A stretch of DNA of 64,000 nt from Phoronis australis (taxonomy: Eukaryota > Animalia > Phoronida). The notes below the pieces were generated by a model. It made no database searches. It saw only the letters and a program-made list of their open reading frames with translations, and was not told the DNA's origin. A program made the translations under genes and the position numbers. Shown piece by piece: positions 1 to 64,000 of the stretch (positions are counted from its first letter, which is position 1; each line of letters begins with the position of its first letter). The DNA is taken from positions 40,195 through 104,194 of the forward strand of contig NMRA01000202.1 of assembly GCA_002633005.1 (NCBI GenBank). Direction: 5' to 3'.

Positions 1-76
1 GTCGCGTTAACCTGTGAGGAAAGTGCGAAATGACGCTAGCGACGTCAGTGGTTCATATGCAAGAATGAATGCCGCT

Positions 77-265
77 ATGTTGCGGTGTATCGTTCCTGCT
101 TGTCCGAACTAAGCAGGTGCGAGGAAAGCGAGTATATCGGTTTTTTTTTACTTCCTCGAGAGTCCGAAATGCTTGGGAAGTGGCTCATGGTAGTGAAGAA
201 TGAAATGTATGCTGTAAACAGCAAGTATGAGGCCGTGAAACATCTCCGTGTCTGTGGCCTGCAGA
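77..265 (+). pseudogene. Degenerate THAP zinc-finger domain, probably a transposase remnant
   Basis: ATG at 77 reads MLRCIVPACPN*. After a frameshift the 85..351 frame reads FFLLPRESEMLGKWLMVVKNEMYAVNSKYEAVKHLRVCGLQ, which aligns with the THAP domain at 17363 (TWLVRVKNAALPVHATYKAVENYRVCGKHF). Confidence 0.7.
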
Positions 266-1544
266 CGACGTCGACAGTGCCCGACGAATGCCGGCTTACC
301 CAATACCTCCATATGTTCCGTTGTCTGAGATTGTTCACAGCGCCTCTCTAGTATTTCTTCATCACTGTATTCCTGTTCGAATTGATAGCCTGTAAAACTT
401 AACGATCCACCTGCGAAGTCGGGACTGATGAGCTCTAGCTCGTCCTAAGTCGGGATTGCGAGTTGCCATGTTGGCGTTTATTGCTGAGCGTTCTGTTTCA
501 AAATGAATTTTTCTCACCCTAACCAATACTTATATAAAACCGAAAAAAAGTCTGTCTCATTAGATGCAATTTGTAATGCCTTTGGAGTGTTCGTGAGTGC
601 AAATGATTTGAGAAGCCAGCAATGAATAAATCACTGCGTTACCGGCTTTAGGTGCAATAAAACTAATTTGACCGGACACCGAGGCCGTGTGAGCTCATGC
701 TAATTTCGTGTTTGCTGGCAGAAACTGTTGTGAAACAACTCGATTTCCATCCCATGACCAGGTGTTAGGGGAATCTTTATTTACATTTACATTACTCAAA
801 TAATGATTGTCAATGTACAATTTCTGTCCTGACGGTGCTGTGTCCAAAGCGGAACCTCAGAATTCGCAGCCACCGACGAGTAAGCAGATTTGCAGTTTCG
901 TGGCTAATTCACCAACATAACCAGGTGCACATTACTTTGGCTCACTAGTATAGTATTTTCTTGGCTGGAAGTTTAGTTTCCACTGAACTTTGGCTGGATT
1001 ATGTTCGTGATGTCTGATCAGTTTCCGAGCCACTGGCGGGGATAACGAGTCAATTCGGCTGGCCGCGACCGGCCTGATCGGGCTCCGAGCCACTGGCCAG
1101 GCTAACTAGCGTTTTGTGTTTAGAACTCAAAAAGTCGCAAGTCTAAACAACACAGATCTAGGTTCTCCTGTCTGTATCTCACGGAAAATACTTCGAAATT
1201 ATCTCCGAACAGACCCCAAACTCCTGCTACGGACCCGAGTTATTGGCCTGCCAAACTTTGTAGGCTACAGTGTGTCCAAATACCAGTAAATCCGTAAGAG
1301 CGAAATAACGCATTTTTATAACAACCTGTGTATTTTTAAGGGTTTTACATCGAAGTTTGATGATTTGTTGGTGTTAAACGATGACTCCAAGCGATAAGCT
1401 GACACCAGTAACCCGTGTTGTGAACTGCTGAACAGAATGCGTGTGAAACCGATGACGTAACTGGATAATTTCAACACCTCCGTCTGCGTCAGGTAACGCA
1501 ACCGAACGTGTCGTTATGGAGTGCAACTACTCAATCTAAATTGA

Positions 1545-2060
1545 TGCATGGATATTCCAATGGCAGAATGCATCATGCATAAAAGAAAACAGTGTTGAGT
1601 AAAGGAGTTCATCAATTTAATGGAGTTGTGTGAAGTGTGACACTTGAATGAGTCTGTAGAGTGTCATTAATAAACATAAGTAAAGCAAAGAATTCATGAT
1701 TCGTGCAACAAAACAAAATTAATGAATGGTATAATATCGGACGAATTAATAAACCCCCAAAAATATACCAAATCAATGTCAAAACGAATCCGTAAAATAA
1801 ATCTAGCCATTTAGTGCAAGCAAAATGCACAAGTAAACGAATCTACTGAATTTGAAAATCAGTGGATAATCAAAGTGCGGCTAGAATATGTTTCAAAGAA
1901 TTTATCTACAAAAAATTGTGATAAATAAACAGACGTGTTATGATTTGCTTAAAAGCGAAAAAAGGAAAGTAGGGATGGTGAATGAGTAGGGTACAAGCAA
2001 TTGAATAGGTGGCTGATTGTAACTTCAGCCCAAGGAATCATTATGATCAAACATGAATAT
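1545..2060 (-). repeat. Inverted copy of AT-rich dispersed repeat segments also present at ~6100-6215 and ~7790-7905
   Basis: The reverse complement of 1550-1670 matches 6110-6214 (atgacactctac.gactcattcaa...atgcatgatgcattc.gccatt). 1945-2060 matches the reverse complement of 7790-7905 (agggatggtgaatgag...gatcaaacatg). Confidence 0.75.
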
Positions 2061-2109
2061 CATGAAGTTGTAATCTGTTATTGATAAAGAAGAATGACAA
2101 GTGACTGAA

Positions 2110-4754
2110 GCTCCTTTTAATCGACCAATCAGAGACCTCCATTCAACCGACCAATCAGAGGCCTCCATTCAATTGACCAATCAGGGGCCTCCTTTCAATC
2201 GACCAATCAGGGGCCTCGATTAAACCGGCCAATCAGAGGCCTTCATTCAATCGACCAATCAGGGGCCTCTATAAAACCGACCAATCAGAGGCCTCCTTTC
2301 AATCGACCAATCAGAGGCCTCGATTAAACCGGCCAATCAGAGGCCTCCATTCAATTGACCAATCAGGGGCCTCTATAAAACCGACCAATCAGAGGCCTCC
2401 TTTCAATCGACCAATCAGAGGCCTCGATTAAACCGGCCAATCAGAGGCCTCCATTCAATTGACCAATCAGGGGCCTCCTTTCAATCGACCAATCAGGGGC
2501 CTCGATTAAACCGGCCAATCAGAGGCCTTCATTCAATCGACCAATCAGGGGCCTCTATAAAACCGACCAATCAGAGGCCTCCTTTCAATCGACCAATCAG
2601 AGGCCTCGATTAAACCGGCCAATCAGAGGCCTCCATTCAATTGACCAATCAGGGGCCTCCTTTCAATCGACCAATCAGGGGCCTCGATTAAACCGGCCAA
2701 TCAGAGGCCTTCATTCAATCGACCAATCAGGGGCCTCTATAAAACCGACCAATCAGAGGCCTCCTTTCAATCGACCAATCAGAGGCCTCGATTAAACCGG
2801 CCAATCAGAGGCCTCCATTCAATTGACCAATCAGGGGCCTCCTTTCAATCGACCAATCAGGGGCCTCGATTAAACCGGCCAATCAGAGGCCTTCATTCAA
2901 TCGACCAATCAGGGGCCTCTATAAAACCGACCAATCAGAGGCCTCCTTTCAATCGACCAATCAGAGGCCTCGATTAAACCGGCCAATCAGAGGCCTCCAT
3001 TCAATTGACCAATCAGGGGCCTCCTTTCAATCGACCAATCAGGGGCCTCGATTAAACCGGCCAATCAGAGGCCTTCATTCAATCGACCAATCAGGGGCCT
3101 CTATAAAACCGACCAATCAGAGGCCTCCTTTCAATCGACCAATCAGAGGCCTCGATTAAACCGGCCAATCAGAGGCCTCCATTCAATTGACCAATCAGGG
3201 GCCTCCTTTCAATCGACCAATCAGGGGCCTCGATTAAACCGGCCAATCAGAGGCCTTCATTCAATCGACCAATCAGGGGCCTCTATAAAACCGACCAATC
3301 AGAGGCCTCCTTTCAATCGACCAATCAGAGGCCTCGATTAAACCGGCCAATCAGAGGCCTCCATTCAATTGACCAATCAGGGGCCTCCTTTCAATCGACC
3401 AATCAGGGGCCTCGATTAAACCGGCCAATCAGAGGCCTTCATTCAATCGACCAATCAGGGGCCTCTATAAAACCGACCAATCAGAGGCCTCCTTTCAATC
3501 GACCAATCAGAGGCCTCGATTAAACCGGCCAATCAGAGGCCTCCATTCAATTGACCAATCAGGGGCCTCCTTTCAATCGACCAATCAGGGGCCTCGATTA
3601 AACCGGCCAATCAGAGGCCTTCATTCAATCGACCAATCAGGGGCCTCTATAAAACCGACCAATCAGAGGCCTCCTTTCAATCGACCAATCAGAGGCCTCG
3701 ATTAAACCGGCCAATCAGAGGCCTCCATTCAATTGACCAATCAGGGGCCTCCTTTCAATCGACCAATCAGGGGCCTCGATTAAACCGGCCAATCAGAGGC
3801 CTTCATTCAATCGACCAATCAGGGGCCTCTATAAAACCGACCAATCAGAGGCCTCCTTTCAATCGACCAATCAGAGGCCTCGATTAAACCGGCCAATCAG
3901 AGGCCTCCATTCAATTGACCAATCAGGGGCCTCCTTTCAATCGACCAATCAGGGGCCTCGATTAAACCGGCCAATCAGAGGCCTTCATTCAATCGACCAA
4001 TCAGGGGCCTCTATAAAACCGACCAATCAGAGGCCTCCTTTCAATCGACCAATCAGAGGCCTCGATTAAACCGGCCAATCAGAGGCCTCCATTCAATTGA
4101 CCAATCAGGGGCCTCCTTTCAATCGACCAATCAGGGGCCTCGATTAAACCGGCCAATCAGAGGCCTTCATTCAATCGACCAATCAGGGGCCTCTATAAAA
4201 CCGACCAATCAGAGGCCTCCTTTCAATCGACCAATCAGAGGCCTCGATTAAACCGGCCAATCAGAGGCCTCCATTCAATTGACCAATCAGGGGCCTCCTT
4301 TCAATCGACCAATCAGGGGCCTCGATTAAACCGGCCAATCAGAGGCCTTCATTCAATCGACCAATCAGGGGCCTCTATAAAACCGACCAATCAGAGGCCT
4401 CCTTTCAATCGACCAATCAGAGGCCTCGATTAAACCGGCCAATCAGAGGCCTCCATTCAATTGACCAATCAGGGGCCTCCTTTCAATCGACCAATCAGGG
4501 GCCTCGATTAAACCGGCCAATCAGAGGCCTTCATTCAATCGACCAATCAGGGGCCTCTATAAAACCGACCAATCAGAGGCCTCCTTTCAATCGACCAATC
4601 AGAGGCCTCGATTAAACCGGCCAATCAGAGGCCTCCATTCAATTGACCAATCAGGGGCCTCCTTTCAATCGACCAATCAGGGGCCTCGATTAAACCGGCC
4701 AATCAGAGGCCTTCATTCAATCGACCAATCAGGGGCCTCTATAAAACCGACCAA
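2110..4754 (+). repeat. Satellite of 26-bp monomers (GRCCAATCAGRGGCCTYNNNNNAAYY) in a 7-mer, 182-bp higher-order repeat
   Basis: About 100 monomers. The identical 182-bp period is visible at 2401, 2583, 2765, 2947 and 3129. One shortened HOR lies near 2331-2380. The array is cut by the N at 4755. Confidence 0.97.
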
Positions 4755-4755
4755 N

Positions 4756-6177
4756 TATAGACCTCGTTGGTGAAATGAAAACTGACTTAGACCAGGGCCC
4801 GGTCTCTAATCTTTGTACTCGAAACGAACTCTAAACTATTTTTGGCAATTTCTCTGCTCCTTTTGTGCGAACTTAAGATAATTGATTATCAGTTAAACCA
4901 CCTTTATGAAATGCAGATTATCTTTAAACCTGGTCTAAGTCCAGTTTAAACCAGGTTTAACTTTAAACCACCTTTATGAATTCGGCCGTAATTGTCAGTG
5001 ACAACAATGAATTCCATTGTGGTACAATTGGTGATAAAATGAACTATCACTTGATGCAGCATAAAATGACTGTAAACCCAATAACATATTATGGATTCAT
5101 TCATTAGTCAATTTCCAAGAGTTCATGAATTTTAATGTTTTATAGGTCTTTATTTCTTTATTCATTTCATGACACTCTACGGACTCATTCAATTGCCACA
5201 TTTCATGGGGCTCCAGTAATTTGATGAACTGTTCTTCCAAAACCTGGTCTAATTTTAGACCCGACTTGCATTTCACCAACATGGTTTAAGAATCTGAAAG
5301 CCTGGTTTTGCTAGACCAGGGAGCTGGTTCAGTAAAAGCAGGTTTAAAGTATCAAAGGCACCCCACTGTGTCGAGCTGGGTAAACCCAACAACGAAACTA
5401 TTGAAGTGCTTCAATGAAACCTTGATCACGTGGGTATACAATGGCATGCACTAGTAGAATCAGTGCAGACATTTACGAAAAACATCTGGATCCGCCCCTG
5501 CTACCTTTGATCTAGTGTCATAGTAAAACTGAATGTTGAAAATAGTCCATTTTCACTCTAAAACTGCGTCGCAAATGCACTCCGCGGCATCATTCAGTTG
5601 TACCTATACCATGCAAGTCTGACATATTTAACAGTTAAACCTGGGTCTGACCAAGTCTAAAGTTAAACATGGTTTAAGATCTTAATACAGGTCTAAAGAA
5701 TATAGACCTCGTTGGTGAAATGAAAACTGACTTAGACCAGGGCCCGGTCTCTAATCTTTGTACTCGAAACGAACTCTAAACTATTTTTGGCAATTTCTCT
5801 GCTCCTTTTGTGCGAACTTAAGATAATTGATTATCAGTTAAACCACCTTTATGAAATGCAGATTATCTTTAAACCTGGTCTAAGTCCAGTTTAAACCAGG
5901 TTTAACTTTAAACCACCTTTATGAAATCGGCCGTAATTGTCAGTGACAACAATGAATTCCATTGTGGTACAATTGGTGATAAATGAACTATCACTTGATG
6001 CAGCATAAAATGACTGTAAACCCAATAACATATTATGGATTCATTAATTAGTCAATTTCCAAGAGTTCATGAATTTTAATGTTTTATAGGTCTTTATTTC
6101 TTTATTCATTTCATGACACTCTACGGACTCATTCAATTGCCACATTTCATGGGGCTCCAGTAATTTGATGAACTGTT
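4756..6177 (+). repeat. Direct duplication of ~478 bp (4756-5233 and 5701-6177)
   Basis: Near-identical copies from tatagacctcgttggtgaaatg to ttgatgaactgtt, offset by 945 bp. Confidence 0.9.
5234..5933. mobile_element. Possible PIF/Harbinger-type non-autonomous element (right end)
   Basis: Ends in AAACCACCTTTATGAAATCGGCCG followed by TAA. Contains internal inverted motifs catttcaccaac/gttggtgaaatg and acctggtctaag/cttagaccagg. No left TIR was found. Confidence 0.4.
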
Positions 6178-8919
6178 TTCTTCAATGCATGATGCATTCA
6201 GCCATTCAAATATCGGTACATTCTTTGGAGGTGTTAAGACCATTTTGGTAACCAATGGTGTACACAAATCAAGTCGCCCCTTTGTGTTGGCCAGGCAAAA
6301 TGATCCCTTAACTGCACTTTAACTTAAAAGTTAGTCTGTTTGTGAGATGTTAATATTCAGCCTGTTATTCAATTGCTTCCCTCCTTTTCAATCACCAAAC
6401 CTTCCTTACATTTCACACATTCTAAACAAACCACATCTTCATGTCTTAACCACGTTTTCGCTTTGTACCTTGTAACAATTACTACGTTCACATTTTGTAA
6501 CGTTCAATAATTCAATGGGGTCATTCAACTCAATTTACACATGATCTAACAGCCTTTTGTACTGATGAGCTTTCTTGAACATGCGTGGAATGTTTTAAGC
6601 ATTTTATAGGTTTACTTTGGCCTTTTGCTTCCTCGCACTCTTCAGAATTACTTATTTTTACGGGGTCTGTCATGGTACACCATATATTTTAGGGGCTTAT
6701 TAATTTGTCAGATATGAAACATTGTACCATTAATTTGTTCTGTTGCATGAATCTTTTTAGGAATCTAAAACTAAAATGCATTTGCTTTTCACAAAAGCAA
6801 AAATCGTTCACCTTTTAATCTTCTATTTCACGGCTCCAGACATAATGTTTTTGGCATCCAATTACATCTTTAAAAAGATTCTTTTGATAGCTGTATTTAC
6901 TTGAAGATTCATTAAATCATTGAATTTCAGTTTCATTCACTTGTACTTCAAAACTATTTATTCGATGCATTTCATGGCAGTACTAACCACATTTTTTCTT
7001 TATCCATGACAGATCATGAATTTGTCAATTTTTGAGAGTTCATTTATTTTTAGTAATTTACTGGTTTTTATTTTGAGGTTCCTTTAATAACGCAATACAG
7101 ACTCATTCAAATGTCCCATTTCACACGACTTTATCAATTAATTCAATGCACTCAATTGTTCAGTTCATGATGCATTACTTAACTCTGCTTTCATTAAATT
7201 CTTTGGGGGTTTTAAAATACCTCTGATAAGGGATGGTGTACATAAATGAAGTCATCCATTTCGTTGTTCCATCATGTCATTCAGTTGTCCCATTTCACAT
7301 GACTCCAATAATTCATTCCACTCATTTTTTTCAATTCATCAAGCATTACTGACTCCATTCAAATTTCACTATACTCTTTGGGAGTATAAAGATCACTTTG
7401 ATATATAGTGGTGTGCACAAATCAAGTCACCCATTTTGTTGTTCCACCATGTTCTACAATGATGGTTGGCGCAATTTAACAAAGAAAAACAAGTTGCTTT
7501 CCTCAGAAATTGGAAACACATTGTTAATTGTCAGTGAACCAATGAATGCTATAATTTTATTATTTGTGAAAAAGGAACCACCACTTGATGCAGCATAAAA
7601 TAACTGTAAATGCAATTAAATGCTAGCAGAACACTTCTCCCATCACTTTACAAGCGAATATGTAGCTTTGAAAAAGAAAAAAATGCTGCATTGCCCATAA
7701 GCCTCAGGATGGTGAATGAACTATAGTTTTAGCCAGAACTGGGTTCGTCAGTTACCTTTAAGAATACAGTTGTGAAAAAGGCTATAGTTTTGATAGCCAT
7801 GTTTGATCAACATGTTCCCTTGGGATGAATTTAAAGTCAGTCAGATATTCAATTTGTTGTTCCCTGCTCATTCACCATCCCTACCTTCCTTTTTCACATG
7901 TTAAACAAATTTTCACATCTCTGCTTATTTAGTTTATTTAATACATTTTCGATTTCAATTTTCTAACTCTTTGTAGGTTCACTTTCTTTATAAAATATTC
8001 TAGCTGCATTAATTCATTCACTTTTCATGAATTTGTTCATTCTAGAAATTTCAGAATTCAATAATTCAATGCATTTAATGGGTTAAATTATCATACTTCA
8101 GGACTCCATTAATTTGAAGCCATATTTCTTCAATCTTCTACCCTTTAAATTTTCATATATTTTTGGGGGGTATTATAACTGTAAACTCTACTTTGCTCAC
8201 TAGACAATGACAATGATAGTTATTGATTACTGCTTATATATAATTATGTTCATTCAACTCATTTTAGAGATTCATGAATTCATGAAATTCAGTTTTGTTC
8301 ACTTGTTGCTCATTTTCTGTTTCTAGTTATATCATTAGATTCCCATGATAGTGCACTTTACAGATGGCTTAATGTATTGCTTTTGCGGATTTGTTTATTT
8401 TACGCAGCCCATAATCCTCATTATTCTCAACACTCATCCTAGACATACATCTCCTCTGATGTGTTCAGGTCTCATTTGTTATGTGTATGGTTGATTATAG
8501 GCATCTATGCAACCCCGGACAGAGTGCAGAAGGTTGCGATTCTCCACGGATGTTGGATGAGCCTTGATGGTTGGACAGCCGATCGATGGTTAGGCATCAA
8601 CATGGAAATAGTGAATTTTCAGATGCAAAAAGGCAATTCACCATGTTTGGGTATTCACCTCTGTGTAGATGGGCACTTACGTACAATGGATAGGATGCGT
8701 CAGTGCACAGCATCAGGTGCATGGTTGATGCTGATGATGCATGATCCTTCAAGTGACATTCCTCAATGCATGAACAGTTGATATGCAAATACTCAATGGA
8801 ACACATTGAGATGCAGACAATCAGTGTTCAGAGACAAGACAGCAATCCTCAAAGCATGCAGTTGTTGAAATGCTTTGGCCAACATTGATGAGCAAATATT
8901 TAGGAAGTGGATGACAGAG

Positions 8920-11900
8920 AATGATCATTAATGCCTGGATAATCTTCGATGTGAGGCCGTTCGATATGCAAACAATTGAAGACAGGCATCATTGCAGAGA
9001 CGATCCACTTTTGGAAACCAGATAACAAGCAATCCTTCATGCACTAACAGTTGAGATGTACTGATCAGCAGACATGATTGCCTTCAACCTCTTGCAAACC
9101 AACTGTGCATCGATGCTTAGGATCAACCTCATAGATATCGATCTTTCACAAACTCGGAACATCTACATATTGAGGACTGCCATGTACTTTCTACCTACAA
9201 AACATGCGTCCATTGTCGCTTGACCTCAACTGTACCCATAGCAACTATCCACCCACCTGGACTGTCATTATGTGTACAATATATCAGCTGGATGCATATG
9301 CACCATCTACCCACCTAGACAGTCAATATGCATACAACCAATGGCAGGCGTCAATGAACGTATGTTTAGAAGGTGGACAGTACATAGCTATCCTCAATGC
9401 ATGGATGTACTTAAACGAGTGATGATAGGTGTTGAAATGCATATCATTGTTGTGCAAACATCATACGACGATCCCAAAGCGTGGGCATTCCTCAAGGCAT
9501 GGACGGTCGATATTCCTCAATACATGGATCCAACAGCTGCAGGCAGTTGATGCTAATCCTCGATGCGTGGCCCTTCCATGATAAAGAGTTGAACATGCGA
9601 ACAGTTGATGGGATCTTGAAAACACCCATCTTTGAACCATCATTATATGGACAGTAGACTGTGATTCTACACGCATGGACGTCCCTCGATGTGCCAGTGG
9701 TCTGTATGCAAATAGTAAATGGCAAAGACCAATGAGTGAAAACGCAGATTATGGATGGAAGACACAGATCCTGAGATGCATGGAAGTTTCTCCATAATTG
9801 TATTCCATAATTTGTTACCAACTGAACTTATACACTGGAGTCAGTGGAAATCTCAGTTGCTGATTGAGTGCTGTGTTGACAATGTCGATTGCTAGCTCAA
9901 AATTACCACGAGTCTTTGAGTCACCAGAAAATGGGTTTCCAGACAACTTCTGCATCAGGTGCACGCAAATACGTCGGGTGTGTGCTCCTCAGTTCATGGT
10001 TTGATTTTTGCAATGTTCTTGCCTAGTGATTTTGGATACCACATCTTGGGCACGTGGCGATGTATACGAGGGTGAGACTGATCGCTGCAACTAGTCATGA
10101 ATTGAGCAACTTATTTGAGAAGACATTTGGCAGTACATGCTTTATGTGTAGTTTTGTCCACGGCTAAGTCAGTAGATTACTCAGTTTCAGTCAGTTTCAT
10201 TTTTTCTGCTTCTGAACTGCTGAAAATGGTTGTGCAAATGATATGATCGGCATATAGACTCGTCCTTTTCATCTGGGTTTGCATATCCACTCAACATTTA
10301 ATTACATTATCATCGACATTTCAAGTCTGATTTGTGGAGGCACAGCTCCACAGACAGTCAATGGGGGGATTTCTGAGACTTGGTTTGTGGATACTAGATG
10401 TTTCAAGAGCTGATTATCATACATATATGTCATCCAATTTTTGTAACAACTGACTGATCTCATGTTACCCAAGATTTTTGGGACAGCTGTTTAATATATG
10501 GAGTGCTGTATCTCAGCGCCCCTCAACGGATCTTTCAGAAAATAATTAATATGACATTAATTTTGTCAAGCACTGCGTATTCCGTTGCTCAGTTAAATTT
10601 GCTGTTATCCTTAGGTGCTACAGGTACCATTTTTTATAAAGTCGACATACAACTTGTTAATAGCTCTAGCTAAATTGTTTTCGGTTGGCACTGGACGTGA
10701 GATGACCTGTGATGGCCATTTTTCGATGTCACTTTGCCGAGTTCTGTTCTGCAGCAATATTGGTATGATACTCATGCTGCAGATCACATTTTTCACCAAG
10801 ACCATAATAAACTTCACACTCAAGGTTTCTGTAATAGCTCAAGGCTGTTTTATTGTTGCATGATGGCGCCAGAGCATCCATTTCTCAGTTTGCTGCTTTG
10901 CGGAACCATGGGCATTTTTTGAAATTTGAGGTGTGGCTGGATAACATCAACTGCTATCTGCAGTTCTACAGTCACTTTTTGTTATTGAGTTATTCGAGAT
11001 TTTCCACGGAGTCCTCATTTGATTGATTTCCTGCGCTGTATTTCCTGCTTTCCTTCGATACCAGTTACCTAAATTTGACAGGTGGACAATAGATCTCAAG
11101 TACCATTTGCCATACGCATAACTTTTCTCTCATCAAGTTACTTTTCTCCTCTACTCCAGAATATAGCTGGCTAGATGACGGCTCTTTATTAAATAATTCC
11201 TCACTGCACATTTTCTTGTCTATCATAGTCGTGCTGCAGGACTTGTTTTACTCAGTAATTCGTTCTTGCATTTGACGTGTCATTAGTTTGGCACATTTTT
11301 CTGATGTTAGTTGGTTTTTACCAACATACAGGTATCTTTATGCATCGCTAACCACACTATTGTAGTGTTCATTACATAACATTTTGCCGTTTTACTTTGG
11401 CAGGTTCATTGACAAGTCATATACCAGTATTTCAATAATTGATAACTTTTTACAGAATTTCTAGTTCATCACACCCATCTTCACCGTTACATGGCTGTTT
11501 TAGCAGTTACTCAATTCACTTATCCATTCTTCTTTACTTTTTGCCAGTCATTTTACACACTGCAAATTCTTCAGTGACCATATGGTTTTATTTTTCTCAT
11601 TTCATTGGTTCATCTCGTTCCTGCACTTTACGTTATGTATTACATGTTCATAAACCAGATGCTTTTAGAGAACTGTCATCAGCCAACTTTGTTTCGTTTC
11701 ATCTCCTCGAATTCCCTTGTGGCNAATGATCATTAATGCCTGGATAATCTTCGATGTGAGGCCGTTCGATATGCAAACAATTGAAGACAGGCATCATTGC
11801 GCAGAGGACCCACTTTTGGAAACCAGATAACAAACGATCCTTCATGCACAAACAGTTGAGATGTACTGATCAGCAGACATGATCGCCTTCAACCTCTTGC

Positions 11901-14543
11901 AAACCAACTGTGCATCGATGCCTAGGATCAACCTCATAGATATCGATCTTTCACAAACTCGGAACATCTACATATTGAGGACTGCCATGTACTTTCTACC
12001 TACAAAACATGCGTCCATTGCCGCTTGACCTCAACTGTACCCATAGCAACTATCCACCCACCTGGACTGTCATTATGTGTACAATATATCAGCTGGATGC
12101 ATATGGACCATCTACCCACCTAGACAGTCAATATGCATACAACCAATGGCAGGCGTCAATGAACGTATGGTTAGAAGGTGGACGGTACATAGCTATCCTC
12201 AATGCATGGATGTTCTTAAACGAGAGACTGACCGATATCCACACAATTTTGCAAACATCACATGATGATCCCAAAGCGTGGGCATTCCTCAAGGCATGGA
12301 CAGTCGATATTCCTCAATACATGGATCCAACAGCTGCAGGCAGTTGATGCTAATCCTCGATACGTGGCCCTTCCATGATAAAGAGTTGAACATGCGAACA
12401 GTTGATGGAATCTTGAATGCACCCATCCTTGAACCATCATTATATGGACAGTAGACTGTGATTCTACACGCATGGAAGTCCCTTGATGTGGCAGTGGTGT
12501 GTATGCAAATAGTAAATGGCAAAGACCAATGAGTGAAAACGCAGATTATGGATGGAAGACACAGATCCTGAGATGCATGGAAGTTTCTCCATAATTTGTT
12601 ACCAACTGAACTTATACACTGGAGTCAGTGGAAATCTCAGTTGCTGAATGAGTGCTGTGTTGACAATGTCGATTGCTAGCTCAAAAATACCACGAGTTTT
12701 GAGTCACCAGAAAATCGGTTTCCAGACAGCTTTTGCATCAGGTGCACTCGAATACGACGGGTGTTTGCTCCTCAGTTCATGGTTTGATTTTTGCAATGTT
12801 CTTGCCTTGTGATTTTCGTTACCACATCTTGGGCATGTGGCGATGTATACGAGGGTGAGACTGATCGCTGCAACTAGTCATGAATTGAGCGACTCATTTG
12901 AGAAGACATTTGGCAGTACATGCTTTATGCGTAGTTTTGTCCACGGTTAAGTCAGTAGATTACTCAGTTTCAGTCAGTTTCATTTTTTCTGCTTCTGAAC
13001 TGCTGAAAATGGTTGTGCAAATGATATGATCGGCATATAGACTCGTCCTTTTCATCTGGGTTTGCATATCCACTCAACATTTAATTACATTATCATCGAC
13101 ATTTCAAGTCTGATTTGTGGAGGCACAGCTCCACTGACAGTCAATGGAGGGATTTCTGAGACTTGGTTTGTGGATACTCGATGTTTCAAGAGCTGATTAT
13201 CATACACAGATGCCATCCAATTTTTGTAACAACTGACTGATCTCGTGTTACTCAAGATTTTTGGGACAGCTGTTTAATATATGGAGTGCTGTATCTCAGC
13301 GCCCCTCAACGGATCTTTCAGAAAATAATTAATATGATGATGACATTAATTTTGTCAAGCACTGCATATCCCGTTGCTCAATTAAATTTGCTGTTATCCT
13401 TAGGTGCTACAGGTCCCATTTTTATACAGTTGACATGCAACTTGTTAATAGCTCTAGCTAAATTGTTTTCGGTTGGCACTGGATGCGAGATGACCTGTGA
13501 TGGCCATTTTTCGATATGTCACTTTGCCGAGTTCTGTTCTGCAGCAATATTGGTATGATACTCATGCTCCAGATCACATTTTTCACCAACACCATAATAA
13601 ACTTCACACTCAAGGTTTCTGTAATAGCTCAAGGCTGTTTTATTGTTGCATGATGACGCCAGAGCATCCATTTCTCAGTTTGCTGCTTTGCGGAACCATG
13701 GGCATTTTTTGAAATTTGAGGTGTGGCTGGATAACATCAACTGTTATCTGCAGTTCTAGTCATTTTTTGTTCTTGAGTTATTCGAGATTTTCCACAGAGT
13801 CATCATTTGATTGATTTCGTGTGCTGTATTTCCTGCTTTCCTTCGATACCAGTTACCTAAATTTGACAGGTGGACAATAGATCTCAAGTACCATTTGCCA
13901 TACGCATAACTTTTCTCTCATCAAGTTACTTTTCTCCTCTACTCCAGAATATAGCTGGCAAGATGACGGCTCTTTATTAAATAATTCCACACTGCACATT
14001 TTCTTGTCTATCATAGTCGTGCTACAGGACTTGTTTTACTCAGTAATTCGTTCTTGCATTTGACGTGTCATTAGTTTGGCACATTTTTCTGATGTTAGTT
14101 CAGGTTTTTACCAACATACAGGTATCTTTATGCATCGCTAACCACATTTTGAAACTTCAGTTTTATCTGTCACACTATTGTAGTGTTCATTACATAACAT
14201 TTTGCCGTTTTACTTCGCCAGGTTCATTGACAAGTCATATACCAGTATTTCAATAATTGATAACTTTTTACAGAATTTCTAGTTCATCACACCCATCTTC
14301 ATCGTTACATGGCTGTTTTAGCAGTTACTCAATTCACTTATCCATTCTTCTTTACTTTTTGCCAGTCATTTTACACACTTTGCAAATTCTTCAGTGACCA
14401 TATGGTTTTATTTTTCTCATTTCATTGGTTCATCTCGTTTCTGCACTTTACGTTATGTATTACATATTCATAAACCAGATGCTTTTAGAGAACTGTCATC
14501 AGCCAACTTTGTTTCGTTTCATCTCCTTGAATTCCCTTGTGGC
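8920..14543 (+). repeat. ~2.8 kb tandem duplication (8920-11723 / 11725-14543) joined by a single N; probable haplotype overlap
   Basis: Both copies start aatgatcattaatgcctgg and end attcccttgtggc. They differ by scattered SNPs and small indels, and the junction is exactly the N at 11724. Confidence 0.9.
9078..9480 (-). ncRNA. Shorter paralogue of the double-hairpin-capped palindrome (candidate structured RNA); allelic copy at ~11885-12290
   Basis: 9165-9250 is an imperfect inverted repeat of 9316-9410. The centre (9230-9335) has two degenerate hairpins homologous to 22351-22458 and shares gacagtcaatatgcatac. Confidence 0.4.
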
Positions 14544-14662
14544 AAAGAATTTCTCTTCAACCTTGAAACAGGCAAGACTTTAACCCAGGGAGTGATTATG
14601 AATTTGCCCTGGTATTTCCTCTGTTCATATTTTGATTCGTCTCACTTAACGGCTTCACTTAC

Positions 14663-15027
14663 TTTTTTTTTTTTTTTCACTGTGATATATATTTATTGAA
14701 GGATACACAGAACATACAAAGAAATAATAACAAACCCAGAAACCGCGAAGCATTATATCTGGGTTGTAAACAATTCATAAATGAAACTTATATACATAGA
14801 GATATATACAATTAAGTAGTATCTAAAATAAGTATTCCAATACTTAGACATGCTATTACAGATATATAAAAACAAAAATATTTACAGATTCATGTAGGGA
14901 AATCAGATGCAACAATATTGATAAACGGTATATAAAAATTTGCTAACGTTGCTTAGGAGGAATTCGTTAAGAACAAAGTCAAGGTTAGGACTACCATTCA
15001 GTAATAATGTAACTCTAGTAGGGATAT
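14663..15027 (-). mobile_element. 3' end of a non-LTR retrotransposon (CR1/L2-group-like) with poly(A) tail
   Basis: Minus-strand reading IPTRVTLLLNGSPNLDFVLNEFLLSNVSKFLYTVYQYCCI* (stop at 14903-14905) resembles LINE ORF2 C-termini. It is followed by a 3' UTR stem-loop (aacccaga...tctgggtt), AATAAA and a 15-nt poly(A) (T run 14663-14677). Confidence 0.7.
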
Positions 15028-16323
15028 NTTTCCTCTGTTCATATTTTGATTCGTCTCACTTAACGGCTTCACTTACTAGTCATACCATTTTTCGAATTCA
15101 TCGGTTGGAACACGTACTACAGGTTTCTTTATGTTGCATTTTACTTTTTAGTAGTTATTCGTATTTTATTCATTCATAAAGTTTCCCAATACGTGGGGCT
15201 CAATTATTTCTCTCACTTGATCCGTCACACTCAACCAGTTTGTTTAGATGAGGCATTTTACAGGACTAGTTCATGTTTTTTCAAGTCTTAGAATTGATGT
15301 AGCATTCATTGATTCAACCCATTTCATTGATTTTGTAAATTTTCTCATTTTATTAGTACATCCAATTTTTACATTAGTCCATAATTAATTTGTCACACTC
15401 AACCAGTTTGTTTAGATGTAGCATTTTACAGGACTAATTCCTGTTATTTTTAACTGTTACACTTGATGTAGCATTCATTAATTCAGCCCATTTCACTGGT
15501 ATATTCAATTGTTGCCTTTAACTAAATAACTTTTTTTAACAGCTTCTTAAATGAGTTAAGGGGCTAGCAAACAGTGACTCGATGCTTTTGGCAGGTTCAT
15601 TAGTTTGGCATATTTTACAGGTTAAGTGACACTTCCCTTGCATATGTGTACATTTATGCTTCGTTTATTGCATTTCATAAGTTAATTTTATTTCCCCACA
15701 CATTTTGTTTTCTCACAGCTCATAGGGCTTTTGTTGTTTGTTTGTTGGATTTTACCCATTATTAAAGTCTCCCATTTTATCACAATTAATTTTTCACATT
15801 TCATGGTTACGCTTGATTTATACTATTTTAAAAGATTTTGCTGTTAACTTGTCTTCATTAGTTTACTAACTTTCACATTTTTTGGCTCATTTATTTTTTG
15901 CGTTAAGCCTCGTCTCACTGACATTGACTTCACATTGTCATTAGCATGTTAAGGATTCGTTTGTTTTGCCCAATTTCACCATTTTTTCAAGCCAAGGCTC
16001 CATTTATTTACCTGTTTTTGGTGTCAGTTTTTTGCAGCAATTAAAAGATCTTACTTAATCATTACATTTTACACCTTCATTCTCTCGCTTTGCTGGTTTA
16101 TCATTATTTCATCTCTTTTATTTTTTCGTGGCTTCATTATGTCTGTCACATTTTGCCGTCTTATTAGTTATTATGTGAATTTATTAATTTGTCCCATGAT
16201 AATTCATAAACTGATTACATTTTACAGAATTCTTGATTCATCACACTTCCTGTTTCATGATTGTTTAGCAGTTAATGGACTCACTCGTTCTTTGTACTTT
16301 CGTTGTCTCTTTTTGCTCATTTT

Positions 16324-16488
16324 TCGCTGGCACCTTTTGCAAAGTCTTCAGTGCTGATTATCATTTTATTAGTTTATCTAAACGTTGCACTTTACGCACC
16401 CATTTATTCGCTGGCACCTTTTGCAAAGTCTTCAGTGCTGATTATCATTTTATTAGTTTATCTAATCGTTGCACTTTACGCACCCATT
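16324..16488 (+). repeat. 84-bp tandem duplication
   Basis: tcgctggcacctttt...cactttacgcacccatt occurs at 16324 and 16408. Confidence 0.9.
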
Positions 16489-17362
16489 AATTCGACAATT
16501 CATTAACCAGTTGCACTTAGAGAATTGCCATCAACCCATTTTATTTGATTTCATCTCCTCGAAAGTGAATTATGACAGAAAAATTTGCCATATTGGTGGC
16601 ACAAATAAATTTTAATCTCGCAAAAGCCCAGACTTTAACCATTCAGCGTTCTGGAACTTCCCTAGTTCATTTATTTTTCACATTCTTTCTATCACTCTCA
16701 ACCTCTTGACTTGGTTATGTTATTTTATGAATTCATCATTTGTGTTTAATTTGGATCACCACAGGTTTCTCTGAGTCACATTTGACCGATGCATATTTTA
16801 TTCCTTCATAAATTTTCACGTTTTGTGGTCAGGATTGAATAATTTCTCGGATTTTATTTGTCAAACTCAACCATTTGTTTAGGTGTAAGTTCATGCTTTT
16901 TTCAATTGTTTTTACCTGCATACAGGTGTCTTAATATGTGACCCTCAAATTTTACAGGTTCGTTCTGCTTCGTCACACCCTATAGGGATTGTGGCATTTT
17001 TCACATTCATAAAAGTCTCCAATTCCATTAGTCTATTAATTTTTCACATTTTGTAGTTTCGTTTGAATTTTACTGTTTTACAGGTTTTTGTCATTAAAGG
17101 CGAAGACAACCTTTTTCCATGTCATTTTGAGCTAAAATAAGGTTGGTTGGTTATCCTAGACATATTTTTCACTTAATTACAGCTTTTCGTAATTTTATTA
17201 ATTATTCGTCCGCTTTTCCGGAAGTGACGTTTTAGGAGGCAAGCGCTTCCCGCCAATTTCTTTTCACATAGTCTGACTGTGAGAGCTGCCGAGTCAGTCA
17301 TTGTTCTACCTCGGTTGTGTTAAGTTCCGTCGTCGTTCGCTTTCATTTACTAGTCAGTCAAC

Positions 17363-18432
17363 ATGCCACACTGTTGCTGCGTACCGGGATGTAGTAATTA
17401 TCGGCTCACGCGCGCTTTGGGAGTGCCTTTGCATCGCTTTCCGATGGATGACACACTTCGCCGTACTTGGCTCGTTCGTGTGAAGAACGCAGCGTTACCC
17501 GTCCACGCAACGTACAAAGCAGTGGAGAATTACCGTGTGTGTGGCAAGCACTTTCTGCCGTCCGATTACGAAAGGGATTTGTACGCTGAACTGATGAAGG
17601 TCCCCGCGAAACAACGCTTGAAGAAGGATGCCATTCCGTCTGTGTTGATTCCCGGCAGTGCCCCGTCGCCACCCCCGAGAAGTGCGTTTTTGAAGCGAGA
17701 AGCCTCGCGAGCTGTGGCCAGTACAGTGACTGGAGCCAGTGGAGGCACTTCATCTACTGTCACCCGTGCCTCCGAACGTACCCCAGAGCGTGCAATTCCT
17801 GGAACCAGTAGTGATTCGCCCTGTGCTGTTTTCTCCAGCCCAGAGCCTCTAAGCAGCCCTGCAGCGATATTGAGTAGTGGGAGTGATTACAGGCCCAGTT
17901 CGACACCCAGTGAAGAGGACAGTTCGTCGTCCAGTGAACAGATCGGTGAGCCAAACTTTGATAAGTTTATTGTGGACTTGTCTAAAGTGTTGGAGCTATT
18001 TAGAAGGTGCCAGGTGTGTGGCGAGGGAGTCACGACACAATGTAAATAGTTTGGGTGCTCAGGTCACCATCCAGTGGGAGTGTGTCACGGGACACTCTGG
18101 CAAGTGGGACAGTTGTTCCTCTGTCCGTGGTATGCCGGAGGTCAACTTAACCATGTCCAGTGGTGTGCTCTTCACTGGAAACACGTTTCAGTCGGTGAAG
18201 ACAATGATGGACTTTGGAAAAGTCAAGTTTTTTTTCGAAAACAACATTCAACAACATTCAGAATTCCTATTTAATACCAGTTGTCAATGACGCATACATG
18301 TCACAACATCTCGAGTTGGTGGCGGAATTCATGGAGGAGAACTTGTCTGACTCACCAGGGCGGTCCGCCAAGTATACCACATACACTCTAATGGAGGAAG
18401 AGACCAAAAAGATAATTGATGTGGAACTCGGA
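17363..18432 (+). pseudogene. Kolobok transposase (THAP plus N-terminal part of the catalytic region), frameshifted and truncated
   Basis: THAP MPHCCCVPGCSN...HRFP...W...RVCGKHF...LKKDAIPS, then KFIV...CQVCG, frameshift, WECVTGH, frameshift in a T run near 18230, then DSPGRSAKYTTYTLME, which matches the Kolobok DSPGHSAKY motif. The usual preceding GDGR appears to be missing. Confidence 0.88.
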
Positions 18433-18674
18433 ACAGCACAAGCATTCAATTGAGGTAGGCATAACAACGCACACAGTGCATTTGCACCAAGATGTGTCAC
18501 CACGTCTGTCTTCAGTAGCCGCCTCGTTTCTCTCAACAGCGTCTGTGCCTGTGTGTACTCTGCCTCGTTGTACTCGGGCTCAAACATGTACCCACCCACT
18601 GAATGTCCGTGAAAAAATTCCTCGTCACCACTGCTGTGAACAAGGTCTCCGTCACTCACACTACTGTCACTGTG
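18425..18674 (-). pseudogene. KolX-like accessory protein (Cys-rich, related to the P2X7 C-terminal ballast region), frameshifted fragment
   Basis: The minus strand reads GGYMFEPEYNEAE and, after a frameshift near 18550, EDRRGDTSWCKCTVCVVMPTSIECLCCSE. The 5' end runs into the N gap. Confidence 0.8.
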
Positions 18675-20547
18675 NNNNNNNNNNNNNNNNNNNNNNNNNN
18701 NNNNNNNNNNNNNNNNNNNNNNNNNNNNNNNNNNNNNNNNNNNNNNNNNNNNNNNNNNNNNNNNNNNNNNNNNNNNNNNNNNNNNNNNNNNNNNNNNNNN
18801 NNNNNNNNNNNNNNNNNNNNNNNNNNNNNNNNNNNNNNNNNNNNNNNNNNNNNNNNNNNNNNNNNNNNNNNNNNNNNNNNNNNNNNNNNNNNNNNNNNNN
18901 NNNNNNNNNNNNNNNNNNNNNNNNNNNNNNNNNNNNNNNNNNNNNNNNNNNNNNNNNNNNNNNNNNNNNNNNNNNNNNNNNNNNNNNNNNNNNNNNNNNN
19001 NNNNNNNNNNNNNNNNNNNNNNNNNNNNNNNNNNNNNNNNNNNNNNNNNNNNNNNNNNNNNNNNNNNNNNNNNNNNNNNNNNNNNNNNNNNNNNNNNNNN
19101 NNNNNNNNNNNNNNNNNNNNNNNNNNNNNNNNNNNNNNNNNNNNNNNNNNNNNNNNNNNNNNNNNNNNNNNNNNNNNNNNNNNNNNNNNNNNNNNNNNNN
19201 NNNNNNNNNNNNNNNNNNNNNNNNNNNNNNNNNNNNNNNNNNNNNNNNNNNNNNNNNNNNNNNNNNNNNNNNNNNNNNNNNNNNNNNNNNNNNNNNNNNN
19301 NNNNNNNNNNNNNNNNNNNNNNNNNNNNNNNNNNNNNNNNNNNNNNNNNNNNNNNNNNNNNNNNNNNNNNNNNNNNNNNNNNNNNNNNNNNNNNNNNNNN
19401 NNNNNNNNNNNNNNNNNNNNNNNNNNNNNNNNNNNNNNNNNNNNNNNNNNNNNNNNNNNNNNNNNNNNNNNNNNNNNNNNNNNNNNNNNNNNNNNNNNNN
19501 NNNNNNNNNNNNNNNNNNNNNNNNNNNNNNNNNNNNNNNNNGAAGCGCTTGCCTCCTAAAACGTCACTTCCGGAAAAGCGGACGAGTAATTAATAAAATT
19601 ACGAAAAGCTGTAATTAAGTGAAAAATATGTCTAGGATAACCAACCAACCTTATTTTAGCTCAAAATGACATGGAAAAAGGTTGCCTTCGCCTTTAATTC
19701 GCATTTGATTGGTTCATTAATTTTCACATTTTTGGTATCATTTGTTTTTCACATTTAGCTTGATAACACTCATCATTTTCAATACGTTGTAACATTTTAT
19801 GGATTTGTTTTTCTCATACCATTTCACCATTTATTTGTTTTCTTGTTACTAATAAATGCATTAACCACTTTCATTCAGAGAATTGACATCAGCTCACCTT
19901 CTTTACTTACAACTCCTTGATACTAGATTTTGACAGAAAAAAATCTCCATATTCATAGCAAAGAACTTACTTTTAGCGTTGCAACAGGCCAGATTTTACC
20001 CATTTAGCAAGTCTGAATATGCCCTGGTATTTCTTCAGTTCATTTATTTTTCACGGCTTATTATACTCAAAGCATTCTTCAGATTCATCCGTCGCGTTCA
20101 GTTTGGACCATTGCAGGTGTAGTTGTGTCGCGTTTAACTGACTCACATTTCATTCACACATTCATTAAAAACTCCCATTCCATTAGTCCATTAACTTTTT
20201 CATACTTCATAGTCTCATTTGATTATACTGGTCTGTTTTACAGGTTCTGTCACTGAATCGTACTTTAATGACTCATTAATTTTCACATTTCTTTGAGTTT
20301 GTTTATTTTTCGCATTTATCTTCGTCACACTCATTGATTTCAAATACAGCATTTTAAGGATTCGGATTCGTCACTTTCATACAATTTCATCATTAGTTTG
20401 TCACATTACTAATTCATTAACCAGTCACTAGGCAAGACTTTACTCAGTTACCAAGTTTGAATTTAATGTCTCGCTGATTCTTCAATTCAGTAGCAACGAT
20501 GGTAATATGCACTCAAATGATATCCTCTGTCGAGAAACACTGAACAC

Positions 20548-20715
20548 AAAAGTTTACCCTTTCATCGAGGACCACTTTACTCATTTCACTTGATTGACAT
20601 TCAGTCATAAAAAATTGATAGAAAAGTTTTACCCTTTTTACGAGAAAGACTTTACCCATTTAACTTGATTGACATCCAGTCGTGAAAATCTCGACAGGAA
20701 GGTTTTACCCTTTTC
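20548..20715 (+). repeat. ~75-bp degenerate tandem repeat (about 2.3 copies)
   Basis: aaRgttt(t)acccttt at ~20549, ~20623 and ~20699; acttgattgacat occurs twice. Confidence 0.75.
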
Positions 20716-21529
20716 ACAGGGAGCGCTTTATCTGGTTAACAAGTCCCAATACTCCTAATTTCCCTGGTTTTTACTAAAAACCAGGGACGCTCTATTGACA
20801 ACCTCCTCATAGTGCACTCTCTACTGCTCAACATCCCCATTTCCCCCAGCCTCACGAAAAAAAACACATAACGCACACACTCACATACGCTGTCGTCATC
20901 ATAACATTCATGTCTCATTGTCACACTCATCCTAAGCAAGCCCACACACACTCGTATTACCTTGCCCATCGATAGCTGTGAATCATAGGCGCTGGTGCTG
21001 GAAGCCACTGGTTGCTGATGGTAGATATAGCCATCTTCAATACCAACCCTGTCTTTGGTAGAGTGAATGACTGAAACTAGGTATAGATATTCCTGAACAC
21101 CTTGACTTCTTTTTATACAACAAGGACATGTCATGACACAGTTCAAGGACTTGAAACTCACTAACAGGTGCAGGTCAGCAGATGGCGATCCAGGTTACCA
21201 TGGATGGTTGGCAGACGACACGTAACCACAGGGCATCATGCTGAAAGGAACACCATTCAGTAATGATCACCAATAAACTACAAGACCAGAGTTACAATCG
21301 CTATCAGGGTGACGTGCAAGTTGAGCCGTGCATGGACGCCAAAACAGAATTTTTGAGAGAATAGGGGATGGATGTTTACCTGAAATGTCAATTTGCTTGC
21401 GCCAGAGACATAATTTTTCACACAACCTTAGTGCACGACCATCAATGCACAAACAATAGTGTGGATATTTCTGAATACGTGGATGTTAAACATGTTAAAA
21501 TTTAGGACTTACACAGCAGAAGTATTGAG

Positions 21530-23480
21530 ACTGAATCAGCAGGAAGTCCTGATCACTTAGAGCTAATTCGGCCATCTTATTGGTGAATTCTCGATCAATT
21601 CATCTGATCCCTTTGCTGTGTATTATGCAATCCCTAGATCAACTGTGCAGGCACCAAAGAATGTCCATACTTCAAAGCCTTCCATCCAATCTCCAAATAA
21701 AGACTGTTCGTACATCGACACCTGATATCAACTGTTCGCATGTCAACCATTCACACATCGAGGAGCATCCATACATCAAAGTTCACCATCTAACACCTGC
21801 ATACCGATCATTCACATATCAAGGCCTGCATCCACACATCGAGGGTCGTCATCTTCTGTCCATAAACCAACTGTTGGCACATCAATGGCTGCCGTCAACT
21901 GTTCGCATATCAATCTTCCAAACACCAGAAGCATCCTAACATCAAAGATGGTCATCTGCTGTATGTATGCCAACCACCCACACATAGTGGATCATCCCCA
22001 TATCCACGATTACAATCAACTGTTCACATATCGACAGCCCACATATTGCGGAACGTCCATTCATTCAAGGATTGGCGTCTACTATCCGTATGTCGACCTT
22101 CCCCATACCGAAAAATGTCCATGCATCGAGGATCACCATCTTCCACACACACGTCAACTGCCCTCACACCGATTAACATCCACTCATCAAGGTTCACCAT
22201 CTACTGGCTACAAACCAACTGTTCCCACAACAACATCTACCATCAGCCATCCGCATACCAATCTTCCTTACATCATGGAACATTTACACAGGTAGAACCA
22301 TCAACTACCATTCACCAACCGATCATGTGTCCACTGATGCCTGCCATCCACTGTACGTATATTGACTGTCCTCCCATTGGGAGGACAGTCACTATACGTA
22401 CAGTCCATTGACCATATGCATATTGACTGTCCCGGTGGGAGGACAGTCAATATGCATACGATCAAGGGCAAGCATCAATGGAAACATGATCAGTGGGAGG
22501 ATGGGAGATGAAGATCCTAGATGTGTGAACATTCCTTGATGTGAGGAAGATCGAAATGCAAACGGGTGATGGCAGGCATGGTTGCGTGAACAGGTGGTCT
22601 GTGGACAGCAAATGGTCATCCTTGACGAGTGGACATTTCTCGATGTGTTGACGGTTGACATGTGTACAGAAGAAGACGATCCTCGATACATGGACATTTC
22701 TCGATATGTGGATGGTCGACATAAAAACAGTAGAGGACAATCCTCGAATGTATGGAAGTTCCACAATGTGTGGGTAGTCGGTACGTAAACAGTCGATGGC
22801 AATCCTGGATATGTGAACGTTCCCCTATGGGTGGATAGTTGACACGCAAACAGTAGATGACAATCCTTGATGTGAGAATGCAACTCAGTGTATGGACGAC
22901 CGATATGCGAACGGTCGATGACAGACATTGATGCGTAAACAATCAGTTTGTGGGCAGACGATGCCAATCCTCCACATCTGGATGCNCGTAAACAGTCGAT
23001 GGCAATCCTGGATATGTGAACGTTCCTCTATGGGTGGATAGTTGACACGCAAACAGTAGATGGCAATCCTTGATGTGAGAATGCAACTCAATGAGTGGAC
23101 GACCAATATGTGAACGGTCGATGACAGACATTGATGCGTAAACAATCAGTTTGTGGGCAGACGATGCCAATCCTCCACATCTGGATGCTCCTTTGATACG
23201 TGAATGTTCGAAATGCAGACAGTAGATAGTGATCTTCAACGTGTGGATATTCCTCGGAAAGTGGATGGTTGATATACGAACAGTTGACCCAAGGCACCAA
23301 CGCACGGACAGTCGATGCTCAGAAATTAGACAGCAATCTTCGAAGTATGGACATTCGCTGGTACATGCACAGTTGACTCGCAGATGGCACAGTACACACC
23401 ACAGTGATCAACTAGAACGACCTGGAATTCCCCGACATGATGATAGAATTAACGGTTATGACCAGGAATTCTCTGTTCAT
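21530..23480 (-). ncRNA. Long imperfect palindrome (~0.8 kb arms) with a two-hairpin apex; candidate long-hairpin RNA
   Basis: Left arm 21530-22350 is the inverted homologue of right arm 22460-23480 after removing the 22785-22985/22987-23188 overlap at the N. Apex hairpins lie at 22351-22403 and 22415-22458. The arms contain a degenerate 61-bp repeat. Transitions between arms mostly give G-U pairs on the minus strand. Confidence 0.55.
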
Positions 23481-26400
23481 CTGCCAAACTACTTCGCGTG
23501 TTTGTCGTGAACTGCGAAATGGATTCACATAAAATTACGAGTTGCCGAAAGGTGAACAAAATGCGTATGTTTTAGGAGCTAAATATTTTGGCAACATGGC
23601 ACTCATTTAGACACTGAAACTTTTTGGAAAGTCATGTAATTGCAACAATTAAATGTGGGCAAAGTGAGAGCATTTAAATGCAAAGATATGTAAAATTTTG
23701 TCGATTAGCATTCGGCCCAACTTGCCTGTGAACCCTTCTGAGTATGCACTGGAGGTGTAAAAAAACTCCCTGAACTTCAGTTTATCTGTACTATGCACAG
23801 TTGATGACAGGCAGGTGCCATTCCTTGATGTAGTTGACATGCGACTATAGTCGTTGACGGCAAGCGTAGATGTAATGACGTTCATCAATGCGTGCAGTCG
23901 CTTGGCCGATGGTCAATGACAGGCGGCCATGGTCAGCAAGATCCAAACCTAAGAAAGAAAAACCAAGAATGATAAATTAACTACAAGTCAATAATTACCT
24001 TATTCATCCACATTAACAATAACACACAGCTAGGGCACTTAATTGAGACATTCAAAAATCAGAAAGTGGGCATTAAGCTGAGCATGGTCACATTAACGGA
24101 ATTTAGATAAAAGTTGAGTTGCTTAATAAGAGTGTCTTGACCACTTTTGCACTTAAGTACTACTCTATGATGTTCATAAAAATTAGAAAACCATTTCATT
24201 ACTGCTTCAGTGTGTCTTTTTCAGCATGAATAATTGGCAAGGCACGCCGATATGATACCATCGACCTTTGTTACTGCCGAAAGATGAACTGACAAGACGC
24301 ACACATTTTGGAAGATAAATTTTTATGTGGGATTCTTGTTCGACTGACACTTTTAAGTAAGCTTGACTTACATAGGTTAGAAGTGGATGCTAAGCCACAC
24401 ACGAGTGAAGATTTAGAAATTTTGGTCACTGGCATTTGGCTGAATTTAGTTGTTGACAAGTAAAGGTAAAATTGCCAGTGTATACCCTGTGTCCATCCGA
24501 ATTACAGGTTCCTGATACATCTGTGCCCTTCCTTGATGCATATGCAATCACTATGTGGCTTAAGTACCTGATTGTGGCCAGGATGCACTGGCGTTCCTCA
24601 GGTCAATAGGATGGTCCCGGCTATAAAGCTCCTTTGTCCCCGGAGGTGGGAAATTGCGATGTTACATTGGCCTTGGTTTAGAAATCTCGGATACCATCGT
24701 ATCTACAAATAATTCTCAAGTTAATCCAACTTTCTGCCATCAGGGGTTGCAGCCACAGCACAGCTGAGCAAAACTTTTCTGTCATTGGAAGGTTGAACTC
24801 AATGCAATCAATACAAATTGAATGAAAATTGACAACGGTGACAACAAAACTTGATAACTGCTTGACAGATGTTGAAGCTTTGTGGGTAATCCGGGAGCAT
24901 CCTACTGAGTTATGGTTAATGACAGGCAGTGATGTCAGCAAATGGTGATCCTAGATGCATAGATGGAAAACAAACGTCACAATTCAATTCATAGAGAAGG
25001 AAGAAGGGTATGGAATGCGATTTTGTAATTAGGCTGAAATCACAGAAAATACGTGACATGAAAGTTGAGGGAAAGTTGGGGTCACTTAAGAAAATTATTA
25101 GCGTCATGATAGGACAAAGAATTGTGGCTCTTGTGAAGGAAAAGGAATGACAGTCTGCCAGGATTAGTGAAACTTGAAAAGTCGTAATATTATTGTAAAT
25201 CATGAAATCAATGATTTTACTAATTAGCTTGAATGCTGATACAACCCCTCTTCTCTGCCCTTTACAATTATCACAGAGCAGCATCCTCGACGGAACCTAA
25301 AAAGAAAAGAAGAAACAAAAAGTATTAGCAAACAAGTTTACAATCACTGTACCCACCCTGGTCTCTGCTTGTGGCATTTAATGGGACGTTCAAAAATAGA
25401 GATTCCCGTCAGAACACTTTTTTCAGAAAATCGCAATTGCATAAATTGAACGAACATAAAGTATTTATAAATGTAAATTTGGGCAATTAGCATTTCATTG
25501 ATCTTGGGTGTTTTAACCCTGACGAGTATGGTTGGAAATCTTTGTGTACAGATTCCTGTACTTCAGTGTCCATCTGTATAAACGGTTGCTGGCATCGTGG
25601 CCAAGCGCAAACATGAAAATGACATTACTCATATCTTAAGAGACATGGTTTGAAGGTCACCGTGAGTGAAAACAAAATATAATTGTGGGGCTCCAAAACT
25701 TGAAAGACACTTGGTCGTGAATCACAAAATTGATAATTTTTTCAGGAACCAGGATCGGCATACACCCCCCTCTAGTTACCACAGAGCAGCATTCTGAAAA
25801 GAAATCCAAGAAAACAAACGAAGTTCATCCATCGACTACACGTTCACGGATGCACGGCTGGTTGAACGGTGCTCAAGTAATGTGCCACAGCGAGGGCATC
25901 ATCCTGGAAGAAACCTGAAACAATAATTAATGATTGTCACTTGTCTACAAGACGCACAGGAGAACCAAACTGATGGTGAACAGGTGAGGACTGGTGAAGA
26001 TTGGCCACAGCGTTCTTAACACTTGTACAACCTGGAACTGATAAAGAACAAGAGAGGAATGAAAAGCTGTTGTGATCCTGAAAGTTCAAAAAATGCAGTC
26101 ATGAATCATTACATTTTGTAATTTGGCGCCCCTTCACCCCGCTCCACTTATCAACGGGCAGCATCCTGAAGGAAGGAACCTATAGAAAATGAAAATTCCA
26201 TCCATTAATTACAATTAGAAACGCACAAAAAGGACTTGAGGAACAGAAGGATGATAGGTCGGTAGCAGCTACGCAGAAATATTGCCTAAGCTGGTGGTTA
26301 TTAAATAACCACACAAAAAATTGTTTGTAATTGTTAGTCAGATTTGTTGATATGTAAGTAGTTGCGCAACCCTAGTGACCTAAGGTTTTAACCCTGTCTG

Positions 26401-28579
26401 TTGCTGTGGTTAACTAAAGGTGAAAAAGCAATTGTCCTAGCTTTGAGCTCTCTAAGTGTTCAAAGATTGACCACTATGAAAACAAAATTGACTGTCAGTA
26501 TTGTGTGCCTACTCTATGACTGGAGTAAGTAACACACTCAGTTACCAATAAAAATTCTCCAATTTGGGACAATTTCTAACTTTGGGACACAGAAAATAAC
26601 ACAAAAGTTGAGTTTAAGGTTCCGAAGATTGGGATATGTGTACTTTTACTCAGGTTCGTAACATCAAGAGGAAGGAAATTGTTAAATTTTCATTGTCCCG
26701 ATTTGGAAATTTTTAATAAAACTTATTACAACGGTAAACTTCATCGTGAAAACTAATTAATATTTCAAAGGTACTCTTTCCTCTAGTTCCACTATTTAAG
26801 AACATAAAACTAGTGTCATGATTCAGAAGGTATCACAAAAGTAGGAACATTTTGTAAATTGCAGCTGTGTATTGCAGTTGCATTGTGTCCAACAAAGAAT
26901 TTTGAAGTTCAGTAGCATGCAAATGTGCTAGCCATTTTATTGATGCAACCATAAATAAAGCGACAACAGTAACTTTAATTACAGAGGATAAAAACTCAGT
27001 TAGGCCAAAAAAACAAACTTTTAGTTGGTTCTCATTTTGAGACCTGTGATCAACGAGTAAAGGAAAGCTGGCCCAAATCAATTTGAATCAACGTTTCGGA
27101 ATCATGTTTTTCGGAAGCTGCACAGACGAGTATGCGGTGGTAAGCAAGATATGAAATGCCATGATTTCCCAGACAATGAGTAAAAAATAACAGATAAATC
27201 TAGTACGCTCATCTCAGGTGGATTTTCTTTTTGAAAAAGTGAGAAACTGAAAACGACCACCCCGCAACTCGATTTTCAAAAACAGCAGAACAATGCTTTT
27301 TTGGCCTTACAGTAAAAATTCTCTATTGTGGCACAGTCGCTGAATTCATTGACACCAAATTTCAAGCCAAAATTAGGACTTTCTTGATTGTGAACATTGG
27401 GAGATGGGCAATATTGGCGCTCACCATATTTCTCAACTATCAAACACCAAACACGGCGTTTTGCATCAGCAGTTTGAATGTAAGTTCTTAGGAACAAAAT
27501 GATTTTTCCCTGTCTCAATAGGAGACTTTTAACCTTCATAGCTCCTGGAATTCAATTTCTATACATAGAACTTTCATGACCAGATCTAAAGTGAACAACA
27601 GCATTCACAATGATACAGTGAACCCAGCTAATGAAACTCAGCATTACCAGCTGCTGGTTTTTCAGAATTGGTGAAATCAGTCACCGGTTGCTTCATAATG
27701 CCACTTGGGTTCTAACAAATCACAACATCTGGAGTAACACCTAACCACTAAAGTACACACTAAGATGTACCAGTGATTTTGTTTTCCTTTTTTCCTAACG
27801 TAAGAGTAAGTGGCTTAATCATTTTTGACATTCGTTACCATGGCTACCACCAAACAATTTTTAAGAAATTGTGGGCATCCACATCACATGAGCCAGTAAT
27901 AGCCACTTTTCGAAAAAAACACCGACATTGTGGAATATAACTTTCGCTAGATGGCGATAATGTAGTTTGTAATTTTTTTTGTAATTCTTGGCCACCAACA
28001 ATTTTGTTCTCAAATTGCCACTGCTTTGCAGTGGGACATTCTTGCATACCAGAATTAGAAAGTGGTGAGACCTTAACATAAACAAACACAAAGTAACGTA
28101 ATGCAAACTGCATAGTTGCCAACATTCCAAAAATGAAAAAACAGAACACTTGTACAGGAAGACGAATTTCCTGAGCAACACTCTGACATGATGTCTAAAG
28201 CATGTCTTTTACTCAATGATGTCGACTTGTTTGGTGCAATGGTGCATGACGAAGCATCAAAAAGCACATGGCCCAAAAGTCAGACAGTTGGCAATTATGT
28301 AACTATAGCAACCCAGGATCATTATGGGCAAGAAAAGTGATATTCCGAGATCAGTCTCAGATTGAAATCAACAAATGCTGTTGTTCTATAGAATCTGGTC
28401 AATGCTAATAATTTCAAGAAGTTTGGTTCATCCAGAGATCACTCCAAAACTGCATTAAACGGTGATGCAATAAAACCGATGATGTCCCTTAATGTTAAAC
28501 AGACTACTTGACTGTATAGTGTCATACGATGGCAATAAACATTCCGTCCTATAGAATGTAAACTATCTTCTTAATCAAA

Positions 28580-28692
28580 TATATACATGTATATATCTGT
28601 GTGTATACTATACATTATATATGTATATATCTGTGTGTATACTGTATATTATATATGTATATATCTGTGTGTATACTATATATGTTATATAT
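28580..28692. repeat. 34-bp TA-rich minisatellite (about 3 copies)
   Basis: Repeats of atgtatatatctgtgtgtatact...attatat. Confidence 0.9.
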
Positions 28693-31639
28693 CATAAACA
28701 AACTATAATTAAACTACAGGACGGTCCCAGATTACACAGCCACACGTGTTAGCAAAGTTTGCCATGCCATTCAGGCTGCAATGCCGACGGCAGAAAGTTG
28801 AACAAACACGAGGAGTATCAATGGATACAATAATTTCCGACACCATATCTCAAACGAGGCCAATGTAATGCATTTTTCTATATCCAGGACAAATGAGCTT
28901 TCCATCTGGTACCATCCTAATACGATAACACTTCGCCAAATTAGGACACAATATGACCGACAAGTGATTTTTTCCAAAGTTTTCTATGAAAGACATGTCG
29001 TACCAAATTTATGCTCTTTTGCGTTGAAGTTCAATAACACAACTATCACCAGACAACATTCTGAAAAAAGGTGAATGTTTTAGACAATGTTTGAAGCATT
29101 TGAAAAATAAAAATGGTTATTTGAGCAATTGGGGAGATTTTACCATATCTTAAGCAGCATTTCATCCTGTTCAGCCTGCTAAAAATGAAATTGAATGCAG
29201 CCCTTTGCTCTTACAAAATAAGCATCAAAAACGTTCACAGGATTTGTTTTGTATTACCAGGAAAAACATACCAACCTTTCAAAGGTCCAGAAAACCACTG
29301 ATAAATTGTCAATTTAACTGGGTTGGCCAAACTCGAAATTTGTAATTGGTACACAGATAACTGCGTTAAAAGATTAATCAGTCACATGACAAAAATGACA
29401 ATTTCTCTTAAATAAATCACAAATCAAAATAAGTTTTATGACAGATAACAAACAGGATGAAATGCAGCTCTTTAAACTTTATAATATTTCGAAGTTCAAC
29501 ATATATAAATGATATAACTTTTTAAACTTTTTTTCATTTTTTTATCTTTTTTTTGGTTTATATTTTTCTATTTTTTATTTATATTTTATATTTCTTAATA
29601 TTTTTTTAGTTTACAACTCAACAATATTTAAATGTAACTATGAGGTTTTCATTCACACACACATGCACACACACTTTCACACATTGGATCAAAACTGTAT
29701 GGTCTAACGATTCGCCTGCGATCTCATAGGTAAACTGGATGCTCTGACAAAAATTCTGGGTCATTTTGCCTCATTACTTTTGCCGTAAGCTGTTCATTGA
29801 AGTTGGATACTGACAGTGGCTGATGGTTAAAACCATGTGTATTTAATAGGTCTTAAAAATGGAAAGCAATGATTTAGTACCTACCTATCTTTTTAAGAAA
29901 AAAATAAAAAACAAGAATTCACTCCTCAGGCATTTTGTGTATTAAATTGGCGAGATTTTACTGTATTCTCAATAGAAAATATAAAGCAAAGACAGAAAAT
30001 TGCTCACCATTAGGCATTGCTCGTTGAATGGTGTTGTTAGCCTCGTCTTGGGCACTGGTGACATGTGTCGCCAAGCAGGTGGTGAGTAGGGTGGTGGCGT
30101 TCTGGGGCGAAAGTTGACAGAAGGTGATGAAACAGACTTCCCAGCGTACGTAGACAGGTCAAATGCACTCATCAGGCAGTCGAGCTGGTGGAATACAGTA
30201 ATGTTAGTGATTGTCTTCCATTGAGCACTGTCGGTAAACAGTACAACAGACACGACATTTAAGGCATAATTTGTGTTGTTCATTCAATCAAAACAAAACT
30301 AAAGCAATGAGTAAATAACAAAGAGTTTTTAGGCCAACATATTTAATTGACATGTATATATCTTACTGGTCGGTTGACGAATAGGGCAGCATTGCCAAAA
30401 GAACCTATAGAAAAAAATATTGTTCATCCATCAACTGATAATTCACAATGGTGTACAAGAATTCACAATGGTGTACCAGTTCAGCAATTTTGCTCACATG
30501 AGGGCGCTACGACCAAGTCTGAGTTCGCCTCAGTAGTCGTGGTTTATGATCAATTTTGCTCCGGACTACACAAGTAAAGGCTAAAATTAATTACCTTTAC
30601 AGATCTGCATGTTAATTGGGGGGAAATAGTTCACTCATAATTAATTGCCATGTAATGAATTAGTGGGATTGAACAGGAAAATTGAGTGTTAGTCATTACC
30701 ATTTGAAAAACTCAGAATCATGGCATGAATTTAGTTTCCGTGACAGAAAGTCAATAGATCCTCCATACATATCAAGATACAGAGTGTTGAATTTTAAAAT
30801 CATAAGCATAAGCATTTTATTTCCACTCTGTCAGCAGTCTGCGAAAGATAATTATATTTCAGACCAGCAGTTTTAAAATTTGTTGTCATGTCAAAATGCT
30901 ATGAACACAAAATTCACATTGTAATTTATATTTAATAATTCACTAAAATTTTACCTATTGAAGTTACATTACAGTACAATATACGATGCTTTTCCCAACA
31001 GGCGCAACTACAAAATGCTTCTTTAAAGTTATCAGTTGGGGGTTACAGGCACTCATTTACTTACACAGCCTCTGGGCTCATTATGGCACACTTGTTTTCT
31101 TTGGAGATGTAGCACAGTTAACACTGTGAATTGAAATCATTTTATTTGCCATGCAAAGCTTCCTTATGACCTTTGATGATACCTCTCTAACATTACTAAA
31201 CTTTTCTATCATATCTGTTTCCAACCAAATACTGCATTCCTCTTTTTGAAATCCATGTGAGTACTATTAATTTATCCTACAGGCTGCTAATTAGTCATGC
31301 CAAAGGTCAGTCATGCAAACAGCAATATTATATCTGCCTGTCCATGAGTGTTCCCAGCATTTGGGGCTGTGTTGCTCCAACATCTAAGACAGCTATGACT
31401 AACCCATACTAATTGATTCACAAATTAATGTTGGTGGCTTAGCCGCGATGCTGAAGAAAATCTAATCGCTAATTTCTTATACTGAATCGATTTTAAAAAT
31501 TTTCAAAAACAGCTACTTACTTTTCAATTTTAAAAACATGTTGGTTGTTTGCCTAGCTCAATGTTTATATCTCACTTAATCTCGCAATCTTGCTTTTTAG
31601 TGAGGTTAGCTGGTTCCCTAGGTGTCGGCTAGGGGAAGG

Positions 31640-32030
31640 GGACATTGGTTAGATTTGAAACACACAAAGAAAATGGCGGACAATTGTCAACATCTTTGCG
31701 AACTAAGTTTTCTCTCTACAGTATCCATAACGTAAGAAACTAGAGAAAGACCGAGTACAGTGTTATATGTGACCTGAGCTTGCCATCGAAATAGCAGAAA
31801 AGGACACTCTAGCTGTAGGCTAATGCCAACAGGCTACGAAAAATGCAAACCTCAAATGTACGACCACAACTTTCTGATTCAAATTTCACGAACATTTCTC
31901 AATTGAGCACCGAATTATTTGTACAACAGACCACAAACTATATCATTCCACATTCTTCCTCCGTCATGCCGGTTTGTTTATGTATACATGTAAAGCGCTA
32001 CCTGTTGACAATTTATCAGCCAATCAGAAA
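31640..32030 (-). promoter_or_regulatory. Possible promoter region (YY1 and CCAAT motifs)
   Basis: AAAATGGCGG (YY1 consensus) at 31670-31679, CCAAT boxes at ~31644 (minus) and ~32020 (AGCCAATCAG). Lies just upstream of the minus-strand exon series. Confidence 0.3.
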
Positions 32031-33523
32031 CGCCGGTGTAAAAATTTTCCCCCGAGAAAAATTGACGATCATGAAAATCGCATTTTTCCAGCCGGCCGAA
32101 ATCCAACCGGGGTCAGTCATGCAAGACGAAGTTTTGTTTCGCGAACTTAGCGGCGATTTATTAGCAGCCTGTGCTCTTTACTAGTGCGCTTTGCAAACAA
32201 CATGATTTGTCAATGGTTCGAGCAATGTACATATATAATCCGAAAAATTGAGAGGCACAGGAAACTATGAAAACAATACTTCATGGTATATGGGCACTGG
32301 TGCACCACAAGGGCGGGTTTGGGGGGGGGGCTGTAGTCCCCACTTTTTTCAGTGCTGTGCCGCCCATGTAATTGGTTCCAAAAATTTTTTGAGATGTTTA
32401 GGGTTTAGGGTAGAGATTGAAAGCACATTTTAGATACGTAAAATACGATAAGTTTCTCAAGAGCTCCTTTATTAAGGTAACTTGGCCTTTTATGGTTAAT
32501 CAGAAGTGAGGGTAGTATTGAGAGTTTCTCCGCCACGGCAGTTGGTTAAACCAAAATACTTACTCAAAATTTTGAAACCATTCGCTGGATCAAACAATGT
32601 AATCTACTGTCATTTTGTAAGAACTCATATTTTGCATGGAAAGTGAACAACCGCTTCACTCTGAACTACAAAGCGATAACTAACGGTTGCATCTAAAGCT
32701 AACGTTTAGCTATCGATGTTAAATTGCGAAGCGCTCGGGGTATAAAAACAAGATCAGGCTCATCCGATCTTGAATCGTGGCGAATGAGTTGACAACAAAA
32801 CTTAGTAATGGCAGTTAAAGAGAAAGGCAAAATTATCACAAAATGACATAAGAGTTCACATGCAATCATACATTTCAAAACTCTCACTTGATTAACTCTT
32901 TTTTCAGCGATTTCCATCCTTGCCAAATGGAAAATTGTTGAGGGTCACACCCCAAACACCCCTTTCTAAGGGGTTACCACCTGACCAGCTAAGGTCAGCA
33001 TCGTTATGCTTTTTGTAGTCAATCATGAGTGTTTGCCTGACAACCGTTGTCAAAAAGCTAACGTCGGCTTAACACATGTTATAAAAGCAGGGTACTTACT
33101 AGGTGATGGATCCACAGAAGGTGTTCAGGTAATCTGTGAAGGCATTCTCACTTGTTCAGGCACTCCACACAATATATAACTCTCGTAGTTGTAGTAGTAA
33201 TTAGGTTTCACAATATATAGAAATCTCATAGTAGTAGTAATAAGGCTCGTATATCGCAGTAGTAATCGCACGTCTCTCTTGTCTCAATAGCAGTTTTCTG
33301 GTTCGAATAGCAATATTCATTTGGCGGGAAATTCAAAAGTCACGTGGCAAGAGACTTAGCGCACCCACTCCCCGTTGTTATCTATTAGATGCACTCAATA
33401 GGCAGTGCTGAGAAACACAGTTAGGCCACTCCCACCATAGTTACCTGTTGTGAAGTCCCACTGAGCGCAAATCAAATATGAAGTTAGGTTCTCAGCATAT
33501 GTATCACCTGAACAGCCTCCCTT

Positions 33524-33670
33524 TCAGTAACGCTAGGACCTCGCTAAAAAGCAAGACTTCACGAGATTACGTGAGATATTGCCGTGTATTTTAAATACAA
33601 ACACGTGACTTTGACTAGATTTTAGCCAGGTCCTAGCGTAGGTCCTAGCGTGGGTCCTAGCGTCTACTGA
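33524..33670. mobile_element. ~120-bp MITE, family copy 1
   Basis: TIRs AACGCTAGGACCTCGCTAAAA...TTTTAGCCAGGTCCTAGCGT; the right end GGTCCTAGCGT is triplicated. Confidence 0.8.
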
Positions 33671-33865
33671 ACGCACGCCAGGTTCTTTTCGATGGAGTTC
33701 CCGATGTGGAGCCAAACCATCACAAAGGTCTTAGGGGGGAGGATGGTGGACTCTCAATTGAGCTTCATTCACGTGTCAGGTCGCTTTTGGGTTCCGCTTA
33801 GTTACATAGCACAAGTACAGTTGTATAAGGCGGGGTGAGGGGGAGGGGCAAAGGATGAAAACGTT

Positions 33866-33944
33866 GGACACGGAAAGAAAACGGTGGGCATAGAACTTCA
33901 GGACTTTAATGAAGTTCTCTGCCCACCGTTTTCTTTCCGTGTCC
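33866..33944. other. 35-bp near-perfect hairpin with a 9-nt loop
   Basis: ggacacggaaagaaaacggtgggcatagaacttca / tgaagttctctgcccaccgttttctttccgtgtcc, one mismatch. Confidence 0.85.
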
Positions 33945-36825
33945 TGATGTGAGATTTTTTGAAAAAACTCTTTAACGAGGTCTCACCGTAGGTGAGCAAA
34001 TTATCCCTACGCTTTAACTGTGGATTTTCTTAGCATTATTACTGCTAATCCATGCCACGAGGTCGAATCTAGGGTCCCCACCCCAGATCTTTAAAAAATT
34101 GCTCATATATCCTGGTGAGATATGTTCTAAATCTTTATTTCAAATCATCCGAGTCAGTGTTTTTTAAGTTGGAGCATCATCAATATTTTGGCCCAAAAGA
34201 GCCCATTTTGGGTGCAAATATGTTCAGTTAGTTGAATAGTTTAAAAACAGTTCAAATGAAAAGTAGAGAAAAAATGTTTCAATATTTTTTCGTAAAAATT
34301 GACCCTCTCTATCAGAAGACAGTCTTTGAATTTTCAAAAGAGTTTCCAGTAACCTTACTTGGAGCGCCAAAATGCGCTAAATTATGCCTATTTTGCGTTT
34401 AGCCATTTTTGAGGTATTTCAGGTGCCAGTTTGCGGGATGATAATAATTTCAGATAATATTTCCTAATCAGTTTTGTGTGTGACTAAGAAAACGGAAAAT
34501 ACGAGAATTGGGCTTTTTGTTCATTTCCAAGCAATAGTCGACGGAAAGGACATACCACCTCCTATTTTAAAATCCTTGACTGTCGGTGAACGCCATCAAG
34601 AGGCTTCGTATTTTGCAAATATATTTCCATGTTTATGACAATTGCCGACGTCAATTTTTTGATGATTTTATTACTGCTGGTTCCTATGGTTGCGCTTTCT
34701 ATAACTTGATTTCTTTGGTGAAATTTCATAAATGTGGTCAAATCGTTTCTATCCAGGAATCAGTGGCACATGTTTGGTTTCGAATGATTCTAACCTGTGC
34801 TGTCCACCATTTCCTAATTTGGGACCACCCCCCTCCCCTCCCCTGCCATGAACTGATGCTGTGACCTTATAGCGTCTAACTTATTACATGATAGTCGTTA
34901 CATAAAAATACAAAATCATTTCAATCTGAGTCTTGTCATTTCTACAGTATACCAATCGCTTGGTTGATTCCACCCCAACTGATTTTGTCAGGGGTTGTCA
35001 CACTCCCGTCTTTACAAATATTGGACTCGTTGATTTCAAACATTAAAGGGAGTCGAGGATTACATCTGACAAGTTAAATCTGAATTTGACAAGCCTGATA
35101 ATGAAAAATTACGAAGCTATAAGGATGAAGGATTTGAACAATCCTCACAGTCACTTAACTGTTTAAATGTGTCCTGTTCCTGTAAATCAATTAAGACTCT
35201 TTACATTTTGAAGCTTTTATATGACCTGAACAAGAAAGTAACAAGTTACAAAACATGAATTAAAAACATAATTTATAAGTGAAATCAAAAATATGTGTCT
35301 TATTGTGGCACAAGACAAACTAACATTCAAACAACAAACGATTCCATTTAATTTTTTCAACACAATTGATTGAATGGTCAATTCACATTGAAAAAATAGA
35401 ATACTCCATGTAGTTTTAGCACAAACACCAGAAAATTGTACAAAACTGCTTTTTGTACAGCATGGTGTCTAAAAATTAATATAGTTTAATCATGCCTGAT
35501 GGCATCCAACCAGTTGAACATGCCTTTCAGCTCAGCAAAAGTAGCCATGTTGTCAGTGCTGCCGGGTATGCAACTGGCGTACAGGATTGCCGACCCAGTC
35601 AAATATGTAAATCAAATTTTGACACAAAAATAATGATAACTTTTGAACGCAACATGCGAATTAGATCATTTTCTGATTTTGTTTTCATACAACGACAGAG
35701 TTCCTTTGATAGAGGATTTGATGTCTAAAACAAAAAAGTAATTTCCGATTCTCCCGCTTCATAAAGTCTCGAAATCTTAATTCAAAAGAATAGCTTATAA
35801 CGAAAGCTTTTAAAAAGTGCTTAAAACCACCATTTACATCGTCTTGACTAGTCACGACATTGTCCGCGTCACGTCATTAGACTTTCCGTTTCAGTACTAC
35901 CAGGCCCGTAGGAAGGCAAAGCTATGGGGGACCTAAAACTCATGGTGACCACACAGTTTTACAAGAACAATAAATAAGCAACTAAATCNTACCTCGAAAT
36001 CCTGAATCTGCCCCTGTTACAATCCCGGGGATGAAGCCATCAAGAATTGAGTGCTCCGTGAACCAACACGAAGATCAAGAATGGGCCTAGGACCAGTACA
36101 CTGATCTTTAGCGAGGAGCTGCCTCAAGTAGCTATAGCTGAGACCGAACAGTGTGAAAATACGAAATTCCCTATGAACTAAAGCTAGTTGCTGGTCAGCT
36201 CAGCTGTGATTCACTTGAGACAGACAGCTCGTACCGGCCGTCTACGCTCGCTTTAAGGTCAAGATTCGTTTTATTGTGATCTAGTTTCGGGAAATTTTTT
36301 TTTTATTATGGTCATCCTTTGAAGGAGTTTTATTTTTTGAAAAGGTGAGGTCTCGAAGTCCCTGCTATTTTTATAAAATTAACCATTTCATTGGAATTTG
36401 AGAGTCAGGTATTATATTTACATGGGAGGCACATGTACCCATCTCTATATATCTGAAAGTGAAATTATTCCTAAGGACAGCACAGTTACCAAATGCAGAA
36501 AAAAAAACGTGAGCACTAAAATCCAAAGACAATAGTAGGCCTAATGTTTTTATTATTAATGCATAAATAATTCTTAGATGATGTAGCTAGTCAGTTTGAG
36601 AACAATAGCACAGGGGTTTGAAAATAGCGTTGGACAGTATGAATACTTTGGGAAGACGGGGGAAAATATGCTAAATTATTTATTACTGTCATCACCGGCA
36701 CAACAGACCAATTAGAAATTTTCGTTCGCCAGATCTCTGAGGAAACTGTTATTACGTTTCGCATTATTACTAAAGTCGTATACTCAAGACTCCAGTTTAC
36801 AAATCAAGCACGGCAACTCATCATT

Positions 36826-37257
36826 CAAGGTACCTAAACTACACGGTCAACGGACTCATAAACACGACTCACGGACCTGCAAACACCGTCCACTTACTCA
36901 CAAACACGGGAACGGGCTCACAAAACACGTTCCACGCACCCAAATACACGGGACACGAACTCATATTCACGAGGAAACACGGTTAACGGACCGCCAAACA
37001 CGGGTCACGGACGAAATGAAGATGTCAGCTGAACCACGGGAAGCCGATGAGTCCGTGACCCGTGTTTGGCGGTCCGTTAACCGTGTTTCCTCGTGAATAG
37101 GAGTCTGTGTCCCGTGTATTTGGGTGCGTGGATAGTGTTTTGTGAGTCCGTTCCCGTGTTTGTGAGTCAGTGGACGGTGTTTGCAGGTCCGTGAGTCGTG
37201 TTCATGCGTCCGTGCCCGTGTTTATGAGTCCATTTACCGTGTAGTTTAGGTACCTTG
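36826..37257. mobile_element. Foldback-type non-autonomous DNA transposon
   Basis: ~190-bp inverted arms built from ~20-bp AAACACGG..CACGGAC subrepeats, termini CAAGGTACC...GGTACCTTG, and a 5-bp TSD TCATT at 36821-36825 and 37258-37262. Confidence 0.85.
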
Positions 37258-37715
37258 TCATTGTTCACGTTTTAACATACCAAGAATCATTCATGAAATT
37301 ATAATACACTCTTCAGTTCTAGATAAGATAAACACTCATGGCCACTGACTAGCTCAGTCCTTTCAAGATATTACAGGCTGGAACAAAAGTTTAGATACTT
37401 ACGCAATATGTAATTACTTAAGCTGCTTCTACTGCAACTATGTCCAACGTCAATAGCCATATACAAATTGTACTATTTCACAGAAACATTACTCATTTTC
37501 GCGCACTTACAGACACACACGCAAAAACACACACTTACAAGCAAACGTGCACGCATGACCATCTTAAATATTTATCATGGACCCGCGGGCACAGCACAGT
37601 TCATTGTAGCCCTTGTTATTACAACCAATTGACCTATCGCCAGGATTTTGAGTGACGACTTAACTGACCATTTAGAACGCAGCATTATTGACACACCTTC
37701 GTTTCCAAGCCGTCA

Positions 37716-38877
37716 TTTTACCCGACAAGCAACACGTCGCCGGCACAGGCGCTTGGGTTTATCGCAATTGACGTCACTCATAATATATAAGAAAACATAA
37801 AGGTTGGACACTCGAAATCTGTTTGCTCAGAATTTTCTACTCAAATGTACATGGAACTCCACGAAACTAGCATCGAACAACTCTTAGAATACTTTCTATC
37901 ATTCGATCTCTTCAAATTGCCTTCAAGTGGTAATTTGGCGACAAAAATACCAAAAGAATGCCAAAATCACAAATTCAAGGACCTAATTCCGTGATGTCAT
38001 GGCAGACGGTCATCGCACATCCGGGTTTTGACAGACGCTCCCGAGCTAAATCCGAAAGTCTAATTTCGCGCGGCTTTCGCCGTCAATCCATCGACTACTT
38101 GATCATGAGAAGCAGAGAGCACTTTATTGCCAAATAAATGTAATTACTCACATATTTGTGTCAAATATAAATTATCCTGATACTGTATTGATATGCGAAG
38201 TTTTTTGTGTATTGTGATTTCTTATGAAGGTTTTACTTTTGGCCAAAACCATTGAGTTAACTCGTCGGCCACAAGCATTGTAATACTTGCACGGACTGCG
38301 TTTCCTGGCCGAGTGTGTGTTGTGCTTCAATCAAAAAAGTGCGTGATGTCAAGATGAGAAACAAGATACGCCAGTTTATGTAATAAAATTCTAAGTTAAG
38401 GGCTAAAATGAGCCGTCAGTGGAATAAAGTTACAAATAATAATTAAAATACTAACTTTAACATTCTCAATTAGTTGAGTTTTGGATTAGAATTAATGAAT
38501 TTGAAATATAGGTTGCTTGCTCAAACTCGAAGTTTCACCTACGACAGGCGTACAAGTTGAAGCACAACTGAAATCCGCCATGTTTACTATTTCAGGTCCT
38601 TGAATCCAGAGTTTTGATATTGTTTCTGAAATTCCATCGCCAATTCACCACTCACGAAGACAGTTAATGGGATCTAGGAAAGATAAGGCTTCGAAGGTTT
38701 ATGCAACACCAGACTGAGGGAGGTGCACGCAGATTTTAGTTGGATTTTGGACGGTTGAAGTTGGGAGCCTCGGCTTGGCAAAGTTTAAGTGTCCAACCTT
38801 TATGTTTTCTTATATATATATTATTAAGTGACGTCATTTGCGATAAACCCAAGCGCCGGTGGTCGCCGGGTAAAACT
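37716..38877. mobile_element. ~1.15 kb element with ~100-bp imperfect terminal inverted repeats
   Basis: ggcgcttgggtttatcgcaa.tgacgtcact...aagaaaacataaaggttggacact at ~37748-37812 is inverted at ~38788-38858. No ORF inside. Confidence 0.65.
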
Positions 38878-39829
38878 TATTGTTTGTTAGTCGACATTAC
38901 GCAAGGGGGCGGAGCTTGCGATAGGTCAGTGACGCCAATAGCAGCGCATAAATAGCAATAATTAACGAACACGGTTAAATGTTCGAGCCTATTAATCAAT
39001 GAAGTGATTTCAAAGTGCAGTTAAACAAAAAAAATAACAATCGGACGGTAGGACCACGCATTCAAAAATGGTCCAACACAATATTACCTGTTCAAAATAT
39101 TGGTTTTTAAAGTGGCATAGAAAATGAAAAAAACTAATTTATATTATTCAAAGTGAAACAGGAGACGAACTGTTCACCAGTACTACAATGATCTACAATT
39201 ATAGTTCAACTCCGCGAAAATGATTATCGGTATAAAGTTTGTCATGTGACCAATACGCGTTTTTAAGTTTGTATACCCTAGCTAGATAGTTTTAACTGAA
39301 AACGGTCGCATGAATACAGCTTATGATCTATGGTGATGTGTATAAGAATGCCCAAGAATTACTATTTTATGCTAATAAATATGGAAAATCTGAGCATGCA
39401 CGTGTCTAAATATCATATCTGCTATCAGTTTTAAGAATGATGACTCGTAAGCGCACGAGAAAGCATTTTGGATATCAACTGATAGTTTTTCTCGCATGGA
39501 GGTCGCGACCCGCCATCGGTACACAACGTAGGACTAGAGCTTCGACAGCAATGTATGTGTCTGTGTTTGTAACTTATAGATTTGTTCTTCACTCACGAAG
39601 CAGAAATAGCTTTCCTTTGGGTACAATGCGTACTGTAGTGTCATGAAACACTGATTGAGAAAACTTCAATATGACTATAAGGACAGAATTGTTGCCTTTG
39701 CTATTTCCTCGCGTATTTCATTACTTTAATGTTGACCGTGTTAATTCGTTTATTTTTCGCAAACAGATGCACCAAGAAAAACAGACAAAGGCACAAGCAT
39801 TTTTAATACGCAAATGTTCGAAGCTCTAG

Positions 39830-42800
39830 ATGAGCGGAGACAGAAAGTATCGAGGTAAAGGACCCAAGAAAGTCTTTACAAAGGCCGTAGCGGGGTTGAC
39901 CGCATGTACAAAGGCGGGAGGCTCCAACCTGAGTCTTGACATACGAGCTGCAGAAAAAAGCAGCGAAGACAAGCACAAAGTCGAATTTATTTCCCGTGGA
40001 ACATCGTCTCACTTCATTGCTCAAAAACACCAACAAAGGGAAAAAGAACGCGACGTCTATGTCGAGGACAGGGTTGATTCTGAACAGTTGGGCGCGTCTC
40101 CCGAGCGCAAAGGTAAACACAAAGACAAGATTAGGCGAAATAAGAACAGAGAATTTGATGCTCTCCCAGCATCGCAACCCGACGTGAGGCAAAATAATGT
40201 ACGTTGTGGATATGAAAATGTACCGCGACATCTTCATCGACCTGACGAGTTTGCAAGGAATAAAAAAGATGTATTGCCCGAGAATACGTGCTCCGAAAAT
40301 CTCGGAAGAAATCAAAGAATTACCAAGATTGAAAGAAACCACCAAAAAAGTTCCCATGCACCCAATGATTCGGAAAAAATTCGAGATATCTGTCGCGAGG
40401 CTTTTGCAGAATACCTCAGCACGCTTGGTCAAAGGCGGAGTGACTTCAAATTGCCTACCAATTCAAGTAATTGTGTGACTTCAAAAGCTGACGAGACGCA
40501 ACAAAAACCATCGGTCGAAGAAAAATCGAAGCACTTGTTGAATAAATTACAACACGACTTTAAACAAGTAAAGACACAAGCAGAGGCCCCTAAGGGACTC
40601 ATGCGAAGAGATAGTAGAGATAATCTAGAGAAAATGTTGTCAAACATACAATCCCAGTTGTGTGACCTAAGCAAACAACTGTCTGACGCAGATCGTGAAA
40701 GTCACAATTTTGACGCGCCTTCACATAACAAACAGGAAGGCGAATCCGATAATACACAAATGAAGAGCAGACACTTAAGGTCTTTACCAAACATCAGCAG
40801 CCCGCCAACAAATCCTGATGAGCGCACTTCGTGTTACGCCAAATCCATGATACAAGCCGATCGAGGAAAAATGAACGATCCGAGTCTTTCGACCGAGCAA
40901 GTACGACGAGACAGTGTACACAAACAATTTTCGGAACTAAACGAGTCATATTCATCGACAAGGGAAAAGCCTAATCGGGAGTTCCTTGATCATTTAGACA
41001 ACAAAACATCTCAATCACGGCAGCTCGTACAGGGTGTATCATACATACCTTCACCAGATAGTTCGCCTCTAAAGAAGAGACAAAACGCATATGTGGACGA
41101 TCGTACCCAAGACGTTACGGAAACTTGGTCAAATTCGCCATCAGTGATGAACCAAGAACAATTCTCTGATGAAGACCAATGTCCTATTAAAATTTTCCCG
41201 TCCAATAGTAAAAGAGTTCCTCGGTTATCGATGGACCGCCTTGCGCAGTTCTCGAAAGAGGACATCAGAAATGAACTAAGAAGGAACGCAAAAAAATCTT
41301 CCATTTCTAATTCACACGAAAAGTACCAACTGGATAATAAAATAATACAGAATGAAACACTCGAGCAAGCGCAACACGAAAGAATTAACCTACCAAAAAC
41401 TGCGTGTTTAGCAAATGAAGGCTTTATTAGCAGGAACTCGTCTCATCAGTCTGTAAACGAACGAGAGGCAAATGTTGCACTTGTTTCAAAACTGTCGAGA
41501 GAGTTACTGGCGAAGTTCTCAAAGGAAGATATTCAGGAAAATTATAAACAAACGCTCAAATCACGTTCGCTTCAGGACAATTGCGAACCAGGCAAAAGCA
41601 CTTCTGGAAACTATGGAGTTCTCACTGAGAGCAACAGTTTTGACAGCCAATCAGACACAGACACGCCACGGAGTAGAAAGTTGACCGTGGACAGGATCAA
41701 GATGTTCACAAAAGTTGACGAAAATCACGATGGGTCATGGGAGTCAAAATTGGCTTTTCATAAAAGTATGGAGAGAAAGCGCCGCGATGATGATCTGAAA
41801 CACCCGCATGAAGTAAACGTCGATGAAACATACAGTACAACAAATACTGCAAGTCAGAATATCTCGCCACCAGATGACAATTTAGTGCGGAGTCGATTAC
41901 AGATGTTTGTAGAACGAGAGAGAGGGATTGAGAGCCGAGATGATCCTTTGGTTAAAGTAACTAAGCAGTCGAGGGAAGGGTCTGTTACAGAACATCGACG
42001 CGAGGACAGGACGTTCTCAAGTGAAAACACTTGTAATACTTACAGCAGTTCACGGATTAATGTATTTAGTGAAAACAAGCCAAGTGCACAGCCTGCAAAT
42101 CTGAACCAAAAATTACCACTAGTCTATTTTGATACCACGATGCGACAAAATATGCAATCGGAAAACAGTTGGGACTGCGCTGACAAGTATTCAGCCAGTG
42201 CTAAACATTCTTTGTCATTTGAGAACGATTTTGATGAGGCGGTTCACAGAAAAATTCTCAAGAAGATATATAAAAATCATTTAGAGCAGCGGAAAAAGGG
42301 CGACGTTTCGATTGGAACTGACGATGCCTTTCACGGCGTCCTGACAGAAGTGCCGAACTTCTCCGGAAACCTGCCCAACAAGGTTCCTATTCTAGAGAAT
42401 CAGCTTATTCAATCACCTTTCTATCAGCTACGTTTACATCCAGAGAACTGTCCAACAATAGATGAAGTTGAAGACGACGATGATGAATCGTCGCAGTCAA
42501 TGAGTGACATTGCAAAGACAAAACAATGGCTTAGCCAACGACAGTCTATGCCGTTCGCCAAAGTTGAGGAGAGTCTTATTCAAGAGCTTTGTGGCATGTT
42601 ACGTTCAGTAAGTCCAACAGGCGAAGTTTGTGTGACAAGTGAAACGTACAATGCTCATTCTGACACCTCGTCCAACGTCCTGTTTAAGAAATTACACGCC
42701 AGCCAACCCCAGTCAAGGAGAGGTGGGCGTTCAGAGGAAACCGTAAAAGAGACATACTCTCAAAACACAATACATTTACCTAAGCATTCCGACTCGCAGA

Positions 42801-44032
42801 AATCGGTTCAAAATGTGTTGAAGTTTGCTCCACCAGCACTAAGCACACACACGTCCATGGAAAGTATTATGTCTTTAAAAAGTCAGTCGCAGCGTCAACC
42901 GTCTGATCATCAGCAATGTCGTCAACAGGAATCACATCCCATGGCGTCAAAGGACGACAGTTCTTCTATTTGTGCAATATCAAATTCATCTTGTCTAACG
43001 AAACTGTCTCCCAAGACACCTGCAGGACAGGCCCGTCAAAGTAATGTTCAGGAACAACCAGGGACTGGAGTTGACGCTTCCCCTACCTTGCCGTTGTCAG
43101 AACGAGTGAAGAGGCTGCGGAAGACGCCCGTCACCGAACGCACAAATTCACCGCCAATTCGAAACAGTCGAGACCGTTTAATGAAAGAAATTCAGAACGT
43201 GCACACGTTTTTCTACCGAAAGGATGTCACTAAAAAGTCACCACCTCAAGGTAGCGAGAAACAACAACCAGTATTCAAACAGGAATGGGTAGGAAAAAAG
43301 AAATTATGGATGATGGTCGACTGCGAAGAAAGGAGGGTGACTGAAAATGTGAACAAGGACTCTACAAGTTTTGAACCTGAACAATGTACCGCCAAGGAAG
43401 GTCAACCGGTTTCTCCTGTTAAGAAAATTGGGAGAATGATATCGAATGATGCATTTAAAAATCCTTCGTCGAGCAACGCACAACTACAAGGCAAAAATGG
43501 GCCTGGAGCAGCCATCTTCTCCCCAATCGAAAAGGAAACGCCTTCTCCAGAAACTTCGCTTTTAGCTACCCCAACTCCTCTTCATTCAAGAATGGCGTTA
43601 GAAACAACTGCTAAAGGTCAGCCACAAAATACCAACCATGTCCAGAAAGAAGACCAAAAACCGATATCCAGATGTCACTCACCATGTAAGCAAACGATAA
43701 ATAGGTCTTGTGCCGACAATTTTCATCAGGCTGGGGTTGCTCAAGCTAATTCCATTAGCGTTGATATTGACGAGCTAACTTTCACGTACGAGCTAGTTAT
43801 CCCTATACTGGACCGCTTGACTGAGGAGATTTTCGCCAATATAATTAGCCGTAGTGTGCGCACAAAAAACGAGCTGAATAACGTTGTGCACATGCTAGAA
43901 CGCGTGGGAGAACAGGTACTCGACGGCATAAAGATGGATGTTATTCGACGGGCCAAGCACGACAACGTGGAAGACGTTACTACATTCCTGAGCAAAGAAG
44001 CCGCATTACTCATTCAAAATGCTTTAATTCAG
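39830..44032 (+). CDS. Giant coding exon of a large low-complexity protein of unknown function
   Basis: 1401 open codons, acceptor tttttcgcaaacag at 39766, donor CAG|GTAAGT at 44032 (phase 0). S/E/K/Q/R-rich, with a predicted helical segment at the C-terminal end. Confidence 0.85.
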
Positions 44033-44063
44033 GTAAGTTAAAAGACGGGCAAGACACTTAGGT

Positions 44064-44186
44064 AGAGTTTAATAACGCAAAGGCTTACGATAGGACCTCG
44101 CTGAAAAGCAAGACTTCGCCAGATTTCAAAATGAGAACACGCGATTCTGGCTGGATTTTTCTAGCCGTGAGACAGCTGCTGAACTC
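44064..44186. mobile_element. Degenerate copy of the ~120-bp MITE, in an intron
   Basis: taggacctcgctgaaaagcaagacttcg...aaatgagaacacgcgatt.tggctggatttt...ctgaactc. Confidence 0.65.
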
Positions 44187-44411
44187 GACCCAAATTGTTT
44201 TTAAGCCGAAAGTCGTCATAGAGAACAAATCAGATGTATTAACCGAGTGACCCGTCCATGTACACCCTTCATTATCGAATGTTTTGGCTTGTTTGAAACT
44301 TACAAATGAAATTAATTTTGGATTTTGTTAGTGTAGCCTGCTGAAACGTTTATCGCCGGTCCCATTCGAGTGTTGAACATTTGAAGCCGTCTAAGAATGT
44401 TCTATTTTTAG

Positions 44412-44873
44412 AATTGTCTGGAGACAAATCACTGGATTGGTGCGTTCATTCTCGACTACATGGATGGTTACGGATTCCTCGCGCTTGAGGAGCCGCTCGC
44501 GGGCCGCGTTGAAGGCCCCAGCAAAAATTCGAACGTGTCATCGAGTTTGACAGTACCGCGTGGGAATAAGCCTTCTACGTGCCACTCCGAGCACGTGACA
44601 GCTCCTTTTCCACGTCTTCGAAACGTCGAGAGAATCAGCAGTTGGCCTACACGCCTCGTTGAAAACCAGAAGCAAGGAAATGATTCAAAGGTACAGCCAG
44701 GCTCTATTAACATGTGCTCGAACGGAACTTACGTTGACGACCAATGCATGGCTGACGACGCAGGAGTTGTTTGCGGTAGGAAAGTGGGGCCATACCGAAA
44801 CAAAAAGCACGAACAAAGGGCAAATAGGACTTCGATTCCTGGTGAACCACTAAGTAATATTTACGCTCGATAG
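44412..44873 (+). CDS. Next coding exon of the large protein (possibly terminal)
   Basis: Acceptor tctatttttag at 44411; phase 0 continues in frame as NCLETNHWIGAFILDYMDGYGFLALEEP into ORF 44460-44873. An internal donor near 44854 cannot be excluded. Confidence 0.7.
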   Translation, partial: NCLETNHWIGAFILDYMDGYGFLALEEPLAGRVEGPSKNSNVSSSLTVPRGNKPSTCHSEHVTAPFPRLRNVERISSWPTRLVENQKQGNDSKVQPGSINMCSNGTYVDDQCMADDAGVVCGRKVGPYRNKKHEQRANRTSIPGEPLSNIYAR

Positions 44874-45199
44874 CAAAGAACTTGCGAATTGTAGATTTTG
44901 CAACATTCTGTCTCACTGCGCATGGGAATATTGTTGGAACTAAGAAACAATATGAAAACATTTGTATATAACTTCTCTTGTTTTGAGTTTAACCACAATT
45001 CAACAGGCCTAATACATTGACGAAAGTTGAAACGGACGGATGGGAAAAACATTTTTGAACAAAACTTTTGAGTCTCGATGAGTACTTGAGGAAAATGTTT
45101 TTTCCAGTTGAAGCAGATATAAACTCGTGTTCCATCGAGAAATTAACTTTTTATTCAGAAAACTGGTACTGCTTAAACTGGGTAAACCTCTTTTAGCTG

Positions 45200-45322
45200 T
45201 TGAACGCTAGGACCTCGCTAAGAAGCATGACTTTGCGAGATTACGTGAGATATTGCCGTGTAATTTAAATGAGAACACGTGATTTTGGCTAGATTTTAGC
45301 GAGGTCCTAGCGTTGCTGAACT
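45200..45322. mobile_element. ~120-bp MITE, family copy 3
   Basis: aacgctaggacctcgctaa...ttagcgaggtcctagcgtt; interior closely similar to the 33524 copy. Confidence 0.8.
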
Positions 45323-48141
45323 CTAACCAGGTCTCAGCGTGTTCCTTGCTCAGATAAAAGCTTTACGAAGAACTTAAATCATGTTAACGAATAGAATGTC
45401 ACGCCGTAACCAGTCAACTTGTACGATTAATCCCACCAAAAACGAGCTTACCAGCATCACCACGACAATGAGTGGTCTAAATCAAAATTTTGTTTTTGTT
45501 ACGGAAGGCTGTTTATAGCTGACGAGCAGCCAACATACAACTTTCGGAAAATGTTTCACGAGCAATTTTAATTAATTAAAATTAATTGGTATGTCGCACA
45601 CACCAAAGCGCACTAGACGATTTTTCAGTCCTAATCTGAAATAACTCGATCTCTGCGAAATTCGTTGGTGTTCCCGTGTATTTTGAAGTACATGTGGGTT
45701 GACGGAATTCGATCAGCTCCATTTCATGTGCTCAGTCCCCTCGGGCGTCCTTATTTAACAATGGGGTTTAAACAGTCTCCAATAAATTGTACCATGAATC
45801 CTAGAACTGTGCAGTTTCAAAATATACCTTCAAAGCATCACCTTAGTAATAGAAGTTTATCCCTGGAATGCCAACTTCGATCTTACGCCGCTGAGATTGC
45901 CCCGCGCATGTGTAGCATTTGTTTGTATTCGTTTGTTCCGTGTTGGTTATTCCTATGGAATTTACCGTCGCTAAAACTTTTCGCAACTTATGCCCTGCGA
46001 TGGGAATGAGCCTTCTTCGACGGGCCGAGTATAAGTTGTCTAAAATTTGGAACAGCCTCATCACGACACCACCTATTGTCCAATAACTTCGAAATATGGT
46101 TGCTGACGGAGAGGAGCCGAAACTATCAAGGTATTAATGCTCTTCTTTTCTGATTGTGAAAATAAGAAACAAGCGATTTTTTATCTATTGTGTAGGTTTG
46201 AGATGTACTGTGAATAGATCAGTGTAGGACTTTCCATAGGAGTTTGTAAATAAACTCAATCCCCATTTCTTCAGAAAGTACAATTAGTGATCCTGATACA
46301 TGCAGTGTGTTACAGTAAAAAAGACTTTGGAACACAATTTTGTTATGTTACAAAAGAAAGTGAACACTGGAAAATAACAACATTCATGGCATGCGTTCGA
46401 TAGAGAATGAAAAACTTGAGAATTGGGTTGAAAACGGGACTTCCGCATACATAGCGAGGCATCTCGTCCATCCCAAACGCAAGGGTTTAATGTTCACCGC
46501 AACGTACAAAAATGTCCCGACAGCGTCACACTCAAAAGCGTCTGACGGCATTTTTTGAGGTCCAATAAGCAATTGGAAGTGCCTCAAAATTGAGGAACCA
46601 CAGACATCACATAAGATGTCTATATGAGGGACTCTCAAAACCCATGAGCGGGAAAATAGTTGTATGTCGTGTGCCGGGAAATTACAGTAGTACATGATAA
46701 TAGTTCATTGTCGCTGTGTGTCAAAAAGTGGGACATTTTGATGATGTGGCGGCATTGCGAGAATTTTTTTAAAAGTGGGATAGTCCACCAAGAAGGGGAC
46801 AATTGACAAGTACAATGTACGCTGTTAGCAACACTAAGTACAAATACTGCAGATAACAGTCGGCACTGCTCAGAAATCGAATTTACAATATTGTACAAAT
46901 GAATAATTATAGAAACACTCAGCCTAAAAAAATGGGGGCCCGAACTTTTGAAAATTTGGACCATTTACTAAGATTCATGGGGTACTTTCATAGCTATGAA
47001 TTGTGCATTCGCCGAATTTTGGGTGCGCGCATGCTAGAGTTCTTGCCTTTTTAGTGGACTTTTGTATCGTTTTCTACTTTCTTCATTATTTTTGTTTCTC
47101 TGAGGAGGATCTTTTTTCCCACTTTGCCAAATGGGGGAAAGGGGGGGAGGGCTCATTCGAGCCAAAAAAAACCCTCCCCCCTCTGGGTGCGCGCATGATA
47201 CGTAAACACATATGTTAGTAGGGCCCTAAACTTTTCATTTACAATTGTGGAACAACTAGAAACCATAAGTCACTTCTTTCCGTAAGATACTGTAATGTGA
47301 TTTTAAAACCCCAAAAATGTCTAGTTGAAAAACTCCTAGCCTGTAGTTTGATAGGTTGTCAAAAATGGTTCTAAGACTAGAATTTTGCCGCAAAATCGCT
47401 GGTTGTCTAAAACCGTAGCTCAAGAGTCTAGCTTGATGAATAAAAATGTCGAAATGAAAACGAAGAAATGAAATTAAAAGTTGATTTCGTAACTACAGCA
47501 TTCGATCAAAACTCAGTCGATCAGACTGCTTGAAATTTACAGACGGATCAGGGATGACAGACTTTCAGTTCCTTGCTGTGTCAGACAGCGACACAAAATC
47601 AACGCCGCCTTCGGAATGCTTTTCTCTTCCAGACGTCACGGGAACTATCTGGCAAGCAATACGTTTCGGTCTTGTTTGAAAGCATCGCCAAACAGAAACA
47701 CCCCTCTGAAACTCAGCAGGGCAGTTTCTTCTGCCTGGAAAACTTAGGAGACAGCAGGACGGGGTGGGCGATTCCATTCCATCCCCCCGAATCAGGGAGT
47801 GAGATAGGCAAAGCTAGTGAGACAGCCAACAAAGATTCTCGCCTGAAGAGGAGATTTAAATGCAAACACACCAAGAGAAAAAGCTGCCGGCTTCTTCGGT
47901 TTCGATGGAACACTACCAGACGATTGATGTGTTCAATTCCAATAGACATACAGCCAACAGACTTTTATTTTTTCATTTGTTATTCCTTTAAAATATTCTA
48001 CTCATGACACGCTTGTTAATCAAAGCCTTTAACAAAGATAGCACCTTCTGACCCACAAGTCTCAACTAAGGCCACACTTCTGACCACTATCGCTACCACT
48101 AACTGCAGTAATAGGTATACAACTGTCTACCTCAACTCCTA

Positions 48142-48564
48142 CCGGGATTTTCCGTAGATAAGTCCACCCGATGAAACGCCCGTGGGCGTTTATTCGAAAA
48201 TTTTGCCAAATACACGCCCATGGGTGTTTAATTGGTATTACAACTTGTGGTGTCAAGTATCCAGACAGTGGGGCGTTTATATTGGAAATTTTCCTCTTAA
48301 AAGCCCACTGATCAGCGTCAATTTTTGTCACAAATTTTGTTTTGTGGAGCATTTATCATATATAAAAACGAACAAGGTGTTGGCAAACTATGCATTTATT
48401 AACAAAAAATTTAAAAACGCAAAATTAAGTAAAAGAATGTCAAAGTGAGCAAAACTATGACTTTTCCGAATAAACGCCCGGGCGTTTATTTGGTGTTGCT
48501 AAAACGCCTGAAAATTTTCAGTTTCTGAATGCACGCCCATGGGCTTATCTACTGAAATTCCCGG
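48142..48564. mobile_element. Tc1/mariner (pogo/Tigger-like) MITE
   Basis: TA|CCGGGATTTTCCGTAGATAAG...CTTATCTACTGAAATTCCCGG|TA, with internal AAACGCCC/GGGCGTTT palindromes. Confidence 0.75.
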
Positions 48565-51500
48565 TAGTAAAATAGTAGGATGGGGCATTCAATTGTGATA
48601 ACCCTGAACAGCAACAGGACATCAACAGCCTAGTAACGGCAATACAGAATTAAAATACCATCGTGGATTATGGTAACGTGTCATGCGGAAACCAACCGAA
48701 ACTGGTTCTCCATTTTCATAATGGACTGACTCGAAGTGCTCAAACAACCATGCATAGCTACTCGCTGGTCCCCTACGTGCCTAGCCAGCACGCTGGCTAC
48801 TGACCACCTAGCGGCACGCAGGGAACTAGCGAGGCACAACTAGGGTGTCCCAAAATGTACCTCCACTTTAAACAATTGTTGCATTGTTTATTGACTTAAG
48901 AACAACATTTCTCGTTTCAAACCTTAAATAGATAATCGAAAAAGAATTATTTTTTAAACCAAAATAAAGAATTCTTATTCATCTAGGAAGGCCAATTATC
49001 TGTTTTTGCACTTCGTTGACATTTTTGCAAGGCTACACGAACAACACCGCCGCAGCACTCATCATCACACACTTTCTCCCGGTTTGCGATAACTGGGCCT
49101 GGAACAATGGAAATTGTATTTCCACCCCAGCGTCAGTGGTGCAGCAGCATTGAAACATATGCTGACATCTGGACTATTTTTACGTTGTACAGTACCGAAA
49201 TAAAGAATTCTCTACTTTGTGGAAATGGAAATACTGCACACTCAAATAGGGCGCCAAGTGTAGTTTTACAGATGGGACGTGTCCCATGCCCTGTGAAGAA
49301 GTAAAAAACATTTACATTCCGATTACATTTATTACAAATATTTAACTTACAGTTACAAAGAATTTTAACGTTAACATGTAAAAATAGAACATACCACTTT
49401 AGAAAACATTGTACACACTTCAGTCGCAGACTTCACCGAGACTGTTCATTTGCTTCATAAAGTAAATTTGTTTGATGCCCTGTGGTGTTCCCTATTATAC
49501 AATTATTGCTATAAGACTCCCTCACCATTACTCCATCACCAGTAGTACCTCACAGGGGTGTAGCAAGGCGGTTATCAATCCTTAGTTGTACAACTTAGTT
49601 ACACGTGTGCCCTGAGCAAAGCTAAATAAACGAACGAAGCATTTGTTTGGCCCTGAACACGTGATGGAAAGCAACAATTTCAAACTGTAACTCAGGTCAT
49701 AGATTATTGATATTACAATTTTCTAATACACATGCCTGAATCGCCAATATGAAAACGCGGCCCTGCACTAAACAACAAAATTAGTTTCCGATCTAATCCA
49801 AGTCCTGTGATTAATATGTTTATGCTTTTTTATTGAAATTTCAATCGGCATCGAAAAACTAAAATTTTTCTAAAAGTAGAATTGACAACGGGAAATTTTT
49901 AAAACACCATGGGATTTCCAGGGGGTAATCAATTACCAATTTAGCACACAATATGGAGTTTTACTGAATTATATTTTGTCAAATTCCTTAGCAAATGTTA
50001 AATTTTAGTCTACTAATAGCTAATTTGTACTGTCAGTGTCATAAAACAACAATTGGTTTAACTACCCTTACCTGCTGCAGCAATGTTGAAAAATAAAACA
50101 ATGACAATTCAGGAGATTATTTATGCGCAACACAGCAGAAGAATTACCAGACTGCAGAATTTTGTCAACAGCAAAAATAAAAGTTTCACATGCACAACGG
50201 CTAGACGTTAAACGCTGTTAACACTATTATTGTTTAAATATGATTGTCAACAGTTTCAACAATGTTAACAAGTAAACTGCAAAAATAGCATATTTTTTAG
50301 CTTATAAACATCAATTTGTAAACACTCATAGCTTTATTCTTACCAGTTAATGTTTTTCCTGCCCATTTTGTAGTTGGACATGTGCTTAATAAATGACGCA
50401 CACTCTAGGGTTTCAGCCCATTCCCCATTTTCTCGAGTCTAAACCCACCTGGTGGAGAAAAGGTATACCCTTCTCAAACTTTAACAACCTTAAATAAAAC
50501 TGGCGTTTCTCTTAACACCTACTCTGTCCTAAGAAGAGCTACCACAAAGATGACTAAAAGCAAATCCCCAATTGGGAGGTAGAACTTCCATAGCCCCTCC
50601 AACAGGTTTCTTGCCCTATTCACTTTGGAGTTTCATAAAGCTGAACTGCCTATAAAACAGATTCTATGACCTCCACCCTGCCCTACAAACACAAGGTGGA
50701 CAGATGAAATATGTATTTTTTGTCTAAAATAAAGTACTTTCGAAGTAGGCACGTCGTTTTACTGGTGGTGGGAATTGAGATTTCTTTCAGAATCAATTAC
50801 TGGAAAATCTTTCTGATGAGAGGCAGGGATATTAGAGGCTAGATTCTGAAACGGTTTTGAGCTACATCACCAAAGAATATTGACAAGACCTCACCTGCAT
50901 TGGCAAGTACATGGAGGGGACTCATCAGCTCACATTCTGATAATGAGACTGGATGTTGTTTCCCTAGTGAACAACGGATGATCCTGCCTTGCCCAATCTA
51001 ATCAGGATTTGCTTGTGGTCAAAGAGACTTGAACCTATTTATTTGATTTTTAAAGACCATAACAGACAAAGATTTGTGCTCTGGGGAGAAAGCATCACCT
51101 TGCTTAAGTGATTTTTTATTTTTAGTTGTTTTGGAATCAATTTCAAGTGGATGTTTTTCTTTAGCAATGGTGCGGGCGACAAGAGGCCCAATCGTTGCAA
51201 CACTACTTTTGAAACACCCTGTTATTACCTTGTGAAAAATGGTGCACAGTCAGTCCATGATATCAGTCAACTACCTCTGTCTCGTAAGGCACCAGATAAT
51301 AAAAGTCAAAACAGCCACGGAATGCAAACGGTTTCTCAATATTGCTACAACGAAATAAATACTTCTTCTACCAGTTCCCTTCCAAAACCCACATAAACTG
51401 CATTCAGCACTGAATATAGAACACAGACAGGCAGGTGAGCACATCACACAAACCAATCAAATGGCAAATATTTACAAATAGCACAAATCGGAGAAAGCAA

Positions 51501-53013
51501 AACATGATCACAGGTATCTACGAGACAACGTATAATTCCATCTACATGAAGAGAAGAGGGTAGGGTTAGGATGAACACACAAGGATACCAACATCAACAC
51601 TAAGGTACGAATGAAACAGTTACCCAAAATATTTCACTGTTTGTCCTGCTCAACTTACAAAGAATTTTACCTTATTCCACTTGATTATTTTATTTGCTAA
51701 ACCTTCTCAACCAACCCTACGCCTATTTCTTAGTCTAACGCACTCCCAGAGATATCCCAGGGGTAGTCCATGTCTAAGGCAGCTCAAACTGTCAAGGCAA
51801 GAACCAGTGGACTCCAAAATACATCTCACACTCGTCAACGAGTTCAAAAAGCAAATTCTCTGAGATACTACAAGAAAGTGAACAAACAATTCTGGTGGTC
51901 AATGGTGAGGAATTGAATGGACGGGAAATTTGAATGTTGCCCTGAGCTTGGAATGTCTTAGACGACAACAAGTGACAAGGTAACATATTTGCTTTTGTGA
52001 GAGTCAGTCAACGACAATTCCACACGCTTTTGACATCAGTTCATACGGCTGTCAAGGAAATTATAAAAATAATTACATCACATTCGCCTCTAGACAAAAA
52101 ATTAAAGTAAACTCAAATAGTATGATTATAACACAAAATACTAAACACAAAACTTAAAATAGAAATGCCAATGCCAAAACCATGGGTAGAATCGCTGCTT
52201 CAGTATCCACACAGGGGTTTAAAGGCTTTTAAGTAGTCAAGAGTCATGCCCTGTTACGACATAATCTACTCTAAAACTTCTTGAATTTCAAAACAATTCG
52301 TTTCCACAAAATCGTAAAATCTGTGCATGCGCAAAAGCAACATCTTCAGTAGACAATCTACATTGTCTTGGTAAAGTTGTTAGCTGCTTCAAAAGCTAAT
52401 ATTCTTGCAAAATTAAGCAGGATCGACATGATTGCTGCAGATAAATTCAACAAATTGAACCTTACACAGAAATGCACAAGGGTCAGCCTAGTAAACAACT
52501 TATCTCACTGAAACTAAAGGTCAAAATCAAATTTTTTTAAAATTATTATATACGCTGCACGCAACAACACAAATCAGGTCAAATTGTAATAAAAGATAAC
52601 TCTTGAATAAACCACTAAATATCCACTAGGTGGCGCTAAATACCAAAAGACCTTGATCATTAGAATACACAGAACAGAGAGTGGGGAAGTACGAGTCCTG
52701 TGCATTGCTATAATATTCGGGGTCATAGTTTCGTTAGCGCAACCTCGAGAGTTTAGAGTACCACACTCTGTATCTGATTGTTGGCTTAAATATTCACCAG
52801 AAAATGTGAAAGATTGCAAGGTGATTGGTTGTCTGCACTGGGATGAATCACAGTTCTTTGAACGTTAGCGGCGAGACCACTTGGCCCTTTGAGCAAATAT
52901 GTCACTCCGTAAATTCTGTGCGAAACAAATACCCAATATCTGAAATAAAAGTTAAATAATAAGATAAAGTGGAATGAATGTTCATACCTGGTACAATTAC
53001 GTTGTACTGAAAC

Positions 53014-53130
53014 AATGATGATTACCTATAGGTGGCCTAGTTTTACTCGAGTACCCCGACGACGAGCACAACATGGGCTTGGAAGCTAAGTTCTCGAGTA
53101 AAACTAGGCCGCCGAAAGGTATTCATCATT
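53014..53130. repeat. Hairpin/mini-MITE with ~38-bp inverted arms
   Basis: aatgatgattacctataggtggcctagttttactcgag / ctcgagtaaaactaggccgccgaaaggtattcatcatt. Confidence 0.8.
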
Positions 53131-55200
53131 ATTTCCATTTACGTATTAAGCCGAACATATGACTTTGTATGGGATGTTGTACACCATTAAAGCCTAGATT
53201 CTTTCAAAAACTTCTAAAATAAAACGTATAGAGAATGATTATTTTTAAATAATGCCGACCATCTGTCAAACTTTAAAAAACATAATTGGTATTATTGAAA
53301 AAGAAATTCTGGTTAAAAATAATAACAAAATTCTTGGCATGCCACTGATTTGATTTGGTAGAGAGATAGAAAAACTTTGGTAATATTTGAGCAACAGATG
53401 AGCCAATAAATTTTTGTATAATTCCGCAGCGTCCTCACCAAGCTCCTCAAGCGTGGTGAGTCCCCATCTTCAAATTTTGAGCCCTTTCTCTCAAATTTTA
53501 ATTGTGCCAATTTTGACGTCAGAGTATTCTCATGGGACAGAATTTTAAGTAATCACTGTAACACAGTTACACTTTTCAATATAGTGCCAAGTGAAGCCAA
53601 AATCTCACCATTTTTAAAATTAACATTCTGCAACTTAAAGCAGTATCTCGCCATGTTTTGTTGGCTTTAAACGAAAGACAAACACTTAGATAAAACCAGT
53701 CTCTAATTACCATGAAAGGATTCTATTTCCGTCAGCGACTCCAGAAAATCCTTGCGATTAGTCAATCCTTAAATTGCATGAGCCCACTGACTGTGACTTG
53801 AGTTGGTAATGGAAATGGAATGCTATCACAGTAAGGAATGTTACGAGATCAAACTGACAAGTGTAAAAGGTTTAATGTGATTTTCATTCAATAGCCATCT
53901 AAACAGGGTGAAATGCACCTTTAAATATTCGAAAAAATTCTGACCAGTAATGCAGGACTAGGTGGCATTCCGTTCCTTGTTTCGACTAGGCTCACCTGTC
54001 GTACTGGTGAGAACACTGATTTAGGTAAACCAAATTTCAAACATTCGACACGCAACACTTTAACATCGAGAGCACTAAAGCGGCTGGCGCTTGATCAAAT
54101 TTCAAATTCTGTTGCGCAAGATGGACATGAGCTGACAAGGACAAAATGCAATTTCTTTCCTTCACGGACACTTTGAAACGAATATTTTTGCGTGATTTAT
54201 AAGAATATGGCACTTTAAAACAGTGTTAACTATAAAAATGCTGAGAAACCCACTGTCTTACGTGTCTAATAAAAACATTGAAAGGGAAGAACGACTTCGC
54301 AATCCTCATCTAGTGACAAGGCACCACTACATCTAAATCTATTTACATGGATTGGTTCAATCGGTAGTTGTCAAATCAATACAAAACCCAAGTCCCACCC
54401 ATACCCATATAGCATGCATTACTAGAATACTAGTGTGCCGTAAATCGACCAAAATAAGCGTACACGGCTCATTTTAGTTGCAAACTAAAAGACAAACCTG
54501 ATAAAAACCAACATATGTCGAGTGTACGTGACAAGTACTCAGAAATAAGATTAAAGAACTGAACAAATGGCTAAATCAAATGGATGTGATTTAGCTGCGA
54601 TGACGCTTTCCCATGCAAAAGCAAATTTACTTTCAATTGAATAATTTTATTAATTTCTACACATGCCCAAGGTATTTTATGCTTATTTCTATTTTAGACT
54701 CAGTAAAATGGATTTTGCGTAAAAAATAAAATATAAAAACAGCAAGTGAAATGAATAGTCACTTTAAACCACTCTTTCCTGTACTTTTGCCAGTTTAACA
54801 CAAAGAGTTTCATCAGCTGACCGACATCACTAAAATAGGAACATACAGTCCTCTAGGTATTTGCATAATTTACAGGCAATTCATGATGTGCCATTTTGTT
54901 CAGCACCAGAAAATCAAAAGCAAATTCCATTAATTATTTACATTTTGATTAGTTTGAAAACGTTTGTGAGTTGAAAGAACATCATTTGGGAATAGATTCA
55001 GGTTTGTGGACCTTTTATGGAGTTTTTAACTGCAACGAGTTGGAAAGAGTAACTTTAAAGCGTGTAACTAGGTTACAAGGCAGGGTGACATTTTTTTAAT
55101 TAAAACAGCATTATAAATGAGAAAAAATAGAGTGTGCTACAGCAATGTACTGTACAATACAGATACAATATGAAAGCAGACACTACACTCATTGTCTTAC

Positions 55201-55269
55201 TCAGTCACGTCGATTCATTTGGGCAAAAATTTGACCGCGAAGCGTCATGGCCATTCCAATGCCCGCAAT
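55201..55269 (-). CDS. Tetraspanin (TspanC8-like) last coding exon
   Basis: Acceptor gacaccag; reads IAGIGMAMTLRGQIFAQMNRRD*, completing TM4 in phase 0. Confidence 0.8.
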   Translation of the reverse strand: MAGIGMAMTLRGQIFAQMNRRD

Positions 55270-55946
55270 CTGGTGTCGCAGGGAAGAACAACGAGCAAGA
55301 TTACTGACCAGGGCAGGTCCATGAAATGTGGGGTTAAAAAGATTTCAGGTACAAGACAAAAGCTGTTCCCACACCATACGACAAATTCGAAGCTTAGGAA
55401 GCAAATTTTAATCTTTCAACAAGGCAGTGTTAACAGTTAGAGAGCCAAAGACTTTACACTCTGATAAACTTTTGACTGTGTCAATTTTTTGAAAATCTCT
55501 TTATTTGATACGAGCAGAATATAGCTGCGTTCCGAAGATCACGAAACACTAGCTTCGTCTCGCAGAGAAAAATCTTCACTTATATGACGAAAACGGCATT
55601 CAATTCCACAATTCAACATTCTAACTTCACTGACCAATCTCTTCAGTGGCCACTGTTTTGCTAGTATGCTACCGTAGCAAAACACTCACTTTTTCACTCA
55701 CATCATTTTGCAACGTCTTGCGAGATCTCGAGTTTCTTGCAAGAAACTGGGTCTACAGAATGTTCTCCAACATTCGCCTGAACAACAGTTTTTAAATAAA
55801 AGATGAACAAAAGGCATAAGTAGTAATTTTACAAACAACAACGCTATAAGCTCCGCAATTTGAACATACTGACATTATAGACCTGCCTTAGCTGTGCATG
55901 TATAGTTCATGAAAGGATCCAACGAGAGTGCAAGGGCCTAGCTTAC

Positions 55947-56054
55947 CTGTATCACCGCTATGCCCACGGCAACTCCTGCCACCGGTATTAGATTACTCTC
56001 TAACCATGCCATGCCTGCATCCAAACAGCCATCGCCATACACAACCTTTCCATC
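55947..56054 (-). CDS. Tetraspanin exon (end of EC2 and TM4)
   Basis: ttttttaccag|DGKVVYGDGCLDAGMAWLESNLIPVAGVAVGIAVIQ|gtaagc. Confidence 0.92.
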
Positions 56055-56390
56055 CTGGTAAAAAATGGTCACATTGACTATACACTGGTTATTCAACGGT
56101 TAATTTAACAAAGAAATACAAGTGAGATGCAAATTTGCCTTTGTTACAAAAATATGTCAATCAGTAAGTGAATGGCTTGCATGCCTTTGCTTCACACTGC
56201 TAACCAGGGGATGTAATCGTTCAGTGGCACAGGACACATATCAAAATATAACCCTTGTATTCCATGGCAAGTTGAACTATGAACTGAGTACAGTTTACTA
56301 AGATGCTGAGAGAATGCAGTACTGTGGTTGAGAACAATGATAACCTTGACTAAAACATTTATTCAACATCAAACCTCATTTCCTTTTGTT

Positions 56391-56980
56391 AAGTTGCCAC
56401 CTTTATGCAAAGAATTATAAGGTAAACTGATACAGCCCATAAGTTGCCCTCTTTATGCAAAGAATTATAAAGCAAGATGATACAGCCCATAAGTTGCCCT
56501 CTTTATGCAAATTGTAAAGCAAACTGATATAGCCCATATGTTGCCCTCTTTATGCAAAGAATTATAAAATAAACTGATAGGGCCCATCAGTTGCCACCTT
56601 CATGCAAAGAATTATAAAGCAAGATGATATAGCCCACAAGTTGCCCTCTTTATGCAAAGAATTATAAAGCAAGATGATATAGCCCATAAGTTGCCCTCTT
56701 TATGCAAAGAATTATAAAGTAAACTGATACAGCCCATCAATTGCCACCTTTATGCAAAGAATTATAAAGCAAGATGATATAGCCCATAAGTTGCCCCCTT
56801 TATGCAAAGAATTATAAGGTAAACTGATACAGCCCATCAGTTGCCACCTTTATGCAAAGAATTATAAGGTAAACTGATAGAGCCCATAAGTTGCCCTCTT
56901 TACGCAAAGAATTATAAAGCACGCTGATACAGCCCATAAGTTGCCCTCTTTAAGCAAAGAAATGTAAAGTAAACTGATAC
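56391..56980 (+). repeat. 50-bp minisatellite (about 12 copies), intronic
   Basis: Unit aagttgccctctttatgcaaagaattataaagcaagatgatacagcccat with alternating variants. Confidence 0.95.
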
Positions 56981-57946
56981 GGATTGTAAGTGAATGCAGG
57001 AGATCTTGGGCTGTACATTGACTGGATTATCAAAAGAATTCTAAGTAAAGTACTGATAATTACAAAGGCACTTGTACTGGAATGTTATGCACAAGGAATT
57101 ATGCAGCAGAAAATTGTTACCTTAATGGTAACAAATTTCATGCATTTAGGCTTGTGTGCCAACACTTAAAAGAAAATGTTCTCTTTCAAAATATCACTTA
57201 GCCCATTGGTGCATGTGCCTAAACTTCACTAATAAACACAGTCAGGCATCCCTTAAACAGGCACAGTAATGTCTCTGATTAAATGTTTTTGTACACTTTA
57301 TCAGTTTTTAGTACTTTCAAACAGTCACTTAATTTTTAAACTAAAAATGTTAACTTTTCACTAAGAATGATAATTTTCAGCAGCTTCATATAACGTAAAT
57401 GTCAATTTAACTAAACTTCTTCCTCGATTTATACTTAAGTTTTACATGGGTCTAAATTTAAATACAGGCACAACTTTGCCAACAGGTGCATGGAGCTAAT
57501 TAATGCACACTTCATAAAAGATTTGAGAATGAATTCAATTTGGAACATTATTAAGTGACGATTTGATCAAAGTGACTTTTTGCTACTCAAGGAGTTCACA
57601 TACGGAAACAGTTTGGGAAGACTCCTGCACAGAATTTTGCGCAAATGTGCCTTAATGAGCTGTTATCACATTTGAGCTGAGTACTTCACAAAACCCACAA
57701 TTCACATAAATCAGACAACAGTGCATCATCAAAGCTGCATAACAGTAAAACGAGATACATGCCTTCTGTCACAACAATCATTTGAGCCACTCACACTGAT
57801 TATAAAACGTGCCACAATTTATTCCTCCCTCGGGTTAGATGTCATTTCTGGGTTTGGGAAGAACTGACAGCAAGTGCCTTAAATCAAAAGTTAGTGTTGT
57901 GACAGAAGGCAGATTTATTGGATGATATGAAGTGCTTAGTACTTAC

Positions 57947-58012
57947 AGCTGTACCGCTGCTGCGTGTATCATAACCGCACTGCTTGTTTATTATATAATC
58001 TGATGGCACGGG
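57947..58012 (-). CDS. Tetraspanin exon (EC2)
   Basis: tattttcag|PVPSDYIINKQCGYDTRSSGTA|gtaagt; the NxQCGY motif is typical of TspanC8 proteins. Confidence 0.92.
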
Positions 58013-58699
58013 CTGAAAATACAGGTCACGTTACATCAATATGAACAATTGTATATTTCACAAACATCAATAAGTAACAGGCACTTGTCTAAGCCTTAAT
58101 GGCAACAACCAATATGTTTGCACACACTATCACAAGCTACAAAGACTTCAAATAATTGACAGATCAATTGAAGAGTGGCGGGAGCAGAAATTTGTCTGGC
58201 AATTATCAGTTAATTGGCCCCTATTTGTTAGTTTTTGTCAAGACTTTAGCAGAAATAGACAAATTGGTGAAAATGAATGAGTTCAAAGCGATTTTGATGT
58301 CCGTCAGGGAAATAATCTTTGAATTATTGAAGACCAACATCACAGCTGCTGCAGACATAGATTATAGACAACATTTTCTTGCGCACTATCCTAGAGGAGG
58401 CGCCACTCTCCTAAATTACCTATTTCAGTTTCCGGTTAGTGTATTGTGCCGGGAAATTCTTGCATCTATTTTACTGTTCAGTATGACAAAAAATTAAATT
58501 TGACATTGAAATGTTGTTCAAAGTCTTCCAATAATAGAACTGTTGGTATTGTGAGTACTGTTGGCACCCGACCACACAACAGTCGACCACGATTAGCAGA
58601 CAGTGTACTTGCCGGAAGTAAAACTTGCTAATTTTGCCAGGTGTTGAAAGTGAATAATGACGTCATGGCTTATGCGTAAGATCATAGATTTCGTCCATT

Positions 58700-60870
58700 G
58701 AAAATATACGGAGTTGGTGGTCCATGTACCATAGTCTATGATGCAGACAAGTATTTTACAAGAGCAATGCGGAGCGCTGAAATGCGCCCACAAATGCACC
58801 ACAAATGGTGTGCTTCTAAGTGTTTATGTTTGTACCATATAAATGGCCACTAGATGGCGCAAAATATGTTGAATCCATTCGAAAATGGGAAAATGTCATT
58901 GTTACCTTAATAGAAAGCTATTAACCAAATTTCATAAAAACCCACCACGCAACTTAGGAGAAACAGAGGAAAACAGAAAAAAAATGAAATTGCCATTAGA
59001 GGCACAGCGTTCGTCCGGTTTGTCTGAAAGTTTTCGTCATCTGTTGTCAATTGTCAGAATATATATTGATTAAGTAATTAGTAAGAATAGATCCATTTTA
59101 AGTTGCCCAAAATTTGTGCATATGTACTTTTAAATCATGGGATCAGACTTGTTGACATGTATTATAATGACAAAATCTATTTTTAGATGGTGTTTACAAC
59201 TTTGGGTTCTGGGGTCAAAGATTCTAGAATATTCTGAGAACAAATTTAACAGCCAATAATGCGAGTGGATGCGATCATGTGGTTTTTATTAGCCAATCAC
59301 TAAATAAGTAGAATGTTATATTATGGGCTGAAATCAACTTAGATGAGCTATAGTAGTTGAAGCATAAAGACTTGCTACAGTGTACAGAGGAAATTGTACG
59401 ACAGAGCCATCTTGTGGAAGATTCTAGAAAGGATCTTGGGAAGGGCAAGGGTTAACGAACAGGAAGTTAACTAAGAGCTTGTCACTTGCATCGTGGGTAG
59501 TAAGATACTACCTGAAGTGTTGCGTCATCAGCCAGAGACTGTCTGCAAGTGTTGCATCACCAGAGACGGTGACCAGCAAGTACACTGTCGCTATACAGTG
59601 TGTGTAGTTTGAAGATTCACCAACAGGACAGACATCCAACAAGTGGATAGTCCTAGCTTGGATAGCAGATAAGACATTTGATTATTTTGGTTGATTGATT
59701 AAAGTAATCTTTAAAGAGGGCGCTAGCGTAGTTACTCTTTGTAGTTGATTACATAATTAACAATAGGTTTCATTTGTCTAATTAGGGGTTATCATATAAT
59801 AAATTAATTACTGGATTTGATTATTCACTCACCATCAATGCACAATCTCAAAGCATAGCTACCTTTTAAACAAACCCACAGTCAAAACTCTGACATCAAT
59901 ACACATGCGAAATTTCACAAAGATCCTGCAGTGGGTTTAGCAGATATAGCCATGGGCCCAAAAATGTGACTAAGTGGTGCCACAGCAGTCAAAGTCGTCA
60001 GAAAATCATCGTCAGATGTCCTCTTCACAATAAGAATATATATGCCAATTTACACAATCATCCCTAGAGTGGTTTGGTTGAGAGACGGGTGGACACCAAA
60101 AACAGACTAGAAAATGGTAAAAATGGCCACTAGATGGGGCAAAATACATCGAACTCATACGAAAATGGGAACATTTCATTGTTTCGTTAATAAAAAGCTA
60201 TTTATTAATTTCATACAAAATCCATCAAGGAACCTCAGAGAAAGGAAAACCAAAAAAATGAAATCCCCACTAGAGGGCATAGAGTTTGGCAGATCCGTCT
60301 GAAAGTTGATGTTATCTGTCGTCAACTTAATATAAATACACTTACAAATTAAATCTAGTAAAGATCCTGGAGTGGGTTGAGGAGATACAGCTGTGGTCGC
60401 AAAAAAACAAAACAGCTGCTAGGATGCACCACAGTCGTCGAAGTCAGCGGAAAATCATTGTCAACATATATGCCAATTTTGACAATCATCCTTAGAGTGG
60501 TTTGGTTGATAGAGGGCCGAATGCCAAAAAAACAGACTCGAAAACATTAAATATGGCTACTAGGTGGTGCAAAATACCTCGAATCCATCCGAAAACGGGA
60601 GGATAGCGTCAAGTCACTAATTGATGCCTATGTGCCAAATTTCATGAAAATCCATAGAGCACCTTTAAAGATACAGAGGTAAACGTAAAAAAATAAAATT
60701 GCCACTAGAGGGCACACTGGTAATCGAGTAAGTCTGAAATTAGTTGTCATCCATAGCCAGCTTCATAGGAACACATTTGCCAAATCTCATCAAGATTCTG
60801 TGAGGGATTTAGGAGACACAGCTGCGGACGCTGGATACCCAAACAGAGATAATGGAAACATGCACCCACA
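58700..60870 (+). repeat. ~430-bp degenerate tandem repeat (3 units) with CTCF-like motifs, interrupted by a solo LTR
   Basis: Homologous blocks at 58847, 60127 and 60557; spacing is 431 bp after removing the LTR, then 430 bp. Confidence 0.8.
59052..59895 (+). mobile_element. Solo LTR
   Basis: TGTCAGA...TCTGACA termini, 5-bp TSD TCAAT (59047-59051, 59896-59900), internal CCAAT and AATAAA. The host repeat resumes after it. Confidence 0.85.
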
Positions 60871-60976
60871 TAAACATATGTGGGCGCAGAAAAATGACAC
60901 TTGCTTATTATATGTATACATTCAATTCTAGAGAAAACTAGACAAAGCATGACACAGATACTGCCAAAATACGAAC

Positions 60977-61093
60977 ATCGGGTCGCTTGCAACAAGAGAA
61001 TGGAACTCCACATTTCTCCCTGGCCCTAGACGAACAGTTGAAGTAAGCATTGCCATCCCAGTCGGCAGGTCCATTGACACCACAGCAGCGCAA
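60977..61093 (-). CDS. Tetraspanin exon (CCG motif, EC2)
   Basis: ctcttgtag|LRCCGVNGPADWDGNAYFNCSSRAREKCGVPFSCCKRPD|gttcgt. Confidence 0.95.
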
Positions 61094-61924
61094 CTACAAG
61101 AGAAAGTTGATCACATCCATGCACAAAACAATATTAAATTAAGTCAGTTTTATCTCATCTGTGAGAAAATACCGATATCGTATATGTCACATTATCAACT
61201 ATGAAATACAGGAACGTAGAGTCAATTCGTACACCACACTAGAGGCCATATACAATGGTAGAAGCCGTATTTCACGGTTGTTGAGCAGCCTCCTGGTGGA
61301 ATATATTCGCATGTTCAGCAGAAAATTTGATTGAGGTCGTTCATTTGGGTTACCAAAATCATTAACCCACTGAAAACAGAAAAATTTTCCGATGAAAATT
61401 CCGACAGCTATTTTTGGGCCTAACTGAAGTTTCAATCTGGGTCATCATAAACAGGTCAAGCTAAATAGCTTCCCCGGCCACCAAAATCAGCCAAAAATCT
61501 AATTCAAATCCAACGAAAACGCTTCATTATGGATGCATACAATATGTATACACTAAGATCTAAAGTCTCTACAGGAAATTGCGACCTAATATCGAATGTG
61601 TTATTTGCAGAGATAACCGTCTGCTAGCAGTGTTCCTCAACTCTTCTTCCCTGCCAGTTGTCACGGTAGTGTAAAATCCTGTTTTTTTGCAATACAGTCC
61701 TTACTTCAAGTTCTGTAAATCAGTGCTTTAGCAGTTTCCACCGTTATTTCTCAATGCTGTGATCAACACGGGGAACTATTTCTATTTCTATTACTATTCA
61801 TAGTCCAGAAGCTAAGACACGAAAATAGACCAACAAAACTGAGAAATTCACCGAAGCTAAAACGGCGCACTGCTGTACAACTCTTCAGGGAATCTTTCAA
61901 CTCATAGATTCCAGAATCGGATCG

Positions 61925-62040
61925 TTTCTTAGTTTCCGACAAACTTTTGATATTATTGAATGGTTCAGTGCTTTAACTTGCTTGTTTCTTAGTTTCCGAC
62001 AAACTTTTGATATTATTGAATGGTTCAGTGCTTTAACTTG
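61925..62040 (+). repeat. 60-bp-period tandem duplication
   Basis: tttcttagtttccgac...gctttaacttg occurs twice. Confidence 0.9.
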
Positions 62041-62231
62041 TATATTTCAGTAACTGAAAGTTCTTAATCAATTTATTATGAAATAAACTTTACTGGTTAT
62101 TGGCCACTTTCAAAGATAATCTAGTCACTTAACCTGCTTGGGGACCGTACTTGGCATACATATGGCGTCATATAACCACAAGCCGGACCACACGGAAACA
62201 AGATATTGCCACGATGATGCAAATAAGATCA

Positions 62232-62259
62232 CATACATGCATGCATGCATGCATGCATG

Positions 62260-62293
<34 letters not shown>

Positions 62294-62294
62294 T
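62232..62294. repeat. (CATG)n(CATA)n microsatellite
   Basis: Direct reading of the sequence. Confidence 0.95.
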
Positions 62295-62301
62295 GGGATA
62301 A

Positions 62302-62455
62302 ATAGGTCATCCTACATACATAGGAATACTACTGCAAGCTCATTTCATCTGGGAATGTCCTAACTTGATCCTCAGTCTCATTGGGACATTCCCAGATGAA
62401 AGGGATTCTCAATAGGATTTGGCAGTAGTATTCCTGTGTATGTGGGATGACCTAT
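62302..62455. repeat. Two-tier hairpin (MITE-like)
   Basis: Outer arms ataggtcatcctacatacataggaatactactgc / gcagtagtattcctgtgtatgtgggatgacctat; inner arms tttcatctgggaatgtcc / ggacattcccagatgaaa. Confidence 0.8.
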
Positions 62456-63459
62456 ATGTATTTTTGATTTTCAATGTTACTGTCGTATTCATTGATTTGT
62501 TTAATATTTTCACATAAAATATAAGTGAAATAAACTGATAAGACTCTGTTTAAATTATTTTACTACCGAGCAGTATATGCCAATAGTTAGATCCATAAGC
62601 CTGCACTTGGATTAATAAGTATATTTCAAAATGAAATTTCAGTTCAAGTGGCTCAAATGCAGGAGCAAGTGCCTCAGCATATCCTCTTGTACTAAGCGGG
62701 ATGACCGAAAGGATGGGGATGATGAGGTAATGCACGGATGTGTCAAGTCAACTTTAAGACTCGTTTCAAGCAATAACAAACATTCAGTTTTTCACGTGCC
62801 CACAAATCAATTTCACAGACCGTTCACGCAATCATTATTTTAAGCAGAGCCTCTTTTTAGGATTGAAAAACAGAGCAATATAACGATAAAAGAGGCACGA
62901 GAAAAAAATCATGTTTTGCACTGTGATTAAGTGCGGATTGCATTGTTTTTTAAACCCGAAAATGAAGCTCTTTGTAACATGGCGACTGCGTGAATAAGGT
63001 GCATTCTGGGTAAGGAAGAGGTTGGCACCAGTCTTATGACAGTAAGTGGTCTAAATCAAACATTAGTTCATGGCAGAGTGCTGGTTCACAGCACACTTTT
63101 AAAATTTGCTCCTTGGTGAGTTTTCAATAATGTGCCCCGTAAAATACAGATGTACAGGCCTGACTACGCACAAGCATGGGGCATACTGAATAAATTACAA
63201 ATTTCAGAACCACAGCTTGACACATCCTTCAACATGCCCCACAACAGAAGGCAATATTAGTTAAACAGATAAGGTCAGGTGTAACACCCTAGGAGATTTA
63301 GTGGAGTGTGGCACCATATTACAGATCTGAATGGCTGAGTGCATTAACCACAAGACCCAATCTACATGTGAATCTAACTTATGCAGATCTAACTGCATAT
63401 CCACCACTCCCTTCTACGCTAATGTCAAGCATTTCTCTTTTGAGCTGGTCTTACCCAGC

Positions 63460-63680
63460 ACCGTCAACATGGCTACAAGACAGCTATGACTCAGCAGTGT
63501 TTAGTCTTCTATGTACATCAGATCATGATTTTTCTACAGAAAATGTGGCAATGCTGGACATTGAGGAGGGCTGGTTTTCCCCGTCGTATTAGAGAGGCAA
63601 TTTATGAGAGGCACGAGTCCCTTAGCCTGGACAGACAGAGAAGATTAAGGCATATCTTATCAGTTGTTTGGAACTGAGCA
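63460..63680 (+). mobile_element. Penelope-like element remnant (C-terminal part of the GIY-YIG endonuclease), intronic
   Basis: DSAVFSLLCTSDHDFSTENVAMLDIEEGWF, then after a frameshift RRIREAIYERHESLSLDRQRRLRHILSVVWN; matches the Penelope pattern SAV..H...H.F..V.ILD.E..WF.R...EAIY...SLNR. Confidence 0.75.
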
Positions 63681-63854
63681 ATACGTAATCAGCACAGAAA
63701 TTTTCAGGACAACACCAATGACGAAGATTTCCGACAGGGTCACCACCCCAATCAATTGGCATTTGATCAGCAGAAGTCTTTGTGATGGGGCACTACATCA
63801 TCATCATCAAAACCAGTAGATTCAGCATTAGATTCCTTCTCATTATATTCTTAC

Positions 63855-63953
63855 CCAGTCAGCCTGTATCCAGTCTATCAGATTCTGCAGATCAGGGTCG
63901 TCGCGGTAATTTTTGATGAACTCCAACAGTTTGATCTTGATTTGATCGTGGAA
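63855..63953 (-). CDS. Tetraspanin exon (start of EC2), TspanC8 subfamily (TSPAN5/14/17/33-like)
   Basis: ctattttgcag|FHDQIKIKLLEFIKNYRDDPDLQNLIDWIQADW|gtaag; YRDDxDLQNLID is diagnostic. Upstream exons lie beyond the window. Confidence 0.95.
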
Positions 63954-64000
63954 CTGCAAAATAGATCACATTCTTCACTTAGAAAAGGCCAGATCAAAGG

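Follow-up and report, generated by a model that had tools for sequence, protein, structure and literature searches.

The window analysed here, a stretch of 64,000 nucleotides on contig NMRA01000202.1 of Phoronis australis, contains an imperfect palindrome, designated hereafter as copy A, together with an old relative designated as paralogue B. Their components, given in positions of the window, are as follows.

21530-23480: imperfect palindrome of about 1.9 kb defined by arm alignment, one copy of a family (copy A).
22430-23471, minus strand: 5' arm of the hairpin in a minus-strand RNA, made of degenerate 61/43-bp subrepeats; RNA depth 1-16 up to 22985.
21543-22382, minus strand: 3' arm of the hairpin, from the arm alignment; RNA depth up to 46.
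22350-22404, minus strand: apical hairpin H1, with 27-bp arms (96%, 26/27 pairs), which makes a T-shaped end with H2.
22405-22468, minus strand: apical hairpin H2 (89%); -39.7 kcal/mol on the minus and -31.0 on the plus strand.
22987-23188: second copy of 22784-22985 (96.5%, about 202-203 bp) after a single N at 22986; probable assembly overlap.
20656-21542, minus strand: non-hairpin 3' flank common to other family copies, with RNA in the same direction peaking at 20870-21083.
23737-24196, minus strand: degenerate extra subrepeats of the 5'-arm type upstream of the hairpin (profile match at 23831-23888, E=1.8e-5).
9070-9800, minus strand: old paralogue B, with a short 3' arm (about 9070-9225), a double apex (9226-9340) and a 5' arm.
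8436-9030, minus strand: extra subrepeats of the 5'-arm type beside paralogue B, found by profile search, for which no partner arm was found.
About 11875-12590: allelic assembly copy of paralogue B.

Alignment of the whole arms (21543-22382 versus 22430-23471), after removal of one half of the 203-bp duplicate, produced 841 columns: 612 Watson-Crick pairs (73%), 107 G-U pairs of a minus-strand RNA and 36 G-U pairs of a plus-strand RNA, the remainder being 83 mismatches of other kinds and 3 gaps. The original prediction, which described two inverted arms of about 0.8 kb and 70-75% identity, holds over this full length, and its hand count of G-U pairs in the inner segment (22021-22376 versus 22436-22790) was reproduced as exactly 43 on the minus and 11 on the plus strand (75.8% identity, p=1.4e-5). 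Over the whole arms, the ratio of 107:36 in favour of the minus strand (p=2.3e-9) extends along the stem, with the minus-strand class in front in 6/6 bins of 140 columns, whereas eight other inverted repeats of the window displayed no bias when pooled (27:25). CpG decay as the sole source of the wobble bias was considered and ruled out, as had been argued from the start, by the bias of 83:30 that persists outside CpG sites (24:6 at strict CpG sites); with a looser definition of CpG the bias is stronger at these sites (51:8 versus 56:28 elsewhere, p=0.01). The inverted repeat and its strand-biased wobble pattern are confirmed. The longest run of pure Watson-Crick pairs in the arm duplex is 18 bp, and the spacing of unpaired positions along the stem is no more even than random placement would give (p 0.11-0.51). 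Likeness between the arms is lowest at their outer ends (97/139 identical versus 104-107/140 in the other bins). Based on alignment and folding, the locus shares with hpRNA or endo-siRNA loci a long inverted repeat that can form a single duplex.

The minus strand is predicted to fold more stably than the plus strand, the inner 1158 nt (21828-22985) reaching -745.0 versus -597.6 kcal/mol. An apex closed by two separate small hairpins, as proposed in the original prediction, is the predicted minimum free-energy form of either strand; in the minus-strand fold it is 13.6 kcal/mol better than a forced rod, and both apical hairpins have an ensemble probability of 1.0 in the predicted fold. The apex is the best-paired part of the palindrome. 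The H1 loop region carries the H2 loop in both orientations (22372-22401 and 22430-22459), a single loose end from the DNA run corresponds to a flipped loop in another copy, and the loops of paralogue B both run the same way, which suggests micro-inversions of the apical loops. Motif scans with the apex returned 15 metagenome and 3 viral loci, all chance matches (the best of 23 bp), and a second motif had 0 matches in the genome and viral contigs scanned. A bacterial promoter scan, irrelevant for this DNA, was empty.

Degenerate units of 61 and 43 bp make up the arms, and this repeat composition explains the long open frames over them, which are devoid of any Pfam match. A phasing of 20-21 nt within the arms was considered and dropped, the actual periods being 61, 43 and 104. 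The subrepeats at 23737-24196 reach a local score of 69 versus 35+/-4 for shuffled sequences. No direct repeats of 6-10 bp abutting both arm ends, such as a target-site duplication, were found; within 80 bp of the arm ends there are four direct-repeat matches, AT-rich or internal. The 203-bp duplicate of the right arm probably reflects two alleles that overlap in the assembly rather than biology, because three other single Ns of the window also join direct duplicates that are 94-100% alike; at 4755, 11724, 15028 and 22986 these duplicates measure 478, about 2800, 49 and 202 bp, respectively. Such single-N joints are probable allelic overlaps in a polymorphic assembly.

A profile of the subrepeat unit recovered the layout of the palindrome at 8.4-9.9 kb, with a 5' arm, a double apex and a short 3' arm. 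In its lower stem, paralogue B is 54-61% alike to copy A. When both sides of a Watson-Crick pair of copy A are altered in B, 16/19 are Watson-Crick pairs again, and the 32 pairs altered on one side gave 15 G-U, 5 A-C and 12 other combinations. Its apex displays 4 two-sided changes relative to A, and both of its apical hairpins fold better on the minus strand. Taken alone, the arms of B have a minus:plus G-U ratio of 17:8 that is not significant (p=0.11); for the wider region (8450-9900) the plus strand has the more stable fold (-446 vs -417). The homology between the left flanks of A and B is not significant.

Several other repeats populate the window. Between hairpins B and A are degenerate T-rich direct repeats (11400-11720, 14200-17090 and 19700-20720; 68-79%), with weak RNA at 19800-20650 in the same direction as that of the hairpin. 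A remnant of a THAP-domain DNA transposon (17093-19698), with terminal inverted repeats of 157 bp (98.7%), a broken ORF (17354-18046) and an N gap (18675-19541), is inserted in this T-rich tract left of the hairpin; THAP was the only Pfam domain above cut-off among the 129 ORFs of the window, and the THAP ORF had no homologue among longer proteins. A foldback or MITE-like element at 36826-37256, which served as a control, consists of 21-bp subrepeats in arms that are 94% alike, is flanked by a 5-bp duplication and shows no wobble bias (3:4). Four short inverted repeats (33866-33944, 53009-53135, 62302-62455 and 37744-38861) are probably MITE-like and also lack wobble bias. Other elements include a satellite at 2111-4768, with 182-bp higher-order units of 26-bp monomers that carry CCAAT boxes and are 98% identical, and a 50-bp minisatellite at 56390-56980 (about 12 copies, 85% matches). 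A low-complexity open frame of 1403 aa (39830-44041, plus strand), for which searches of Pfam, homologues and the atlas returned no match, is probably a large exon. Within the window, the arms match only family members.

A search of sequencing runs listed eight that carry the locus or belong to its source: 4 DNA runs of one sample, 3 RNA runs of one other study and one doubtful run, with no small-RNA run among them. For copy number and expression, reads from the three RNA-seq runs, each sampled to about 18-19%, and one DNA run were placed on 19800-22985 with a likeness threshold of 85%. Copy A belongs to a repeated family rather than being single: 280 DNA contigs match it at 85% or more, 244 of which are less than 99% alike. 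Summed contig depth, which is not a copy number, is 98-546 over most of the hairpin versus 7-14 for single long contigs, and peaks at the apex (546). Multicopy depth and paralogue reads reach about 900 bp left of the arm end, to about 20650. At 21 arm positions the DNA majority differs from copy A, and adopting the majority letter gains a Watson-Crick pair at 12 and loses one at 6; of the other 3, two form one compensated pair and one is still mismatched. On this comparison, copy A looks somewhat decayed relative to its family. In the literature searched we found no account of this hairpin family, which is weak evidence.

The RNA of the family runs predominantly in one direction. The three runs contributed 297, 267 and 90 placed reads, with the first mate on the plus strand in 97%, 97% and 86% of depth. 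In most stranded libraries this orientation denotes minus-strand RNA, and the strand assignment follows this usual convention. Reads in this direction lie on both arms and the apex (up to 22985), mostly from other copies, with no read spanning the hairpin, and the level is modest (8-24 placed reads per million records). Plus-strand T>C, which equals minus-strand A>G and constitutes evidence independent of library type, accounts for 122/367, 119/363 and 95/256 of the variant places in the RNA runs (33-37%) versus 50/293 in the DNA run (17%; Fisher p<=4.3e-6 in each run), other variant classes being similar. Among the 40 listed of 491 variant rows, RNA carries C at 22697 and 22759 in 32/32 and 23/25 reads versus 0/356 and 0/361 of DNA depth, and at 22194 and 22209 in 79/84 and 80/80 versus 47/204 and 60/290. 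In the predicted fold, three of these four sites, 22697 and 22759 among them, are A-U pairs and one is an A-C mismatch. Both contexts are typical ADAR targets. Because RNA and DNA come from separate samples, allelic differences could account for individual sites, but they are an unlikely cause of the excess across the whole class. The strand-specific A>G excess in all three RNA runs relative to DNA indicates a duplex in vivo, at the level of the family and between unmatched individuals, and is as expected of an edited duplex; the family is likely transcribed from the minus strand with ADAR-type editing.

Copy A is at most a minor source of this RNA, most of which comes from other copies, because only 5, 3 and 0 reads of the three runs are 99% alike to it and 73/73 first-mate-plus reads at 20980 carry the letter of other copies. 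Distinct loose ends of reads occur at 21002/21004 and at 21506/21514, suggesting that at least two copies are expressed in the same direction. The earlier proposal that the hairpin is maintained at the RNA level in a minus-strand transcript is partly supported: the family has minus-strand RNA with an A-to-G excess, most of its reads being from copies other than A. Copy A looks weakly expressed or drifting. The suspicion of two independent transposon copies inserted head to head was set aside: the locus is one palindrome that has its double apex in common with an old paralogue and is free of a target-site duplication of 6-10 bp at its arm ends.

Taken together, we give a probability of about one half to the following reading. 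Transcription of family copies would run leftwards through the palindrome and yield an RNA predicted to form a rod of about 840 bp that ends in two hairpins; ADAR would edit this RNA heavily. Selection would likely keep the register of the rod, permitting pairs to decay to G-U and purging A-C, other mismatches and indels. A-to-G substitution may be cheap at sites where editing is near complete, as some copies are already G at 22194 and 22209. By analogy with fly hpRNAs and C. elegans rncs-1, the rod would feed Dicer as a substrate or compete for it as a regulator, and editing may limit the amount of duplex that is diced.

The strongest competitor, less probable than this reading although a serious one, regards the palindrome as an old repeat, foldback-derived or segmentally duplicated, a few copies of which are transcribed one way and edited by ADAR as self dsRNA, with no function required of the RNA; it would then be an ordinary edited repeat. 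The G-U bias would arise, as the original prediction also allowed, from one-sided A>G and C>T changes in the non-template strand while it is exposed, and the two-sided changes between A and B could come from arm-to-arm conversion. The number of related copies (280 contigs) suits such a repeat, as do arms of tandem subrepeats, which are found in foldback elements in the portion of PMC4079207 available. According to the accessible part of PMC5625713, palindromic Harbinger repeats of Xenopus are likewise hyper-edited, and palindromic repeats are commonly edited to a high degree without a function being required. Polarisation by the repeat-unit consensus, a crude and weak criterion that leaves 81 of 143 transition columns unpolarised and 2 with a third letter, assigns 23 of the minus-strand wobbles to A>G and 22 to C>T, the two products of deamination. 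One-sided mutation also predicts the excess of G+T (486 vs 399) displayed by the minus strand of the transcribed unpaired flank (20656-21540); two other flanks lack it.

Several observations do not fit a passive repeat. The arms have only 3 indels per 226 substitutions versus 40 per 554 in 12 control repeats (p=8e-4), a deficit that persists after removing the G-U excess (p=0.013). Changes private to copy A are not G-U-directed (7:9, p=0.008 against 75%), a result that weakens to 7:5 (p=0.19) without the 4 rows possibly favoured by editing. Plus-type transitions per transversion are at 0.43 versus 0.51 in the 12 controls, and minus-type ones at 1.29. A foldback origin is further at odds with outer arm ends that are the least alike, with family likeness running about 900 bp beyond the left arm and with the missing 6-10 bp direct repeat at the arm ends; the true foldback of the window (36826-37256) has highly similar arms, its own duplication and no bias. 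Selection is somewhat more likely than one-sided mutation as the source of the bias, and the many copies allow a direct test between the two, as well as of editing hard-wired into DNA.

It is improbable that the functional part is the T end, as two tandem pre-miRNA-like hairpins of 55-60 nt that top a long stem and would be cut by Microprocessor and Dicer. The apex is indeed the best-paired part, has the highest summed DNA depth, is kept in paralogue B with its two-sided changes and draws matches from miRNA-shaped Rfam models, though only weak ones (25-30 bits versus gathering scores of 73-74), but Rfam returned 0 matches at gathering score in the whole window. H1 has a loop of about 3 nt and a perfect or nearly perfect stem (26/27 pairs); template switching can render short hairpins in DNA perfect. 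Both hairpins are without the single-stranded flanks that Microprocessor needs, as described in the available sections of PMC12553114.

Least probable of all is a family that spreads via its own RNA, with A-to-I edits written back into DNA as A>G to make G-U pairs: an edited A-U pair would yield exactly this wobble, and the RNA at 22194 and 22209 is 94-100% G on the minus strand with a minority of DNA copies already G, but C>T makes up roughly half of the wobbles that could be polarised, a 5' G occurs at 24/107 wobble Gs versus 62/278 Gs of G-C pairs and so reveals no ADAR-type depletion, no reverse transcriptase was detected among the 129 ORFs scanned, and neither a poly(A) tail nor a target-site duplication was seen.

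Under the preferred reading of an edited and selectively maintained rod, the family likely behaves, by analogy, like a long hairpin RNA gene, the hpRNA class itself requiring small RNAs. More tentatively, it might represent an old set of kilobase-long hairpin RNA genes, present in many copies and sharing a conserved T cap, in which near-complete editing renders A>G changes in the genome neutral and so drives the G-U bias; the RNAs would act as a Dicer/ADAR buffer or siRNA source in a lineage without described hpRNA genes. Wobble bias in DNA alone can also predict which strand is transcribed and edited.

Among known systems, the giant miRNA hairpins of invertebrates (mir-12, mir-989 and mir-375) are likewise of kilobase size and highly paired; they carry a conserved miRNA duplex at their base, according to the text available from PMC12553114, whereas Rfam finds none at the base here. 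Foldback transposons (Tetris, Galileo) and palindromic Harbinger elements share with the family tandem repeats inside long inverted arms, numerous copies and editing when transcribed, as far as the accessible parts of PMC4079207 and PMC5625713 describe them. In contrast, the present family lacks a target-site duplication (6-10 bp searched, which age could erase), is least conserved at its ends, continues its homology beyond the left arm end to about 20650, and displays strand-biased wobble with almost no indels. C. elegans rncs-1 resembles the family in its non-coding long stem-loop, editing and branched end (the latter predicted here); its stem is about 300 bp at one locus instead of about 840 bp, 73% Watson-Crick, in many copies. 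In the portions available of PMC3409262, PMC4175353 and PMC4408787, rncs-1 is an ADAR-edited non-coding stem-loop whose editing lowers its small-RNA yield, and branched ends are reported to inhibit Dicer.

The Drosophila hpRNAs (esi-1/CG18854, esi-2/hp-CG4068, the pncr009 cluster and Nmy/Tmy) are also long inverted-repeat transcripts with an imperfect duplex of several hundred bp, about 400 bp for esi-1 versus about 840 bp here, and hpRNAs are rich in G-U. The arms of the present family are minisatellite-like instead of gene fragments, and its apex is T-shaped. Fly hpRNAs are amplified as tandem, local or dispersed copies and are defined by Dcr-2-dependent RNAs of 21-22 nt (PMC10317233 and PMC11840564, in the excerpts available); with their targets, these Dicer-dependent RNAs delimit the class, whereas the family described here is known from DNA and RNA-seq. 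In the literature compared, dedicated long-hairpin RNA genes are those of flies and C. elegans, a range that this family would extend to another animal.
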